The position numbers and the translations under genes are program-made. DNA of 64,000 nt, from the NCBI GenBank assembly GCA_963666285.1, contig OY762711.1, one strand, 5' to 3'. Below the pieces are notes generated by a model. The model did no database searches, was not told the origin of the DNA, and worked only from the letters and a program-made list of their open reading frames with translations. This stretch comes from Sedimentisphaerales bacterium. GTDB taxonomy: Bacteria > Planctomycetota > Phycisphaerae > Sedimentisphaerales > SM23-30. Below, one piece after another: positions 1 through 64,000 of this stretch; positions within the stretch are counted from its first letter, which is position 1; every line of letters begins with the position of its first letter.

Positions 1-1
1 T

Positions 2-2158
2 TCAGCAGTAAGCTGGGATGGAGCCGCGTTAAACCTGGAGAAAGAATGTCCCGGCTGGGATTTCGATGCTGTTTGTGATAAAGCCAAGTCAAGCTGGCAG
101 AAGCAGCTGTCTCATATCAGTATAGATGGAGGTTCTATTGCGGATGAGACAGTGTTTTATACCGCGTTTTATCGCTGTAACCTGACACCAAACCTGTTTA
201 TGGATGTTGACGGCAAATATCGCGGCACAGATAAGAAAATCCACCAGGCAGATAAATACGACAATTACTCGATATTTTCTCTTTGGGATACTTTCCGTGC
301 CGAAGCCCCGTTATTTACCATTGTTGATCCCAAACGTCACAATGATTTTGTAAACTCTATGCTGGGCAAATACCAGCAGAGTGGTTTGCTGCCGTACTGG
401 GAACTGCATTCCGGTGAAACATGGTGTATGATCGGTTATCATTCTATCCCGGTAATCGCAGATGCCTGGATGAAGGGTATTCGTGATTTTGATGTTAACC
501 TGGCTCTCAAGGCGATGGAGAATTCAGCCATGCAGGATCACCAGGGCCTTAAAGAATACAAGCAGCTGGGTTATTGTGCTTCAGATAAGCCGGGTGCCTG
601 CTGTTCGAGGACAGTTGAGTATGCTTATGATGACTGGTGTATCGGCCAGGTAGCAAAATCTATTGGTAAGATGGAAGATTATGAATACTATAATAAGCGT
701 TCCCAGTTCTATAAGAACCTGTTTGACCGTTCTATCGGTTTCAACCGCCCTAAGGACTCGAACGGTGTCTGGCAATCGGAATTCGATCCGGACCAGAATA
801 CATTCCAGGGTGCTCATGGCTATACAGAAGGTAATTCATGGCATTTCACGTTCTTTGCACCTCATGATGTTTACGGTTTAATAGAATTACTGGGTGGAGA
901 TAAGAAGTTTGTTAATAAGCTTGACGAGTTGTTTACCCGTCCGGGTGAAGAGCATGTAGATATTTCCGGTCTTATCGGTCAGTATGCCCATGGTAACGAA
1001 CCTTGTCATAATTATGCCTACCTGTTTACTTATGCCGGGCAGGGCTGGAAGACTCAGGAAAGGGTAGCAGAAATATGCTCTACTCTGTATACGAACAAGC
1101 CTGACGGTTTATGCGGAAATAATGACTGCGGCCAGATGTCGGCATGGTATGTATTTAGTGCTATGGGTTTTTACCCGGTATGTCCGGCCCAGCCAATGTA
1201 TGTTTTTGGTTCACCACGTTTTCCACAGGCGACAATCAATCTATCCAATGGAAAAAGCTTTAATGTAATGGCTAAAAATGTATCAAAGAAGAATATTTAT
1301 ATTCAATCTGTAACCCTGAATGGTAAGCCTTATGCCAAATCATATATCAACCATTCTGATATTCTGGATGGCGGTGAACTGGTATTTAAGATGGGTTCCA
1401 AGCCAAATATGCGATGGGCCGCAGCAGAGCAGGATCGTCCTCTGGATGTTTCCGGCAAAGCTCTGGCAATGATGCCTTATGCGAAGACTGATACTCTCAT
1501 TTTTTCAGATAGTTTCAGCTTTGAGATAGGTTGTTTCGATAGTGATAAAGTTTATTATACTACTGACGGTTCAGAGCCGACAGAATCTTCCAGCTTGTAT
1601 ACTAAGCCACTGAAGTTGACAGATACTACTACTATTAAAGCAAAGGCATTCAAGAAGGACTGTCTGCCTAGTATGACAATGGTAACTACAGTAACCAAGC
1701 TGGTGCCAAAGGCAGCCAAAGATATTACAGATGTGGTAAATGGTCTGAACTATTCAGCTTATCAGGGCAGATTTAGAGGTGTTGGCCGCATCGAATCAGC
1801 AACTCCGGTTAAAAGTGGTGATTGCAATAATATTGGTGTTGATGTGACTGATATGAAGGATAATTTTGCTCTAAAATTCACCGGATATTATAAAGCCCCG
1901 GAAGACGGATTGTATGAATTTACTACGACTTCTGACGATGGCAGTTGTCTTTATATAGATTCAGAGATGGTTGTCGATAATGATGGTGATCATGGGTCAC
2001 AGTTGAAACTCGGTCAGGTTGTACTTAAAGCCGGTATGCATGAAATCAAGGTTTTATATTACGAGGGCAGTGTTGATGAGAAGTTGGAAGTGACAGTGAA
2101 AACTCCATCCGGCAAACAGCAGCCAATTCCTAGTAAATCGCTATTTAGGAAAAAGTAA
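2..2158 (+). CDS. GH92 alpha-1,2-mannosidase with C-terminal FN3-associated (chitobiase/beta-hexosaminidase C-like) and PA14 domains; 5' end lies before the window
   Basis: Frame is open from base 2. GH92 motifs FSLWDTFRA, YTEGN, GQYAHGNEP, GNNDCGQMSAW; YYTTDGSEPT (FN3-associated); TTSDDGS...DNDGDH (PA14). Confidence 0.9.
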   Translation, partial: SAVSWDGAALNLEKECPGWDFDAVCDKAKSSWQKQLSHISIDGGSIADETVFYTAFYRCNLTPNLFMDVDGKYRGTDKKIHQADKYDNYSIFSLWDTFRAEAPLFTIVDPKRHNDFVNSMLGKYQQSGLLPYWELHSGETWCMIGYHSIPVIADAWMKGIRDFDVNLALKAMENSAMQDHQGLKEYKQLGYCASDKPGACCSRTVEYAYDDWCIGQVAKSIGKMEDYEYYNKRSQFYKNLFDRSIGFNRPKDSNGVWQSEFDPDQNTFQGAHGYTEGNSWHFTFFAPHDVYGLIELLGGDKKFVNKLDELFTRPGEEHVDISGLIGQYAHGNEPCHNYAYLFTYAGQGWKTQERVAEICSTLYTNKPDGLCGNNDCGQMSAWYVFSAMGFYPVCPAQPMYVFGSPRFPQATINLSNGKSFNVMAKNVSKKNIYIQSVTLNGKPYAKSYINHSDILDGGELVFKMGSKPNMRWAAAEQDRPLDVSGKALAMMPYAKTDTLIFSDSFSFEIGCFDSDKVYYTTDGSEPTESSSLYTKPLKLTDTTTIKAKAFKKDCLPSMTMVTTVTKLVPKAAKDITDVVNGLNYSAYQGRFRGVGRIESATPVKSGDCNNIGVDVTDMKDNFALKFTGYYKAPEDGLYEFTTTSDDGSCLYIDSEMVVDNDGDHGSQLKLGQVVLKAGMHEIKVLYYEGSVDEKLEVTVKTPSGKQQPIPSKSLFRKK

Positions 2159-2189
2159 TTGTTTGTCTTTTTAGCACAAATTAAACATT

Positions 2190-2228
2190 AAAAAAAAGAC
2201 CTGCCCAGAGATGAGCAGGTCTTTTTTT
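2190..2228. terminator. Bidirectional intrinsic terminator between convergent genes
   Basis: A-tract, AGACCTGC...GCAGGTCT hairpin, T-tract. Confidence 0.85.
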
Positions 2229-2257
2229 GTTATATTTTATTTTGTTGCAAGTGTTTA

Positions 2258-4720
2258 TTAGTTTTGGTTAGTAAAGACATTATATGCATTGTCTTTAATT
2301 TCTTTACCGGTCAGAGTGTAAGTTTTGGTTGTGTCAAAACCGTTGTGTCTTCCAGAGAGTAAAACAATGTCATTTGTGTTATCTTTTAGTATGTAAATAA
2401 ACGGATATTCCTGGGAAAGTGTAACATCGAATAGATATTCTGTATCATCATCCAAGTCATCATTTACTTCTTCTAAAGATTCCTGGGAAGGAATGTTTTC
2501 ATAATATGAATACAAGCCATAGTATTCCTTATAAAATTTATGTTCGACTGTTGCGGTAGTAGAATAATAAGAAGATATATTCAGATCACCTGAGATGCCG
2601 GTGTTTTTGATATTGAAAGAAACTGAAAATGTTGTGTTACTTTCGCTGTCGCCGTATTCTACACTGGAATTATCGATACCCTGCAGGTCAACTCCGACTA
2701 TGAGTTTTTTCAAATCATCATCGGAGTAACCGCTGTTGATTGCCAGTGCAGGGATGTCAAATGCAACTTGTTCGGGTTGAGCCTGATCGAGCCAGTCAGG
2801 CAGCTGTGTAATGTTTTCAGCAATTGTGTCAAGGGTCGAACTGTTTTGCGGGAAGATAAGCAGCAGGCTGTGGCTGCCTTCATTAAGCGGGATTTCACAC
2901 AGGATTTTATCGTTATCTTCCAGGTAATTATACTGACCATTGAAAGACAGTTTTTCAATAGAATCCAAGAGAAACTCAGTGTCTGCTTCTATCAGGTTGG
3001 CAGCAGAGCTCAGATAGTAGCTGCTTACCTCGTTAAATATTTCATCTTGAGGAGTTATTTCCTTTACGCTAAGTTCTACTTCTTCTGTCAGGTTTTCAAC
3101 CGTTTGATCCCAGGTTAGTTCTGAGATTGCCAGACTGCTTTTGGCTCGTGTACTGACATAGTAAGTATCTTGTTCATCGCCGTAGGTTACGTCACCGCTG
3201 AATGTCTGGTAGGCGTAAAACGAAACAAGTTCTCCGAGTTTTTCATCAATACTGTCCCAAAGGTTGTCTAGCTTGTCATTCTGGCCGATAATTGAGTTCA
3301 TAGCGTCAGTAAGCAGACTTGAAAAGACAAATTCAGAACCAGCTTCTTCGTTAGCCTTAGCCAATGTGCTGATACTGCTATCGTCGAGCATGATTTCTGT
3401 CAAAGGGGTAGTGTCTTCTATGGATATTTCTGTTTTCAGGAAAGGATTTTCTTTTTCCTGCAATGAGGCAGATTGCTCATAATCTTCCATGTTTAAGGTA
3501 AATGAAAGTAAATCGTCGCTGTTGACAGCGAAAATTGTCTCTGAGTTGTTGTCACCTAAAAAAAGATCTGCTGTAATTTTAAACCGGCATTTGTCAAAGT
3601 CAATTTCCGCTTCTGAAATGATCAACTCAAAGGGTTTATTACCAACCAGGTTAAGAGAAGTCAGATTGTATGCCAGGTTGGTGTTATAAGTGTATTTTGA
3701 GGTATTGCCTTTTTGAACAAAGTTATTCATCCAGACAGTGTCAGATAGCGACCCCAGGGAAATTCCGATTGAATTAGTATCATTCACACCAGAAATATTT
3801 TTAGAAGTAAATGTGCCTGAGATTACAGCACGTTTAACTGCGGTTTTGTATGGAGATTTGCGGTATTTTACAGACTTGAGATCCAGGTAGTCGGCATTGC
3901 CTTTGAGTAGGCTTAGAGGTACATCGCCGGTTATTCCGGCGGTACTTGCGATTGCCTGGTCGCTGAAATAAATTTCCGTTTTATAATCGTCATCAGTTTT
4001 GTTGTCAAGGTGCAGTCCTTTGGCCTTGATCTGGAAGGTGCCGTCGATGAAGTTGAACCGGGCTTCACAGTTGTTATCTTTAGCGATCATCTTAGAAGAT
4101 GATGACTTGACCTGAATTATTCTGCCTGTATCGTCATCAATAGATTTAGCTGTTCGGTAGTCATTTAGCGGCATTACCCATTCGTATCCACAGAAGTAGA
4201 TTGAAACATATTCAGAGTGTAAGAGTTTGCTGCATTCCAGATCGAATTTGCCTTTAATCAGTACCGAATCATTGTTTTGCTTACTTGAGTCTTTTACTTT
4301 GTAATAAATGTTGTTTATTGTCTTTTCCTGAATTGAAGAAGACGGCATTGGCAGACCGTTGCCTGTTTGAAATTCTCCGTTTGATACTGTTTCATATTCT
4401 TCAATGAGTTTAACAGTTTTGCCTTTAATCCAGAATGTACTGACATAAATCAGGCTGTTGTCGCTATTGGTATTGCTGGAATAGACGGTATAGAAAGGAG
4501 GCTTAACATAAATAACAGAGCCGTAAAAAAGATTTTCATATTTTTGATGCAGGGCAGCAATATCATTGTCGATAGTTTCCTGAAGCTTATCATCAATTGT
4601 CCCTTCGGGAAGATTTGTGGTTACGTACTGTTGAAATCCGGGAGTTGAGTTTTCCTCAGCCCAAACGGCAAAGTTAAGTATCAATAATATAGCAGTTAGA
4701 GATAAAAAGATATTTCTCAT
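2258..4720 (-). CDS. Secreted protein with a C-terminal divergent serpin-like domain (probable start ATG 4720)
   Basis: Signal peptide MRNIFLSLTAILLILNFAVWA. Serpin-like segments EIPLNEGSHSLLLIFP, VAFDIPALAI and terminal YPFIYILKDNTNDIVLLSGR. Confidence 0.6.
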   Translation of the reverse strand: MRNIFLSLTAILLILNFAVWAEENSTPGFQQYVTTNLPEGTIDDKLQETIDNDIAALHQKYENLFYGSVIYVKPPFYTVYSSNTNSDNSLIYVSTFWIKGKTVKLIEEYETVSNGEFQTGNGLPMPSSSIQEKTINNIYYKVKDSSKQNNDSVLIKGKFDLECSKLLHSEYVSIYFCGYEWVMPLNDYRTAKSIDDDTGRIIQVKSSSSKMIAKDNNCEARFNFIDGTFQIKAKGLHLDNKTDDDYKTEIYFSDQAIASTAGITGDVPLSLLKGNADYLDLKSVKYRKSPYKTAVKRAVISGTFTSKNISGVNDTNSIGISLGSLSDTVWMNNFVQKGNTSKYTYNTNLAYNLTSLNLVGNKPFELIISEAEIDFDKCRFKITADLFLGDNNSETIFAVNSDDLLSFTLNMEDYEQSASLQEKENPFLKTEISIEDTTPLTEIMLDDSSISTLAKANEEAGSEFVFSSLLTDAMNSIIGQNDKLDNLWDSIDEKLGELVSFYAYQTFSGDVTYGDEQDTYYVSTRAKSSLAISELTWDQTVENLTEEVELSVKEITPQDEIFNEVSSYYLSSAANLIEADTEFLLDSIEKLSFNGQYNYLEDNDKILCEIPLNEGSHSLLLIFPQNSSTLDTIAENITQLPDWLDQAQPEQVAFDIPALAINSGYSDDDLKKLIVGVDLQGIDNSSVEYGDSESNTTFSVSFNIKNTGISGDLNISSYYSTTATVEHKFYKEYYGLYSYYENIPSQESLEEVNDDLDDDTEYLFDVTLSQEYPFIYILKDNTNDIVLLSGRHNGFDTTKTYTLTGKEIKDNAYNVFTNQN

Positions 4721-4862
4721 GATAATGTCCGTCCTTTTCCAAGCTAAATCCTTGTTTTCCATAGTTTTTCCAGCACTTAACTGTAGCAGTATGGTGAAAA
4801 ATTATCAAGCAAATAACCTTTAATTAGAAAAATGAAGAATATTGAGAATATGAAATATATAC

Positions 4863-4895
4863 AAAAAAACCTGTCCATTTCTGAACAGGTTTTTG
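4863..4895 (-). terminator. Intrinsic terminator, probably the original host tRNA-Leu terminator
   Basis: AAAAACCTGT...ACAGGTTTTT hairpin immediately 3' (minus strand) of the displaced tRNA end. Confidence 0.75.
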
Positions 4896-4897
4896 TT

Positions 4898-4956
4898 TTA
4901 ATACGGGCGAAAGGAGTCGAACCTTCACATCTCTCGATACCAGAACCTAAATCTGG
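4898..4956 (-). repeat. Left att site: displaced 3' portion of tRNA-Leu
   Basis: 57/59 identical to 45391-45449; lacks the tRNA 5' half. Confidence 0.95.
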
Positions 4957-5012
4957 ACATTACGTATCATATCTAATTAAAAACAAATGAGTTATATAAT
5001 ACACATTTCTAG

Positions 5013-5033
5013 TATGACGACAAATATGACGAC
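5013..5033 (+). repeat. Tandem TATGACGAC repeat, candidate integrase arm-type sites
   Basis: Two copies (5013, 5025); resemble TATGCCGAA repeats near the right att. Confidence 0.5.
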
Positions 5034-5040
5034 TTTTTTC

Positions 5041-5069
5041 TTGACCTTTCGCCTATTACTTATTAACAT
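5041..5069 (+). promoter_or_regulatory. Candidate sigma70 promoter for the integrase
   Basis: TTGACC-17 bp-TAACAT. Confidence 0.4.
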
Positions 5070-5130
5070 TTTCTATATGCCGTTAGTTAAGCTAATTTCA
5101 GACAAAACAAGAAAGTGGAAATAATCAAAT

Positions 5131-6303
5131 ATGGCTACAGTATATCAACAAAACAATTCACCGTATTGGTCGTACCGATTTTCTTTCAATGGTAAAGAAT
5201 ATCGCAAAACTACAAAAACTACAAAACGCGCAGAAGCAGTAAGGATCATGAAAGACCTTATTGCCGAACTAAAAGGCTCCAGCAAACCAGACGAACTATT
5301 TCAGCGGCTGGTTGACCTACTTTTGGAATTAGACAAAAACGAGCGAAACAGGCTTAAAAACGACTATATAAGCAAACTAAGGTCACTTTCCGCTGCCCAA
5401 ATCACTCTTGAACAAGCTTGGAAAATGTACATAGAATTACCAAAAAAACACTCCCAATCAAAAAGAACTATTCAAGATTATGAATCTATGTGGAATAAGC
5501 TTAAAATATGGGCAAAAGACAACAGTATAAAATACCTACACGACATAGACGACCAGACCGCTATTAAATTCACGACAAAGCTACACAAGGACAAATTAAG
5601 CCCTCGCAGGTACAATCTATACCTAACTTTTTTTACGCACTTATACAAGCTTCTAGCCGTTCCTGTTGGCCTAACAGAAAACCCCTGGCAGTCAATAGAC
5701 CGAATGGAACTAAATACAATTAGCAAAAAACCACTTTCACAAGACCAACTGCAAAAACTATTTAATACCGCTAAAGGTGAATTTTTGATTCTGTTTTACT
5801 TGGGGTGCTATACCGCATTACGACTTGGCGATTGCTGCCAGTTAAAATGGTCACTTATAGATTTTAGCGATGATTGCCTAACTATAATGCCAAGTAAAAC
5901 AAAAAAGAAAGGCAAAGAAATTATTATCCCCCTCAACCAACACCTGCTTAAAATATTAACTGACTTAAAAGATAATAATAACAAATCTGACTACATATTA
6001 CCCAATCTTGCTGAAAAATATCAAACTGGCAGACAAAATGTAGTTAGGTCAATTCAAAAAATATTTAGAGATGCCGGAATTGAAACACAAGTTAAAAGAG
6101 AAGAAACTGGACGTTCTCAAGCAGTTTTTGGCTTCCATAGCTTCCGTCACAGCTTTGTAACCCTTTTGTCAAACGAAAACATCCCCAGACACGTTGTGAT
6201 GGATATGGTCGGCCACAGCACAACAGTAGTCCACCAGGTATATCAGCACGTTGAAACAAGCCAGAAAAAGCAAGCTATTAAGAAACTACCTAAAATCGTA
6301 TAA
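5131..6303 (+). CDS. int: Tyrosine recombinase / phage integrase
   Basis: N-terminal arm-binding-like domain; TALRLGD (R), HSFRH (HxxR), VGH and VYQH (catalytic Y); adjacent to att. Confidence 0.95.
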   Translation: MATVYQQNNSPYWSYRFSFNGKEYRKTTKTTKRAEAVRIMKDLIAELKGSSKPDELFQRLVDLLLELDKNERNRLKNDYISKLRSLSAAQITLEQAWKMYIELPKKHSQSKRTIQDYESMWNKLKIWAKDNSIKYLHDIDDQTAIKFTTKLHKDKLSPRRYNLYLTFFTHLYKLLAVPVGLTENPWQSIDRMELNTISKKPLSQDQLQKLFNTAKGEFLILFYLGCYTALRLGDCCQLKWSLIDFSDDCLTIMPSKTKKKGKEIIIPLNQHLLKILTDLKDNNNKSDYILPNLAEKYQTGRQNVVRSIQKIFRDAGIETQVKREETGRSQAVFGFHSFRHSFVTLLSNENIPRHVVMDMVGHSTTVVHQVYQHVETSQKKQAIKKLPKIV

Positions 6304-6406
6304 CCCGTTCACATAAAGACCACCATTTCAATTTAATACAAATCTAACATCTATACATAAAATATCCTTATTAAAATAGGTAAGTTTTTGTATAGAAAGG
6401 TATTAA

Positions 6407-6598
6407 ATGCAGAAAAGACAGGTTAAACAAATGTATTGCCCTGAATGTCAGACAAATAAGAAATTTGAAAGACATGTTACCATTCTCGGTTCAGGTGATT
6501 TTCTATTTATCTTCCTTACTGGCGGATTATGGTGGGTTTTAAGATTGATTTTACGACCTAGTTACAGGTGTTTTGAATGTGGCAGTAAGCCCAAATAA
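6407..6598 (+). CDS. Small membrane-associated zinc-ribbon protein (LITAF-like architecture)
   Basis: CPEC...hydrophobic FLFIFLTGGLWW...CFEC; RBS AAGG. Confidence 0.65.
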   Translation: MQKRQVKQMYCPECQTNKKFERHVTILGSGDFLFIFLTGGLWWVLRLILRPSYRCFECGSKPK

Positions 6599-6647
6599 CA
6601 GCACTTTATATAATAAGCACAATAACAACTTTTTCAGGAGTAAACAA

Positions 6648-6809
6648 ATGACTCAAAGTAAAGAAGAAATGATGAAAAACCTAAACCAAGAAATCCAAAG
6701 ACTTAAATCCATATTCAATGAACTAAGTAAAAATGGATATGACACTAGCGAAGTAGAATTAACCATGCTAGAGCTTAGAAGAAAAATCAATGAATTATTT
6801 GATAAGTAA
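6648..6809 (+). CDS. Small coiled-coil hypothetical protein (start ATG 6648)
   Basis: AGGAG RBS before ATG; heptad-like sequence. Confidence 0.55.
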   Translation: MTQSKEEMMKNLNQEIQRLKSIFNELSKNGYDTSEVELTMLELRRKINELFDK

Positions 6810-6856
6810 GCCGACACTATAGTATAACCCTATCAACTATCTATCTCAAAACATCA

Positions 6857-7066
6857 TTATAGCCGGGCCAAATACTGCACCCCCGCAAGTATCAGCCCGG
6901 CTATAATAACCGCAAGCATACCGGCGATCCAGCCGCCTATCCGCTTCAACCACATCAAATCATTTTTAATTTGGGTAACATCCTGTTTCAGACCTGGCCG
7001 ACCGTTGCCGTACAGGTCATGTTCAATATTTGTTACCCTTTTTTCTTGTACACAGTTATCACACAT
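6857..7066 (-). CDS. Small coiled-coil protein with a C-terminal TM helix, holin/XhlA-like candidate
   Basis: LYGNGRPGL motif, coiled coil, then one TM helix; last gene of the late operon. Confidence 0.5.
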   Translation of the reverse strand: MCDNCVQEKRVTNIEHDLYGNGRPGLKQDVTQIKNDLMWLKRIGGWIAGMLAVIIAGLILAGVQYLARL

Positions 7067-7076
7067 ACAGCACCTT

Positions 7077-8195
7077 TTAGAATTTATTAAGCGGGCAAGC
7101 GTTATCCTGCTTGATCCAGTTATCCAAATTTGTTGTCCTGGTTAAATACAGGCACATATCACCACTCTCTACATAATACTTACACTCAGTACACATTTTC
7201 TTTTTACGGCAAAAGCTGCTATCTTCAGATTGCAATTCTGCTTTATTTTCCAATGGACAGGCGTTACCATTTTTCAGCCATTCAATCAAGTTCTTTTGCC
7301 TGGTTAACCATAAACAATATGGTGAACAGCCATTACATTTATTCCTGTAATACTCACAAGAATAGCATTTCTGCAAAGCTTTGATACTGTCTCTATACTC
7401 AGCCTGCAAATCCAATATATGACTTACAACTTCCTCGCCATAGACTTTTTTAATACGTTCAATTTCATCAATGATAAACCTGGTATCAGCATTGTATTCA
7501 TACAAAAATTCAACCATAGCAATAAAGCCATCAGCATAGTATGTATTATTTGATGAAACGATATTAAACTCATCACTATTAACAATTGATGGTTCAAATA
7601 ACTCACTTGTATAAACTTCCCTCTTGTCAGGATTCATCATCATAAAAAAGCTTTTATGTTTATCAAAACAAAAGAAGCAGTCAACCGTAATATTGTTTAC
7701 GGTTTTAGGTATCTTTGACATTATCTCGTCATACTTCTGACCAAACAATTTTTCATTCTTAACCTCAAGTAAAATATCCATATCTTTCAATGGTGCATCA
7801 ACAATCATTAAGGAGCCTGTTATAAGTATTCCGCTTAAACAATCATTAAACTCATCTAAAATTGGCTGAAAACTTTCTTTTATCAGTTCCCACATTTTCG
7901 GCACTGCAATTTCAAATGTACCAAAATATTTCTTGAGTATCTTTTCAATAAACAGCGAATTAAGAAACGGCATCGATTTACCAAACATCTTTTTAAATAC
8001 GACTTTTGGTTCATTACCGTCACATTCTTTATTGCATGGGCCGCCTTTAGCAGCACATAAGAACTTACAAAACACTTCATTTACCCAACAGGCTCTACCT
8101 GTCCGCTTAGAGCCATATAAACAAATATCACCTACCCTATGGAAACATTCTGGATATTCATGTACAAGATTCTTTTTTTCTAATACTACAACCAT
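7077..8195 (-). CDS. Cys-rich protein with a central Pol-beta-like nucleotidyltransferase motif and a duplicated C-terminal Cys module
   Basis: ILITGSLMIVDAPLKDMDILL fits hGS-x(n)-DhD; two CxxCxYY...LTRxxNLxxWxKxxNACPL modules; coupled to the upstream stop. Confidence 0.55.
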   Translation of the reverse strand: MVVVLEKKNLVHEYPECFHRVGDICLYGSKRTGRACWVNEVFCKFLCAAKGGPCNKECDGNEPKVVFKKMFGKSMPFLNSLFIEKILKKYFGTFEIAVPKMWELIKESFQPILDEFNDCLSGILITGSLMIVDAPLKDMDILLEVKNEKLFGQKYDEIMSKIPKTVNNITVDCFFCFDKHKSFFMMMNPDKREVYTSELFEPSIVNSDEFNIVSSNNTYYADGFIAMVEFLYEYNADTRFIIDEIERIKKVYGEEVVSHILDLQAEYRDSIKALQKCYSCEYYRNKCNGCSPYCLWLTRQKNLIEWLKNGNACPLENKAELQSEDSSFCRKKKMCTECKYYVESGDMCLYLTRTTNLDNWIKQDNACPLNKF

Positions 8196-9640
8196 TATAA
8201 ATACTCGATACTATCAATTACGGCATCCGCAAAATATGCGTTACAACAACTTGCACAATATGTTCCTCCACCAACAGACACCGTAACTTTTTTGTTGCCT
8301 GGACATAAAATTGTGTAAGTACCTGGGCCACCTATACCGCCACACAGCGAAGCTAAATCAGAATCACAACTACCACCAGAGTATTGACCAGTTCCACCTC
8401 CCCAACCAACAGTAACATCTTTGCCACTTAATAAAGCACATAAACAGCAATCGCCACCGACTTCTATCGGAAGGTCACTTGAAGATGATTCGCTGGAGCT
8501 GCCTTCTGAGCTGCTTGATGAATTGTCAGAACTTGAACTTGAGCTATCGCCGGAACTGGAGCTTGACTTTTTACTGGAACTGCCGCTCGAACTGGCCGAA
8601 CTGTCAGAGCTTGAACCGGAACTGCCGGACGAATCACCAGAGCTTGACGAAGATTCATCATCAGAACTGCCAGAACTATGGTCAGAACTGAAACTTGAAA
8701 AAGGCGGCGGCGTACTGAAATCATGGCTGCTTGAGCTTTTACGTGATTCTGATGTATGGTCAGAACTGCCACTGCTTTTATCTGAACTGCCAGAGGTAAA
8801 ATCAGAACTGCCCGAACTTTCGCTTGAACTGCCGGAAGTGTGGTCAGAACTACCGGAACTACTATATGAACTGCCAGAAGTATTATCCGAGCTTCCAGAA
8901 CTTTTATCAGAGCTGCCCGATGTAAAATCTGAACTGCCTGTGCTTTTGTCGGAACTGCCGGAAGTATGGTCGGAGCTGCCCGAACTACCGTCTGAACTGC
9001 CGGAACTGCCCTTTGAACTTGAACTATGCCATGAGCTACATGAGCTATGAGAACTCTTTTGTGATGTACCGGAACTGCCGGAACTATCATAAGAGCTAAA
9101 ACTTGACAATGACGAACTGCTGCTTATAGATTTTGATTCACTGGAAAAGCTATAAGACGAACTTGCCGTTGTATCGTATGAACTGCCACTTGTCGATTCT
9201 GAGCTATCACTTGAATGCTTCGAGCTGCTTTCAGTTTCAGAGCTGAAGTATGAACTTAACGAACTGGCATCACCTACATAGATACCGGTACAATACCATT
9301 CATCTTGTTTTTTATTCCTGATAGCAGTAAAGTAGTTGTTCTTTAATACATTTGGGTATTCAGCTATCTGACACTTTATCAGTATATCATAATATGGATT
9401 AGTTTCCGGCACTTCTTCATTAACACGATTAAATAATGTACCCCTGAAATAGCCCTCATCGTCTATATCTGAACTTGTAATAATACCAAAGACCATTTCA
9501 TCTTTAAGCACTTTACCATTAAGAACACTTGTTTTCCGACTGGACAGCGTGTTAACTGTGTCGATAACCTGGTTCAAACGCTTAACGGTTGAATGCGGGC
9601 CTTGTGTAAATTTTTCGATTTTAAATGAATTTCTGCTCAT
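8195..9640 (-). CDS. Serine-rich, mucin-like putative tail-tip/fibre protein with a Cys-rich C-terminal domain
   Basis: ~260-aa Ser-dominated tract; position after tape measure and tail gene; start overlaps the upstream stop. Confidence 0.75.
   Translation of the reverse strand: MSRNSFKIEKFTQGPHSTVKRLNQVIDTVNTLSSRKTSVLNGKVLKDEMVFGIITSSDIDDEGYFRGTLFNRVNEEVPETNPYYDILIKCQIAEYPNVLKNNYFTAIRNKKQDEWYCTGIYVGDASSLSSYFSSETESSSKHSSDSSESTSGSSYDTTASSSYSFSSESKSISSSSSLSSFSSYDSSGSSGTSQKSSHSSCSSWHSSSSKGSSGSSDGSSGSSDHTSGSSDKSTGSSDFTSGSSDKSSGSSDNTSGSSYSSSGSSDHTSGSSSESSGSSDFTSGSSDKSSGSSDHTSESRKSSSSHDFSTPPPFSSFSSDHSSGSSDDESSSSSGDSSGSSGSSSDSSASSSGSSSKKSSSSSGDSSSSSSDNSSSSSEGSSSESSSSDLPIEVGGDCCLCALLSGKDVTVGWGGGTGQYSGGSCDSDLASLCGGIGGPGTYTILCPGNKKVTVSVGGGTYCASCCNAYFADAVIDSIEYL
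8759..9010 (-). repeat. 12 x 21-bp coding tandem repeat (xxSGSSD heptads)
   Basis: GSSGSSD x2, HTSGSSD, KSTGSSD, FTSGSSD, KSSGSSD, NTSGSSY, SSSGSSD, HTSGSSS, ESSGSSD, FTSGSSD, KSSGSSD. Confidence 0.9.
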
Positions 9641-10440
9641 GTTATTATACTGTCAATAAGACTGTTAAAAGCTATCTGGTCTAATACTTCAAAATCATCA
9701 GCCTCGGCATCTGCGGGCGGGTCGCCTGTATTGGGATCAACATAAATCAGCGATTCATTCCAGGCTTTAGAATTATATTGAAACTGGTATGTCATATCAT
9801 AAACATACTGCTTACCAGAATTAAATATTGGAAGTACATAATTAAAGTCTATACCTGTACATTTCCATTTTCTAACTGCACCATCAAAGGCAACAGACCA
9901 GTTATCACTATTAACTTTACCGACATAACTTTCCGCAAGCTGCTGAGGTTTCTGAATAGTAGAAAATATCTGTCTGCGTTTAATTGTTAACGGTACAACT
10001 GATTTATCAACTGCAATTAACTTGCTGACTTTATCAGTCTGCCCGGCATATTTTATATCAATAGTGTAGTCATCTGGATACGTGTATTCTAAAACAATTG
10101 CTTTGCCGTTCCGATCCAGGTTAGTTTCAATCTGTATCAACCCGCCGCCGCCGCTTATCTCGTCGGCAAATCCTGCCATTTGCTCATACTGTATTAGAAA
10201 TGTTACAGTATCAGAAGCTATCGAAGTTGGCGAAATAGAACGGATATAATTATTAGTAAATGATGGGTGCTGCATACCAATATCAAGCCCCAACATATTA
10301 AAAGCCTGCTTAATCTTGGCATGACCGCTTTGCCCTGCGGTAATACCACTTACCAAAGCTGAACGGCTGACATTCTCCCAACCCCGGCGGGTATAGGTTG
10401 CCGCATCACCATCGATCAAATCTGTATATACTACTGACAT
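9637..10440 (-). CDS. Putative distal tail/hub protein
   Basis: Directly follows the tape measure gene; beta-rich composition; assigned by position only. Confidence 0.5.
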   Translation of the reverse strand: MSVVYTDLIDGDAATYTRRGWENVSRSALVSGITAGQSGHAKIKQAFNMLGLDIGMQHPSFTNNYIRSISPTSIASDTVTFLIQYEQMAGFADEISGGGGLIQIETNLDRNGKAIVLEYTYPDDYTIDIKYAGQTDKVSKLIAVDKSVVPLTIKRRQIFSTIQKPQQLAESYVGKVNSDNWSVAFDGAVRKWKCTGIDFNYVLPIFNSGKQYVYDMTYQFQYNSKAWNESLIYVDPNTGDPPADAEADDFEVLDQIAFNSLIDSIIT

Positions 10441-10443
10441 CTA

Positions 10444-11850
10444 TTACCTCAAAACAATATTCTGGATAGTATTTGCTATCGCTGTTGTATTCTGTGCCGT
10501 CTTTTCGTTTGCCTTTAAGTTCTGAGCTATCTTGTTATTACTCAAGGAAGAGCCAAGCGAACCAACCGAAACAGCACCGGCATCTATACTCATTATCGAG
10601 CCGCCTTTCATAGCAGCAGACACCGGCATATTACCGCCGCTAATTGAGCCTATCGGATCTCTGGTTTTTATCTTTAATTCTGTAGCCTTACGCCTTTTCT
10701 CAACCTCGGCAAATATCTTGTCAATAGTCTTTTTGCCATCGTCAAAGGAAAATATCTGGTCTAAACCTTCTTTGGCAAGGTTGTTATTCTGCCTGCTCAT
10801 CTCATTTGCAAACGCTTCAAGCTCACTTGCCTTATTGCCGGTAGATTCAGCAAAATCTGATATAGACTGCAAATCAAGCAATTTGCCGACCAGCTTTGAC
10901 ACTGCCGACACCACATCAAGCACAACACTTGCAAGGCCGCTAAACAAGGTAATAACACTACCTATAAAGGCCGATACGATTTTCAGTATCCCATGAATAA
11001 CACTAAAAGCCTTTGCGATAACATTGGCTATCAAAAAGGTTTTTTCCAGGCCCTTGTTAATACTGTCAGAACTGGCTATCCCGCTGGTACGCATATCCAT
11101 AAAAAGCTCACTTACATATTGAATATACGGCGCAAGGCCAACCGCTAATTTATCAATAAGTAAGGAAGTTGACTTTCTAAGGTTAGTAATAGCATCGTTA
11201 GCGGCTTCCACCTGTGCAGCGTCAACCCTGTTAATTGCACCGCCAAATTTATCTACCTCATTCATCATCTCACGAAGTGAGCCGGAACCGCCTTGCAGCA
11301 TTTGCAGCATTGCCACACCTTCAGTATCGAACAGCTTAAAGGCATATCTGACACGATCAGCCTGGCTCGGTACTTTAGCAAAGGCATCTGCCAGCGTTAA
11401 AAGTGCTTTTGCCGGGCCTTCCCGGTTGAGCTTCTTGGCATCTACCCCCAAAGCGATAAGGGCGTTTTTCGCCTCTCCTGTTCCCTGTGCAGCTTCACCG
11501 ACACGCCGAACCATTCTTTGTATAGAAGTATTCAGCGATTCGGTTTTAACCCCTGACAGCTCGGCGGCATGTTGCAGCTTGATTAAATCATCTGTCGCTA
11601 TTCCAAGCCGGTCTGACAGTTTGGCAAGATTATCAATTCTACCCATAGCCTTACCAACAGCCACAGAAACCGCACCAAAGCCCGCCGCCGCTGCTATGCC
11701 CATAGCCTTAAATATTCTGGAAACAGCCGTCACGCTTGCTTGTGCGGCTTTCTCGAACCTGTTCAGCTTCTTACGGCTTCGCTTGATATTTCGCTCAAAC
11801 AAAACAGTCTTTGCGGTAAGGTTTATTAGTAATGTTGCTACAGTTGCCAT
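10444..11850 (-). CDS. Tape measure protein (short, 468 aa)
   Basis: MATVATLLINLTA N-terminus; Ala/Gly-rich helical sequence; follows the tail chaperones. Confidence 0.85.
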   Translation of the reverse strand: MATVATLLINLTAKTVLFERNIKRSRKKLNRFEKAAQASVTAVSRIFKAMGIAAAAGFGAVSVAVGKAMGRIDNLAKLSDRLGIATDDLIKLQHAAELSGVKTESLNTSIQRMVRRVGEAAQGTGEAKNALIALGVDAKKLNREGPAKALLTLADAFAKVPSQADRVRYAFKLFDTEGVAMLQMLQGGSGSLREMMNEVDKFGGAINRVDAAQVEAANDAITNLRKSTSLLIDKLAVGLAPYIQYVSELFMDMRTSGIASSDSINKGLEKTFLIANVIAKAFSVIHGILKIVSAFIGSVITLFSGLASVVLDVVSAVSKLVGKLLDLQSISDFAESTGNKASELEAFANEMSRQNNNLAKEGLDQIFSFDDGKKTIDKIFAEVEKRRKATELKIKTRDPIGSISGGNMPVSAAMKGGSIMSIDAGAVSVGSLGSSLSNNKIAQNLKANEKTAQNTTAIANTIQNIVLR

Positions 11851-11865
11851 AATGACCTTTACATA

Positions 11866-12174
11866 CTATGTATGTTTACACGTTGCCTTTAATAGTTCTT
11901 TCATCATCTGCCAGCTCATTATTTTTTTGAACCGGCTAAATGTCGGCATAAATTCTTTAAGATTATAATTCTTCTTACTATGCAGATTAGCGTTAACCTG
12001 GCATAACAGGGCATTTCTAAAATCTGCCCGCCATTCGCCAAAAGGATTAACCTTATAATATGCCATCCATTCGGATAGTTCCTTGCTGGTCATTCGGTTT
12101 AACAGTTCGCTAACTGTCATCCCCAAATGACCGGCAAGGGTAAATACAAATTGCCTGAACGGATGGTTTACGAG
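11866..12174 (-). CDS. C-terminal part of tail assembly chaperone GT, reached by -1 frameshift
   Basis: The -1 frame is open from the slippery site (LVNHPFRQFVFTLAGHLGMTVSELL...EWMAYY) into ORF 11866..12126. Confidence 0.85.
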   Translation of the reverse strand, partial: LVNHPFRQFVFTLAGHLGMTVSELLNRMTSKELSEWMAYYKVNPFGEWRADFRNALLCQVNANLHSKKNYNLKEFMPTFSRFKKIMSWQMMKELLKATCKHT

Positions 12175-12512
12175 TTTTTTTCAAGCTCATCAATGTCATT
12201 CTGACTTATACCTGACAGCTTGCTTGCTACCGAAAATATCCTGTCCAGGGCCGCCGCCGATTTATTGCCAAGCTCAACGATATCAGCCTGGGTAAACATC
12301 AGGTTGCGGCTTGAATCAACAACGCTCATAGCCGCAAGTTTAGCACGAATATTGCGGGTGTCAGTTACACCGCCTTGCACGATTGACGCTTCAAATGCGT
12401 CACGTTCAACGCCTGACATTGCCTTTACTATTACATCGCCGCCCCATTCAGGGACAGAAACAACCTGTATTTTAAGGTCTTGTGAATTAAGTATATCTTC
12501 TCTTGTCAACAT
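12168..12512 (-). CDS. Tail assembly chaperone G
   Basis: VPEWGGDV...ELEKNS; between tail tube and tape measure genes. Confidence 0.85.
   Translation of the reverse strand: MLTREDILNSQDLKIQVVSVPEWGGDVIVKAMSGVERDAFEASIVQGGVTDTRNIRAKLAAMSVVDSSRNLMFTQADIVELGNKSAAALDRIFSVASKLSGISQNDIDELEKNS
12174..12180 (-). other. Programmed -1 ribosomal frameshift slippery heptamer A AAA AAC
   Basis: GAA AAA AAC TCG TAA at the 3' end of the G gene fits X XXY YYZ. Confidence 0.85.
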
Positions 12513-12548
12513 CTTTGCTACTTCCTTGTATTAGTATGTTAGATTAAA

Positions 12549-12953
12549 TTAAGCACCTGCCGAAAATTCAGGTTTGCCGGTTAGTTTGATTGTTATATCA
12601 GCCGTAATTTTATCATCGTTTGGCGATGTGCCGGAAATACCGGAAACATAGCCGGAACCTTTCCAGCTTGCACTATCAGGGAAAGTAACCGTCCAATCTT
12701 CTGCTGTTCTGCCGTCGGCAGAAGTTTTCAGGGCATTGAATGTTGTTTTCAAATAATTACCTGAAAAGGTAATTTCCCCGGCATCGATCATGCCGGCGAT
12801 AAATTCCTTGTAAGCGTCGGGACTGTCCATATTGCTTACTTCGATCATATCAACGGTTAAACCGCCGATTGTGATTGATATAAGCTCGCCGATAGTACCG
12901 GCTTTACTTCCTTTTAATGTTGTGCCAAATCCATGTATTGCACTGCTTGTCAT
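12549..12953 (-). CDS. Major tail (tube) protein
   Basis: IEVSNMDSPDAYKEFIAGMIDAGEITF and ITIKLTGKP, lambda-like tube motifs. Confidence 0.85.
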   Translation of the reverse strand: MTSSAIHGFGTTLKGSKAGTIGELISITIGGLTVDMIEVSNMDSPDAYKEFIAGMIDAGEITFSGNYLKTTFNALKTSADGRTAEDWTVTFPDSASWKGSGYVSGISGTSPNDDKITADITIKLTGKPEFSAGA

Positions 12954-12975
12954 TTTTCTTTACTCCTTTAAGATT

Positions 12976-13047
12976 TATACACATAGTGTATTTTTGCCTG
13001 ATCGCTCGCAGAGAACAAATGCCAGTGAAATCATTTATATCACGCTC
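12976..13047 (-). promoter_or_regulatory. Late-gene upstream element, copy 1
   Basis: Plus strand TATACAC-N3-GTGTATTT...CGCT...ATATCACGCTC; shared with copies at 14922 and 19665. Confidence 0.55.
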
Positions 13048-13075
13048 TGGCGGGCAATCTGAATTGTGATTATTC

Positions 13076-13510
13076 TTACAGGTTATACCACAACTGAATA
13101 TCTATTCTCTTTCCGTAGCGTTTAGATTTATCAGTTCCCTCTGTATAGTCAAAGATATCACCTATATCATTTACATGAACACATTGTATTATTAAGCCAT
13201 CAATAGAGCCGCTAAAGCAGTCTATACCACCGGTATTATCTTCCTTGACATATTCTGCAACTACAGCATTTTTAAGCTCTACAGTGCTTATATAACTGTC
13301 AGACCAGCAATTTAGCTGCATACGTGCTTTACTCATACCACTTACACCATCTAATACATGGTCTCTTTCTTCAGAGATAAGATTATAAGTAATATATGGC
13401 ATTACTGATTTAGGCTCGCCCAGTTCCGGCGATATCCGTTCAGCCACTAAAGCCGTTACCTGGCTGCAATTTGCCAGAAGCTTATATACTGCTTTTTCTG
13501 CACTGCTCAT
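13076..13510 (-). CDS. Tail terminator/completion protein (DUF3168-like)
   Basis: LVAERISP...PYITYNLIS...RMQLNCWS; synteny. Confidence 0.8.
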   Translation of the reverse strand: MSSAEKAVYKLLANCSQVTALVAERISPELGEPKSVMPYITYNLISEERDHVLDGVSGMSKARMQLNCWSDSYISTVELKNAVVAEYVKEDNTGGIDCFSGSIDGLIIQCVHVNDIGDIFDYTEGTDKSKRYGKRIDIQLWYNL

Positions 13511-13595
13511 TCTGTCCTCGTTACAATCTCATCTGCCCGCCTGATCGTGGTATAAATGTCCACAATTAACAATCAGGTATCAGGCGATTAGTTAA

Positions 13596-14048
13596 TCACA
13601 CACTTTGTGTGTCAATACCTTTTTTGATTTCCTTTTCCATTACCTTTATACGTGCCTCGTTGGTCTTTTCCGCTGCCGTTCTCATATACGGTATCGGTGG
13701 AACCTTACCGCCATTTGTTGTTACATGACCATACTCGATAGCGGTCGGGATAAAATACCTTTCGCCTGATTCGGTATTATGGACAAACTCGTCTGCACGT
13801 TTAGCGTCAATTTCAACATTTGTCCGGTATTCACCCGGCTTCTGTCTGCGAGCCGCTTTAACCTGCAATGCGCCGCTTATCTTATTACCCATCTCACCGC
13901 CAACCATAGAAACAGCGTTTGCCTTTGCTTCCTTGAGCGTTACCCTTTGGGCTACTCTACTGGCCTTACGGACAATATTTTTAGCCTTGCTCTTTTCCAT
14001 CTTTAACAGCTTGCGTTCAAGATTATCAAATCCCTCTAAACTGCTCAT
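13596..14048 (-). CDS. HK97 gp10-like tail component
   Basis: LEGFDNLERKL...IEYGH...PPIPYMRTA. Confidence 0.85.
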   Translation of the reverse strand: MSSLEGFDNLERKLLKMEKSKAKNIVRKASRVAQRVTLKEAKANAVSMVGGEMGNKISGALQVKAARRQKPGEYRTNVEIDAKRADEFVHNTESGERYFIPTAIEYGHVTTNGGKVPPIPYMRTAAEKTNEARIKVMEKEIKKGIDTQSV

Positions 14049-14365
14049 TTCTGCTCCTGTGCCGTTACTATCATAAAGATATTGCGTTCCTGATAGTTCT
14101 GTACGGCTATAATTTCAAAGATTCTATCTTCCCACTTTATCCGGCAATTCTCGTCTAAATCGGCGTTATACCTGATTACAATACTATGTGTTACGCTGGC
14201 AGTTTCACGATTACCCTGTTCTTTAACCTGGCCTGATACCGGCTTTATATTGGCCCAGGCATAAGCAATCTTTGTCCAGTTTTTAACCGGCTCGCCGTAA
14301 TCACTATTTACAGTTGTGCTATAGTTCTGTAATTCTACTAAATGCCTTAACTGTCCAACCTGCAT
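14045..14365 (-). CDS. Head closure/stopper protein (SPP1 gp16-like)
   Basis: MQVGQLRHLVELQ...YGEP...W...WANI...IRY. Confidence 0.9.
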   Translation of the reverse strand: MQVGQLRHLVELQNYSTTVNSDYGEPVKNWTKIAYAWANIKPVSGQVKEQGNRETASVTHSIVIRYNADLDENCRIKWEDRIFEIIAVQNYQERNIFMIVTAQEQK

Positions 14366-14922
14366 TAAAACACCCTCTCAAACAATAAATCCTTTGCGTT
14401 CATTGGCATTTCTTCAAGTTTTAACTCGCTGTTCTGTTCCCGGTGTTCATACAAATGAGTAAGTATAAGCTTTATAGCCTGCTTGACTCTTTCAGGTACA
14501 GCGTCAGCATTACCGAAACCGGCAACATAAACGATTTCAACAGCGTTTCTAATATCCAGCGGTGTCGGAAAATCAACATTGTAAGCCTCATAAACAACAG
14601 GCGGCATACTATAAGTATCAAGCACATAATCGGCGGCATCGATTGTCTGTTCAACCTGGTCATCATCAATATACTTAAATGAAGTTACAGACTGAGCCGG
14701 GCCAACTGGCAATTCAATAACACTTCTCATAGCATTATATTTAACCGTTATAGTCTGAGTAATATACCTGGTATTTTCGTAGCCTTCGCACCATTGCCGG
14801 GCAATAGTTATCAAAGACGATATATAACTATCCTCTGCGGTTGATGTTACCCGCAAATGCGTTTTAGCCTCTTCCAGCGTTACAGGCTCGGTATTTGGTT
14901 CAATTGTTACTTTATAATTCAT
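14365..14922 (-). CDS. Head-tail connector (HK97 gp6/SPP1 gp15-like); probable start ATG 14922
   Basis: EPVTLEEAKTHLRV...VPERVKQAIKLILTHLYEHRE. Confidence 0.9.
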   Translation of the reverse strand: MNYKVTIEPNTEPVTLEEAKTHLRVTSTAEDSYISSLITIARQWCEGYENTRYITQTITVKYNAMRSVIELPVGPAQSVTSFKYIDDDQVEQTIDAADYVLDTYSMPPVVYEAYNVDFPTPLDIRNAVEIVYVAGFGNADAVPERVKQAIKLILTHLYEHREQNSELKLEEMPMNAKDLLFERVF

Positions 14923-14989
14923 ATACACCTTGTGTATTTTATTTAGCCGCTTGTTGATATTCTATATTGTCAATATTTACAATACGCCC
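14922..14989 (-). promoter_or_regulatory. Late-gene upstream element, copy 2
   Basis: TATACACCTTGTGTATTT...CCGCT...ATACGCCC; the palindrome contains the RBS AAGGTG. Confidence 0.5.
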
Positions 14990-15026
14990 TAACGAATAAT
15001 TGCAATTGTAAACATTAAATATATTA

Positions 15027-15053
15027 GTGTGACTGCCATTTAGACAGTCACAC
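15027..15053 (-). terminator. Hairpin after the capsid/decoration genes (weak terminator or mRNA stabiliser)
   Basis: GTGTGACTG...CAGTCACAC, 9-bp stem without a clean U-tract. Confidence 0.4.
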
Positions 15054-15081
15054 ATAAAAAATGAAGAAAACTTTTAGTATA

Positions 15082-15555
15082 TTACACTGCTGAAGGCGGC
15101 GTTTCCTGGTGATAGCGGCCTTCGTAAAGCTGATATACAGCACTTAACGCCATATTAGCACCGTCAGCGGTAACAAGCCTTACATGGGTATAGTCCTCGT
15201 TAACATCAAGGTCGGCGACATCAATTCCAATCACATACAACAGGTTAGCGTCAGCAGTTGCATCAGTAGTAAAAGTATCTGATTCAACTGCTGTCTCAAC
15301 TAATGTATCACTGGAAACGGTATCAATATTTGCAAATACAGTATCAAACGATAAAGCCTTAGCGTCTGTACCGTCTGCATCTTTAGCCTGGATCAAGGAA
15401 ATAGCAGAGCCGGTTACACCTGTTGCATTGTCAACAGTAATAATAACTGCCAACTTTCTATAGTTCACCAGGCTTACAAAAGCCGGGACAGAACCAGCCG
15501 GGGTAATCGGTGCTAAAGCCGATACATACTTTGTTTCTTCTAAAACTGATTTCAT
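15082..15555 (-). CDS. Putative capsid decoration/cement protein
   Basis: Immediately after the major capsid gene; beta-rich; RBS GGAG. Confidence 0.55.
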   Translation of the reverse strand: MKSVLEETKYVSALAPITPAGSVPAFVSLVNYRKLAVIITVDNATGVTGSAISLIQAKDADGTDAKALSFDTVFANIDTVSSDTLVETAVESDTFTTDATADANLLYVIGIDVADLDVNEDYTHVRLVTADGANMALSAVYQLYEGRYHQETPPSAV

Positions 15556-15600
15556 TATCTCAAATCTCCATATTATGAAAGTTAATAGTTAATTGCCGTA

Positions 15601-16902
15601 TTACTTACGGCTGTTCAAAGCTATCATTGGCGATAGTTCCGGGCCATTTTCCGGTATGATTACTCCATTCAGCCAGCTTTGACCGTCGATTTCAAAGGTA
15701 AAGCGGAAAACAGATTCATCATAGTCAAACCGCAAATGAATACTCATCGCAGATTTCACACCGCCACGCAAACCAACAGCGTAGAAAGAAGGGTCAACAA
15801 GGATAATATCGCCTTTTGTACCAAGCTCTTTACAATACTCAGTTGTCAGCATTGGACGGCCTTTAAGCGTTTCTTTACCGCTGTTATAAATACCGGAAGC
15901 CAAACCAACTACAGTCTTAGAACCGTTATTATCAGTTGATATTACATTCAGGCCATCAAACTGCTCGCTGCAACCATGATTATGCAGCCAGATAGAACGG
16001 TTACGGCATTCGGCAGGCATACGCGCCCACATCTTGTTAATGTTAGGTGCTATAATAGTCTGCTTTGACTGTGAACTTTCAGAGCCAATACCAAGCAGAC
16101 AGCCGGAGTTCATAATACCATGCGGTTTACCTGTACCGTTACCGTTTAGAATGGCATCATTAACCTTTGCCTTTAATGCTGCGGTTGCGGCCCTGGCTAT
16201 AAACTGGTCAGCCGCTACAGCCTGACTAAGCAGCTCATTTGTAGCAGGTATCAACACCGCCAGCTTTTGCGGTTTAAGCTCCATTTCACGAAGCTTATAA
16301 TCACTGGTGTTAATTTTGTTGCCTTCCTTAACCCAAAACGCAACAACACCGCCATAACGAGAACCGCCGCTTCTTACATTACCATCAACAGCAGAGAATG
16401 TTAGGCTTGAGCCGGTTACTGTGTACTGGTCACACAAGGAAAGAAGACTTGCCTCATCAGCCATCAAACCTTCATGTATGGTATTGGAAAACTGAGGCGG
16501 AATTGCAAAGCCGCCTTCCGATCCGGTTTGAGTATTAGCACCGGAAGCAGCAGCAGAAACTAACAACCGTTCATCCGGCCTGACTCCACCCTGACCGGCG
16601 GCATGTACTACAGTTGCAAATTCGCCCAGGTTAGAAAAACCGCAGGTCGGGTCATCTTCCCGGCGGTCATGTACATTACTAATTGTAGTATCTGTATTTT
16701 TGGCCGGGATAGTACGCTTCTGGTCGATAAGCTTCTCTTCATTGGCTATCTGCTTCTGTACCTTTTCGGCACTTTCCATAAGCTCATTGAATTTTACCTG
16801 CTCATCTTCTGTAATTTCGTGGCCGTCCTCTGGATTAAGAATTGCGTCGGCCTTGTCGCAAATCTCCTGATGCTTCGCTCTAAGCTTAAATAACTTATCC
16901 AT
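15601..16902 (-). CDS. Major capsid protein, HK97 fold (probable start ATG 16902)
   Basis: Coiled-coil delta-like N-terminus; EGGFAIPPQF, WVKEG, ILNGNGTGKPHGI, TLKGRP; RBS GAAGGAG. Confidence 0.95.
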   Translation of the reverse strand: MDKLFKLRAKHQEICDKADAILNPEDGHEITEDEQVKFNELMESAEKVQKQIANEEKLIDQKRTIPAKNTDTTISNVHDRREDDPTCGFSNLGEFATVVHAAGQGGVRPDERLLVSAAASGANTQTGSEGGFAIPPQFSNTIHEGLMADEASLLSLCDQYTVTGSSLTFSAVDGNVRSGGSRYGGVVAFWVKEGNKINTSDYKLREMELKPQKLAVLIPATNELLSQAVAADQFIARAATAALKAKVNDAILNGNGTGKPHGIMNSGCLLGIGSESSQSKQTIIAPNINKMWARMPAECRNRSIWLHNHGCSEQFDGLNVISTDNNGSKTVVGLASGIYNSGKETLKGRPMLTTEYCKELGTKGDIILVDPSFYAVGLRGGVKSAMSIHLRFDYDESVFRFTFEIDGQSWLNGVIIPENGPELSPMIALNSRK

Positions 16903-16948
16903 TCTCTTTACTCCTTCAAATGAAATGGTGTTTATATATAGCGTATAT

Positions 16949-17788
16949 TCAGCTTGCTGTCCGCGCAAGTCTTAATCTGTTACGCATTGCCTGTTTATTG
17001 ACAGGACTTTCCCTCATTATCTGTTCAAATGTAGCTATACGGTCGATCATACCAGCCTGTAAAGCGTCACTTGCAATTAACATTCTGCCCTTGCCGTATG
17101 TGCCTTTAACATTATCTGCCGTTGTCTGGCGGTTACTGGCAACGGTATTTACAAAGCGGTCATAATACTGATTAACCTGGTATTGTAAGTATTCCTTAGC
17201 GTCCTTACTTAACGGCTCATAAGGGTTTGCCTCAACTTTGTATTCACCGGCCTTAACAATAGTGAGTTTAACACCCATCTTATCAAGTGCCTCGCTGACA
17301 TCCTGATGAACAACCAGAGTGCCAATACTGCCGACCTGACTGGTAGGCATTGCCACAATTTCACTTGCCGCCGAGCCGATACCATAAGCAGCAGAAGCCA
17401 TCCAGCCGTTAACCAGTGCGACAATCGGCTTTTGTGACCGCATAGAAGCAATCTTACCGCTCATCTCATCCATTCCCATAGCGTCACCGCCGGGGCTGTC
17501 AATATCAAGTATGATACGGTTAACCTTTTTATTGCTCATAGCCTGTTCTAACAGGTTATCCAAGTTCTGGTAACTCTGACCGAAATAGCGGGAATATGCA
17601 CTGTCCCGGTTAAATAAAGGCCCTTGTATCGGGATTACACCGGCAGAGCCGACCACATTTAACATAGCCGCCTTTTCATACCAGCTTGCATTCTGCGGCT
17701 TTTCCATATCGTGACATTCAGTAATAATGTCTTTAATGTCAGCGGCGTAATCCTCGTGTATATGCCAGATTTTATTCTTGTTCTTCAT
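16949..17788 (-). CDS. S49 (SppA-type) prohead maturation protease
   Basis: LDIDSPGG, MASAAY, VGSIG, AGEYK. Confidence 0.95.
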   Translation of the reverse strand: MKNKNKIWHIHEDYAADIKDIITECHDMEKPQNASWYEKAAMLNVVGSAGVIPIQGPLFNRDSAYSRYFGQSYQNLDNLLEQAMSNKKVNRIILDIDSPGGDAMGMDEMSGKIASMRSQKPIVALVNGWMASAAYGIGSAASEIVAMPTSQVGSIGTLVVHQDVSEALDKMGVKLTIVKAGEYKVEANPYEPLSKDAKEYLQYQVNQYYDRFVNTVASNRQTTADNVKGTYGKGRMLIASDALQAGMIDRIATFEQIMRESPVNKQAMRNRLRLARTAS

Positions 17789-19004
17789 CTGTTGGCTCTT
17801 TCACCTGTTCAATACCAGAACTTTCAATTGTGCCATCTTCGCTAATTCTGGTCATATTGGTTTGCATGTAATAACTGTCACCGCCGGGGATTGGGTTTCG
17901 GTTTTCTAATATCCTTATTTCATTGCGAGACAATGTACCCCGGTAAAATTCCTTTGTGTATGCGTCCTGTCTGGTTTTGATATCACCTCTTAATAAGCCT
18001 TCCATAAGCATTTCACAGAAGTAATTATCACCATCTAATACAGTTTTCTTTATACGGCCTTCAAAGCTTTTGACCTGCGGTAAAATAGTATCTGTCGCAA
18101 ATTCCAGACTCTGATGTTCGATATTGGTAAAGGTTGATCTAAGTAAATGTGCTATCTTATGCGGCGGCATACGATACCAGCGGCATACTTCCTCTATCTG
18201 GTGCTGGCGGGTCTGTAAAAACTGTGACTCTTCCGGGGTATTTGACATTGAAGAATATTTAATACCTTCCTCGGTAACTAATACGCCTTCTTCTGCCATA
18301 CGCTTTACTGACTTGACAAGCCTGTTTTGTGCGCCTTCTGATAAAGTATTAGGATGTTCTAATACAGCATTCGGCCTTGCTCCCTTTTGAAAGAACTTAG
18401 CACCAAACAACTCGGTAGCCCTTGCCAGCCCGATAGTATCGCTGCCCGCTTCAATTGGTGATATGCCATCATAACCATTCAAAGTCAAGCCCGGCAGATA
18501 CAGCATTTCATCTTGTAGATATATGCGGTTCTCGCCGTTCCTTGTGACTTTATACCGTAATGTATCATCGGCCATTAACTGGTTCTGTACCTGGGTCGGA
18601 TGTATCGGTAAACCAAACTCTATTATATTGCCAAAGTAATCACGCTTAATCGGACTGTATGCACGCCCGTAAAGGTTCTTATGTGTTAATAGCGTCATAC
18701 GCCATTCAAAACTTGTCTGTATCTTATTAGGCGATTCTTTAAGCAGATAATACAAATAATGGTTCTCGGCCCGCTGCTTGCCGCCGTCCGACTGTTTCTG
18801 ATATGTCAAAAACGGTAACAATGCTATTGTTTCACATATAACTTTGTTACAGGCCCATATCGCACTTACCCTTAATGCGTTCTCAGGTGTAACCGGAACG
18901 CCAGCCGCCGACAAAGCAGGTACGGCAGAATACCAGAAGTCATCATAAGGACTTTTTTTAGGCTTTTCGCTTGCCTTAAATTTATTAAACAGACTTCTCA
19001 GCAT
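17772..19004 (-). CDS. Portal protein, HK97 family
   Basis: ALRVSAIWAC, GISPI, ESQFLQTR, NIEHQ, LLRGD, NEIRILEN. Confidence 0.95.
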   Translation of the reverse strand: MLRSLFNKFKASEKPKKSPYDDFWYSAVPALSAAGVPVTPENALRVSAIWACNKVICETIALLPFLTYQKQSDGGKQRAENHYLYYLLKESPNKIQTSFEWRMTLLTHKNLYGRAYSPIKRDYFGNIIEFGLPIHPTQVQNQLMADDTLRYKVTRNGENRIYLQDEMLYLPGLTLNGYDGISPIEAGSDTIGLARATELFGAKFFQKGARPNAVLEHPNTLSEGAQNRLVKSVKRMAEEGVLVTEEGIKYSSMSNTPEESQFLQTRQHQIEEVCRWYRMPPHKIAHLLRSTFTNIEHQSLEFATDTILPQVKSFEGRIKKTVLDGDNYFCEMLMEGLLRGDIKTRQDAYTKEFYRGTLSRNEIRILENRNPIPGGDSYYMQTNMTRISEDGTIESSGIEQVKEPTDEEQE

Positions 19005-19665
19005 ATACGTTACTTGTTGGCCTTAGCTTTTTATAGTGCTTGTAATTAGCAAGCTGTAAATATTCGGTATTAACTTTATGGTCACGCATGGCAGTTACTA
19101 TACTGCACTGGTCACGCTTACAAACCTTTATCATCTCAGCCCATGTTTTAAGGGCTTCGCACATCTTTTCTGTACACTTATAAATTACAATCGAAGTATC
19201 AAACAAACCAGATTTTTCGGGCAGGTTTGTAGTAAGGTTTGTAGTAGTTATGGCATCTAAAGCCTCGTTACTATCCCTTTTATATTTGCGGTTGCGGGCT
19301 ATTTCGTGATAGGTACAATCTGTTATTCTATGCCTTAACGCTGCAAATTCTGTTTCCGGCTGTAACTGACAGACAAGAGCGTCCAGGTCTGAATCAACGA
19401 TATACTTTTCAGTATCAATAAACACACACCAGTCATATTTTGGATATATTATTGGAAACATGGCCTTAATGATCTTTGATTCATGTTCGCCGCTATAGCC
19501 TGGGAAACGCATTAAAAGCGATTCCCATATATCAGAGCTGTTATGTGATAAATCATCGGTTACAAACAAATAGTCCCACCCCTCAGTAATATAACCAGGG
19601 GCAATAATTCTCGGTGTCCCAGGCCCATACCAGCGGATTACAACTGCTTTATTATTCTCTTCCAT
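18985..19665 (-). CDS. DUF616 (TOD1/MUCI70-like) glycosyltransferase; probable start ATG 19665
   Basis: WDYLFVTD, SKIIK, VFID, RHRITDCTYHEI, RDQCS; RBS GAGGTG. Confidence 0.75.
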   Translation of the reverse strand: MEENNKAVVIRWYGPGTPRIIAPGYITEGWDYLFVTDDLSHNSSDIWESLLMRFPGYSGEHESKIIKAMFPIIYPKYDWCVFIDTEKYIVDSDLDALVCQLQPETEFAALRHRITDCTYHEIARNRKYKRDSNEALDAITTTNLTTNLPEKSGLFDTSIVIYKCTEKMCEALKTWAEMIKVCKRDQCSIVTAMRDHKVNTEYLQLANYKHYKKLRPTSNVYAEKSV

Positions 19666-19735
19666 ATACACCTCGTGTATTTAAACATTTAATCGCTTGA
19701 TAAAATAACAATATTGAAACCCTATATATCACGCT
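19665..19735 (-). promoter_or_regulatory. Late-gene upstream element, copy 3
   Basis: TATACACCTCGTGTATTT...TCGCT...ATATCACGCT. Confidence 0.55.
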
Positions 19736-19748
19736 CAACAGGCTAATA

Positions 19749-22700
19749 TCAATTGCCAAGACCATATATTACCACTCCATGCAGTTTATGCTTTTTACTT
19801 GGCTCAAGCCTGGCTATTTCCCTGTAACCTGTGCCGACAAGGTATTTACTAATAAAATCCTGTTCCTGCTTTCTGAATATATCGTGACAGGCAATGTATT
19901 TACTCTTTGAATTAACGGCAGTAATAAATGATTCTTCCCTTGCTTCCGGCGGGTCTGGCCCATCGATAATAACAAAGTCATGTGCAGACATACTAAAAGC
20001 CTTACCATCATATAATTCAATACAATCCCGGTCTAATAGCAGCCTGATTTTATCATGCCAATACTGACTTGTTTCATAGCTGGTAATATCAAAGCCAAGT
20101 GAAGCAAAGGAAAGAGTAGAAGCACCACAGCCAAATTCTACTATTTTGCTGATACTATGTTCCTTCAGGAAATCAACAACAAAATTAAATTCCTTTGTCC
20201 GCATTGCTCCTTTATCATCCAAATGCACATAAAAGGCATTTTTACCATGCAGCCGCTTTTCTTCTGCCTTGTACAGAAACGCCGTAAATTCGCTGTTATA
20301 GTCTTTATCAAAATGCGGCTGCCAAATACCATTATCAACCAAATTCGCCCGCTGTTCGACATTCTCGTAAGCATAATCCGCTAACTGCTTGTTCTTACCC
20401 GTCATTGACAAATGGAAACCATCACCGCCGCCACGCCAGACATAGCCCGGCAAAAATGGATAACTGATACGCTGTTCATGCCATGAGCTTAAACGAACCC
20501 GGCCATCGTAACAGTTATCAGGAAGGCCCTTAACCGGCTTATTAAACTTAGCCGCCAGCATATCGCGGCTCACAGTCTCAAATACCGCACAAGTCCAGCC
20601 GGAACCGTTCTTGATAAAGGCATAGTCATTATTACACATTACAACCTTGCGTTCATGTGAAGACTGCAAAGGCCGTTTATTGGTTTTCTTATGATAACCT
20701 TGCTTATTCCAGTAATTGACCTGCATTAAGGTTAATATGTGATTTTCCAGCATAATATCGTCATCATCACAAATCATCCAATACGGCGTATTAACCAGGC
20801 TGATAGCGCGTTCGTGCTTTTTAGCAAGAGTATCAAAGTTATGACCGGGCATTTCCACAACCTCTATATTGCTGTACCGCTGCTGAAATACTATCGGGTC
20901 TTTATGGGTATTAAGAAGTAATAATCTTGCCTTTGGATAGCTCTGGCGTAAAAACGATTCTATCATTTCTTCGGTACGGTGTTTATGTGCGCCATACGTG
21001 CAGCAAACTACAGTAACTTCAGGATATTCACCTAAAGTATAATCAAGTGTGACAGGCTGCGGGCTGGCCTCGGCTCTGGCCCTTGTAATCCGATCCAGTT
21101 TGTTTTCATGGGCGTTTTTGCCGGACTTGCTTTCATGTATTACATGGTTGCGACACCATGTATAAGTAACCGGCAAATCAAGTTCCAGCGGCGCTAAAGC
21201 TTCCATAATGCGTTTATCGAAGCCCTGCAAATCTGAACCGATATCAACTTTACGCATATCGTCGGTACGATAGACACCATTCCACCACATAAGCTTTTTA
21301 AGCTGCTTTACCGGCCCGGTCATATTTCCAGGCTTGATATTACTGCAATCCATTTCCTCAAAGTTCAGATTGATAACATTCTTGAACTTATTGGCCTTTA
21401 AAGCTTGTGCCATCTGTTGAACATGGTTAATACTTACCCGGTCATCATCGTCAAGAATAGATACATGCGAAGTCGTAACATGCTTTAAGGCTTGCTTAAA
21501 CTCGGTTATATGGTCAGACGGTGCAATATTGACAACCTCAATACAAGGATGATAGCCGTTAATCCATAGCGGTTTAGGATTGCTGTTAACAATAAGAAGC
21601 TTTTTATTCTCATAGTTATTATTCAAAAAGGAATTAACCGCTATTTCTAGCGAAGTTCTATCCCTTTGGAATGTATTCATAATGTAGGTAATAGCGGGAT
21701 TGTTAAAGTTATCTATCATATCATTATAATCTTTCTGCCAACCTGGTTTAATTGACTCTAATATGTTGTCCCTGACCTTTTCTATCGAGTTTTTATAATA
21801 GCCCGGCTTACTGTGCTCATTCCTGATATGAAAACCCACGCCGAGCCGGTGCAATACGGTCGGTTTTTCATTGTGGTATTTAGTCCAGTTCCATTCACTG
21901 TTTTTAATGAAATGTAAGTCGCTGCCGGTGTCTTTCTGTTTACTGGCTAGAAAGTCATTGAATACCTCATCAATAAAGTCATTATCAACCTTTTCATACA
22001 GACAACACCACCAGCCACGCTCCCGGCATTTAGGCCAGTTATTTTTAACCTGCTCCCAGGCAATATCATTTATCACATAGCCGGGACTTTCCAGACCTTC
22101 ACTTTTAGCCCTGTAATATAGCTTGACAAGGCTGCTTATATGGTCAGAACTAAATACATCATCTGAATCCATAATGCACCATAGCGGCGTTTTAACCTGC
22201 TTTAAGGCATAGGCTATCTGCTGCGGGAAACGGTTAAACGGCTCATGGTTGATTACTGTGATATTATCATAATCCTTGTCAAGTTTGTATGTGGGATTGG
22301 TTGCCACGATAACAAGCTGCTTGTTTTCGTAATCCTGCCGTAAAAAGCTTTCTATAGCCTCTGCGTCTAAATGTGGGTAAAGACCGTTTGTATTCATTAT
22401 CGCCGTTACAGCTGGCTTGTCGCCGCTTACAACAGAAACAGGCGGCAACGAGACAATTAAAGGCCGTTTATGCTCATGCTTTACCTTTTTAGGCAATAGA
22501 TACCCAAGCTCGGTTTCAAAAAAGTCAAATCCCCGGCACTGGTTCTCACCTGTACCATCAAACCACTTGAATAAATCCTGCCTGCCCTTTGATACTCCCG
22601 GTGTCTTATAGCCTGTACTGCCGTTTTTCCACATGTGAGCGAATGGAGCCTCACCGCACAATATAACCTTACCGCCTATACTCTCGCCGTATGGATCGGA

Positions 22701-23324
22701 CAGCCAGACCTTAGAAGCCCATTCAACCCCGAAATTACCCCACCGGGCAGGCTGTTTTTTACAACAGCCATTAAAAGCATCATAAAACTGCTTTTCCAGA
22801 AACCAGCCCATGCCGTTACCGGTAATGGTATATTCATTACGGCCCTGGGTTTTAATGCCGCTCCACTGGTCCTTATAGCGAACATCGATATACTTATGCC
22901 CTTGCCGACGGCCTTTACACTTATAATCAGGTAATATCAGGTTATCCAAATCAGGAATAACCATAGTACGCTTATCGATACATAGCTGCTTATATATAGT
23001 ATCCCAACCGAAAACATCAGTTTTACAGTGTGAATCTATATGAAAAACATACTTGCCTTTAGCATAAGAAACAGCCTTGTCAGTTGCGGGCCTTCTGCCG
23101 ACATTATCTTTCAGGGTGATAATAGTAGTCTTTGCACCTGCTATATCAATCGGCTCATCATTTGGCCCATCAAGTAAAACAATAAACTCTATCGGGCCTT
23201 CTGACATACGCTGCATATTATTTAAGGTCTTACCAAGCAACTTTTCATTGCGTGCAACCATAATAACACTGACAAGCTCATCAAGTACCTCATCCTTATT
23301 CTTTTTTATAATTTCCGGTAACAT
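19749..23324 (-). CDS. Multidomain glycosyltransferase: ppGalNAc-T(GT27)-like domain, three GT2-like domains and a class I SAM methyltransferase
   Basis: Domain 1 has IDSHC (D97), WG (W195), AHMWK (H230). Domains 2-4 have DSDD (386), DDDD (625), DDDD (853). MTase motifs VEFGCGAST, IIDGP, ACHD. Confidence 0.85.
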   Translation of the reverse strand: MLPEIIKKNKDEVLDELVSVIMVARNEKLLGKTLNNMQRMSEGPIEFIVLLDGPNDEPIDIAGAKTTIITLKDNVGRRPATDKAVSYAKGKYVFHIDSHCKTDVFGWDTIYKQLCIDKRTMVIPDLDNLILPDYKCKGRRQGHKYIDVRYKDQWSGIKTQGRNEYTITGNGMGWFLEKQFYDAFNGCCKKQPARWGNFGVEWASKVWLSDPYGESIGGKVILCGEAPFAHMWKNGSTGYKTPGVSKGRQDLFKWFDGTGENQCRGFDFFETELGYLLPKKVKHEHKRPLIVSLPPVSVVSGDKPAVTAIMNTNGLYPHLDAEAIESFLRQDYENKQLVIVATNPTYKLDKDYDNITVINHEPFNRFPQQIAYALKQVKTPLWCIMDSDDVFSSDHISSLVKLYYRAKSEGLESPGYVINDIAWEQVKNNWPKCRERGWWCCLYEKVDNDFIDEVFNDFLASKQKDTGSDLHFIKNSEWNWTKYHNEKPTVLHRLGVGFHIRNEHSKPGYYKNSIEKVRDNILESIKPGWQKDYNDMIDNFNNPAITYIMNTFQRDRTSLEIAVNSFLNNNYENKKLLIVNSNPKPLWINGYHPCIEVVNIAPSDHITEFKQALKHVTTSHVSILDDDDRVSINHVQQMAQALKANKFKNVINLNFEEMDCSNIKPGNMTGPVKQLKKLMWWNGVYRTDDMRKVDIGSDLQGFDKRIMEALAPLELDLPVTYTWCRNHVIHESKSGKNAHENKLDRITRARAEASPQPVTLDYTLGEYPEVTVVCCTYGAHKHRTEEMIESFLRQSYPKARLLLLNTHKDPIVFQQRYSNIEVVEMPGHNFDTLAKKHERAISLVNTPYWMICDDDDIMLENHILTLMQVNYWNKQGYHKKTNKRPLQSSHERKVVMCNNDYAFIKNGSGWTCAVFETVSRDMLAAKFNKPVKGLPDNCYDGRVRLSSWHEQRISYPFLPGYVWRGGGDGFHLSMTGKNKQLADYAYENVEQRANLVDNGIWQPHFDKDYNSEFTAFLYKAEEKRLHGKNAFYVHLDDKGAMRTKEFNFVVDFLKEHSISKIVEFGCGASTLSFASLGFDITSYETSQYWHDKIRLLLDRDCIELYDGKAFSMSAHDFVIIDGPDPPEAREESFITAVNSKSKYIACHDIFRKQEQDFISKYLVGTGYREIARLEPSKKHKLHGVVIYGLGN

Positions 23325-24934
23325 TAGAATGTAAAAGGGTCTCTTTCCTCATAAACAGATTCTTGGGTTTCGTGGTTCTCGGTAATTAACCGGCCTAAAG
23401 CCATTAGCCCGGCAACAATAATATCGATACGCTTAAAGTTCTTAGGCTTGACAGGCTTGATATTCTCGTTTTCATCCTGCTTGACCGTTACATTAGAAAC
23501 GCACCAGTTTAATACAGGATGGTCATCATGGGCGATCTTACCAGCCAGTAATAAAGCCTCTAACGCTTTACATGGCGGGGATATATTCTTTATACCCTGA
23601 CCATAAGGCGTACATTCGATACCTTTATCCTGTAAGTTTAATATCATCTGAGTAGCGTTATATGGGTCATAAGCGATTTCAGAAAAGTTATATACCTGGT
23701 GCATTTTCAATATATGATTCTGGATTACGCTATAATCAACAACATTACCATCTGTAAGAGTGATTTTACCTTGCCGCGCCCAGGTCAGATAAGGAACGCC
23801 GTCTTGATGTTCCCGTCTGGTTGCGTTCTCTTTAGGGATAAAAGGCCAGCTATGCCAGTGCAGATTACCAAGCGAATCGAAACCTAAAGCAGTAAAGGCC
23901 GTTAAATCCGTTGTAGTTGATAAGTCAAGCCCGCCAACCCAAATAATACCGTTATCACTTCTAAGTTCGATATTGCAATCCTGCCACGCCTTAACACTTA
24001 ACCAGCGGCATTCCTGCTCTGTCCACTGGTTCAAGTGTAAACGCCTGAAGGTGTTTTCCTTTGCCGGGATTGCCTTTGCTTTCTGACACTGCTTTTCCAG
24101 ATAGTCACGATTAACCGATATACCTAAATTCGGGTTGCAATATTCCCATACCGCCGGGTCATCCCATCTATCATAATCAGCCTGCTTGATTTCATAGATA
24201 ACAGGCAAAAAGGAACTGTCCTTTATTGCACCGTCACGCACCTTACAGGCATAATCATATTTTTCATAACAGATTGTTTCCTTGTCATATCCGGCAGTAG
24301 TAATATGAATTACTAAAGGCTGCCGACGTGAAGCGGTGGAAGTTTCCAGCGTATCAATTAAATCCCTTGTTTTATGTACATGCAGTTCATCATTGATAAT
24401 CAAATGGGCGTTCTGACCATGCTTGGTATTGGCATCAGCAGAAAGAGCATTATAAATACAGTCACCGCCGTAAAACTCGGCACTCTTATAGGTCTTGTAT
24501 ATCTTGGCCCGCTTGTCAAGCTCTGGATTACGCTGGATCATACCCGCTACATGACGGAAGATTAAAGCGGCCTGGTTCTTTTCCCCGGCACTGGAATAAA
24601 TCTGACCGCCCGGCTCATCCTCATTATAGGCCACATGGTTAATGACACCTGCCATTAGCGGGGTTTTACCGTTCTTACGTGGTATCATTAAAAACGCTTC
24701 GGTATAGCGTCTTGTACCATCAGGACACAGCCAGCCGAACAGATTAGCGATAATAGCCTTTTGCCAATCTTCCAGGACAAAGGCAGGATAGCCCGATACA
24801 CCCTCAATTAAACACAACTCTTCAGCAAAGAAATCGATAGCAAGTTGCGCAATATCAGCGTCAAAGATACAGTCCTCGGCTGTTGCAACCGAATCATAAT
24901 CCGGTATAAGTTGTAAATAATCGGGGTAATCCAT
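23324..24934 (-). CDS. terL: Terminase large subunit
   Basis: IPRKNGKT (Walker A), INDELH (Walker B), ITTAG, GLDLS, YDPY, KRID. Confidence 0.97.
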   Translation of the reverse strand: MDYPDYLQLIPDYDSVATAEDCIFDADIAQLAIDFFAEELCLIEGVSGYPAFVLEDWQKAIIANLFGWLCPDGTRRYTEAFLMIPRKNGKTPLMAGVINHVAYNEDEPGGQIYSSAGEKNQAALIFRHVAGMIQRNPELDKRAKIYKTYKSAEFYGGDCIYNALSADANTKHGQNAHLIINDELHVHKTRDLIDTLETSTASRRQPLVIHITTAGYDKETICYEKYDYACKVRDGAIKDSSFLPVIYEIKQADYDRWDDPAVWEYCNPNLGISVNRDYLEKQCQKAKAIPAKENTFRRLHLNQWTEQECRWLSVKAWQDCNIELRSDNGIIWVGGLDLSTTTDLTAFTALGFDSLGNLHWHSWPFIPKENATRREHQDGVPYLTWARQGKITLTDGNVVDYSVIQNHILKMHQVYNFSEIAYDPYNATQMILNLQDKGIECTPYGQGIKNISPPCKALEALLLAGKIAHDDHPVLNWCVSNVTVKQDENENIKPVKPKNFKRIDIIVAGLMALGRLITENHETQESVYEERDPFTF

Positions 24935-25353
24935 TACGCACGATCTCTAAAGAATTTCTTTTTCTCTACTTCCTTTTTAGGCATTTCAATTGACATATTA
25001 GCCCTTGCCGATGGACTGAACCCGAACTGAGAACCAAGCCTGTCTATCAACTGCGCCGCCTTTGCCATCTTGTCAAGCTGCTTAGGGTCTTTATCGTTCT
25101 TGAATACGTCCCTGAACTTAATGTATGTAGCGCAGTATATAGCCAGTTTATCAGCGTCAGCCTCACCCGCTATATTCATGTTTACAAGTCTCTGTACACA
25201 TCTATCCCAATGGGCCAGAGCGTCACCGTCTAACCAGTCCGGCGGCTCTGGCAGGCCGATTGTCCCAGGCTCATTATGCCTTGTCTTGGCCCGCCAGCTT
25301 CGCCGTTTCTCTAATATTGCCGTTGGTGTTTTTTGTGGCCCTCTTTTACCCAT
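24934..25353 (-). CDS. terS: Terminase small subunit (P27 family-like)
   Basis: GPQKTPT, PEPPDWL, FGFSPSARA. Confidence 0.9.
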   Translation of the reverse strand: MGKRGPQKTPTAILEKRRSWRAKTRHNEPGTIGLPEPPDWLDGDALAHWDRCVQRLVNMNIAGEADADKLAIYCATYIKFRDVFKNDKDPKQLDKMAKAAQLIDRLGSQFGFSPSARANMSIEMPKKEVEKKKFFRDRA

Positions 25354-25431
25354 TTTTACATAACCCGTGAAAAAAATATCGTCTGGGGGCGTTTGGTCTT
25401 GCTACTTTTACCCTGTAGAGATTTTTACCGC
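25354..25431 (-). other. Candidate cos packaging region
   Basis: HNH-terS gap reading GGGGGTAGGCGGTAAAAATCTC...AGACCAAACGCCCCCAGAC, the usual cos position in HK97/P27-like phages. Confidence 0.55.
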
Positions 25432-25728
25432 CTACCCCCGGTTTTCTATCCGCTTCTTTGTACTGTTGTGACACTGTAAACATAAGGCTTGCCAGTTGTC
25501 ACTATCCCAAAATAACGCCATATCGCCTTTGTGCGGCTTTATATGATCAACTACATTGGCCGCCGTTATCTTACCTTTTTCTTTACAGAATACACATAAG
25601 GGGTTTTGCTTTAAGAATAAAAGCCTTGCTTTCCTCCACCTTCTATCATATCCCCGCTTTGCCGCTGACGGTCTTTTATCTTTCGGGCGTTTCCTCTTCC
25701 TGCTGTGTGATACTGGTGCTACTGGCAT
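25432..25728 (-). CDS. HNH endonuclease (packaging cofactor, HK97 gp74-like)
   Basis: RGYDRRW...PLCVFC...VVDHIKPHKGD..LFWD..NWQALCLQCHNSTK. Confidence 0.95.
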   Translation of the reverse strand: MPVAPVSHSRKRKRPKDKRPSAAKRGYDRRWRKARLLFLKQNPLCVFCKEKGKITAANVVDHIKPHKGDMALFWDSDNWQALCLQCHNSTKKRIENRG

Positions 25729-26246
25729 TAGTCATTCAGATAGCTATAGAATAATACTAAGCTTCCGGCTCCTGCTGTTCTTTCCGCATATACATAATGT
25801 AAGCCAACTAAGTCCAGGTGAATACAGCCAAGCCTGTTATGGGCCGAGTCTGCACCCTCTATAATCAGCGGTGTATCCGGTAATGACCAGTTATCATTAG
25901 CAATAGTACAGGTATCTATTAACATGCCTGTTACCTTATCACCTGTAACCGGGTCTGCTGTAATAGCAGAAGTACCGACCGTTAATGTTACTGTTGCTAT
26001 ATATTCCGCTAAGGTAGAGCCGTTACGAAATCCCCACAGCTTAACAGTAAAGGTACTATTAGCCGATACACCTGTAGCATAGCCGCAAAGCTTTATTACC
26101 GATTCCAGGTTACTACCGAAAGAACATGTACCGTCCGGCCTCTTATCTAATAGCAAAGCGGTATCTGCTATCGTCTCACTGTCAATAGCACTGGTTGACC
26201 TTAACTTCTGCCATATTGATTTAACATCGCCATTCAGACTATTCAT
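25728..26246 (-). CDS. Hypothetical beta-rich phage protein
   Basis: 172-aa ORF overlapping both neighbours. Confidence 0.65.
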   Translation of the reverse strand: MNSLNGDVKSIWQKLRSTSAIDSETIADTALLLDKRPDGTCSFGSNLESVIKLCGYATGVSANSTFTVKLWGFRNGSTLAEYIATVTLTVGTSAITADPVTGDKVTGMLIDTCTIANDNWSLPDTPLIIEGADSAHNRLGCIHLDLVGLHYVYAERTAGAGSLVLFYSYLND

Positions 26247-27132
26247 AATAGCGTTTTTCCTTTCTCATCATCCTTGAATTGAATCTGTTACGAAATGATT
26301 TAACTTTGTTCTTCTGGAATGCTCTTAACTTTGGCATACCGGAAAGTACATCCATATACCAGGTATTCACAAAGTCAAAGTTATTAAAGTTGTCCTTATT
26401 GGTAAACTCTTCTGTTGTTAAGCCTGTAGCCACCTGGCTACTACCTAAAACAGCTAAATCAGAATTGTAATAATTATCAGAAGTATAGCCATCTGCTCCA
26501 GGTTCGTAATATTCCATAAACGGATCAAACTGAGAATCACTATAAATTTGTGCATTTAAGATACAACGCCTTACGGTAAATTGGCTAGAACCTATTAAGC
26601 CAGGCTTACCGTTCTCTGTTGCCATTGTACTATAACAGTCCTGAACAATAGACAACTCAGCAAAGCCAACTAAACACGCAACTTCGTATCCGAAAGGTGT
26701 TTCACTGTACCCATCAACAAAACAGCGGGCAATTGTTATTTCACCATAATCATCAGCAGCTATAAAACCTATCAAACATCCTGCATCATTACTTAAATCA
26801 GTGCAGTAAGCATCAGTAAAACCTATTTCCTTTACTAAAGCTCTTCCTGTAAGCTCTTTTATAAAACCGTTTGCCGAACCATTAACCTTAAAGTTATGAA
26901 TAACATAGCCATTACCAAAAAAGTCATGCTGATAGCTTGAAAACCCTGTCCAGCTTGATTCTGCATAGCTTCGACTGTAAGGATCATTAAAAAGAATATC
27001 AGATTGCAGTTCTGCACCGTATGCCTGAAGGCCAGTTAACGGATTACTCAGGCTATCATAGTAATCTCTATAAGCCTGGAGAGTAGCAAAGTTAGCTATC
27101 TGTATGTAACCATCTCTTGTGTTAAATGCCAT
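26239..27132 (-). CDS. GLUG-repeat-like beta-solenoid protein
   Basis: FFGNGYVIHNF, AGCLIGF, ACLVGF, PGLIGS, GLTTEEF...FDFVNTW...MPKL. Confidence 0.6.
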   Translation of the reverse strand: MAFNTRDGYIQIANFATLQAYRDYYDSLSNPLTGLQAYGAELQSDILFNDPYSRSYAESSWTGFSSYQHDFFGNGYVIHNFKVNGSANGFIKELTGRALVKEIGFTDAYCTDLSNDAGCLIGFIAADDYGEITIARCFVDGYSETPFGYEVACLVGFAELSIVQDCYSTMATENGKPGLIGSSQFTVRRCILNAQIYSDSQFDPFMEYYEPGADGYTSDNYYNSDLAVLGSSQVATGLTTEEFTNKDNFNNFDFVNTWYMDVLSGMPKLRAFQKNKVKSFRNRFNSRMMRKEKRYYE

Positions 27133-27433
27133 ACTGTACTATCCCTTCAGAAAATACCTGCATTAGAAATTCATCTCTAGCTAGTAGCCGCTCTTTAATC
27201 TCACCAGGCCGATAAACTCTCAAATCAACAGAAAAGGCAGGTTGTAAATCATATAACATTTGTTTCGCTAATACTATACTTGGCATATATGTTTCTATTT
27301 CTACCAGTAAGTCAATATCTGACTCATCTGTTGCCTTACCTGTAGCATAAGAACCAAACAATAATATTTTAACAGGATGGTATTTTGCTACTATGCTATC
27401 GATCAAGCTTTGAATATCACTTTCAGCTATCAT
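27122..27433 (-). CDS. Minimal nucleotidyltransferase (MNT-like)
   Basis: KILLFGSYATGKATDESDIDLLV. Confidence 0.9.
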   Translation of the reverse strand: MIAESDIQSLIDSIVAKYHPVKILLFGSYATGKATDESDIDLLVEIETYMPSIVLAKQMLYDLQPAFSVDLRVYRPGEIKERLLARDEFLMQVFSEGIVQYGI

Positions 27434-27671
27434 CTTCTATACTCGCTATTATCCCTTGCAGATAGGAAACTTTACTGTCAATATATGTCTGTCTGTTATT
27501 ATTGATTGCTTCAATCTGTAAAGCACAATTAGCCTTTACCGTAGGCCAGACACTAATATTATCAACGTGTAACTGTAACTTACTTACTATCTCATTCAGC
27601 ATGTCATCGGCTGTAACCGGGTCTTGCCATTGCGTAAGTTCAGCTTGTAATTTCTCTTTTTTATCGCTCAT
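27423..27671 (-). CDS. Hypothetical helical protein
   Basis: RBS AGGAG; overlaps the MNT start. Confidence 0.6.
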   Translation of the reverse strand: MSDKKEKLQAELTQWQDPVTADDMLNEIVSKLQLHVDNISVWPTVKANCALQIEAINNNRQTYIDSKVSYLQGIIASIEDDS

Positions 27672-27746
27672 AAAAATACTCCTGTATGCGAATTTGATAT
27701 ATAATAATCATAACACACATACAGAAGTTTAATACGGAAAAGGCTT

Positions 27747-28106
27747 TCATTTGTGGTAGGATTTGTAGTATATATCCGCTATTGTAGTTAGTGAAACATA
27801 GCCGGTTTTACCCACCCTTATTAAACCGATCACCCGCTGACGCTGGATTGCGTAAGCTTCCCTTAAATACTGTAGCTGCTCGGCTGTTATTGATATGCCA
27901 TTGTCTTTATCAACTGTAGCGTCAAGTGTCTTTACCACTCTTGCCAGTAAAGTATTAAAATGTTTTTTCGGCATTCCATCCCACAAACTCATCATTTCAA
28001 CATATAGCTCATCTTTTGATATTGGCGATGTGCCTATCATCTCTGCCATAAATGCCGTCTGTGAAATAGGCAACTGATATACAGGGTGTAATTTTCTTTC
28101 TATCAT
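27747..28106 (-). CDS. Hypothetical protein
   Basis: 119-aa ORF whose start overlaps the upstream stop. Confidence 0.55.
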   Translation of the reverse strand: MIERKLHPVYQLPISQTAFMAEMIGTSPISKDELYVEMMSLWDGMPKKHFNTLLARVVKTLDATVDKDNGISITAEQLQYLREAYAIQRQRVIGLIRVGKTGYVSLTTIADIYYKSYHK

Positions 28107-28447
28107 ATTAACTCCGTTTCTACATTTAGATAACTAATAGGCTTATTAAATTCTTTGGCAAGCCTGATTTCAGCCTGCACGCCTTTTGATTGTTGCCAGC
28201 CGGGAATTTGTAACACTTTCAATTCATCACATTTGCTTATCATCAAAGTGTCGTAACTTTCCCAAAAATCCCAATCACCAGGTAAACCATAGCGGGAAAT
28301 CGGGTGAGTGTGTGCTATAGGGCTATACACAAACAATCCCTGTTTCATTAACTCCGCTGCATATTTACAAACCAGTTCAAAACGCTTTTCTTTAATAGCT
28401 TCCGATTCATGCGAATACGGAGAGGCCAAATATATTAGTCTTTTCAT
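28103..28447 (-). CDS. DUF1937 family protein (nucleoside deoxyribosyltransferase-like fold)
   Basis: LIYLASPYSH, VYSPIAHTHP, WQQSKGVQAEI. Confidence 0.85.
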   Translation of the reverse strand: MKRLIYLASPYSHESEAIKEKRFELVCKYAAELMKQGLFVYSPIAHTHPISRYGLPGDWDFWESYDTLMISKCDELKVLQIPGWQQSKGVQAEIRLAKEFNKPISYLNVETELI

Positions 28448-28456
28448 CTTTACTCC

Positions 28457-29122
28457 TTAAAATAGCTGCCCTTGTTTTGTATGATTGCTCAATCGTTCAC
28501 AAGCAGCATGAAAATAATCTGTGTCAAGTTCACACGCTACTAAGTCAAAACCTAAATCCCAACATGCTATAGCAATCGAACCACTGCCGAGATGGGTATC
28601 TAAAATCAATTGACCATCTTTTGCGTATTTCTCCAGAAGCCATTTATATAAATCAACTGGCTTTTGTGTGGGATGAAACTTGCACTTATTTCTATTGTTT
28701 TTATGAATACTGTATCTAAACACCTTTGCAGGCATCTTTAGCCCTAAACTTACCCAGGCATACTCAGCAGAAGAAAAATTATCGACCGTCTGTTCTTTAT
28801 CCCAAACACAGAAGTATTCTGTTATTGGTAACTCGAAATTATTTGCACCCCATATAATTTGATTTGCACTGGCATTAAAAAGCTTTTGAAAGTAGCTTTC
28901 ATCAGGTTTATTATTATTCCATTGCAGCTTATTACCTATAGACTTAAACCTTGTGTCTTTTTCGCTACGTGGCTTTGTAAAACATTGCAGATTATAAGGT
29001 GGGTCAACAATGGCAAGGTCGAATTGTTTATCCTGACATCCCTGCAAAAAAGCCATACAATCCATATTGTATATAGTGATATTGGCTCTGCCTGAAATTT
29101 CAAACTTATCTAAATAATCCAT
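28457..29122 (-). CDS. N6-adenine/N4-cytosine DNA methyltransferase, beta class (probable start ATG 29122)
   Basis: DLAIVDPPY, HPTQKP, ILDTHLGSGS. Confidence 0.92.
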   Translation of the reverse strand: MDYLDKFEISGRANITIYNMDCMAFLQGCQDKQFDLAIVDPPYNLQCFTKPRSEKDTRFKSIGNKLQWNNNKPDESYFQKLFNASANQIIWGANNFELPITEYFCVWDKEQTVDNFSSAEYAWVSLGLKMPAKVFRYSIHKNNRNKCKFHPTQKPVDLYKWLLEKYAKDGQLILDTHLGSGSIAIACWDLGFDLVACELDTDYFHAACERLSNHTKQGQLF

Positions 29123-29189
29123 TCTCGCAATCCTTTGCAAATGTCCTGCCCGCCGAAACGGGCAGAACAATATTAAACATTCTCTTTCC

Positions 29190-29651
29190 TTATACCTTTT
29201 GCTCGGTGGGCTGGCTTGCCGCTTCCTCTTTGGTCAAGTCACCCGGACGCTTTAGAAAATTCCTGCCGACTAATAAGCCGCCCATACCATATAACATTGA
29301 ATTGACACCAGGTATCATATCAACGCCGTTTAATATAGTGCTTTGCAGTTCCCTTGAATCAGCAATATTATTTTCTACTACTACCCTGGCATCATCATAA
29401 GCCAGCTTGTCATCTTCAATTTGCCGCATAAATGCAAGCTGGTTATCACGATGGACAATACCAAGTTCACGCTTGATGATTTCAGCATCATACAGACTTT
29501 GCACACCTTCTTTATCCGGCATCTTTGCATAAGCTGCCGCACGCTTGGGAATCGTTGAAGGTGTAACCCTGTCAAGCAGGCTGCCACAGCCCACCAGCGC
29601 AATCATCATCAATACTACCAATACCAAAATTACATTACTTTTTGCTTTCAT
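29190..29651 (-). CDS. Putative lipoprotein
   Basis: Signal peptide ending in lipobox LVG-C. Confidence 0.65.
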   Translation of the reverse strand: MKAKSNVILVLVVLMMIALVGCGSLLDRVTPSTIPKRAAAYAKMPDKEGVQSLYDAEIIKRELGIVHRDNQLAFMRQIEDDKLAYDDARVVVENNIADSRELQSTILNGVDMIPGVNSMLYGMGGLLVGRNFLKRPGDLTKEEAASQPTEQKV

Positions 29652-29663
29652 CTTTTGTACTCC

Positions 29664-29864
29664 TTACTTAGATTTAGCTTTTAACTGTCTTCCTTCGTAC
29701 AGTTCTATCATGTTCTTAATACATGCCATACCGTTAGACCTCATCTGGCAATCTACCGGCATAGCCTCAATAATTTGAATAAGCTGAACGGCATTTTTCC
29801 GAAACTCGCTTTGTTTTACTCTGCACTTGCCCGGTTTAATGTCGTCCCAGCTTTCAATAGTCAT
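29664..29864 (-). CDS. Hypothetical protein
   Basis: 66-aa ORF packed in the operon. Confidence 0.55.
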   Translation of the reverse strand: MTIESWDDIKPGKCRVKQSEFRKNAVQLIQIIEAMPVDCQMRSNGMACIKNMIELYEGRQLKAKSK

Positions 29865-30318
29865 ATACGTTATCCCTATCTCTAAATGCCTTCCTAAGTC
29901 CTGATAAAGTATGTTTACCCTTATAGCTCAACTTATCAGCAAGGACTTTCATCAAATAATCTTTCTGCTGCTGATACCAGGCAAGGTTATAAGTCTCTAA
30001 CGGCCTTTGGGTTTTATTGTCATTCCACCATTGACCATGTTCTGAGCCTTTCAGCCATTCAATAAAGTTTTCAACACCTGCGGTATTACTTGAATGTGCA
30101 GCACAATCATTACTAAACTCATGGCAGGTTGCACAAAGACAAACACCGTTACTAAGGTCATAACGATAGTGTATCCGCTCTCTTGATATTAAATGGTGGG
30201 CGTGTAGCTGCTTGGTCGAACTACCACATATTTCACACCTGCCGGGAAACCGTACAATCATTGACCAGAGCTGGTCACAATGCTTTTTAATAGTTTTTTT
30301 TGTTTGTTGTTTAGACAT
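29854..30318 (-). CDS. NinG/Rap-like HNH nuclease
   Basis: DQLWS...CEICG...LHAHHLISR...RYDLSNGVCLCATCH. Confidence 0.8.
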   Translation of the reverse strand: MSKQQTKKTIKKHCDQLWSMIVRFPGRCEICGSSTKQLHAHHLISRERIHYRYDLSNGVCLCATCHEFSNDCAAHSSNTAGVENFIEWLKGSEHGQWWNDNKTQRPLETYNLAWYQQQKDYLMKVLADKLSYKGKHTLSGLRKAFRDRDNVYDY

Positions 30319-30358
30319 AATATAAATCTCTTTACTTAAAATAGTTGTTAATATTAAA

Positions 30359-30740
30359 TGCTCTATTGGTGAGAGTCGGAGCGCACTGCGTCCCAGGATA
30401 GGGACTGCACATGCTAAAATTCTGCTCTACCGGAGCCGAGCCGTCGCTTTCGTGCGGCGTATCATTTCACCATTACCGCTGACACTGCCTGATACGCTGG
30501 AGTGCTTAAAGTTGCGTTACCTTTAAGGCGTGCAGGCGGTAACGCTAGTAGCCTACACGACTTTTTCCTGAAAATATCATCACGACATTAACAGATACAT
30601 AATTCAGCTCATCGCCTGTTTTATTAAGCAGATAGACGGTGTAATCAAACTTCTGCTACTTCGATACCTCGCAAGGTTGAACGGTCGAAATCGCCGCTGT
30701 AATAAGTTGTCTATTGCTCTGCATGACCTTTTCAGGTTGA
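30359..30740. ncRNA. Candidate structured non-coding element (ncRNA or replication origin)
   Basis: ORF-free gap in a tightly packed operon, with at least six inverted-repeat stems; strand not resolved. Confidence 0.4.
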
Positions 30741-30743
30741 GAC

Positions 30744-31634
30744 TTACGAGCCTAAAATAAAGCGTCTGGTGTTCTTTACAACGCTATAAAACAATTGTTT
30801 TGTTAATCCATTCTGTACCCATTCCCTGACATCCTTGCAGCGAATAGGCTTGATAATACAAACTGGTATATCTTTATAAGGCAGTTCTTTTGCAAGCCTT
30901 AATGAACCGTCCTGACCTGGAAACCAGACAGAACCATCAGGCCGCTTTTTAGGCTCATCATTGTCAGTAACAATAATTATTTTCTTTGGCTTTGTACGCT
31001 TGATATAACTCTGGATATGATTAATACCACTATTACAGTTAGCCCTGCCTATTACGCCTTCAATACCAATATCAAGTAATGCAGGCGGGTCTGTCGCACC
31101 TTCTACAATGACAAGTTCACTGCTGCATATTTCATCAGGGATAAACAGGCCGTTTTCACTTCCTGGGTAACTTGCCTTACTGCCTGCATGTCTGGTTCTG
31201 ATACCTATAATATTTTCGTTACCATCTCGCATTGGAAACGTCCAGCATTGCCGGGCTGGTTGATCTGGCTTAAACCCAATTAAGCCGCTGCCTGTTTCCA
31301 TGCGTTCCAGGCTTGCCACAGAAACGCCCAGTTCAGCACTTAACGGCATTAAGTCACAACCGGCACGATAACCCATTACCAGCTCAAACCAGCGTTCAGG
31401 ACGTATTTTAGGCGGCATATTTATTGTCTGCTTAACAACAGGCTTTACCTCTGTACTGTCTGTAATTACGTGCAGCCAGCCATAAGAACCATCTTTGCCA
31501 ATCTTGAGCCAATCTGATTCAACCCGCATACAGCGAACGGTAGAGCCGTCAACGGTTATCTGACACCAGTCATTTTTACCACAAACCGGACATAGCTTGC
31601 GGGCCTTCTCTATTCCAACCCAATCAGCCGACAT
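30744..31634 (-). CDS. Primase-like protein (Zn-binding domain plus TOPRIM)
   Basis: CPVCGKNDWC...C; VIVEGATD; IVTDND. Confidence 0.85.
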   Translation of the reverse strand: MSADWVGIEKARKLCPVCGKNDWCQITVDGSTVRCMRVESDWLKIGKDGSYGWLHVITDSTEVKPVVKQTINMPPKIRPERWFELVMGYRAGCDLMPLSAELGVSVASLERMETGSGLIGFKPDQPARQCWTFPMRDGNENIIGIRTRHAGSKASYPGSENGLFIPDEICSSELVIVEGATDPPALLDIGIEGVIGRANCNSGINHIQSYIKRTKPKKIIIVTDNDEPKKRPDGSVWFPGQDGSLRLAKELPYKDIPVCIIKPIRCKDVREWVQNGLTKQLFYSVVKNTRRFILGS

Positions 31635-34347
31635 CCTTAATAAGTCCTCTTATATAATCATTCATTTTCCAGCCATTTTTAGCCAGACTCCCCATAATCT
31701 TATTAGCGGTCATCCTGTTAACGCTTGATGGGGCTATCCCTACCTGCCGTAACCTGTAAGCCTGTTTATCTGATGGTGGCATTGCATCTATTATCTGTGA
31801 AGCATGTATGCTATTCTCTATCTGGTCAATATTTGGCAAACCCCATCTTTCCAATGTTTCCCTTTGCTTGGTGGACATTGGCTTTTTAGTGATATAACCC
31901 GGTATGCGTTTAGGGATAATGTCCAGTACATCAAATGGTGAAACATCTACAGCGTAATATTGGGCCTGGAATTTAATCTGTTCACGCTCGGCGGCTTCTA
32001 ATGCTTTTCTGTGACGTTTGGCAAATTCAGCTTCAGCCCTGGCAAGCTCAGTCATTACATTTTCGGGCTTGCCTTTTCTTCTGGCATTTTCAGCGGCAAG
32101 TTCTATTACCTCATCAGAATACTTACCGCCTAATATGTCAGTAGCGGTAACAAGTTTATGACGGCCTGAATTGCCAACCAGGTCAATCATCAAGGCTTTA
32201 GGCTTAATTGAGTTTGCGATAAGTTCCCGCCGTTGCAATGCAGTTTCGAGATAGTTTAATTCATGGGCGATACATTCCGCCGGGCGGGTCATTCTGCCGA
32301 ATATCTGAGCATATAATGACCGGCTTTTAGTTGGCCTGCCGTTGGCTATCACTTCGACACCGGGATCATCAAAGCCCTCAGTAAAACAACCGACATTTAC
32401 CAGACGGCGTATTTCACCTTTATAATACCGTTCAACAATATCACGCCTGACATCCTTTGGCGTTTTGCCGCATACAAATTCTGTTGATTCCGGCTGATAG
32501 CGGTTGAATATCTCTTTTAATCCTTCTGCCTGGGCCACTGAACCGGCAAAGACAAGCGTTTTTCTATCACCGGCAATTTCCATTGTAGGGATAGCCATTT
32601 CGTGCATAACTTTTTCATGCTCTAATATGGCGTTAAGGTCACTTGAAGCCAAATCGCCAAGCTGTGTCCTGCAACCTGACAAGTCAAGACCTAAAACCTC
32701 TACAACTTGCTGTTCAACATCGACCAGATAGCCATCTGTAATACCGTCAGATATGCTATAGTCAATAGCCACATCATCAAAAATCTGACCTAAAGCCTGC
32801 TCGTCCGTTCTGTCTGGTGTTGCCGTAACGCCCAGATGTTTACATTCAGAGTTTCCATCGAGAAAATAATTATATATCTTGCGATATGAAGCGGCGGCGG
32901 CTCTATGGGCCTCATCTGTTACTATAAGGCCGAAATCCTGCGGATTAAAACGCTCTAACCTATGGTCACGACAAAGGGTTTGTACCGTTGCCACTACAAC
33001 TTCAGAAATAAATGCACCGTAGGTCTGAGCATAGTTTGAAGCCATCTCTATATCAGAATGCAAACCTGTAGCACGCTCGATTTTATCCGCTGCCTGGTTA
33101 ATCAACTCTTCACGATGGGCCAGAACTAAAGCTCTTTTGCCTGTTTCATTATGGCGGCGGCTAATGGCATGGGAAAAAGTTATCGTATTATGGACAACAG
33201 TGAAATCGCCAAGCAAAAATCTTCTGTCCTCACCTGATAAAGTAAAACCGTAATAATCACCTTCGCCAACCGGTTCTACCTTAATGCCCGTAACCAGAAC
33301 ATCCTTTTTCTGTTTCCGGCTCACAGCCTGCTTATGCTGAACCCGGCATGGGATATTGGATATCTCACCGCTGATTATAATTCTGTAATATAGTCCTGTC
33401 TTACCAGTATTACCGCAGGTTTTTTCACACTGCCTTACATAAGCAGCTAAACCCAAACTCCTGGCAATAAACACCACACCTTCAGCCAGTTCCCGATACT
33501 TACTGACCAGGTCATAACAACCGCCGGTAAGCGAACCATCGGTATCAATAATACCGGCTAATAACTCATACCTTTTCTCAACTGAACTGGTTTTATAATC
33601 GTGCGGGATATGCTTGTTTTGCAATAAATTAAGGTCTGACAGCGATCCCCTGAATGTATTAGTACCATGCCTGCGACTGCCAGATGTAATACTATACGTC
33701 CAGGCTTTACCGCATTGACTGACCTTAGAAAGTACCAGATTATTTCTACTGCAATATTCCTGTAGCGAGTCAACCACTTCACTATCCATAGTGGTAATAT
33801 TAGGATTACGACAATGACCATCACCAAGCCATACGCCGAGAATGTAAGGGTCTACAGGTAAATGCTTTTCACCAGGAAAAACATCTACCCCAACCCTATA
33901 CCCCTTAGCACAATGCCTGAATGTCGCATTTGATGTTAAATATGTTTTTACATCTATATTGGCAATGTCACCGCTTTTATAGCCTGTCCTGGCCGCATCG
34001 TATATATTCCGGGGTCTTTGCCTGCCGGTTCCGGTTATTTTCAAAGACAAAATATGACTCTCGTTTACCGTGTACGAATCACCTTTGGCCGGTGTAATGC
34101 AATACATAGCTTCCCGACCTCTTGCCAGTGAAGTAACCGTTCTGGCTTTACCATCCGGCCCCATTAACATATCATTCACCTTTATATCCTGCACCGGAAT
34201 TATCTCGCCGGAATACAGCATAACAGGGGTGTCTCTGGCAAAACATTTTCCCAAACCTGTAGCCATTACCGCAAGTGCAGACTGCTTTGTTTTGAATATA
34301 TCAAAAGCGTTATCTATCGCCTCTTGTTGGTACTTTCTCGCCTTCAT
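31624..34347 (-). CDS. SF2 DExH helicase (ResIII-like) containing an intein
   Basis: ATGLGK|T Walker A split by the intein; LAHREEL, DEAH, TATP, TEGFD, QIFGR. Confidence 0.93.
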   Translation of the reverse strand: MKARKYQQEAIDNAFDIFKTKQSALAVMATGLGKCFARDTPVMLYSGEIIPVQDIKVNDMLMGPDGKARTVTSLARGREAMYCITPAKGDSYTVNESHILSLKITGTGRQRPRNIYDAARTGYKSGDIANIDVKTYLTSNATFRHCAKGYRVGVDVFPGEKHLPVDPYILGVWLGDGHCRNPNITTMDSEVVDSLQEYCSRNNLVLSKVSQCGKAWTYSITSGSRRHGTNTFRGSLSDLNLLQNKHIPHDYKTSSVEKRYELLAGIIDTDGSLTGGCYDLVSKYRELAEGVVFIARSLGLAAYVRQCEKTCGNTGKTGLYYRIIISGEISNIPCRVQHKQAVSRKQKKDVLVTGIKVEPVGEGDYYGFTLSGEDRRFLLGDFTVVHNTITFSHAISRRHNETGKRALVLAHREELINQAADKIERATGLHSDIEMASNYAQTYGAFISEVVVATVQTLCRDHRLERFNPQDFGLIVTDEAHRAAAASYRKIYNYFLDGNSECKHLGVTATPDRTDEQALGQIFDDVAIDYSISDGITDGYLVDVEQQVVEVLGLDLSGCRTQLGDLASSDLNAILEHEKVMHEMAIPTMEIAGDRKTLVFAGSVAQAEGLKEIFNRYQPESTEFVCGKTPKDVRRDIVERYYKGEIRRLVNVGCFTEGFDDPGVEVIANGRPTKSRSLYAQIFGRMTRPAECIAHELNYLETALQRRELIANSIKPKALMIDLVGNSGRHKLVTATDILGGKYSDEVIELAAENARRKGKPENVMTELARAEAEFAKRHRKALEAAEREQIKFQAQYYAVDVSPFDVLDIIPKRIPGYITKKPMSTKQRETLERWGLPNIDQIENSIHASQIIDAMPPSDKQAYRLRQVGIAPSSVNRMTANKIMGSLAKNGWKMNDYIRGLIKDVG
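33187..34245 (-). mobile_element. 353-aa intein with a LAGLIDADG homing endonuclease
   Basis: Begins CFARDTPV; block B VNESHIL; PYILGVWLGDG and LLAGIIDTDG; ends VVHN before Thr+1. Confidence 0.95.
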
Positions 34348-34473
34348 CTCTTCTCTCGATATTAAAAACCCATTTACGACACATGGGGCATATATGCAGT
34401 TCTTTACCGCTAATCTTGATTAGCTCTAAATCAACTATGGAAACCCGCCTTTTGCAGTTACTACATATACCCG

Positions 34474-35313
34474 TCATTTCTTGGCCTTGTAGTTTTTAAG
34501 CCCGGCTTTAAACTCTTCCGGTGTTGCATGAAAGACCTGCTTTGTCATCCAGCCGTTACCTTTGCAATAACCGCATACACTGCCAACACCGCCATCACCG
34601 CTACACACCGGACAAACACAATATGGCCGCGCAATCCTGATAAGCTCGAAAAGGTTTTCAAATCTTGCCTTGATAAACTTTTCTTCTATTCTTTCAAAAC
34701 CTGGCTGACCGCCGACCTCTATCATTTCGCTTTTAACATCGCTTATCTGATTTCGCCACTGGTTATATTGCGTATCTGTTGCAAATATATCATTCAGCCT
34801 TGCCGGGACTTTCTGACCAAATCTATCCTTAGAAGGTTTATCAACTACAACAGCATCAGTTTTCTTAACAACTTTAGGCTGTTCATATTCAAAGTCATCA
34901 TCTGTCGATTCTTCTGCTTCCTCATCTTCCAGGCCCTCAATGTCATCAAGCAAATTATCCTCTGATTCGGTGTTTTCGCTTGTAAGTCCTTTGTTTTCGG
35001 TCGAATTACCAGTAGCTAGTAATTTCTCCTTACTATTAACAAGCTTGAAAATATCACCAACACCGTAATTTTCTGGAAGTCTATCATCAGCGTATAATTC
35101 ATAAGCTCTCATACAAACCCTTGCTGTTTCATAGCAGATAGGCAGGTCAGATTTTACAAACTTGACAAAGCTTCCTGATATTTCCGCTTTCTTTTCTATA
35201 AGCCTCTGTCCTAAAACAATCATATCTTTTACATGTTGTTTACCGCTATTATGCCAAGCATCACAAGCGTCTAATAGAGGATCTTTTGATTTCTTTATTG
35301 CTGCTTTTGCCAT
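34474..35313 (-). CDS. DUF3102-like protein with an acidic linker and C-terminal CxxCxGxG zinc finger
   Basis: GQRLIEKK...F..FV...YETARVCM; CPVCSGDG...CGYCKGNG. Confidence 0.55.
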   Translation of the reverse strand: MAKAAIKKSKDPLLDACDAWHNSGKQHVKDMIVLGQRLIEKKAEISGSFVKFVKSDLPICYETARVCMRAYELYADDRLPENYGVGDIFKLVNSKEKLLATGNSTENKGLTSENTESEDNLLDDIEGLEDEEAEESTDDDFEYEQPKVVKKTDAVVVDKPSKDRFGQKVPARLNDIFATDTQYNQWRNQISDVKSEMIEVGGQPGFERIEEKFIKARFENLFELIRIARPYCVCPVCSGDGGVGSVCGYCKGNGWMTKQVFHATPEEFKAGLKNYKAKK

Positions 35314-35325
35314 CTTTTTAGCTCC

Positions 35326-35718
35326 TTAAAATGGAATTTCATCATCGTTGACATCATCGTTGTCATTATTGTTTTGGGCCTGGTTCTGAGCATTACCACC
35401 ACCCACAAAAGAAACGTTATCTATCATTACCTTATGTTTGCTGCGTTGATTGCCTTGCTGATCCTGCCACTTTTCAAGCTTCAACCTGCCTTCTATCAAT
35501 ATGGGTTTACCTTTGCTAAAATACTGGTTGAGCGTTTCAGCCTTTACACCAAACACACAGCAGTCAATGAACATTGTTTCTTCTCTGTCCTGACCATTGC
35601 TTTTATATTTGTGGTTACATGCAATACCAAATTCGCAAACCTGCATACCGGATTGAAGGTAGTTTAATTGCGGGTCACGAGTCAGATTGCCTAAAAGAAT
35701 TACTTTATTGAAACTCAT
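35326..35718 (-). CDS. ssb: Single-stranded DNA-binding protein (probable start ATG 35718)
   Basis: NKVILLGNLTRDP...IEGRL...DDEIPF tail. Confidence 0.95.
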   Translation of the reverse strand: MSFNKVILLGNLTRDPQLNYLQSGMQVCEFGIACNHKYKSNGQDREETMFIDCCVFGVKAETLNQYFSKGKPILIEGRLKLEKWQDQQGNQRSKHKVMIDNVSFVGGGNAQNQAQNNNDNDDVNDDEIPF

Positions 35719-36112
35719 TGTTATTTCTCCAATCTTTATCCGGTGGTGGGACAGGACAACCAATAGCCTCCATGAAATCCCAAATGTTCTCCATCCAGAC
35801 AGTTGTTTGTTTTGTTGAAAGTTCTGTTTTGCTTATGATGAATTTTTCCCGGTCAAGCGTTTTGATAAACCACTGTTCGCCGCATTTCTTTTTAAGAATA
35901 AGCTCTGCCATAAGCTCAGATACGCCCATGTATTCAGCTAAAGCCGGAAATACTACAGCGTGCAAATAGGCCATTTGCTGCTTGGATATCTCACGCTGCT
36001 TATCGTATTTCCGAACTTCAACTATACAATCAGGGAATAAGCCTATCGCTTGTTTAAGCCCGCTCCAATCGCCTGCGACCTTTTCACCTATACGCCTAAA
36101 CCGTAGCAACAT
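35705..36112 (-). CDS. NinB/Orf-like recombination accessory protein
   Basis: QMAYLHAVVFPALAEYMG...SKTELS...; between ERF and SSB. Confidence 0.5.
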   Translation of the reverse strand: MLLRFRRIGEKVAGDWSGLKQAIGLFPDCIVEVRKYDKQREISKQQMAYLHAVVFPALAEYMGVSELMAELILKKKCGEQWFIKTLDREKFIISKTELSTKQTTVWMENIWDFMEAIGCPVPPPDKDWRNNNEFQ

Positions 36113-36788
36113 TTCCTATCTCCGTTACGCCGATAGCTGAAAATATGTATTGTGCAATACTGGCAATACTCGCCTTTTTACCTTTATCAACTATTGCCTG
36201 TTTTGCCTGCTTTGCGGCTGCTTCCAGCTTTTTGTCGTCATAATTTATCTTTACAAGGTCAACACCGGCAAGCTCATCAATAGCAGTTTTCAGCGAGTCA
36301 TAAAACTTTTGTTCCTTTGATGTTTGTTCCTGCTGTTTGGACTGCTGCTTAGTTTGATTTTGCTGCTTGCCTTGCTGCTTTTTATCCTGCTCTTTTTGCG
36401 GTTCCTGACTATCTGCATCTTTGCTGTCATCCAAACCAAACAAGCCGCCGCAAGCGTATTTACCGGCATAAGAAGAGGCAGAGCCGGTTAACTGCGACGC
36501 ATCAAATTTTGGCCTGTCTGCGGTTTCCCTTGCCTCTGCGGTTACAAATACGGAATCACCTTCATCAAGGCAAAATAGCTCTGCTTTGGCCCTGACATAG
36601 TGCCTGTCGCCGACCTGGTGTATGTCGTAGGTTATTACAGTTAAAGCGTTATGTTTCTGTTCAAGCGGTTTTAACGCTTCCTGTATATCCTCAAGGTTTC
36701 TATAATTAAACTTACTAAAATCATTCCATTGATTTTTAGGGACTTTTAATTCTGCCCTGATTGCCGCTAATTTCTTTATCGCTGACAT
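36096..36788 (-). CDS. ERF family single-strand annealing protein
   Basis: LKVPKNQWN.F..FNYRNLEDI...QLTGSASSYAGKYA..GLF. Confidence 0.9.
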   Translation of the reverse strand: MSAIKKLAAIRAELKVPKNQWNDFSKFNYRNLEDIQEALKPLEQKHNALTVITYDIHQVGDRHYVRAKAELFCLDEGDSVFVTAEARETADRPKFDASQLTGSASSYAGKYACGGLFGLDDSKDADSQEPQKEQDKKQQGKQQNQTKQQSKQQEQTSKEQKFYDSLKTAIDELAGVDLVKINYDDKKLEAAAKQAKQAIVDKGKKASIASIAQYIFSAIGVTEIGNVATV

Positions 36789-36809
36789 TGTGACTCCGTT
36801 CCGATCTGA

Positions 36810-37313
36810 TTACTTGATTTGAACATTCTGTTTTGTTTCTAATTCTGCACCGGGGATTTCCAAGCCTGATTTAATAGCCTTCTTAATTGCGGTTTTATCT
36901 GCCGACTTCTCGACCTTTTCTTTGACATATTCAGAAGGCAAGGTAGTAACATCAGGAACATTAACGGCCTCAGATTTGCGCAATGAGAAAGTATATTCAC
37001 CGGCTACCGTTTTGCCGTTTACCATAAGGAAATCAACTAGAGCCTGCTTGATACGCTGTATAAGCCTGTCTTCTTTATCCTTTAGCTCTTTTACTTCCTT
37101 CAGGCGATCCGCTATCATATCCTGCCTGGCTTCCAGGTATTTCACAAAGCCGCCCAGTTCTTGCAGAGAATCAAGACTTTGAGTTTGTGCATTGACCAGC
37201 TCATTTAATAACTCTTCTGGAAATTCGCCTTCATTCTGCTCTGCTATTACATCTATCTTTTTCTGTAATGCAGCACACTTGAATAAATCACCTATCGCAT
37301 AATATGTATTCAT
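36810..37313 (-). CDS. Siphovirus Gp157 family protein
   Basis: Coiled coil followed by FSLRKS.AV...LP.EY...DKTAIKKAIKSG.EIPGA. Confidence 0.85.
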   Translation of the reverse strand: MNTYYAIGDLFKCAALQKKIDVIAEQNEGEFPEELLNELVNAQTQSLDSLQELGGFVKYLEARQDMIADRLKEVKELKDKEDRLIQRIKQALVDFLMVNGKTVAGEYTFSLRKSEAVNVPDVTTLPSEYVKEKVEKSADKTAIKKAIKSGLEIPGAELETKQNVQIK

Positions 37314-37334
37314 CTTTACCTCCTATAAATAAGC

Positions 37335-37368
37335 CCGGCATCCTTGCCGGAAAATAACCATCCTTAGT
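37335..37368 (-). promoter_or_regulatory. Two AAGGAT-loop hairpins (CsrA/RsmA-type sites) upstream of gp157
   Basis: ACT-AAGGAT-GGT and CCGGC-AAGGAT-GCCGG, then RBS AGGAGG. Confidence 0.5.
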
Positions 37369-37375
37369 CAGCTAT

Positions 37376-37645
37376 TTAATTGCCAAGATTGTCCAGGTCT
37401 GAACGCTTGTATCTGAGAACCTCACCCTTGCGATATGCTTTGATAATTCCCTTTTCCCGATAGTTCTTTATTGTCTCTTCACTGACACTTAGATACTGGG
37501 CCGCTTCTTTGCGTTTGAACCATTCGGAAACTATTGGAGGCTTTTTACCCTGACAGATTGCAAGCACCTGTTCACGCTGCAAATCTGATACTGTCTGATC
37601 GTTGATTAAAATAGCTTTGACAAGCTCAATGTTTGACTTTTTCAT
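37376..37645 (-). CDS. HTH_17 excisionase-like DNA-binding protein
   Basis: WFKRKEAAQYLSVSEETIKNYREKG.I...LRYKRSDLD. Confidence 0.8.
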   Translation of the reverse strand: MKKSNIELVKAILINDQTVSDLQREQVLAICQGKKPPIVSEWFKRKEAAQYLSVSEETIKNYREKGIIKAYRKGEVLRYKRSDLDNLGN

Positions 37646-37658
37646 TTCACAACCTTAA

Positions 37659-37765
37659 AATAAAAAACCCACCTGCCATTAGGTTAGGTTGCGAGAAACC
37701 GTCCGGCAGATGGGTTAATTTCATGTGGGCTTATGCCACGTTATTTATCTTTTATCGCAACCGGT
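37659..37765 (-). promoter_or_regulatory. Terminator/antiterminator leader E1 upstream of the early operon
   Basis: GGTTGCGA/TCGCAACC stem competes with the CCCATCTGCC/GGCAGGTGGG + U-tract terminator. Confidence 0.55.
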
Positions 37766-37976
37766 ATTTACTTGTATAAAACACATAGTGCTTCTGTATT
37801 ACCCGGAAAGTGCGCATAAAAAAATCACGTCAAAACATGTAAGTCCTGACGTGACAAAAAGATAAAAATTTCATTTCAGTCTCAGATGTGCGCAAGGGGG
37901 TGCGCATTTCATACTTCTGTTATTTGTAGATTTTTTAAGGGTTTATTGATTCAGATATAGAAATGACTTTTAAAAT

Positions 37977-38003
37977 AAAAAAAGGCAGGTGGGGAACCTA
38001 CCT
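37977..38003 (-). terminator. Intrinsic terminator
   Basis: AGGTAGGT-TCCCC-ACCTGCCT followed by a U-tract. Confidence 0.7.
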
Positions 38004-38067
38004 AAAATTGAGTGTGTGATTCGTAAAAAGCCGGTGCGATCCTGCTCTTATGATATTATTGAATATA

Positions 38068-38361
38068 TCAGTCTGATGATTTGGAAGTTGAATTACGGTT
38101 TACAAGATACTGAAAACCTTTTGCGAATAAGTAAACAATGAACATCAAAACTAATATTGGCACTAATTCATCTTCAGATAATTTAAACGCCATCCATACA
38201 AGCACAAAATCACCAACAAAAAAAATCAATGCTGCAATCTTCTGAATGAATGAACCAAAGAAATTTTTCTCTAGTGACTCGTTTGACATAATTCCAATTA
38301 AAAACATTGATGAATCGCATTTTATAGCTATCACAATAAATAATAAAATATATTCAAACAT
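38068..38361 (-). CDS. Small three-TM membrane protein (moron)
   Basis: Hydrophobic segments; RBS AGGTG; flanked by a 35-bp imperfect direct repeat. Confidence 0.65.
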   Translation of the reverse strand: MFEYILLFIVIAIKCDSSMFLIGIMSNESLEKNFFGSFIQKIAALIFFVGDFVLVWMAFKLSEDELVPILVLMFIVYLFAKGFQYLVNRNSTSKSSD

Positions 38362-38536
38362 ATTGATATTTCACCTAAATAAAAAAGCCAGTGCGATCTT
38401 GCCCTTATGATGTTATGGTCGGGATTCAGAAGGGAAAAGACAAAACCACACTAGCCAAAATTGAGTGTCTTATTTTTTGTTTCCGGTTATATTTAACCAG
38501 AAAAAGAATTATAATATAAAACTATTCTAATGTAAA

Positions 38537-39217
38537 TTACATCTTGTATTTTCTTTTAAGAAAAATACTTCCAAGACCAAATAACGATAAAGTAGCAGGT
38601 TCCGGTAAAAGATTTATCTCTGTTTCCCCTCCAGAATAAGTCATTTCAAAAGGATTTCCATCTAACAAATAACCGCTTATGATAAAATTGTCATATTCAT
38701 TCTCACAAATTAAATCGTAACCATAAATATTAATAACTGCTCCAAAACCCGTTACAATGCCAAAATCGATATTTCCTCCTTTAATATTAATTGCATCAGA
38801 ATAAAATTTTGTATAGTCAACACTAATATTTCCTCCGGTTATTGTAGTTGTTCCTTTATTGATATAAAAACCCCAAGCATCAACAATACCTCCTGATATT
38901 AGCAGTGTTCCTTCAGAATTTATTTCCTTACTAATAGTACCATTAGATATACAAACTGTTGCATTATTTCCATTATATACAGTACCTATAGTACCTCCAG
39001 ACATATTAAGAGTCGAAGAATCTTCAAGTCTTATACTATCTGTAATTGTTCCTCCGACCATATCAATTAGAGAACCATCATTATAAACATTAACATTCTC
39101 GTAGTTATCTCCTTCAGAGATAATCGTTGATTGTGTGAAATCAATTGAAGCTGCATTTAACTGATATGCTAATAAAAATATCATATAACATACTGACCTC
39201 ATAGATAATCCTTTCAT
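38537..39217 (-). CDS. PEP-CTERM sorting-domain protein
   Basis: Signal peptide; GG-rich beta-helical repeats; LPEPATLSLFGLGSIFLKRK. Confidence 0.9.
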   Translation of the reverse strand: MKGLSMRSVCYMIFLLAYQLNAASIDFTQSTIISEGDNYENVNVYNDGSLIDMVGGTITDSIRLEDSSTLNMSGGTIGTVYNGNNATVCISNGTISKEINSEGTLLISGGIVDAWGFYINKGTTTITGGNISVDYTKFYSDAINIKGGNIDFGIVTGFGAVINIYGYDLICENEYDNFIISGYLLDGNPFEMTYSGGETEINLLPEPATLSLFGLGSIFLKRKYKM

Positions 39218-39241
39218 ACTAGATATACAGCAGTTTTAATA

Positions 39242-39871
39242 TTAAGACATTTTCCTTTTACCATAAATCACACATCCTAAACCAAGCAGCAGCATTGAAG
39301 CTGGTTCTGGTATAACCTGAACGTGTGTCCAAGTATCTGGAATTAATGTCACATCAGCGTTTAAAAATTCTATAGTAAACTCGTCACCATTGTGCCAGTA
39401 TCCAGTTATGCCTGTGTAATTTTCTTCTTCACCAATCCAAGACCAATTGTTTATTTGGCAATCAATGGTAATTGTTATACCGGCAGAAGCATATTGAGCG
39501 GTTCTAATATAATTAATCTGCCCACCATCAAGTAAAACAGTTGCATCTTTTTTAACATAGATAGAATTAACTACTCCACCGGAAACTGTAACGGAACTAT
39601 AATCACTAGGCATAATTACAGTAATACCGCTTTCATAATCAACAAACGGCTCTGAAGTTGATAAAACCGTAAGTGAAGATTTGTCATAAAGATAAATATC
39701 TTCAGCTCCACCGCCATTAACTGTTAAAACACTATCCTCTTTAACTTTAACCAGTCCTCCATATTCACCATTAGATAACAAACCATCAGTAGCTATATTA
39801 TTAGAGTCTGTAATAGCAGAAAAGCATTGCGAACCACAGGCCAGCAGTAATAACATCATAAATATTTTCAT
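39242..39871 (-). CDS. PEP-CTERM sorting-domain protein
   Basis: Signal peptide; IPEPASMLLLGLGCVIYGKRK. Confidence 0.9.
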   Translation of the reverse strand: MKIFMMLLLLACGSQCFSAITDSNNIATDGLLSNGEYGGLVKVKEDSVLTVNGGGAEDIYLYDKSSLTVLSTSEPFVDYESGITVIMPSDYSSVTVSGGVVNSIYVKKDATVLLDGGQINYIRTAQYASAGITITIDCQINNWSWIGEEENYTGITGYWHNGDEFTIEFLNADVTLIPDTWTHVQVIPEPASMLLLGLGCVIYGKRKMS

Positions 39872-39905
39872 ATTTCTCTCCTGTAAATTATATGGAATAA
39901 TAAAC

Positions 39906-39941
39906 CTACCTGCCGTTATTATATCAAATAACGGCAGGTAG
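39906..39941 (-). terminator. Strong hairpin/terminator after the RCC1 gene
   Basis: CTACCTGCCGTTATT / AATAACGGCAGGTAG, 15-bp stem. Confidence 0.7.
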
Positions 39942-39962
39942 TTTCAATACTTAATGCAAAAT

Positions 39963-42900
39963 TTATTGCAGAGATTCCTTGATTTTAGCCAGTTCATCAT
40001 CAAAAAAGGCCAGCACATCCAGCAAATCTTCCTCATTTTCACTATATTCAGGGGTGTCCTTACTGATTTCCAGCATTTCCTCGACACAAGACTGTAAATA
40101 TCGAATATCCCTGACAGTTTGGATAATCTCGGCAGTTGACATACTGTCATACATGCTGGAATCATCCTCCGTCGTATCTTCTGTAAGCAAAAGTGTTGAA
40201 GCGGTTCTTGCCAGACTGTTAACCCCTACAGTATCGGTTGACAAAGTAGAAACTGAACTGCTTGACAACAAAGTAGCTGACTCAGTTGAAGCCGCTGTCG
40301 TTTCTGTTGCATTTGCAGCTTCATACCAGCAGGCAGTCCACAGCCAGTTACTACAGAACAATTCCAGATCAGCCATATCAATAATATACTGACTATCTCC
40401 GGTATCATCAATGTTACCGGCTCCATTCCAGCATTCAGTTGAGTTTGGATCAGCCCAGTTCGGGTCACTGTCCCATCTTGGATTATTCGGATCGAGACTT
40501 AACCAACCAGCGGCTATCGGCTGAAATTCTATCATATTGATTACACCATCAACATTTGTGTCCAAAGGATTGGAAATATCTTCCTCGGTGTATTCACCAC
40601 TGCATGAGTAAACCTCGTCAGCTCCCATATCAACATAAGCACCTTCTACCCGACTTTCATTATCGTAGTCGGTCTGGTCAGTATCATATATTAAATTTGG
40701 ATTTCCTTTATTAATACAAATCGAATCGAACGCAATATGATAGTTGCAGGGATCAGGTTCACCGGTTGGGTCAACCTCATAGGCAAACATTGGAATATCA
40801 TTGATATTGTTCCTGTTATTGTTCGCATCACAACCTTGAATGCAACAATAAGAAGCAACAGAGTCAACATTCATGCCACTTATTTGGTTTTCGTAAACTC
40901 CATTATTTTTATGATTGAAGTATATAATGCAGCTATCTAAATCTGGATAATCCATAGTAAAGTTATTCGGATCGTTAGGATCAGGTACAACAGCCAAGTC
41001 TGTAAACTGTATTCCAAAAGATTTGTTGTTTGCGACAGTGCAATTTTGCATAATTGGTGTGGATGCCGGGTTTTTAATATAAACACCAGCACGACCTTCA
41101 TTAGACATATCACTTTCACTAACAATTGAACTTACAATTGTCGGTGTGGTATATAGACAATATATACCATGATAATTATTTCTCATAACCCAGGAATTAT
41201 AGACATACAGATTGTTTCCAATACTTTCGTGGTGAATACCATCGGTATCATTATTTCTTATCGTACATGATTTAATAGTAACATCACCATATTCGGAATA
41301 AACACCATAGCCAATACTATTTTCTATAATACAGTTTTTTAATGAAAAATAATTTCCATACACATCATAATCATAACCATCAGTTACGGTAACTCCTTCT
41401 AGTACCGCTTCATACCCCATGTTTACAACAGAATAGGCAATTCCATTTTCGACCAAACCACTTAAAACAGACTTATATTTCTTCGGATTTCTATCATCAA
41501 AACCACATCCTTTGACAGGGAAACCGCCGTAAACCGCTGTTCCATCTGGCAGATCAAAACTATCGGAAACACCTGTGCCAGGAAGATAAGTTCCCTGTGC
41601 TACATAAATTGTATATTGACCGGCACAGGTTGATTCCATTGCCCGTTCCAGTGCCATTTTAAGACCATATTCGGTATTATATGCGTCAGACCAGGAATTT
41701 CCAGTACAAGCTCCAACTGCATTCTCAGAAACATACAGAACCGCTGAATTATCCCAGCAGCATACCGGCATTGAGTCAGTTGTATCTTCCAATAATACAT
41801 CTTCACATACTGTTGTTGCAGCATCTGGATTATTTGGGTCATTTGGGTCTGGTATAACTGTACAAACTGTCTGGAACAGTTCTGCATTATTAATCAGTTG
41901 CATTCCAGAAACAGAATTTTCATTAACTGTAAAAGTAAAGGTTTTACAGCTTTGCTCACCAGGTGCTATAGTTCCAGACTCATCAGAACCAATGTAATAC
42001 GAAATAGTATGACTTTCCTCATCATATCCAGGATCAATCTGATATGGGTTCAAATCTTCATCAATTAGCCACTGACCATCAGGATAAGTAAAACCATTAT
42101 CCAAATGTAAAACAACATAAACATTCTCATAAGTGTCTGGCATGTCATTTGTAACACAGACGGTTACTGTAGCTTCATCATCAGGACTCAGACATGCATC
42201 GGTCGGTGTATGAGTAATATCTATTAACAATGTTCCGGTCTCACATTCAGCCAATGCAGGTTCACTCCTACTGGTTGTATCGCCAACACCAAGCTGACCA
42301 GCAGAATTGACGCTACCAAAGCCCCATACACCTCCATAAGCATCAACAGTAAGTGCAAATTCATAATAACCGGCATCAGCCGCTATGATATTTTCAAGAT
42401 AGCCTGATTCAGTATTCATTTCACCATCAGTAATTTTGTATGGAGTTGCGCCGTTTGTCCATTTCCAGAGATATCCATCAGAATCCAGAGCAAGATAATA
42501 AGTATGCCCTGACGAGACATCGACAATGTTTTCCAGGCCGGAAACCAGAGAAGGAGTACCACCTCCCCAACACCAGACATGACCTGATGTATCAACTGCC
42601 AGCGAATAATCACAGGTTGCTATAGCAGTTATATTTTCCAAATAACCGCTGCCGTTTGAATTTGGAACCAGTTTTGCTTTATTTGAGCTGTTGTTACTGC
42701 CAAATTCCCATACTCTTCCATCAGATGCCAGAACCAGTGAATGATGCACACCGGCATTAACTGCTATAATGCCACTCAAATTCGTATCTGATTCAGTGAT
42801 TACTCTAACTGGAACTTGTGGATTTGTGTTAGTGCCATTACCACATTGACCGTAACCATTAAACCCCCAAGCATAAACATAACCATTCTCATCAAGTGCC

Positions 42901-43355
42901 AGAGAATGTTCACCGCTGCGACCGGCTGAAACAAAAACTATATTCTGAAGATGGCCGCTGCCATAAAGACCAAGCACTTTTTGCGGATATTCAGAGTTAC
43001 CATTAGAACCGTTTCCAAGCTGACCGCAAGAATCTGTTCCCCAGGCCCACACATTTCCAGAACTGTCACAAGCAAGTGAATGTTTCCATCCTGCATCAAA
43101 ACCAACAATATCAGACAGGTAATCTTCTCCGTTTTCGCCTTTAACCTGTATTGGGGTTGGACTGCTGCTTGTTGAACTACCAACACCAAGAGCCTGTAAT
43201 CCATTACTACCACATGCCCACAAAGAACCATTATTTGTTAAAATAAGGGAATGATCTTCTCCACAGGAAACATCTACCGCATGACGACATTCACCAAAAG
43301 AATAACCAGTCATAATAAACAACATTAACAAACACCATCGAAACAACTTTTTCAT
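39963..43355 (-). CDS. Secreted RCC1-repeat propeller with Ig-like, right-handed beta-helix and dockerin-like domains
   Basis: Signal peptide; repeated HSL...G.VWAWG...GQLG; GNSWSDAY, IYVAQGTY; DPNDPN motifs; DTNVDGVIN. Confidence 0.85.
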   Translation of the reverse strand: MKKLFRWCLLMLFIMTGYSFGECRHAVDVSCGEDHSLILTNNGSLWACGSNGLQALGVGSSTSSSPTPIQVKGENGEDYLSDIVGFDAGWKHSLACDSSGNVWAWGTDSCGQLGNGSNGNSEYPQKVLGLYGSGHLQNIVFVSAGRSGEHSLALDENGYVYAWGFNGYGQCGNGTNTNPQVPVRVITESDTNLSGIIAVNAGVHHSLVLASDGRVWEFGSNNSSNKAKLVPNSNGSGYLENITAIATCDYSLAVDTSGHVWCWGGGTPSLVSGLENIVDVSSGHTYYLALDSDGYLWKWTNGATPYKITDGEMNTESGYLENIIAADAGYYEFALTVDAYGGVWGFGSVNSAGQLGVGDTTSRSEPALAECETGTLLIDITHTPTDACLSPDDEATVTVCVTNDMPDTYENVYVVLHLDNGFTYPDGQWLIDEDLNPYQIDPGYDEESHTISYYIGSDESGTIAPGEQSCKTFTFTVNENSVSGMQLINNAELFQTVCTVIPDPNDPNNPDAATTVCEDVLLEDTTDSMPVCCWDNSAVLYVSENAVGACTGNSWSDAYNTEYGLKMALERAMESTCAGQYTIYVAQGTYLPGTGVSDSFDLPDGTAVYGGFPVKGCGFDDRNPKKYKSVLSGLVENGIAYSVVNMGYEAVLEGVTVTDGYDYDVYGNYFSLKNCIIENSIGYGVYSEYGDVTIKSCTIRNNDTDGIHHESIGNNLYVYNSWVMRNNYHGIYCLYTTPTIVSSIVSESDMSNEGRAGVYIKNPASTPIMQNCTVANNKSFGIQFTDLAVVPDPNDPNNFTMDYPDLDSCIIYFNHKNNGVYENQISGMNVDSVASYCCIQGCDANNNRNNINDIPMFAYEVDPTGEPDPCNYHIAFDSICINKGNPNLIYDTDQTDYDNESRVEGAYVDMGADEVYSCSGEYTEEDISNPLDTNVDGVINMIEFQPIAAGWLSLDPNNPRWDSDPNWADPNSTECWNGAGNIDDTGDSQYIIDMADLELFCSNWLWTACWYEAANATETTAASTESATLLSSSSVSTLSTDTVGVNSLARTASTLLLTEDTTEDDSSMYDSMSTAEIIQTVRDIRYLQSCVEEMLEISKDTPEYSENEEDLLDVLAFFDDELAKIKESLQ

Positions 43356-43449
43356 AAATAGCTCCTCTCAAAAAGGATGTAGAATATACTATCGGAACCC
43401 ATTATCCCGACTTTTTCCCATTTTTATATCTTCCTATTCATGTGCCCAC

Positions 43450-43582
43450 AAAAAAAGGGCACTACCCACACATAACATTGAGGTATCCGGCAAGGAACCC
43501 GAAAAGAATGTGTAAAGCAGTACCCATAGACGGGTACTGTGCTTTTTTCACGTCTTTTCTTAAACTTGCCGGTTTCAATGTT
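43450..43582 (-). promoter_or_regulatory. Terminator/antiterminator leader E3 upstream of the RCC1 gene
   Basis: AACATTGA..CCGGCAAG / CTTGCCGG..TCAATGTT stem competes with the GGGTACTGC..ACACAT / ATGTGT..GTAGTGCCC + U7 terminator. Confidence 0.6.
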
Positions 43583-43718
43583 AGTGATAAAAGTTCAGCG
43601 ATTTTGTAATATTCAGTTGTCTTAAAAAACTGGTACAAGACGGAAATTCTGACTTATACCGATTGTATATTGCCTTTGGTCCTTTGTTAAATAACTTCAA
43701 AAATCCTTTTTTCAAATT

Positions 43719-43947
43719 TCAACTCACCTTCTGATTTACCTGATTTAGTATTATGGAAACTACTTGCGCACAGAATACGTGCTGGAAATCAGGCAATCCA
43801 ACCAGACTTAATAATATCAAAACCACATCTCCAATAGCAAGAAAAAAAAATAAAAACTCACGTTTTTGTATTTTCTCATTCAATCAAAGAAACATAACCA
43901 ACAGCATTGATAATAATAAAGACTGCCCACAATAATTTAATTTCCGT
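43719..43947 (-). pseudogene. Possible decayed paralog of the 97-aa membrane protein
   Basis: RBS GAGGTG followed by ACG; frameshifted; IQKREFLFFFLAIGDVVL resembles IQKIAALIFFVGDFVL. Confidence 0.35.
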
Positions 43948-44030
43948 TTTCGCCACCTCATTTACACAGAACGAAAAACAAAACAATTATATTTGTGGCA
44001 TACCGACCAGAGTTAATTGTTTGATTATAA

Positions 44031-44208
44031 ACAAAAAACAGAGACTACCGAAGGCGCTACGCCACTATGTCCGATTGAGGCCAGCAATAGCCTTGAAGAA
44101 ACATAAAGCATAGCACCCCCAGTCACCTCTGTTATTATTTAAAAAAGGTTTCTGAGAGTGCGTTTTGCTGATGCCTCTTCAGTAATGAAATTGCTGTTCC
44201 AATCGGAA
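44031..44208 (-). promoter_or_regulatory. Terminator/antiterminator leader E4
   Basis: TCCGATTG..CAGCAAT / ATTGCTG..CAATCGGA stem competes with a long ACAGAG...CTCTGT + U-tract terminator. Confidence 0.55.
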
Positions 44209-44288
44209 GCATCCAAAACGATTCTACAAAATTTAAGTATTGATTATATCATTGCCTAATTCTATATTGCAACACTTTTCCTTAAAAA

Positions 44289-44597
44289 TTATTCATCGAA
44301 ACCCAATTCACTATCTGAACGATAGTAATTTGTTGCCTTTCTTGAATATATACTGCGAATCTCAGGCCAGCGTCTTATCGTAGAATAATCAACGTTAATA
44401 ACATTAGCCAACTCTTTCATCGATATTTCATTTGAAATAGCAAGGGTGACGGCTAACTGCTTTTTTGTAACGCCGACGATTTTACACAGGTCTTCGACAT
44501 AATCATCTTTGACACCAAGAACCTCGTAAAGTTCAAATAAACATTTTCTATGCCTTAGTATCATCTCTGTTACGCTTTTTTTGGAAATACTTAACAT
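44289..44597 (-). CDS. Small protein with a C-terminal HTH
   Basis: ISMKELANVINVDYSTIRRW; RBS GAGGTG. Confidence 0.6.
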   Translation of the reverse strand: MLSISKKSVTEMILRHRKCLFELYEVLGVKDDYVEDLCKIVGVTKKQLAVTLAISNEISMKELANVINVDYSTIRRWPEIRSIYSRKATNYYRSDSELGFDE

Positions 44598-44773
44598 CTA
44601 TCACCTCTTTCTAAAAGCAAGGCTATTTGAAGAGGCGTAATTTTTCTTGTCATTCCAAAGCCTACACTATATATTGTAGGCTTTGACGGTTTCTGTATTC
44701 CTCTTAACATAAATTTAACAAAAAGTATAGGTGTTACCATACTTAATATGGTATAATTAGATTGTGTTGGCAT
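44591..44773 (-). CDS. Small hypothetical protein
   Basis: Strong RBS GAAGGAG; overlaps the next gene. Confidence 0.4.
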   Translation of the reverse strand: MPTQSNYTILSMVTPILFVKFMLRGIQKPSKPTIYSVGFGMTRKITPLQIALLLERGDRC

Positions 44774-45159
44774 TTTACTCCTTCTATTTTCGGATGTGGG
44801 TGTAATTTGTCATAACATAGGCTCGCAAAGTGTCCGCTTTGCGGGCCGCTTTTATAAATGGGTGGGGATTTGGCGTGACTAACTCATAATTGGCCTCCTT
44901 TCCTTTTAGCGTTATTTATCATCCTTGTCTCTCTCAATTACTTACCTTATAAGGCTTTGATAGTAAAAATATTCTTACTATACACATGAAACTATAACAT
45001 ACCTTAACTATCTTAACAAATACAGATATGTTAATTTTATGTTAATGATAATTTTAAATAGTGCTTTATATATTACCGACTTTTGGGGAAGGACACTCAA
45101 ATGACCTGGTACTAGTCAACACCCAAAATATATCACATGATGAACAGCAAAGCAAATAA

Positions 45160-45285
45160 TTTGTTCGGTTTTTGTTCGGCTACAAAAACAAGATAAATGT
45201 AAATCAAAAACAAGAAATTATATATGCTCAACCAATAAGAACACACAAATTTACAAACCTTTATTTATGCCGAAAATATGCCGAA
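45160..45285. repeat. Candidate integrase arm-type sites near the right att
   Basis: TTTGTTCGG x2 (45160, 45171) and TATGCCGAA x2 (45266, 45277), both with an 11-bp period and in opposite orientation. Confidence 0.5.
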
Positions 45286-45344
45286 ACAAATAGTAAAAAA
45301 ATACAAAAAATACCAGAAAACGAGTTAAGAAATTTAGAGATAGC

Positions 45345-45387
45345 AAAAAAATAAGTCGTTATAATACTTTTAATTATAACGACTTAC
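45345..45387 (-). terminator. Phage-supplied terminator for the reconstituted tRNA
   Basis: TAAGTCGTTATAAT / ATTATAACGACTTA hairpin with a U-tract on the minus strand. Confidence 0.75.
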
Positions 45388-45390
45388 AAC

Positions 45391-45449
45391 TTAATACGGG
45401 CGAAAGGAGTCGAACCTTCACACCTCTCGGTACCAGAACCTAAATCTGG
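45391..45449 (-). repeat. Right att site (within the intact tRNA)
   Basis: Direct repeat of 4898-4956. Confidence 0.95.
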
Positions 45450-45476
45450 CGCGTCTGCCAATTCCGCCACGCCCGC
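45395..45476 (-). tRNA. tRNA-Leu(TAG), CCA not encoded
   Basis: GCGGGCG/CGCCCGT acceptor stem, CCAGA-TTTAGGT-TCTGG anticodon arm, long variable arm, GGTTCGACTCC T-arm. Confidence 0.97.
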
Positions 45477-45523
45477 ATAAATCAATTGTCCTCGAAATAT
45501 GTCAAATAATTTCGAGATCAGTC

Positions 45524-45551
45524 ATTATATATTTTGTAATAAGAATGTCAA
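45524..45551 (-). promoter_or_regulatory. sigma70 promoter of tRNA-Leu
   Basis: TTGACA-16 bp-TATAAT. Confidence 0.75.
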
Positions 45552-45719
45552 GTAAATATCAATAGCAACTGTTTTTTTAAGTGAAACTTTCTGTTCAAGG
45601 CACATAAGTACTTTATTTTTAGAGTCTAATGATATTTTTATACTTTATGCTTTGCCCCAGAAGAATATATCGGGTATATTATCGATTATATTAGTTAATA
45701 TTATATGGAGCTTTAACTT

Positions 45720-46253
45720 ATGAATCTATTTGAACTTATAGAAAAAAGACATAGCTACCGCGGGCCTTTTGCTGATCAGGCTGTGCCTAAGGAAGATCTA
45801 AAAAAGATAGTTCAGGCAGGGCTTTTGGCACCATCAGGTAAAAATGGCCAGACTACCAGGTTTGTTATCATTGATGATCCGGTTATTATCGATAAAATTC
45901 GGGCGATGCATCCGACGAATAAGGCTATGCAGACAGCTAATGCCTATATAGCGTGTATAATCGATAAGCACCCAGAGCCAATTTATGAGGGTATGGCGTT
46001 TCAGATTGAGGATTGTGCCGCAGCTGTGGAAAACATGCTTTTAGCGATAACATCGCTTGGTTATGCGTCGGTATGGATTGATGGCTGGCTTCGGGTAGAA
46101 AATCGTGCCGCGATAATTGGCAATCTGCTGGAAGTTCCGGACAGTAAGATAATTAGAATTTTGCTACCGGTCGGCATGCCGGAAAAAGAGCATCATCAGC
46201 CGGAAAAGATGCCTTTTGAAGATCGTGCTTCATTTAATAAATTCGTGAAATAG
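45720..46253 (+). CDS. Nitroreductase family protein
   Basis: KRHSYR, APSGKNGQ, ENMLLAITSLGYASVW. Confidence 0.9.
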   Translation: MNLFELIEKRHSYRGPFADQAVPKEDLKKIVQAGLLAPSGKNGQTTRFVIIDDPVIIDKIRAMHPTNKAMQTANAYIACIIDKHPEPIYEGMAFQIEDCAAAVENMLLAITSLGYASVWIDGWLRVENRAAIIGNLLEVPDSKIIRILLPVGMPEKEHHQPEKMPFEDRASFNKFVK

Positions 46254-46278
46254 AAATACTAATCCACCAAGGTGTATA

Positions 46279-46995
46279 ATGAGATTAACAAATTACGGAA
46301 AGCCTCAGACAACGGTAATAATTTCAATTGCAGTAATATTAGCTGCCTTAGCAGCCATTTTTTGTCCGAGGGGGGTAATGTCAGTAGGTACGATTCTGCT
46401 TGTTGCTATAGTGTTCCTGGCATTTTTCCGTGATCCAGAACGTAATGTTCCAACAGATAAGAATTTACTGCTATCGCCTGCAGACGGCAAGATAACAGAT
46501 ATTGTTGAGATTGAAGAGCATGAGTATTTTGACGGTCCTGTAACTCGCATAGGAATATTTTTGAGTGTATTGAATGTTCACATCAACCGGGCTCCATGTG
46601 CCGGTAGAGTTACCTGGAAATTTGAAAAGCCTGGATTATGTCTGAATGCGTTGAAGAGTGAACTGGCCAGTCAGAAAAACCAGTCCTGCTCGATCGGCAT
46701 GGAATGTCCGGATCATCCGGCGTCAAAGGTTGTAGTCAAGCAGATAACCGGAGCAATCGCCCGTCGTATCGTTTGTGATTGTGGTCAGGGCAGTGAACTG
46801 CTTGCCGGAGAGCGTTATGGAATGATTAAGTTTGGCAGTCGTACGGAATTGTTTTTTCCCAGGAATGATGCAGCTGAAATCCTGGTTCGCAAAGGTGATC
46901 CTGTAAAAGCAGGCGAGACCGTGATGGTGAAATATAGTCATGATATGGCTGAAGTAAGTGCTAAACTGAAAACAGAACCGGAAAATATGGATTAA
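46279..46995 (+). CDS. psd: Phosphatidylserine decarboxylase proenzyme
   Basis: FFRDPER, SPADG, NVHINRAP, GMIKFGSRTE. Confidence 0.92.
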   Translation: MRLTNYGKPQTTVIISIAVILAALAAIFCPRGVMSVGTILLVAIVFLAFFRDPERNVPTDKNLLLSPADGKITDIVEIEEHEYFDGPVTRIGIFLSVLNVHINRAPCAGRVTWKFEKPGLCLNALKSELASQKNQSCSIGMECPDHPASKVVVKQITGAIARRIVCDCGQGSELLAGERYGMIKFGSRTELFFPRNDAAEILVRKGDPVKAGETVMVKYSHDMAEVSAKLKTEPENMD

Positions 46996-49482
46996 ATGGC
47001 CAAAATCAGCAAAGTAGAGCAAGGGTTATTTGGCCCAATAGAACCGGATAAAAATGTTCGCGGGCAGACTGTGTTGTCATCAGAAGCAAGAATAGTGCGT
47101 GTTGTTCGAGCTGATGGCGGTGATAACAGTTATGATTACGCAGTACCGGAAGAGTTAGCAGATGATCTTGACCTTGGCCAGCGAGTGCAGGTGCCATTTG
47201 GCAAGGGTAATCGATGGCAGGTAGCATTTTGTATAGAATTCCCCGATTCAAGTCAGTTTGAAAAACTCAAATATATTCATTCTCTAATAGATGATTCTCC
47301 TCTTATAACTGAGGAATTGCTGGAGCTTGCTAAATGGATATCCCAGTATTATTGTTATCCATTAGGGCTGGTACTTTCTGCGATTGTTCCGGCGGCAGTA
47401 AAAAAACAGGCCGGTATGGTTAATAATCAGTATATAATTCCTACCGAAAAGTTATTAAATTGGTTTAGTGGTGATGCCGAAGCGCTTACTGATGGTGAGA
47501 CCGGCAAAAAAATTCGGATATCAGCCAAGGGAAAGCGAGCGCTTGAATATCTGAAATCGAACCCGTCAGAAAATAATGAATATAAGCTTAACCAGTTGGT
47601 ACATGCGTCCAACTGTAGCAAGCCGGTATTTCGTACACTGGGTAAATGCGGGCTTTTGGAGTTTGTTACTCGCCGGGAAATGCCATCTGACGAACTAATC
47701 AATTTACAGGAACAGTCTGATGAAGAATTGGATGAGCTTACCCCGCAAAACGGCAACTATGACAGCAGCCCGATATTTGATTTTGACGATGATGCAGATG
47801 TTGAGCCGGATGCAGATGTTGAGCCGGATGCAGAACCGGCATTTCAGCTAAACGAGGATCAGAAAAATGCGGTTGCCGCTATTTGTGACAAGATTGATAA
47901 TTCCGGTTTCAATGCTGTTTTGCTGCATGGTGTGACCGGTTCCGGTAAAACCGAAGTGTATATGGAATGTATACAGAAGGTGGTTGATCGAGATCAGCAG
48001 GCGATAGTTCTTGTCCCGGAAATTGCTCTTACGCCGCAAACAGAGCGTCGTTTTATCGAGCGGTTTGGTAACGTTTCGGTACTGCATTCCGGCATGACCG
48101 GTGTTAGACGGCATCAGCAATGGCGACAGATAGCAGAAGGTAAAGCAAATGTTATTGTAGGTGCCCGTTCGGCGGTTTTTGCCCCGGTGCCGAATCTTGG
48201 CCTGATTGTAGTAGATGAGGAACATGAGGGGAGTTATAAGCAGGATCAGTCACCGCGTTATCATGGCCGTGACGTAGCAATTAAACGAGCACATCAATCG
48301 AATATAACCATAATACTTGGTTCGGCAACGCCGTCGCTGGAGACATTGACAAATTGCGAGCGTCGTAATGGGTTCAGTTGTGTGACGCTGCCGAGGCGGG
48401 TTAAAGATTTACCGATGCCCAAGGTTCAGATTATCGATCTAAAAGAAGAGTTTAAGCAGGGCAGGCGAGACAATATTCTCAGTAAGCGACTGGAAAATGA
48501 GTTGCGTGCATGTATTGCTGCCGGTAAACAGGCTATATTGCTGCTGAATCGTCGCGGTCATAGCAACCTGTTGTATTGCCCATCATGTCAGTATGTGCAT
48601 AATTGCCCTAATTGTGATGTTTCACTAAGTGTTCATCGCCGCAAGAGTGCAGATCAGGTAGTGGGGCGGATGCTGTTATGTCACCATTGCCTGCATACGA
48701 CTAAGGTGCCGGATTGCTGCCCGGTATGCCAGAAGAAACTGATTACAATCGGGCCTGGTACTCAGTATGCCGAGGATCAGATAACCGATCAGTTAAATGG
48801 GCTGCGGCTGCAGCGTGTTGATAGTGATTCAATGAAGCCGGGTGATTATCGTCAGGTACTCAATAAATTCGGTAAAGGTGAGATTGATGTTTTGCTGGGT
48901 ACGCAGATGATTGCAAAGGGCCTGGATTTTCCAAATGTATCTCTTGTTGGCATACTAAATGCAGATACAGCTTTGTCTGTGCCGGATTATCGCAGCAGTG
49001 AAAGGACCTATCAACTTATCAGCCAGGTAGCGGGGCGCTGCGGCCGAGCAGATAATACCGGCAGGGTAATTCTGCAAACCTTTTTGCCGGATGAACCTGC
49101 TATTGCTTATGCCGCTCGCCATGATTTTAATGGTTTTGCCAGGCTGGAAAAACAGAATCGCAAACAGCTCGACATGCCGCCATATAGTCGGATGGCACGA
49201 ATTATTATGTCTGATCCTCTGCTGCAGACAGTTGAAGCAGAGGCTCAAAAAATCCGGATGATACTCGACCAGATTAATAACCAGCTACAGAATAAAATGG
49301 AGATTCGCGGACCGATGCCGGCAGCAATTGCCAGGCTGGAGAAATATCATCGATTTGAACTAATTATCAAGGCATCAGGCCCGGCCCCAATTCAGCAGAC
49401 ATTGTCAATGCTTCGTCAGGGGGCAATAGAGAACACCGCCTGTCGGATTGTTGTCGACGTTGATCCTATCAATATGATGTAA
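46996..49482 (+). CDS. priA: Primosomal protein N' (replication restart helicase)
   Basis: GVTGSGKTE, DEEH, Cys cluster, GTQMIAKGLDFP, VDVDP. Confidence 0.97.
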   Translation: MAKISKVEQGLFGPIEPDKNVRGQTVLSSEARIVRVVRADGGDNSYDYAVPEELADDLDLGQRVQVPFGKGNRWQVAFCIEFPDSSQFEKLKYIHSLIDDSPLITEELLELAKWISQYYCYPLGLVLSAIVPAAVKKQAGMVNNQYIIPTEKLLNWFSGDAEALTDGETGKKIRISAKGKRALEYLKSNPSENNEYKLNQLVHASNCSKPVFRTLGKCGLLEFVTRREMPSDELINLQEQSDEELDELTPQNGNYDSSPIFDFDDDADVEPDADVEPDAEPAFQLNEDQKNAVAAICDKIDNSGFNAVLLHGVTGSGKTEVYMECIQKVVDRDQQAIVLVPEIALTPQTERRFIERFGNVSVLHSGMTGVRRHQQWRQIAEGKANVIVGARSAVFAPVPNLGLIVVDEEHEGSYKQDQSPRYHGRDVAIKRAHQSNITIILGSATPSLETLTNCERRNGFSCVTLPRRVKDLPMPKVQIIDLKEEFKQGRRDNILSKRLENELRACIAAGKQAILLLNRRGHSNLLYCPSCQYVHNCPNCDVSLSVHRRKSADQVVGRMLLCHHCLHTTKVPDCCPVCQKKLITIGPGTQYAEDQITDQLNGLRLQRVDSDSMKPGDYRQVLNKFGKGEIDVLLGTQMIAKGLDFPNVSLVGILNADTALSVPDYRSSERTYQLISQVAGRCGRADNTGRVILQTFLPDEPAIAYAARHDFNGFARLEKQNRKQLDMPPYSRMARIIMSDPLLQTVEAEAQKIRMILDQINNQLQNKMEIRGPMPAAIARLEKYHRFELIIKASGPAPIQQTLSMLRQGAIENTACRIVVDVDPINMM
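47791..47834 (+). repeat. 18-bp in-frame tandem repeat in priA (DADVEP, ~2.4 copies)
   Basis: GATGCAGATGTTGAGCCG x2 plus GATGCAGA. Confidence 0.9.
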
Positions 49483-49569
49483 TCAGGCTTTGTCAGGCAT
49501 GGAAGAAATATTACTATTCAAATCAGGCAATAATTATATGCTGATATTCAATTCTCGATCATTTAATTA

Positions 49570-51387
49570 GAGTCTGTCCGTAGTTGTAAGTTTATTTTTT
49601 TGAGATAGTTACGCTGTAATTTTAGAATTATAGGGGGCGTTTTTGTTGAAAAGCAATAAAATAGGTGTGTTATAAAATGGTCTTGCAAATCATTTTACCT
49701 TAAAAAAGGAGCCACACCTATGTTAGAGATTTTACCAGTTCAGCAGTTATTTGACAAAGATATTCCACTGGAATTTGGCAATTTTGAATATCGTCAGGAA
49801 CGCCAGTTCCTGATCGACATTGATCGGATAGTTGAAGCCGGCGGTATTGAGACTTTATTCATCCAGTATTTTCTCAATAGATCCTATGTTGAAAAGACCA
49901 TAGAATATTTTGGTACCGGCAAAGCTGTCAGGTTAACGCATTACGATCGTCTTAATATCCATATTGAAGCTATTATGGCATTGAGGATATCCATTCTTCG
50001 CAAGCGTCTAAACTTATCTTTGCGTAAATTTTCTTTGGCATTATCGCATAGTGACCTCTATCAATGGTTTTGCGGCATAAATCGCTTTGAAGTCCCTCGA
50101 ATACCCGGTAAAACCCGTATAAATGATCTGGAAAATGCCATATCTCCTTATTTGATCGACCAGGTAGAAAGAATGCTATTTGCAGAGGTACAGAATGATT
50201 CAATTATATTGGAACCTTTGGATTTTAGTCAGGCATATTTCGACTGCACCTGCATAGACGCTAACATACACTATCCGGTAGATTGGTTATTATTAAGAGA
50301 TTCTACTCGTACATTGATGAAAGCTGTAGCTCGTATTCGCAAAGCTGGTATATTATGTCGCATGCCCTTTGAGCCATCTGGATTTATCTCGAAGATGAAT
50401 AAGCTTTGCATGGAAATGACATTTGCTCAACGTATAAAAGGGGCTAAAAAGCAGCGTAAGAATATTTTAAGGAAGATGAAACGTCTGGTTAGACGTGTAT
50501 CAAAACATTCGAATAATCACTTGGAAAAGCTGGAAAACAACTGGAAAACGGCAGATATTACCTTTGGTAATGTTCAGCAGATAATCAAACAGATTACCGG
50601 AGTTATAAGTAAACTTGCTGATGCAGTAAAACAAGCTCATGAACGCATAATCGGAAACCGCAGGGTTGACAATAAAGATAAGATATTGAGTATATACGAA
50701 CCTGATGTCAATGTGATAGTTCGCCGCAAATCCGGAGCTGAGACTGAGTTTGGCAATAAGCTGTATCTAGCAGAACAACCTGACGGTTTGATCGTCGCCT
50801 GGAAGTATTATCGCGATCAGACACCTGCCGATAAAACAATGCTTGAGTCTGGTCATAAACGTATTAAGGATAAGCTTGGCTGTAAAGTCAATCTGCTGGC
50901 AGGTGACCGTGGTTTTGATAGTGCAAAGAATCGCCAATACATGAAGAAAAATGACATATTCAATGCGGTTTGTCCATGTGATCCGGCATTGCTGGCAGAA
51001 AGGCTTCAGGAAGATGCTTTCAGGCAGGCTCAAATAAGACGCAGTCAGACAGAAGCAAGAATCAGTATTTTGAGTAATTGTTTTTGTGGTTCGCCTATGA
51101 AACAGAAGGGTTTTGATAACCGTGAAGTCCACATGGGATTAAGTATCTTGTCTCATAATCTCTGGGTTCTGGCCAGAATAAAACTTGCCCAGGAAAAAGA
51201 ACGGGGAAAAGTGGCTTAAACTGGATTCTATTTGATAATTCCATAGAAATACTGCGCGCTGAAACCGACAAATCTGTCAAGTACACCAGCAAAATACACA
51301 TTGCCTGTGTAATTACAGCCAAAAACATCACCGGAAACCATGCCGAAAATACTATCTATTCAAAAATCATAATTTGCGGACAAGCTC
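49570..51387 (+). mobile_element. Insertion sequence (~1.8 kb, IS5/ISNCY-like)
   Basis: Imperfect TIRs GAGTCTGTCCGTA / GAGCTTGTCCGCA (10/13); TAATTA on both sides (49564-49569, 51388-51393). Confidence 0.85.
49720..51219 (+). CDS. DDE transposase
   Basis: FDCTCIDANIHYPVD, KILSIYEP, EFGNK, GDRGF, RSQTEARI. Confidence 0.9.
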   Translation: MLEILPVQQLFDKDIPLEFGNFEYRQERQFLIDIDRIVEAGGIETLFIQYFLNRSYVEKTIEYFGTGKAVRLTHYDRLNIHIEAIMALRISILRKRLNLSLRKFSLALSHSDLYQWFCGINRFEVPRIPGKTRINDLENAISPYLIDQVERMLFAEVQNDSIILEPLDFSQAYFDCTCIDANIHYPVDWLLLRDSTRTLMKAVARIRKAGILCRMPFEPSGFISKMNKLCMEMTFAQRIKGAKKQRKNILRKMKRLVRRVSKHSNNHLEKLENNWKTADITFGNVQQIIKQITGVISKLADAVKQAHERIIGNRRVDNKDKILSIYEPDVNVIVRRKSGAETEFGNKLYLAEQPDGLIVAWKYYRDQTPADKTMLESGHKRIKDKLGCKVNLLAGDRGFDSAKNRQYMKKNDIFNAVCPCDPALLAERLQEDAFRQAQIRRSQTEARISILSNCFCGSPMKQKGFDNREVHMGLSILSHNLWVLARIKLAQEKERGKVA

Positions 51388-51601
51388 TAATTATAACATT
51401 TCCCATAGGATAAGTTAACTTTTCTTTAACATCTGATTCCCTGTCTATTTTACACATTTTGCATGTATGCAAGGTTGTGGTCCAATAATATTTGTTATAT
51501 CAGTAATTGTCAATATATCTTAACATTTTTATTTTAATGTTAGTTAAAATTTTGTCGATAAGTCAGGTAAGAAGGGTGTATATATATTAAAATTTATTTA
51601 T

Positions 51602-53161
51602 ATGCGCATGAAAAAGTATAAGTCTAAAGGTTTTGCATCAATTGCAGCATTGATACTAGTAGTTATTTTTACGATACTTGCCTGCGAATTTCTCATTTCA
51701 AGCAGAATAAGCATGGAGACAGCTGTTAATCATCGCAATATGTCCAGTGCCCAGGCTGCGGCAGAGTCTGGACTGAACTATGCACATTTCCTTATATGTG
51801 ATTATCTCAATATGTCTGCCGTCAAAACGTTTAATCAGACCTTATCTTATGTAGATAGTAATAATGCATTTGAAGCCCTAGCAGATTATTTACAAACAAA
51901 AATGACCTATTCGCCTTTGCTGGATACTAAAACCATTGATCCACTAGGTGAATTCCAGGATCAATATGGTTATGGCATGCAAATAATAATTCCAGCAATA
52001 ACTTTTTTGGGTGACGAAGATTATTCCAGTTCACCATCCAGTTTTAGTCTCAAGTTTAGACTTTATGCATTAGATATGCAGAACCTGGTAATTATGAGTA
52101 CCGGTCAGTCAGAAGACCTTACAAGAACAGTAGAGGTGAGCTACTCGATGTCCAGAGACCAGAGTATTCTCGATTATACTATTGCCAGCCGCAGCAGGAT
52201 AATTATTACCGGAGATTCCACAATCGAAGGCGGCATTTTTTCTGAGTGGGAAGACCATAACCTGGCAGCGCCGATATCGCTTGCCGGAGACTCTACAATT
52301 AATGGTGATATAAACACTATTCTTTCAGAGACTAATTATGACCAAAGTGTTCTTCAGGGAGCATTTGAAGAGATAATCTACGATCAGCCAAAGATCGTCT
52401 GGCCGACAATAGATGATTTTGATACCAGCTGGTATGAGGATCAGACTAGTACACTTTCCGTTGGATTGAAGTCTTATAAGACAAAGGAATATTATCCGCA
52501 TGCTCCGGGTGATTATACTTTACCTTATGATGCTTCCAGTGCAGAATTGAATCGCACAGTTTATGAAAATAAGGTATTAGATGATATTCTTTTGCCTAGC
52601 GGGAGCAATGCATTGTTTATAAATTGTACTTTTAAGGGTGTAATGTTTGTCAAGGGCGGTATTGGAGTGAATAATATCCGCTTTGAAGATTGCACCTTTG
52701 AAGGTGTTATTGCAACGGGTGAAACACCCAAATTCGATGAAGAGACCTGGAAAAAGAATCTTCTATACTTTACGGGCAGTACTATGTTTAGCAATCAATT
52801 TATGGAAGATATAACTATTCTGGCGCCGAATTATAATATCAATATTGGCAATACTCATGTAGAAGAAGACGGCTCGTCAACCACTATCACAGGAATGGTA
52901 CTGGGTGGTGTGGTTGACCTTAGAGGCAATATTAACCTGCAGGGAACCATAATATCAATGGGTGAAGTATCTGAAGAATTATTTGGCTCAGATGCTGACC
53001 AGGTTGCAACTAATATTGGTTTTTCAGATGAGAGTCCGGAAGCCGGCGGAGATCCAGCAGGAACTATTGATGTTATTCCTCCGGAAAATAACAATCTGCC
53101 TATTGGTTTTGCTACGAGGATAATGTTTAATAGAGAAGCGAATAGTTATGTAGAGCGCTAA
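51602..53161 (+). CDS. PilX N-terminal domain protein
   Basis: KGFA followed by a TM helix, then AQAAAESGL. Confidence 0.75.
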   Translation: MRMKKYKSKGFASIAALILVVIFTILACEFLISSRISMETAVNHRNMSSAQAAAESGLNYAHFLICDYLNMSAVKTFNQTLSYVDSNNAFEALADYLQTKMTYSPLLDTKTIDPLGEFQDQYGYGMQIIIPAITFLGDEDYSSSPSSFSLKFRLYALDMQNLVIMSTGQSEDLTRTVEVSYSMSRDQSILDYTIASRSRIIITGDSTIEGGIFSEWEDHNLAAPISLAGDSTINGDINTILSETNYDQSVLQGAFEEIIYDQPKIVWPTIDDFDTSWYEDQTSTLSVGLKSYKTKEYYPHAPGDYTLPYDASSAELNRTVYENKVLDDILLPSGSNALFINCTFKGVMFVKGGIGVNNIRFEDCTFEGVIATGETPKFDEETWKKNLLYFTGSTMFSNQFMEDITILAPNYNINIGNTHVEEDGSSTTITGMVLGGVVDLRGNINLQGTIISMGEVSEELFGSDADQVATNIGFSDESPEAGGDPAGTIDVIPPENNNLPIGFATRIMFNREANSYVER

Positions 53162-53163
53162 AG

Positions 53164-53898
53164 CTAAATACTTTTTATCAATTCCGGCAGTTCAGAGAGA
53201 TGATTGACTTTTAGTGTGTCAGCGGGAAACTTTTTGTGGTGGTTTGTTATACCAAGTTTGATGATACCCTTCATGTCTAACTGTGCCGGCCCTTGTACGT
53301 CTTCTTTATATCTGTCGCCGACCATTACAGTCTCGCTACCTTCCAGGTTGAGTGCCTGCAGTGCTTTTTCGTAAATCCGTACATCTGGTTTGCGGCATAT
53401 GGTATCGCAAGAGTAAATCCTGACGTCAAAGAGTTCGGTCAGGTTATATTCGTCAAGATGGTCTTCCAGTATTTTCCCAGGTACAAAAGTGTTTGAAATA
53501 ATTCCAAGTTTTAGCCCCAGTTCGTTTTTCAGCGTAAGCATTGTATTTCTGATGTCAGGCTCAACAGTTGCAGCATTTCTAAGCGGTTCATACCATTTGC
53601 CACAGAGTCTCATGAGCTGCTTGGGGCCGAGTGTAACTCCCAGTCTCCATGCTTTTCGCCTAAGAATTCTGGGGCAGTCAAATTCTTTCATTGTAAAATG
53701 TGCAAATGCGTAATGCATTCTGATACTTAGGCTATGGCTGAACCAATACCAGATATATGGACATGGGCTATGGCCGCCGTTATAACGTTTCAGCAGCTCA
53801 AAGCTTGATTTGGCGCCGTCTTCAAATATTTTACCGGAATTAAATCTTCCATAGTTGAAAACTGTGTCGCCCAGGTCAAATATTGCAGCTTTAATCAA
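53164..53898 (-). CDS. HAD family hydrolase
   Basis: FDLGDT, IISN, KPD, MVGD...D. Confidence 0.9.
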   Translation of the reverse strand: MIKAAIFDLGDTVFNYGRFNSGKIFEDGAKSSFELLKRYNGGHSPCPYIWYWFSHSLSIRMHYAFAHFTMKEFDCPRILRRKAWRLGVTLGPKQLMRLCGKWYEPLRNAATVEPDIRNTMLTLKNELGLKLGIISNTFVPGKILEDHLDEYNLTELFDVRIYSCDTICRKPDVRIYEKALQALNLEGSETVMVGDRYKEDVQGPAQLDMKGIIKLGITNHHKKFPADTLKVNHLSELPELIKSI

Positions 53899-54055
53899 AA
53901 TAGTAATAAGTTTAGCTGTAAGTAAATATTCTAAGTATAAATAAAAAACGTGAGTCCCGATAAGTAGACGGGACGTACACGTTATTTATTTTTCCAGTTT
54001 TTAACTTGTTAGTGCGGTAAGGGTGTCTTCTATAAAGACTGATTTAGCTTAGTCT

Positions 54056-55852
54056 CTAAGCTTTTGGCCCTTTCTGGACAATGCTGATATGCAATTCGTC
54101 CAGCTGTTTCTGCTCTACGCCGGCAGGAGCATCAGTCATAAGGCACTGGCCTCTTTGGGTCTTCGGAAACGCGATAACGTCACGAATGTTATCTGTCCCG
54201 CAGAGCAGCATAGTAACGCGGTCAAGCCCCCATGCGATACCGCCATGAGGAGGAGCGCCATATTTCAGAGCGTCCAGGAAGAAGCCAAATCGTTCTTTAG
54301 CCATTTCGTCAGTTATTCCTAGCAACTTAAATACTTTTGCCTGAACTTCCGGCTGATGTATACGAATAGAGCCGCCGGCAACTTCGTTACCGTTCAGTAC
54401 CAGGTCATAAGCCTGTGAGTTTATGTTGCCCGGGTCTGTATCAAGTTTTTCCAGGTCTTCTGCGGTAGGTGCGGTAAATGGATGATGCAGGCAGTCCCAT
54501 CGTTTTTCGTCTTCATTCCAGGCGAATGCCGGGAAGTCAACAACCCAGACAAACTGGTAATCATCCTGGCGTGCAAGGCCAAGGTCTTCACCGAGTTTAC
54601 ATCGCAGGGCAGCAAGAGCTTTGTTTGTAGTATCTTCGGTATCAGCAACCATAAGTATCAGATCATTTGGTTTTGCTCCGAATTTTTCAATAATCGCTTG
54701 TTTTTGCTCATCAGAGAAGAACTTAGCAATGCTGCTGTTTAGCTCGGCACCGGTCTTAGTATCGGCTTCCACTACCTTAAACCATGCCAGGCCCTTTGCA
54801 CCATAGTTACCGACAAAATCAGTAAGAGTTTTTTCGATATCACTTCTAGAATAAGATGCGGCACCTTCTGCACACAGCCCTTTTATGATTCCACCGTTTT
54901 TGGCAACTGATGCAAATACTTTAAACTCGCTTTCGGCTCCAATATCGGTAATGTTTTGCAGTTTCATGTCGAAACGCAGATCAGGCCGGTCTATTCCGTA
55001 ATCGTCCATGCATTCCTTAAAGCTCATTCGTCGAATAGGAGTTGGAATGTGGACGCCCAGTACCTCTTTGAAGACTTCTGTAAAGCACTTTTCGGTAATA
55101 TCCATGACATCGTCCTGGTCAACAAAGCTCATTTCAACGTCAACCTGAGTAAATTCAGCCTGACGGTCAGCACGCGGATCTTCATCACGGAAACAGCGGG
55201 CAATCTGGAAATATTTGTCCATGCCGGCAACCATTAGCACCTGTTTGAATAGCTGAGGTGATTGCGGCAGGGCGTAGAATGCACCTTCTGTCAGTCGGCT
55301 AGGTACCAGGTAATCGCGAGCACCTTCCGGGGTGCTTTTGCCAAGAATCGGAGTTTCGATTTCAAAGAAACCATTATCCTGTTTCAACTGCCGAACAATT
55401 CTTGTAACCTGATTGCGAACACGCATAATTTCTTTCATGCGATCACGACGCAGGTCGATGTATCGGTATTTTAATCGAGTTTCTTCGTTAACTTTATCAG
55501 CATTATCAATTTCAAAAGGAGGAGTTACTGCTTTATTTAGAACTTCAAGTGCGGATACTTCTATTTCTATTTCACCGGTTACAAGTTTTGGGTTAGCCAG
55601 TCCTTCACCTCTGGCAATGACCTTGCCTTTGACCGCGATTACCCATTCATCACGAATTGTGCGAGCTAGTTCGTGTATGTCTGGGCAAGTTTCAGGATGA
55701 AAAACAACCTGGGTAATACCTTCTCGGTCGCGAAGGTCAATGAAGACTACTCCACCGTGATCACGATATGAGCGCACCCAACCGTTCAGAATAACATCTT
55801 CGCCTATATTTGTATGCCGAAGCTCTCCGCAGTTATGAGTCCTTTTAAGCAT
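54056..55852 (-). CDS. aspS: Aspartate--tRNA ligase
   Basis: RTHNCGEL, LPQSPQLFKQ, CFRDED, GAPPHGG. Confidence 0.98.
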   Translation of the reverse strand: MLKRTHNCGELRHTNIGEDVILNGWVRSYRDHGGVVFIDLRDREGITQVVFHPETCPDIHELARTIRDEWVIAVKGKVIARGEGLANPKLVTGEIEIEVSALEVLNKAVTPPFEIDNADKVNEETRLKYRYIDLRRDRMKEIMRVRNQVTRIVRQLKQDNGFFEIETPILGKSTPEGARDYLVPSRLTEGAFYALPQSPQLFKQVLMVAGMDKYFQIARCFRDEDPRADRQAEFTQVDVEMSFVDQDDVMDITEKCFTEVFKEVLGVHIPTPIRRMSFKECMDDYGIDRPDLRFDMKLQNITDIGAESEFKVFASVAKNGGIIKGLCAEGAASYSRSDIEKTLTDFVGNYGAKGLAWFKVVEADTKTGAELNSSIAKFFSDEQKQAIIEKFGAKPNDLILMVADTEDTTNKALAALRCKLGEDLGLARQDDYQFVWVVDFPAFAWNEDEKRWDCLHHPFTAPTAEDLEKLDTDPGNINSQAYDLVLNGNEVAGGSIRIHQPEVQAKVFKLLGITDEMAKERFGFFLDALKYGAPPHGGIAWGLDRVTMLLCGTDNIRDVIAFPKTQRGQCLMTDAPAGVEQKQLDELHISIVQKGPKA

Positions 55853-56301
55853 GATAATTAGATATCCTTTTGTTTGTTACATAAGTTTATAAATAGCATA
55901 GTCTTACACCTTGTAGCGGCAGTTGTTCTGTCGATATGGGTATAGAGCCATAATTATAACTCTAAAGTCCCTTCAGGTCAATAACTTGCCATAATGGTGA
56001 TTTTGATTCATGGCATAAATAATTATATGATAAATGGATTTACCGACAATTTTTAAAGTGTTTAGCACCATAAATATATATTTTTACCTCAGAATGGCGA
56101 TGTAATTGCCGATTATAAATAGCGTTAGCACCTGTATATACGTTGTTAACTGCGAAGTAGACAGGTGATAATAAGGTAATTGATATTTTAAGTGTATATT
56201 ATAGCAAATCTTATCAATTATTCTTGAGATCTATAGTTGACTATATTACAATTATTGTTCACTATAAGGCAGTAGTTAGGTTTTAATATAAGGAATAAGC
56301 T

Positions 56302-57612
56302 ATGAAGGTATCAGTAGTAGGCGTAGGTTATGTGGGTTTGGTAGCAGCAGCTTGTCTTGCAGATGGTGGAAACCATGTCATATGCGTTGATAAAGATCAA
56401 AAGAAGATTGATAATCTGCTTCAGGGCATAATACCCATATATGAACCAGGACTTACTGAAGTTGTGAAAAGAAATGTCGAAGCCGGTCGTTTGCGATTTA
56501 CCACAGATTTAAACGAAGGTGTTGACAATTCTTTACTGGTTTTCCTGGCAGTGGGCACACCATCAGCGGATGATGGTTCGGCTGACATTTCAGCGGTACT
56601 GAATGTTGCAGAAGAGGTTGCCAAGTGCATGGACGGTTATCGTATTATCGTAACCAAGAGTACTGTTCCTGTTGGTACACATCGTAAAGTATCTGACGTA
56701 ATGCTTAAGCATACAAGTCAGCCATTTGATTATGTAAGCAATCCTGAATTTCTTAAGGAAGGTACTGCGGTTGATGATTTTATGAAGCCAGACAGGGTAA
56801 TTATTGGTACTACCAATCCTGCTGTAATGGAGATAATGAAACAACTATATTCGCCTTTCATGCGTAAAAATTCTCGCATGCTGTTTATGGACCCAGCATC
56901 AGCCGAAATGGCCAAATATGCTGCAAATTCTATGCTGGCTACCCGTATTTCATTTATGAATGAAATATCACAGCTATGTGATAAATTTGGTGCTGATGTT
57001 GAGATGGTTCGCCGAGGAGTAGGCAGTGACAATCGAATTGGAAACTCTTTTCTGTTTCCATCTGTTGGCTACGGTGGAAGCTGTTTTCCAAAGGATGTTA
57101 AGGCATTAATCTTTATGGGTAGTGAGCAGGGAATGGATATGACTATTGCCAGGTCTGTTCAGGAAGCAAACTATCGCCAGCAGGATGTTTTTGCTGATAA
57201 AATTTTGAATTACTTTGCAGGGAAAAGTGACGATGTTACACTGGCTGTCTGGGGATTGGCGTTTAAGGCTAAGACCGATGATGTACGTGAATCGCCGGCA
57301 CTAAGATGTATCAGGAAATTTATAGATAATGGCGGTTTCAAGGTTAAGGCATATGACCCAGAAGCTGCGAGTAATGCATTTGCGGAACTTGACGGCAAGA
57401 TAGAAATAAGTGATGATAGTTACGGCATAATTGATGGTGCCGATGCGCTGGTGATATTTACCGAATGGCAGGAATTTCGCAATCCTGATTTTGAGGATAT
57501 TGCCAAGCGGCTTAAGAATCCGGTTTTATTTGACGGTCGTAACCTTTACGATCCGCAGTTTATCAAGAAGCAGGGTATTGAGTATCATTGTATTGGAAGA
57601 CCAACTGCTTAA
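56302..57612 (+). CDS. ugd: UDP-glucose 6-dehydrogenase family protein
   Basis: GVGYVG, KSTVPVGT, SNPEFLKEG, GYGGSCFPKD. Confidence 0.93.
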   Translation: MKVSVVGVGYVGLVAAACLADGGNHVICVDKDQKKIDNLLQGIIPIYEPGLTEVVKRNVEAGRLRFTTDLNEGVDNSLLVFLAVGTPSADDGSADISAVLNVAEEVAKCMDGYRIIVTKSTVPVGTHRKVSDVMLKHTSQPFDYVSNPEFLKEGTAVDDFMKPDRVIIGTTNPAVMEIMKQLYSPFMRKNSRMLFMDPASAEMAKYAANSMLATRISFMNEISQLCDKFGADVEMVRRGVGSDNRIGNSFLFPSVGYGGSCFPKDVKALIFMGSEQGMDMTIARSVQEANYRQQDVFADKILNYFAGKSDDVTLAVWGLAFKAKTDDVRESPALRCIRKFIDNGGFKVKAYDPEAASNAFAELDGKIEISDDSYGIIDGADALVIFTEWQEFRNPDFEDIAKRLKNPVLFDGRNLYDPQFIKKQGIEYHCIGRPTA

Positions 57613-57634
57613 AAAACTATGAACTAGTTATTAT

Positions 57635-57678
57635 AAAAGACCTGGCAATCCTAATATCAGGATTATCCAGGTCTTTTT
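57635..57678. terminator. Bidirectional terminator
   Basis: AAAAGACCTGG...CCAGGTCTTTT. Confidence 0.8.
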
Positions 57679-57739
57679 ATTTTTCGACATGAAATAGCAT
57701 AGCTGATACAAGTTATAGCTATTATTTCTAATTCCTGTT

Positions 57740-58804
57740 CTATTCGGTTTTATCTTTTTTCAGCACCTCGCCAGGTAGCGTATAGGTTCCAGGCCACATT
57801 TTACGACCGGGATAGATAAGAGTTCCAATTCCGGTGTGTACATTAGCACCAATAAAAGCACCTAGTTTGCGTCTGCCAGAATCAATTTTCTGTCCATTGA
57901 TGATGGTAGTGTGATTTCCACCGTCATGACGATAATCAGCTGTGATAGTACCGGCACCGAAGTTTCCTCCTTCGCCGATAACAGAGTGAGCTGCATAGCT
58001 ATTATGCTTAGAGGTGAAATTGTCCTCAAGCAAGACATCGTACATTTCCATTCTGCCAGCCTGGACACCTTTGCCAATTATGGTATCTTTCCTAATATAG
58101 GCAAAAGGACCTATAGTACAGTCTTTATCGATGAATACGGGGCCTTCAATATAGGTGTTACTTTTGACAAGTGTGTCACGGCCAATAAATACCGGACCTT
58201 TTATTGTGACATTAGATTCGACCTCCCCGAGTATAGTCTGGCCCTGTAGTCTCCTGACAAGTTCAACATTTGCCTCAAGGTAGTTCCACGGATAAGTCAA
58301 AGGCAGCCAATAATCGGTTACTTCTACAGGCTGCATGGTTCCGGCTACTTCTTTAAGTAATTTGCCACTTGTTACACTTTCGAGCATTTCTGCCGTCATA
58401 TTCAGCATGCAGCATCCCTGGCTGTCTTGAGTCATTCTTCCACCAGGCTGTGCCATCAGTAATTCGACATCAATAGGAGAAAAAACAGATTCACATATAA
58501 AGAATATAAAACCAGCTTCTCCTGAGAGTTTGTCTTTTACTGTTTTAAAGCAGTCTTCCAAGGAAGTAGAAGGTTCAACCTGAATATATGTTATAGGAGT
58601 TTCGTAATAGCTGCTGCCAAGCTGTTCTTCTAGTTTATCTCCTTCAAAACCTTTAAGTATTATGAATTCTTCAACTTTACCAAAAGTGCTAAGATTATGT
58701 TTTATAACCGATTTGTTCAAAGCCTTTAGTAAAGCAGCCGGTTTATTGACGGTATGCGGATGGCATTCAATACTTTTACCCGCGGCATGGCATACTACTT
58801 TCAT
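57740..58804 (-). CDS. Archaeal-type GlmU-like protein (degenerate nucleotidyltransferase domain plus hexapeptide acetyltransferase)
   Basis: YPWNYLEAN, left-handed beta-helix, NFGAGT, RRKLGAFIG; adjacent to glmM. Confidence 0.75.
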   Translation of the reverse strand: MKVVCHAAGKSIECHPHTVNKPAALLKALNKSVIKHNLSTFGKVEEFIILKGFEGDKLEEQLGSSYYETPITYIQVEPSTSLEDCFKTVKDKLSGEAGFIFFICESVFSPIDVELLMAQPGGRMTQDSQGCCMLNMTAEMLESVTSGKLLKEVAGTMQPVEVTDYWLPLTYPWNYLEANVELVRRLQGQTILGEVESNVTIKGPVFIGRDTLVKSNTYIEGPVFIDKDCTIGPFAYIRKDTIIGKGVQAGRMEMYDVLLEDNFTSKHNSYAAHSVIGEGGNFGAGTITADYRHDGGNHTTIINGQKIDSGRRKLGAFIGANVHTGIGTLIYPGRKMWPGTYTLPGEVLKKDKTE

Positions 58805-58840
58805 GTTATGTACCTCACAATTTCAATACAAGCCTTGTTG

Positions 58841-60178
58841 TTATTTGAATAATTTTTTCACTTGTTCGTTATATTCTTTTAATTTCGCTTCGTCTGGTCC
58901 TTCCAGCATAATTCTGCAAACGTTCTGTGTGCCGGAATAGCGTACCAGGAGTCTGCCGCTATCGCCCAGTTCTGCTTCAATTTTTGCAGCGAGGTTCTGA
59001 TATCCTGGTATTTTATCGAGAGGCAGTTTCTCTGAAACTTCAACCTTGTCGAGTACCTGTGGATAAAGGGTAAAAGCTTTGTCTAGTTCGGATAACTTTT
59101 TCCCGCTGTTTTTTACCATCCTGGCGAAATGTATTGCCGAAAGAATACCATCTCCGGTAGTATTATATTTTGTCAGGATGATATGTCCTGATTTTTCGCC
59201 ACCAACAGAATATCCTTTTTTTATCATTTCCTGTATAACATACCGGTCGCCATTGTCGACCCTGGCAGTTTTAATACCGTTTTCTTTCAGTTTTGCGTCA
59301 AGTGCAAGATTAGTATAGTGAGTTACAACGACTGTATCGCCGTCCAGTTTACTGTCAGCTTTATGTGCCATAGCCAGCAAGTAAATTGTAATATCACCAT
59401 CAACAACATCGCCTTTGTCATTTATCATGATCAGGCGATCCGCATCACCGTCAAATGTAACTCCGAAATCAGCCTTATGTTGCGTGACCAGCGGTCCGGT
59501 GTTTTCCGGGTGCATAGCACCGCATCCTTCATTTATATTCAAACCGTTTGGTATATTATTTACAACAACGACTTCAGCGCCAAGTTTTTCTAAAACTTTT
59601 GGTGCAATTTTATAAGCTGCTCCGTTGGCGCAATCAACAACTATTTTCAAACCATTAAGACAATTAGTTTCGACTCCTGAAACCAGGGAATCTATAAACA
59701 TGTCATCGCAATCAATTCTTTCTACAGACCCAACATCGCTACCGGTGATATTGGATGTATCCATAGGATCGTTAAATATTAAGTTTTCAATTTCCAGTTC
59801 AACTTCATCTGGAAGTTTGAACCCGTTACCTGAAAAAAGTTTAATTCCATTATCTTCTGCCGGATTATGGGATGCGGTTATTACAACACCTCCATCAGCA
59901 TTAAGTTTTTTGGCAATAACAGCAACGGCAGGGGTGGGAACAACTCCTATCACTTTCACGTCTGCTCCCATTGATGTCAGACCAGCTATCAGAGCAGATT
60001 CCAGTATTTCACCAGAGATACGTGTGTCACGTCCAATAACAAAAAGTGGTCTTGATTTCTGTCCACGGAAATATTTTGCTGCAGCCTGACCAATTTTCAT
60101 AGCAGTTTCAACATCAAGAGGTTTGGTATTTGCCAGTCCTCGTACGCCATCTGTCCCAAATAGCTTTCTTTCAGACAT
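58841..60178 (-). CDS. glmM: Phosphoglucosamine mutase
   Basis: LFGTDGVRG, ITASHNP, FDGDADR, GGEKSGH, VRYSGT. Confidence 0.95.
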   Translation of the reverse strand: MSERKLFGTDGVRGLANTKPLDVETAMKIGQAAAKYFRGQKSRPLFVIGRDTRISGEILESALIAGLTSMGADVKVIGVVPTPAVAVIAKKLNADGGVVITASHNPAEDNGIKLFSGNGFKLPDEVELEIENLIFNDPMDTSNITGSDVGSVERIDCDDMFIDSLVSGVETNCLNGLKIVVDCANGAAYKIAPKVLEKLGAEVVVVNNIPNGLNINEGCGAMHPENTGPLVTQHKADFGVTFDGDADRLIMINDKGDVVDGDITIYLLAMAHKADSKLDGDTVVVTHYTNLALDAKLKENGIKTARVDNGDRYVIQEMIKKGYSVGGEKSGHIILTKYNTTGDGILSAIHFARMVKNSGKKLSELDKAFTLYPQVLDKVEVSEKLPLDKIPGYQNLAAKIEAELGDSGRLLVRYSGTQNVCRIMLEGPDEAKLKEYNEQVKKLFK

Positions 60179-60470
60179 TTATAAATCCTTGTTAATGTTA
60201 TGTAAATGTATCTATATATTTTCTAATAACTTATCGTCATTTAGTGTCTGTAAGTATAGCAAATTCCACCAAGTTAGTCCAATAGATACATAGTAAATGA
60301 GTAAATGCACTATAGCATGATATATGCTACTATATTGCCCTAGTATATGCTGTTAATAGCGTATCTGGCAATAAGTTTGCCCGGATTATTCATTTGTTGT
60401 TCGGCTTATGTATTTGAACGTTACTATTTCATTGATAAAAGTATATAAATCAGGTTATAATAATAATTCT

Positions 60471-61589
60471 ATGTCAATATTAGACTGTTACGGACAATTC
60501 AGGGCTATTTGCCGGCTGCAGCGAGCTAATGAGTTCGGCCGCCTTCATCATGCCTGCATCTTTCACGGGCCGGAAGGTGTTGGTAAATCTATGCTTGCAA
60601 AATTCTGGGCTCAGTCGCTGCTATGTGAAAATCCTGTCCAGCGACCATTAACAGATTATCCTGGATTTGATCCATCAAGTCCTATAGCTGTTGGAGAGGT
60701 GTCAGATTCATGTGGAGAATGTAAGGAATGCCATTTGGCAGAATCAGGTAATCACCCGGATATTCATATAATCAACCGTGATTTAGCCAGATTTACTTCA
60801 AAAAGTCGCTCCAGTCAGATCTTGTCGATGCCAATCGATGTTATTCGAGAGTATGTAATTGATCAGGCCTGTCATAGCCCGGTGCGAGGCAAAGCAAAGT
60901 TTTTTATTATTGAAGAAGCTGACACGATGCTTTGGCAGGCCCAGAATGCATTATTAAAGACATTAGAAGAGCCGCCTAATGATACTTTTCTTATACTGAT
61001 TACATCTCAGCCAGATAAATTTTTGCAGACAATACGTTCACGCTGCCAGATGGTTAGATTTGATTCTCTTAATACAAATATGATCAAGTCGAAGCTGGTT
61101 GAGCAGGACGTTGAAGCCAATGAGGCAGAATTTTGGGCAGAGTTTTCTGCCGGAAGTCTTGGACAGGCTTTGAATTTGGCAAAAATGGACATATATCATG
61201 TAAAAAAAGAACTTTATGAGAAAATAGCCAAGATAAGCTATCCTTCAGTGATAGACTTTTCGGAGTGGCTTGTTAGTACTGCAAAACAGTATGGTAAGAC
61301 CTATATCGAACATAATCCAAAACATTCATCTAGTGATGCTGCCCGCCAGGGACAATTACTTATGATAGGGCTTATGACTTACGCATTCAGGGCAGCTATG
61401 CTTTATTCTATTGACGGAAGAACGGTATGCCCTGATCAGGCAGGCTCAATTATAGAAATATCTACAAAGTTTGATAATGAAACTTTGAGTGAAATGATAC
61501 GTATCTCGCATAATGCTTGCCAGAGATTGGCTTCAAATGTAAATCCTTCTTTGACTTTCGAGTCACTTTTGTTAGACTATGCCATATGA
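60471..61589 (+). CDS. holB: DNA polymerase III delta' subunit (probable start ATG 60471)
   Basis: GPEGVGK, CGECKEC, HPD, AQNALLKTLEEPP, TIRSRCQ. Confidence 0.93.
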   Translation: MSILDCYGQFRAICRLQRANEFGRLHHACIFHGPEGVGKSMLAKFWAQSLLCENPVQRPLTDYPGFDPSSPIAVGEVSDSCGECKECHLAESGNHPDIHIINRDLARFTSKSRSSQILSMPIDVIREYVIDQACHSPVRGKAKFFIIEEADTMLWQAQNALLKTLEEPPNDTFLILITSQPDKFLQTIRSRCQMVRFDSLNTNMIKSKLVEQDVEANEAEFWAEFSAGSLGQALNLAKMDIYHVKKELYEKIAKISYPSVIDFSEWLVSTAKQYGKTYIEHNPKHSSSDAARQGQLLMIGLMTYAFRAAMLYSIDGRTVCPDQAGSIIEISTKFDNETLSEMIRISHNACQRLASNVNPSLTFESLLLDYAI

Positions 61590-63118
61590 CAGAAAACCAA
61601 GAAAAACATGAACTTAACAATAACAGCCAGTCAGATGATTCTACTGTAAACCAGCAGGAACAAGCATCGGAACCGGCTGCCGATATTGAACAGCAAATAC
61701 CAGAGGAAAGTCAGGTTAGCCAAGAGCAATCCGAACCAATTGAAAGGGAAGTTACTTCTTTTGGTGTAGGTCAAAATAACCTGGAATATCCTGATGATGA
61801 TCAAGATATCGATGCAAATGCTGACCAGGCTGATAGTCAAGATGATAGTATTCGTGATGACAGGAAATATCAGTCAGATAGCCGTGGTAAAAAAAATGTT
61901 CAAAAGGGCGGTAAAAAACCTGATAAATATCGCAAACATATTTTATGCCGCTATGGAAAGATGGGTAATCTTGGTTATTTTGCCCATGATTTAGAGGATT
62001 TTCCCGATAAAGCTACCCATGTTATAGTTAACACGGACCGAGGTTTGGAAATTGCTCAGATTGTAGCTTATGATACCTGTCATAAGAAGGGTAATCTTAC
62101 AATAAAAGAAAGTAAGATAAATAAATACTGCTCAGATAGTTGTGACAATTTTCCACTGGATCGAAAAGGGGCTGTTGTAAGAGTTGCAAGTGAGCAGGAT
62201 GTGCGTGAACAGCAGCATTTGGAAGATGGGGTCGCCAAGGAGCTTAATTATTGTAATCAGCTAATCTCCGAGCAGAATCTGGACATGATTCTGGTTGATG
62301 CCGAACGGTTATTTGGTGGTGAGCGGATTATATTTTATTTTATGGCAGATGGGCGAGTTGATTTTCGTCAGTTAGTCAAAGATTTGGCGCAGCAGTATCA
62401 GACCAGAATCGAGATGCGTCAGATTGGCGCCAGGGATGAAGCCCGGCTTGTGGCAGATTTTGAAACGTGCGGAAGAGAATGCTGCTGCAGAAGTTTCTTA
62501 AAAGTTTTGTATCCTGTAAATATGAGAATGGCTAAACTGCAAAAGGCAACACTTGATCCAAGCAAGATTTCCGGTCGCTGCGGCAGGCTAAAATGTTGTC
62601 TTCGTTTTGAAGATGAGGTATATAACGAGCATAAAAAGAAACTACCCAAAAAGAACAGTGTTGTCCTGACAAGTGAAGGTCATGGCAAGGTTATTGATAC
62701 TCATGTACTTACTTTGCTTGTAAAGGTTTTTCTGACAGAGACAAGTCGTTTAGTTGTAGTAGACCTGGAAGATATACTTGAATTTAATTATACCCCTCCG
62801 GAAAAACCTGAAGTTCCGGAAAATGAGGAAAAATCAAATGATTCTGCCAGAAACAATCAATCTCGCAATAAAGGCAGAAATGGTAATGGCAGGGGTAGAA
62901 ACGGAAATAGCAAACAAAAACGCGACAATAACCGTGAAAAACAAAATGACGAACAGCAGCCAGATGATAGTCAGGATAATTCACAGCAGCTTGAAAATGG
63001 AGAAGACAAGCCGAAGAAAAAGAGAAGGCGTCGCAGGCGAAAGAAAAAGAGTTCCGATGGAAACTCAAATCAGGATTCTTCAGGGAATAATGGAGATTCC
63101 GGTGGAAATGAAAATTAA
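61586..63118 (+). CDS. ricT: PSP1/RicT (YaaT) family protein with disordered termini (probable start ATG 61586)
   Basis: GRVDFRQLVK, RIEMRQIGARDEA, CGRECCC, SGRCGRLKCCL; start overlaps the holB stop. Confidence 0.88.
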   Translation: MTENQEKHELNNNSQSDDSTVNQQEQASEPAADIEQQIPEESQVSQEQSEPIEREVTSFGVGQNNLEYPDDDQDIDANADQADSQDDSIRDDRKYQSDSRGKKNVQKGGKKPDKYRKHILCRYGKMGNLGYFAHDLEDFPDKATHVIVNTDRGLEIAQIVAYDTCHKKGNLTIKESKINKYCSDSCDNFPLDRKGAVVRVASEQDVREQQHLEDGVAKELNYCNQLISEQNLDMILVDAERLFGGERIIFYFMADGRVDFRQLVKDLAQQYQTRIEMRQIGARDEARLVADFETCGRECCCRSFLKVLYPVNMRMAKLQKATLDPSKISGRCGRLKCCLRFEDEVYNEHKKKLPKKNSVVLTSEGHGKVIDTHVLTLLVKVFLTETSRLVVVDLEDILEFNYTPPEKPEVPENEEKSNDSARNNQSRNKGRNGNGRGRNGNSKQKRDNNREKQNDEQQPDDSQDNSQQLENGEDKPKKKRRRRRRKKKSSDGNSNQDSSGNNGDSGGNEN

Positions 63119-63152
63119 GATTAGTTGAAAAGAACCAAAACAGAACAAAATT

Positions 63153-64000
63153 ATGACTAGAAAACTATTAGTAACATCTGCTTTACCTTATGCCAATGGC
63201 TCAATTCATATCGGTCATCTGGTAGAATATTTACAAACTGATATCTGGGTACGCTTCCAGAAATTAATTGGGAATGAATGTCATTATTTCTGTGCAGACG
63301 ATACCCATGGTACGCCTATCATGATTCGTGCCCGTAAAGAAGGTATTACTCCCGAAGAGCTAATTGGCAAGATGCACGAAGAACATCTTCGCGACTTTAC
63401 TGCTTTCGATATTGAGTTTGATAATTACTATTCTACTCATTCCCCTGAAAACAAAGAACTGGCCTCTATGATTTATACCCGGCTCAAAGAGGCGGGGCAC
63501 ATTTCCAGTCGTGAAGTTGAACAGGCATATTGTGAGCATGACAAGATGTTTCTGCCGGACAGGTTTATTCGAGGGACATGTCCAAAATGTAAGGCAGAAG
63601 ATCAGTATGGCGATAATTGTGAAGTTTGTAATGCAACTTATACTCCGCTTGATCTTATCAAGCCGGCCTGCAGCATTTGTGGTAATCCGCCGGTGCAGAA
63701 GAAGTCTACTCATTTCTTTTTCAAATTAGCTGACTTTGAGCCGCAACTCAAGGAATGGATCCACGGTGGTCACGTTCACCAGCAGGTAGCTAATAAACTT
63801 CAGGAATGGTTTGATCAGGGCCTTCGTGACTGGGATATTTCTCGTGATGCTCCTTATTTTGGTTTTGAGATTCCGGGCGAAGAGGGTAAATTTTTCTATG
63901 TCTGGCTTGATGCACCGGTTGGTTATATTGCCAGTACCAAAAACTATTGTGAGAAGAATGGTCTGAACTGGGAAGATTTCTGGATTAATGATGATACTGA
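63153..64000 (+). CDS. metG: Methionine--tRNA ligase, runs off the window end
   Basis: [29 protein letters not shown], Zn knuckles, DWDISR; absent from the ORF track because there is no stop in the window. Confidence 0.95.

Follow-up and report, generated by a model that had tools for sequence, protein, structure and literature searches.

In Gram-positive bacteria, the long Ser tracts of serine-rich repeat glycoproteins and Ser-Asp repeat adhesins are glycosylated in the cytoplasm by soluble glycosyltransferases (GTs) that are genetically linked and dedicated to them, with stepwise extension of the glycan (GtfA/GtfB and later GTs; SdgA/SdgB). The initiating enzymes of these systems are GT4 proteins with a GT-B fold, and the products leave the cell by accessory Sec export. 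In phages, virion protein glycosylation has been demonstrated for a few mycobacteriophages (Che8 and its relatives; Freeman et al. 2023), whose GTs are reported to glycosylate the phage's own virion proteins, as described in passages of PMC11256854 and PMC12619734. Here we analysed a window of 64,000 nucleotides in which a 40.5-kb prophage of a Phycisphaerae-like planctomycete, integrated in tRNA-Leu, carries a GT gene of 1191 codons between the genes for the terminase large subunit (TerL) and the portal:

4898..4929, no strand: attL, a 32-bp exact direct repeat of attR (found by script)
5131..6303, plus strand: tyrosine integrase (Pfam PF00589, E 2.2e-27)
10444..11850, minus strand: tape measure protein, marking the tail module just upstream of a 267-aa ORF and a Ser-rich ORF (PHROG phrog_9483, E 2.4e-62)
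17772..19004, minus strand: portal protein (PHROG phrog_12, E 1.2e-104)
23324..24934, minus strand: TerL (PHROG phrog_9, E 3e-162)
45391..45422, no strand: attR, the 32-bp repeat, overlapping the end of tRNA-Leu (45394..45477, minus strand)

The GT gene lies on the late-gene strand inside an HK97-type late module (packaging/head), and the TerL stop codon overlaps its start (TAATG). Portal directly follows TerL in 6/7 close TerL relatives in IMG/VR, and we therefore regard the GT gene and a neighbouring 228-aa ORF as an inserted cassette. Three prophages in the 6.35-Mb genome carry the GT, every copy intact and free of internal stops, and the 228-aa ORF is kept beside it in all three (the homologue in prophage 3 is 36% identical). 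The GT ORF (19749..23324, minus strand) begins with the domain of main interest here, domain 1, and the cassette is laid out as follows:

22455..23324, minus strand: domain 1 (aa 1-290), predicted GT-A glycosyltransferase, GT27/ppGalNAc-T-like, with DxH (D97, H99), WGNFGVE (195-201) and distal H230 (PDB profile searches, AF2 model, Foldseek, VIA, family invariants)
21705..22454, minus strand: domain 2 (aa 291-540), GT2-like GT-A with a DSDD motif (Pfam PF00535, E 6.9e-8; alignment A1)
21045..21704, minus strand: domain 3 (aa 541-760), GT2-like with a DDDD motif (Pfam PF00535, E 2e-7; FKRP_N, E 2.1e-6)
20313..21044, minus strand: domain 4 (aa 761-1004), GT2-like with a DDDD motif (Pfam PF13641, E 6e-5, and PF00535, E 1.3e-3, both under curated cut-offs; BLAST of domain 2 with domain 4, E 8.5e-18)
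19749..20312, minus strand: C-terminal domain (aa 1005-1191 and stop codon), predicted class I SAM-dependent methyltransferase fold with the glycine-rich motif EFGCGAST (AF2 pLDDT 79.7; Foldseek)
18985..19671, minus strand: 228-aa ORF between GT gene and portal, TOD1/MUCI70-like (Pfam PF04765, E 0.0093, 15.7 bits against a cut-off of 21.4)

The original prediction had seen the catalytic pattern of ppGalNAc-Ts in 22480..23324. Its motif strings are present in the translation of 19752..23324 (minus strand), NVGRRPATDKAVSYAKGKYVFHIDSHC...GW...RTMVIPDLD at aa 74-128 and GMGWFLEKQFY...WGNFGVEWASKVWL...AHMWK at aa 171-233, and its numbering of D97, H99 and H230 is correct, but that extent covers merely aa 1-281, the first domain of a larger, 1191-aa gene. 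With family profiles the resemblance stands above chance. Against the PDB, the A1 profile matched a ppGalNAc-T at E 8.6e-8, GT27 enzymes making up 14/17 matches; the 12-member family profile (A2) matched mouse GalNAc-T1 (1xhb) with E 2.9e-10, the match spanning positions 11-243 of 281; and a profile widened with distant relatives (A5) matched GalNAc-T10 at E 2.3e-17 over positions 4-245 of 277, with ppGalNAc-Ts accounting for 16 of its 23 matches. The single domain 1 sequence, searched without a profile, reached ppGalNAc-Ts at E 0.2-0.9 only, so the GT27 signal depends on the family profile; identity to ppGalNAc-Ts is 15-19%. Plain GT2 structures (5hea, 6p61, 3bcv; E ~1e-10) matched within the first ~100-130 positions, the best of them being GalT1/CgT (5hea), titled a putative glycosyltransferase, which we take to be a member of the Gram-positive serine-rich repeat glycosylation pathway. 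Pfam assigned PF00535 alone, to the first third of the domain (residues 12-94, E 2.4e-9), a GT2-type match, yet domain 1 has DxH instead of DxD. PF02709 was undetected by Pfam in 12/12 family members and 77 viral relatives.

Structural comparison pointed the same way, using an AF2 model of moderate confidence (overall pLDDT 70.8, falling under 50 for residues 128-150 and 243-285). Every match that Foldseek listed for this model in the PDB (ranks 1-49) was a ppGalNAc-T, and an ordinary GT2 enzyme as best structural match, the result that would have spoken against the prediction, did not appear among these ranks. Of the top 29 rows in a VIA comparison, 28 were GT27 enzymes, which also aligned over the greatest lengths (213-269, versus 183-218 for GT2 enzymes), while by structural Z alone GT27 was level with one archaeal GT2. 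From profiles and model together, the closest solved relatives of domain 1 over its whole length are the GT27 ppGalNAc-Ts. Domain 1 matches the GT-A-fold catalytic domain of CAZy GT27 along its full extent; we call the domain GT27-like on its full-length profile and predicted metal site, a description that stops short of formal GT27 membership.

The proposal that the DxH motif and distal His are GT27-type Mn2+ ligands agrees with the HMMER alignment (chain indices counted with an offset of 87), which sets D97/H99 on D209/H211 and H230 on H344 of GalNAc-T1; a passage of PMC4202792 gives D209 and H211 of GalNAc-T1 a Mn2+-binding role. D97, H99, H230, W195, G196 and E201 are invariant in 12/12 family members, H230 in each of alignments A1, A2 and A5, and besides the metal ligands ~60 positions are invariant among members that are only 36-60% identical. 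The Gal/GalNAc-T motif WGGENxE does not occur with both of its acidic residues: W195, G196 and E201 are kept, and WGGE does read WGNF, as had been remarked, with WGNFG standing for WGGEN. Because the equivalents of E319/N320 of GalNAc-T1 are F198/G199, the donor is probably bound differently from UDP-GalNAc in GT27. Among IMG/VR relatives, F, Q or M occupies the position equivalent to F198 in 57/69 motifs found by regular expression, and domain 1 falls in a separate phage clade, not in the animal family. The expected lack of a ricin-type lectin domain was borne out by Pfam, in which domain 1 is followed by GT2-like domains. A type II membrane (Golgi) topology is likewise missing, with no hydrophobic segment in the 1191-aa protein (maximum 19-residue Kyte-Doolittle mean 1.07); the enzyme is predicted to be soluble, in a bacterial cytoplasmic setting and without a signal anchor.

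The remaining modules suggest a longer glycan. Domain 2 stands alongside domain 1 in 12/12 aligned family members and is absent from locus L004, and domain 3 is a paralogue of domains 2 and 4 (internal BLAST of domain 2 with domain 3, E 4.9e-11). A GT9 heptosyltransferase domain, more usually a type of LPS-core enzyme, occurs in some variants of the family. For the C-terminal domain, sequence searches gave no significant match; Foldseek found ChlM as the best hit (4qdj, E 1.2e-6), and named methyltransferases filled all listed rows but 6o63, a spermidine synthase, and 3ocj, an unnamed possible exported protein. The model displays the Rossmann-like seven-strand fold of class I SAM-dependent methyltransferases and their glycine-rich SAM motif, the EFGCGAST sequence being invariant. 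A methyltransferase is fused or adjacent in six further loci (L006, L007, L009, P0008, P0014, P0015), and among 77 IMG/VR relatives PF13578 occurs in 7 and a rhamnosyl O-methyltransferase/CmcI domain in 2. The 228-aa ORF is a probable fifth glycosyltransferase of TOD1/MUCI70 type, with TOD1_MUCI70 clusters making up 29/30 matches in an ESM Atlas feature search.

A candidate acceptor is encoded in the tail module of the same prophage, 10 kb away from the GT gene and not adjoining it:

8195..9640, minus strand: Ser-rich tail-module protein of 481 aa, predicted acceptor (translation, composition, position after the tape measure, junction-domain alignment A4)
9284..9640, minus strand: its junction domain (aa 1-119)
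8450..9283, minus strand: its Ser tract (aa 120-397), 54% Ser
8198..8449, minus strand: its Cys-rich C-terminal domain

The 481-aa protein has no hydrophobic segment. All six Ser codons are used in the tract in the same proportions as in other genes, so that Ser is maintained at the protein level. Across the 6.35-Mb genome, only three ORFs of at least 400 aa are among those above 22% Ser (32-35% Ser), one per GT-carrying prophage.

Ser-tract proteins travel with the enzyme family of domain 1. The close family is rare, and a protein with a 40-60% serine tract is present in 8/8 evaluable loci; one sharing the junction domain is found directly upstream of the GT in L004, L005, L006, L007 and L008, a count that leaves out L009, which is cut off. 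Among wider IMG/VR relatives (22-40% identity), most of them single-domain proteins of ~270-350 aa, an ORF with a Ser tract (at least 24 Ser in 60 aa) was found in 64/78 loci versus 5/80 TerL-centred IMG/VR controls, and host-genome chunks, a second control, gave 4/291; 14/78 viral loci had none within their flanks. The median distance between the GT and the nearest tract ORF was 936 bp, and the two shared a strand in 60/63 loci. These relatives are not independent, forming 9 clusters at 50% identity (single linkage), 6 of which include a tract. Of 42 IMG/VR tract proteins, 32 are without a PHROG match and only 2 match a family named structural; it is gene position that suggests a place for the Ser-rich protein in the virion.

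We consider it reasonably probable that the 1191-aa protein is a late-expressed cytoplasmic enzyme that O-glycosylates the serine-rich tail-module protein of the same prophage, gene context being what points to a peptide as the acceptor of domain 1. The soluble enzyme would meet the fresh 481-aa protein in the cytoplasm late in infection, and domain 1, using Mn2+ and a UDP-sugar, would transfer the first sugar onto Ser hydroxyls, with retention of stereochemistry provided that it works like GT27. Chain extension would then fall to domains 2-4 and the 228-aa ORF, and capping to the methyltransferase domain. The outcome would be a hydrated stalk of mucin-like character, resistant to proteases, that holds the Cys-rich C-terminal domain at the tip of the tail.

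Domain 1 could instead be GT27-like and still act on a glycan already in place, in which case the 228-aa ORF, one of domains 2-4 or a host enzyme would attach the first sugar to Ser. Nothing assigns an order to the five putative GT modules of the locus, the E and N of WGGEN are missing, and the fold is level with that of GT2 enzymes whose acceptors are not proteins. We nevertheless think this unlikely: from locus to locus, only domain-1-type enzymes consistently accompany Ser tracts, L004 encodes just two domain-1-like GTs and no domain 2, and the single-domain IMG/VR relatives still sit beside tracts. It is highly improbable that domain 1 is a decayed or inactive GT-like domain kept only as a structural or substrate-binding element. 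The motif has lost one acidic residue and identity to any characterised enzyme is low, yet the metal ligands and ~60 other positions have stayed invariant despite 36-60% identity, one genome holds three uninterrupted copies, and the motif substitution is the norm across the phage clade.

Other targets than a phage protein fit the locus less readily. Many temperate-phage GTs modify host surface glycans (LPS core, O-antigen, capsule) or a surface protein, altering phage receptors or serotype; the element is temperate, with integrase and att sites, GT9 heptosyltransferase domains occur in family variants, and part of PMC12619734 describes changes of host serotype by such enzymes. Lysogenic conversion of this kind seems quite improbable here, as the gene, whose start overlaps the TerL stop, lies inside the late packaging/head operon and away from integrase or immunity genes, the protein lacks a membrane segment, and we found no flippase or bactoprenol-type partner; the tight linkage to a Ser-tract phage protein would also go unaccounted for. 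Glycosylation of modified phage bases, as a defence against restriction, is very hard to credit. DNA-glycosylating phage GTs are covered in part of PMC12619734, and the prophage encodes a nucleoside 2-deoxyribosyltransferase-like gene and a DNA methyltransferase, but PHROGs detected no hydroxymethylase or other base-modification pathway genes in it, five GT modules with a methyltransferase suggest an oligosaccharide, and the Ser-tract association would again be left over.

More broadly, and tentatively enough that we stop short of calling it probable, O-glycosylation of a phage tail protein may extend beyond this prophage: tailed phages of several bacterial phyla may possess a family of their own that is sister to the enzymes initiating mucin glycosylation in animals. 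Together with extension GTs and a capping methyltransferase, it would convert dedicated Ser tracts in tail proteins into brushes of mucin-like glycan with methyl caps, in effect a glycoprotein organelle made by the phage, and this phage clade and eukaryotic GT27 may descend directly from a common ancestor. A literature search found no published description of such a system. If true, a GT27-like initiator acting on purpose-built Ser tracts would be a second, mechanistically different route to virion glycosylation, in phages of distant hosts, and a mucin-like phage surface would bear on host recognition, resistance to proteases and antibodies, and behaviour in mucus or polysaccharide-rich habitats. 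It would also provide a soluble, lectin-free ppGalNAc-T relative suited to bacterial expression and a new comparison point for the origin of mucin-type O-glycosylation. As enzyme and predicted substrate are both defined genes, the claim is directly testable.

Set against known systems, domain 1 differs from ordinary GT2 enzymes (PcManGT 6yv7, SpsA 1h7l, K4CP 2z86), whose profile match covers only the first ~85-130 positions and which have DxD where domain 1 has DxH and a distal His. Unlike the Gram-positive Ser-tract systems, the locus showed no GT4 domain and no secretion genes by Pfam and PHROGs, and its carrier is a phage. In mycobacteriophages, according to the passages cited above, glycans sit on capsid and tail-tube C-termini and GT genes lie near the genome end, whereas here, in a different host phylum, a dedicated Ser tract of ~280 residues in a tail-module protein would be the acceptor, and the GT27-like multi-domain fusion lies within the packaging/head operon. 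With the eukaryotic ppGalNAc-Ts (GT27; 1xhb, 2d7i, 2ffu, 8v9q), domain 1 shares the full length of the GT-A catalytic domain, the DxH motif and distal His, the W, G and last E of the Gal/GalNAc-T motif, and a tie to Ser-rich, mucin-like acceptor tracts; the phage protein differs in being predicted soluble and cytoplasmic, free of lectin domain, signal anchor and Golgi setting, and in that domain 1 is fused to three GT2-like domains and a methyltransferase fold.

The original prediction placed a eukaryote-like polypeptide GalNAc-transferase (ppGalNAc-T) domain, resembling CAZy family GT27, at 22480..23324. This interval encodes the N-terminal 281 residues of a single ORF of 1191 aa, and all of the sequence strings quoted for it were found in the translation, with D97, H99 and H230 correctly numbered. 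Pfam searches of the whole protein returned four separate GT2-type stretches, and a GT2-type match was also present in each of the first four parts when the protein was cut into pieces. Domains 2-4 are mutual paralogues, and domain 1 is not paralogous to them.

Genes discussed here
19749..23324, minus strand: glycosyltransferase (GT) gene, 1191 aa
18985..19671, minus strand: 228-aa ORF following the GT gene
8195..9640, minus strand: Ser-rich protein, 481 aa

Domains of the 1191-aa protein (Pfam matches from the protein cut into pieces)
Domain 1, aa 1-290: PF00535 over residues 19-101 only; motif DxH
Domain 2, aa 291-540: PF00535; motif DSDD
Domain 3, aa 541-760: PF00535 and FKRP_N; motif DDDD
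Domain 4, aa 761-1004: weak PF13641/PF00535, under curated cut-offs; motif DDDD
C-terminus, last 196 residues: no Pfam match

The last 187 residues are modeled as an alpha/beta domain (AlphaFold pLDDT 79.7). Sequence searches gave no significant match for this C-terminal domain, and a fold search provided its identity instead: among the Foldseek matches listed, all but two are named methyltransferases, mostly SAM-dependent, the exceptions being a spermidine synthase and an unnamed possible exported protein. The 228-aa ORF is probably a fifth glycosyltransferase, with a sub-threshold Pfam match to TOD1/MUCI70 (E 0.0093) and 29 of 30 ESM Atlas feature matches to TOD1_MUCI70 clusters from tailed phages. 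Neither the 1191-aa enzyme nor the Ser-rich protein contains a hydrophobic segment.

We compared domain 1 with known structures. As a single sequence against the PDB, domain 1 matched ppGalNAc-Ts only insignificantly (E 0.2-0.9), behind the plain GT2 enzyme 5hea (E 1.8e-4). A profile of the 12-member close family gave 17 PDB matches, 14 of them ppGalNAc-Ts aligned over profile positions 33-269, whereas 5hea, 6p61 and 3bcv covered only about the first 100 positions; GalNAc-T1 was matched at E 2.9e-10 by the profile of domain 1 alone. Widening the alignment with three distant relatives (one protein from Tara Oceans; the second GT in L004, which is a prophage locus in a Phycisphaerae MAG; and one GT of a further planctomycete genome) brought GalNAc-T10 to E 2.3e-17, with ppGalNAc-Ts making up 16 of 23 matches over positions 4-245 of 277 and plain GT2s at about 1e-10 and confined to the first third. 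In the profile alignment, D97/H99 fall on D209/H211 of mouse GalNAc-T1 and H230 falls on its H344, three residues that PMC4202792 names as important for the Mn2+ site. The Gal/GalNAc-T motif is partly kept: W195, G196 and E201 match, and the noted departure from WGGE is borne out, F198 and G199 standing in place of the E and N of WGGEN.

An AlphaFold model of domain 1 from the 12-row alignment (mean pLDDT 70.8, two stretches poorly predicted) was searched against the PDB with Foldseek, and the matches listed, ranks 1-49, were all ppGalNAc-Ts. The modeled fold by itself says GT-A; what ties it specifically to GT27 is that the profile matches run full length, that the metal-site residues agree and that the aligned lengths are longer, and at that level a GT27-like domain in a phage is supported. 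Judged by its sequence, domain 1 works most like GT27, with the reaction itself predicted. We do not file it as a GT27 member because it was tested for the full WGGEN motif, a lectin domain and type II membrane topology and has none of them.

The GT gene lies on the minus strand in the late module of an HK97-type siphovirus, in a prophage of ~40.5 kb bounded by an integrase, a direct repeat of 32 bp (copies at 4898 and 45391) and tRNA-Leu. Its start overlaps the TerL stop (TAATG).

Gene order on the minus strand (PHROGs)
HNH, TerS, TerL, GT gene, 228-aa ORF, portal, protease, major head protein, connectors
then tail tube, chaperone, tape measure, 267-aa ORF, 481-aa Ser-rich ORF, 372-aa ORF

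Three related prophages in the 6.35-Mb genome share the order TerL-GT-228aa-portal, with GT copies 100, 92 and 50% identical. On G000:C1 they lie at ~964.9-1005.4 kb (this window), 2.104-2.143 Mb and 2.150-2.185 Mb, the last two almost back to back. Of the 7 contigs in IMG/VR whose TerL is closest (51-59% identity), 6 have the portal directly after TerL, indicating that the GT gene and the 228-aa ORF form an inserted cassette. The closest of these TerL relatives (L102, 59% identity) lacks a GT between its TerL and portal genes, yet past the head genes it encodes a 577-aa protein (12518..14251) that includes a Ser-rich window (26 of 60).

Three further prophage features were recorded in passing.

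39963..43355, minus strand: 1130-aa protein near the attR end with RCC1 repeats, DUF11 and a right-handed beta-helix, which may be a fibre or depolymerase; the prophage 2 homologue is 51% identical and shorter (935 aa)
31624..34347, minus strand: 907-aa helicase-like ORF; its only match in prophage 2 is a 554-aa ORF (95% identity over 520 aa), a copy that may be truncated or split
28103..29170, minus strand: adjacent genes for a nucleoside 2-deoxyribosyltransferase-like protein and a DNA methyltransferase, in the early region

The 481-aa protein consists of a 119-residue N-terminal domain, a 278-residue tract at 54% Ser built of SGSSDxT-like units, and a C-terminal domain rich in Cys. All six Ser codons occur in the tract, in proportions matching those of other genes, and its DNA shows only a degenerate 21-nt period. 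Among the listed ORFs of the genome with more than 22% Ser, only three are at least 400 aa long (32-35% Ser), and these occur one per GT-bearing prophage, each in the same position after the tape measure. The partner recurs across the close family: a Ser-tract protein is present in 8 of 8 evaluable loci (L009, cut 189 nt upstream, falls outside this set), representing about six distinct lineages, as L005 and L006 are near-identical and two prophages of this genome are 92% identical. It lies immediately upstream of the GT in L004, L005, L006, L007 and L008. The residues preceding the tract align as one domain family with invariant G52, F65 and W115 and a W-x-C-x-x-I-[YFW] motif just before the tract.

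This close family is rare. We found full-length domain 1 in 13 clusters among 5.8 billion clustered proteins, together with one locus among 185,579 species genomes and five in a metagenome collection. Family-specific patterns detected none in IMG/VR, and a tblastn search of 50,697 phage records was likewise empty. In the host's family, 2 of 25 genomes carry it; G008, a genome of that family, holds L004. The 400 other sampled genomes of the phylum yielded nothing beyond a partial, distant match. A domain-1 search that needs shared 5-residue words returned no stand-alone relatives of 165-525 aa; given the stand-alone forms of 386-406 aa in L004 and G008, this blank reflects a limit of sensitivity.

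Architecture varies among relatives. L004 (9689..12230) encodes tandem domain-1-like DxH GTs of 386 and 261 aa without domain 2, the second 29% identical to domain 1 and followed by a 203-aa ORF and an integrase. Another planctomycete genome carries a cassette of a DxH GT (304 aa) and a GT2 (244 aa) at L020 268..2448 (G215:C258), matching profile positions 10-225 of 281, with a further ORF that is methyltransferase-like by eye only. A Cys-rich N-terminal extension of ~70-160 aa with CxxC-type spacing precedes domain 1 in family members outside this genome (P0008-P0013 and L004 9689..10000), and is missing from all three copies of this genome. A methyltransferase is fused or adjacent in L006, L007, L009, P0008, P0014 and P0015.

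Only the widened alignment reached relatives in IMG/VR, where it identified 87 confirmed relatives; 78 loci were kept, at 22-40% identity. ORFs with at least 24 Ser per 60-residue window were present in 64 of these 78 loci, compared to 5 of 80 IMG/VR loci centred on TerL and 4 of 291 chunks taken at random from host genomes; TerL served as the control query because a tape measure query gave a single locus. Restricting the comparison to loci of at least 9 kb gave 54 of 61 relatives versus 4 of 37 controls. In 60 of 63 loci the nearest tract ORF shares the strand of the GT, and its median distance from that gene is 936 bp. These relatives are not independent, falling into 9 clusters by single linkage at 50% identity, 6 of which have a tract. 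When 42 of the serine-tract proteins were compared with PHROG, 32 had no match, 8 matched families of unknown function and 2 received structural names.

The DxH motif, scored by regular expression, is present in 67 of 77 IMG/VR relatives. Where GT27 has its glutamate, these relatives mostly have F, Q or M, followed by G; departing from WGGEN is thus characteristic of the clade. PF13578 was found in 7 of the 77 and a rhamnosyl O-methyltransferase/CmcI domain in 2. In a midpoint-rooted FastTree phylogeny of 90 sequences, which contains no GT27 sequence, all 12 members of the close family fall into a single clade (support 0.999), sister to four IMG/VR proteins together with the second L004 GT. 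By ESM Atlas features, the neighbours of domain 1 are tailed-phage GT2 clusters, and in a few of these some members carry PF02709.

Our favored reading of the homology, metal site, domain set, late-operon position, absence of membrane segments and serine-tract linkage is late glycosylation of the Ser tract in the cytoplasm, which we consider probable. The enzyme would be made late and act on the tract there, with domain 1 starting chains from a nucleotide sugar, not necessarily UDP-GalNAc, with the help of Mn2+. Chain extension would fall to the DxD domains together with the TOD1-like protein, and capping to the methyltransferase; the glycosylated tract would then stand at the tail tip as a stiff, hydrated stalk resistant to proteases. 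Complex prediction pairing domains 1-2 with part of the Ser-rich protein (its junction domain and the start of its tract) returned no answer (score 0.00), which speaks neither for nor against binding.

Domain 1 might instead act on a glycan and not on serine, which we regard as unlikely. Somewhat less likely still is lysogenic conversion, by which the enzyme would modify a host surface glycan. We give very little weight to glycosylation of DNA, and equally little to an inactive domain 1.

Late cytoplasmic glycosylation of the tract, with its pairing of a GT27-like enzyme and a Ser-tract substrate, is a predicted function, specific and testable as a claim. A literature search at title and abstract level yielded no paper that pairs a GT27-like enzyme of a phage with a serine-tract virion protein; the term GT27 occurs in several of the genomics papers listed, which concern bacteria. 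GT27 is nearest in kind to domain 1 but differs in its complete WGGEN, its lectin domain and its type II membrane topology. Gram-positive serine-rich repeat and Ser-Asp repeat adhesins are glycosylated in the cytoplasm, and the predicted prophage system is similar. It is also alike in concept to mycobacteriophage virion glycosylation as described in PMC11256854 and PMC12619734.
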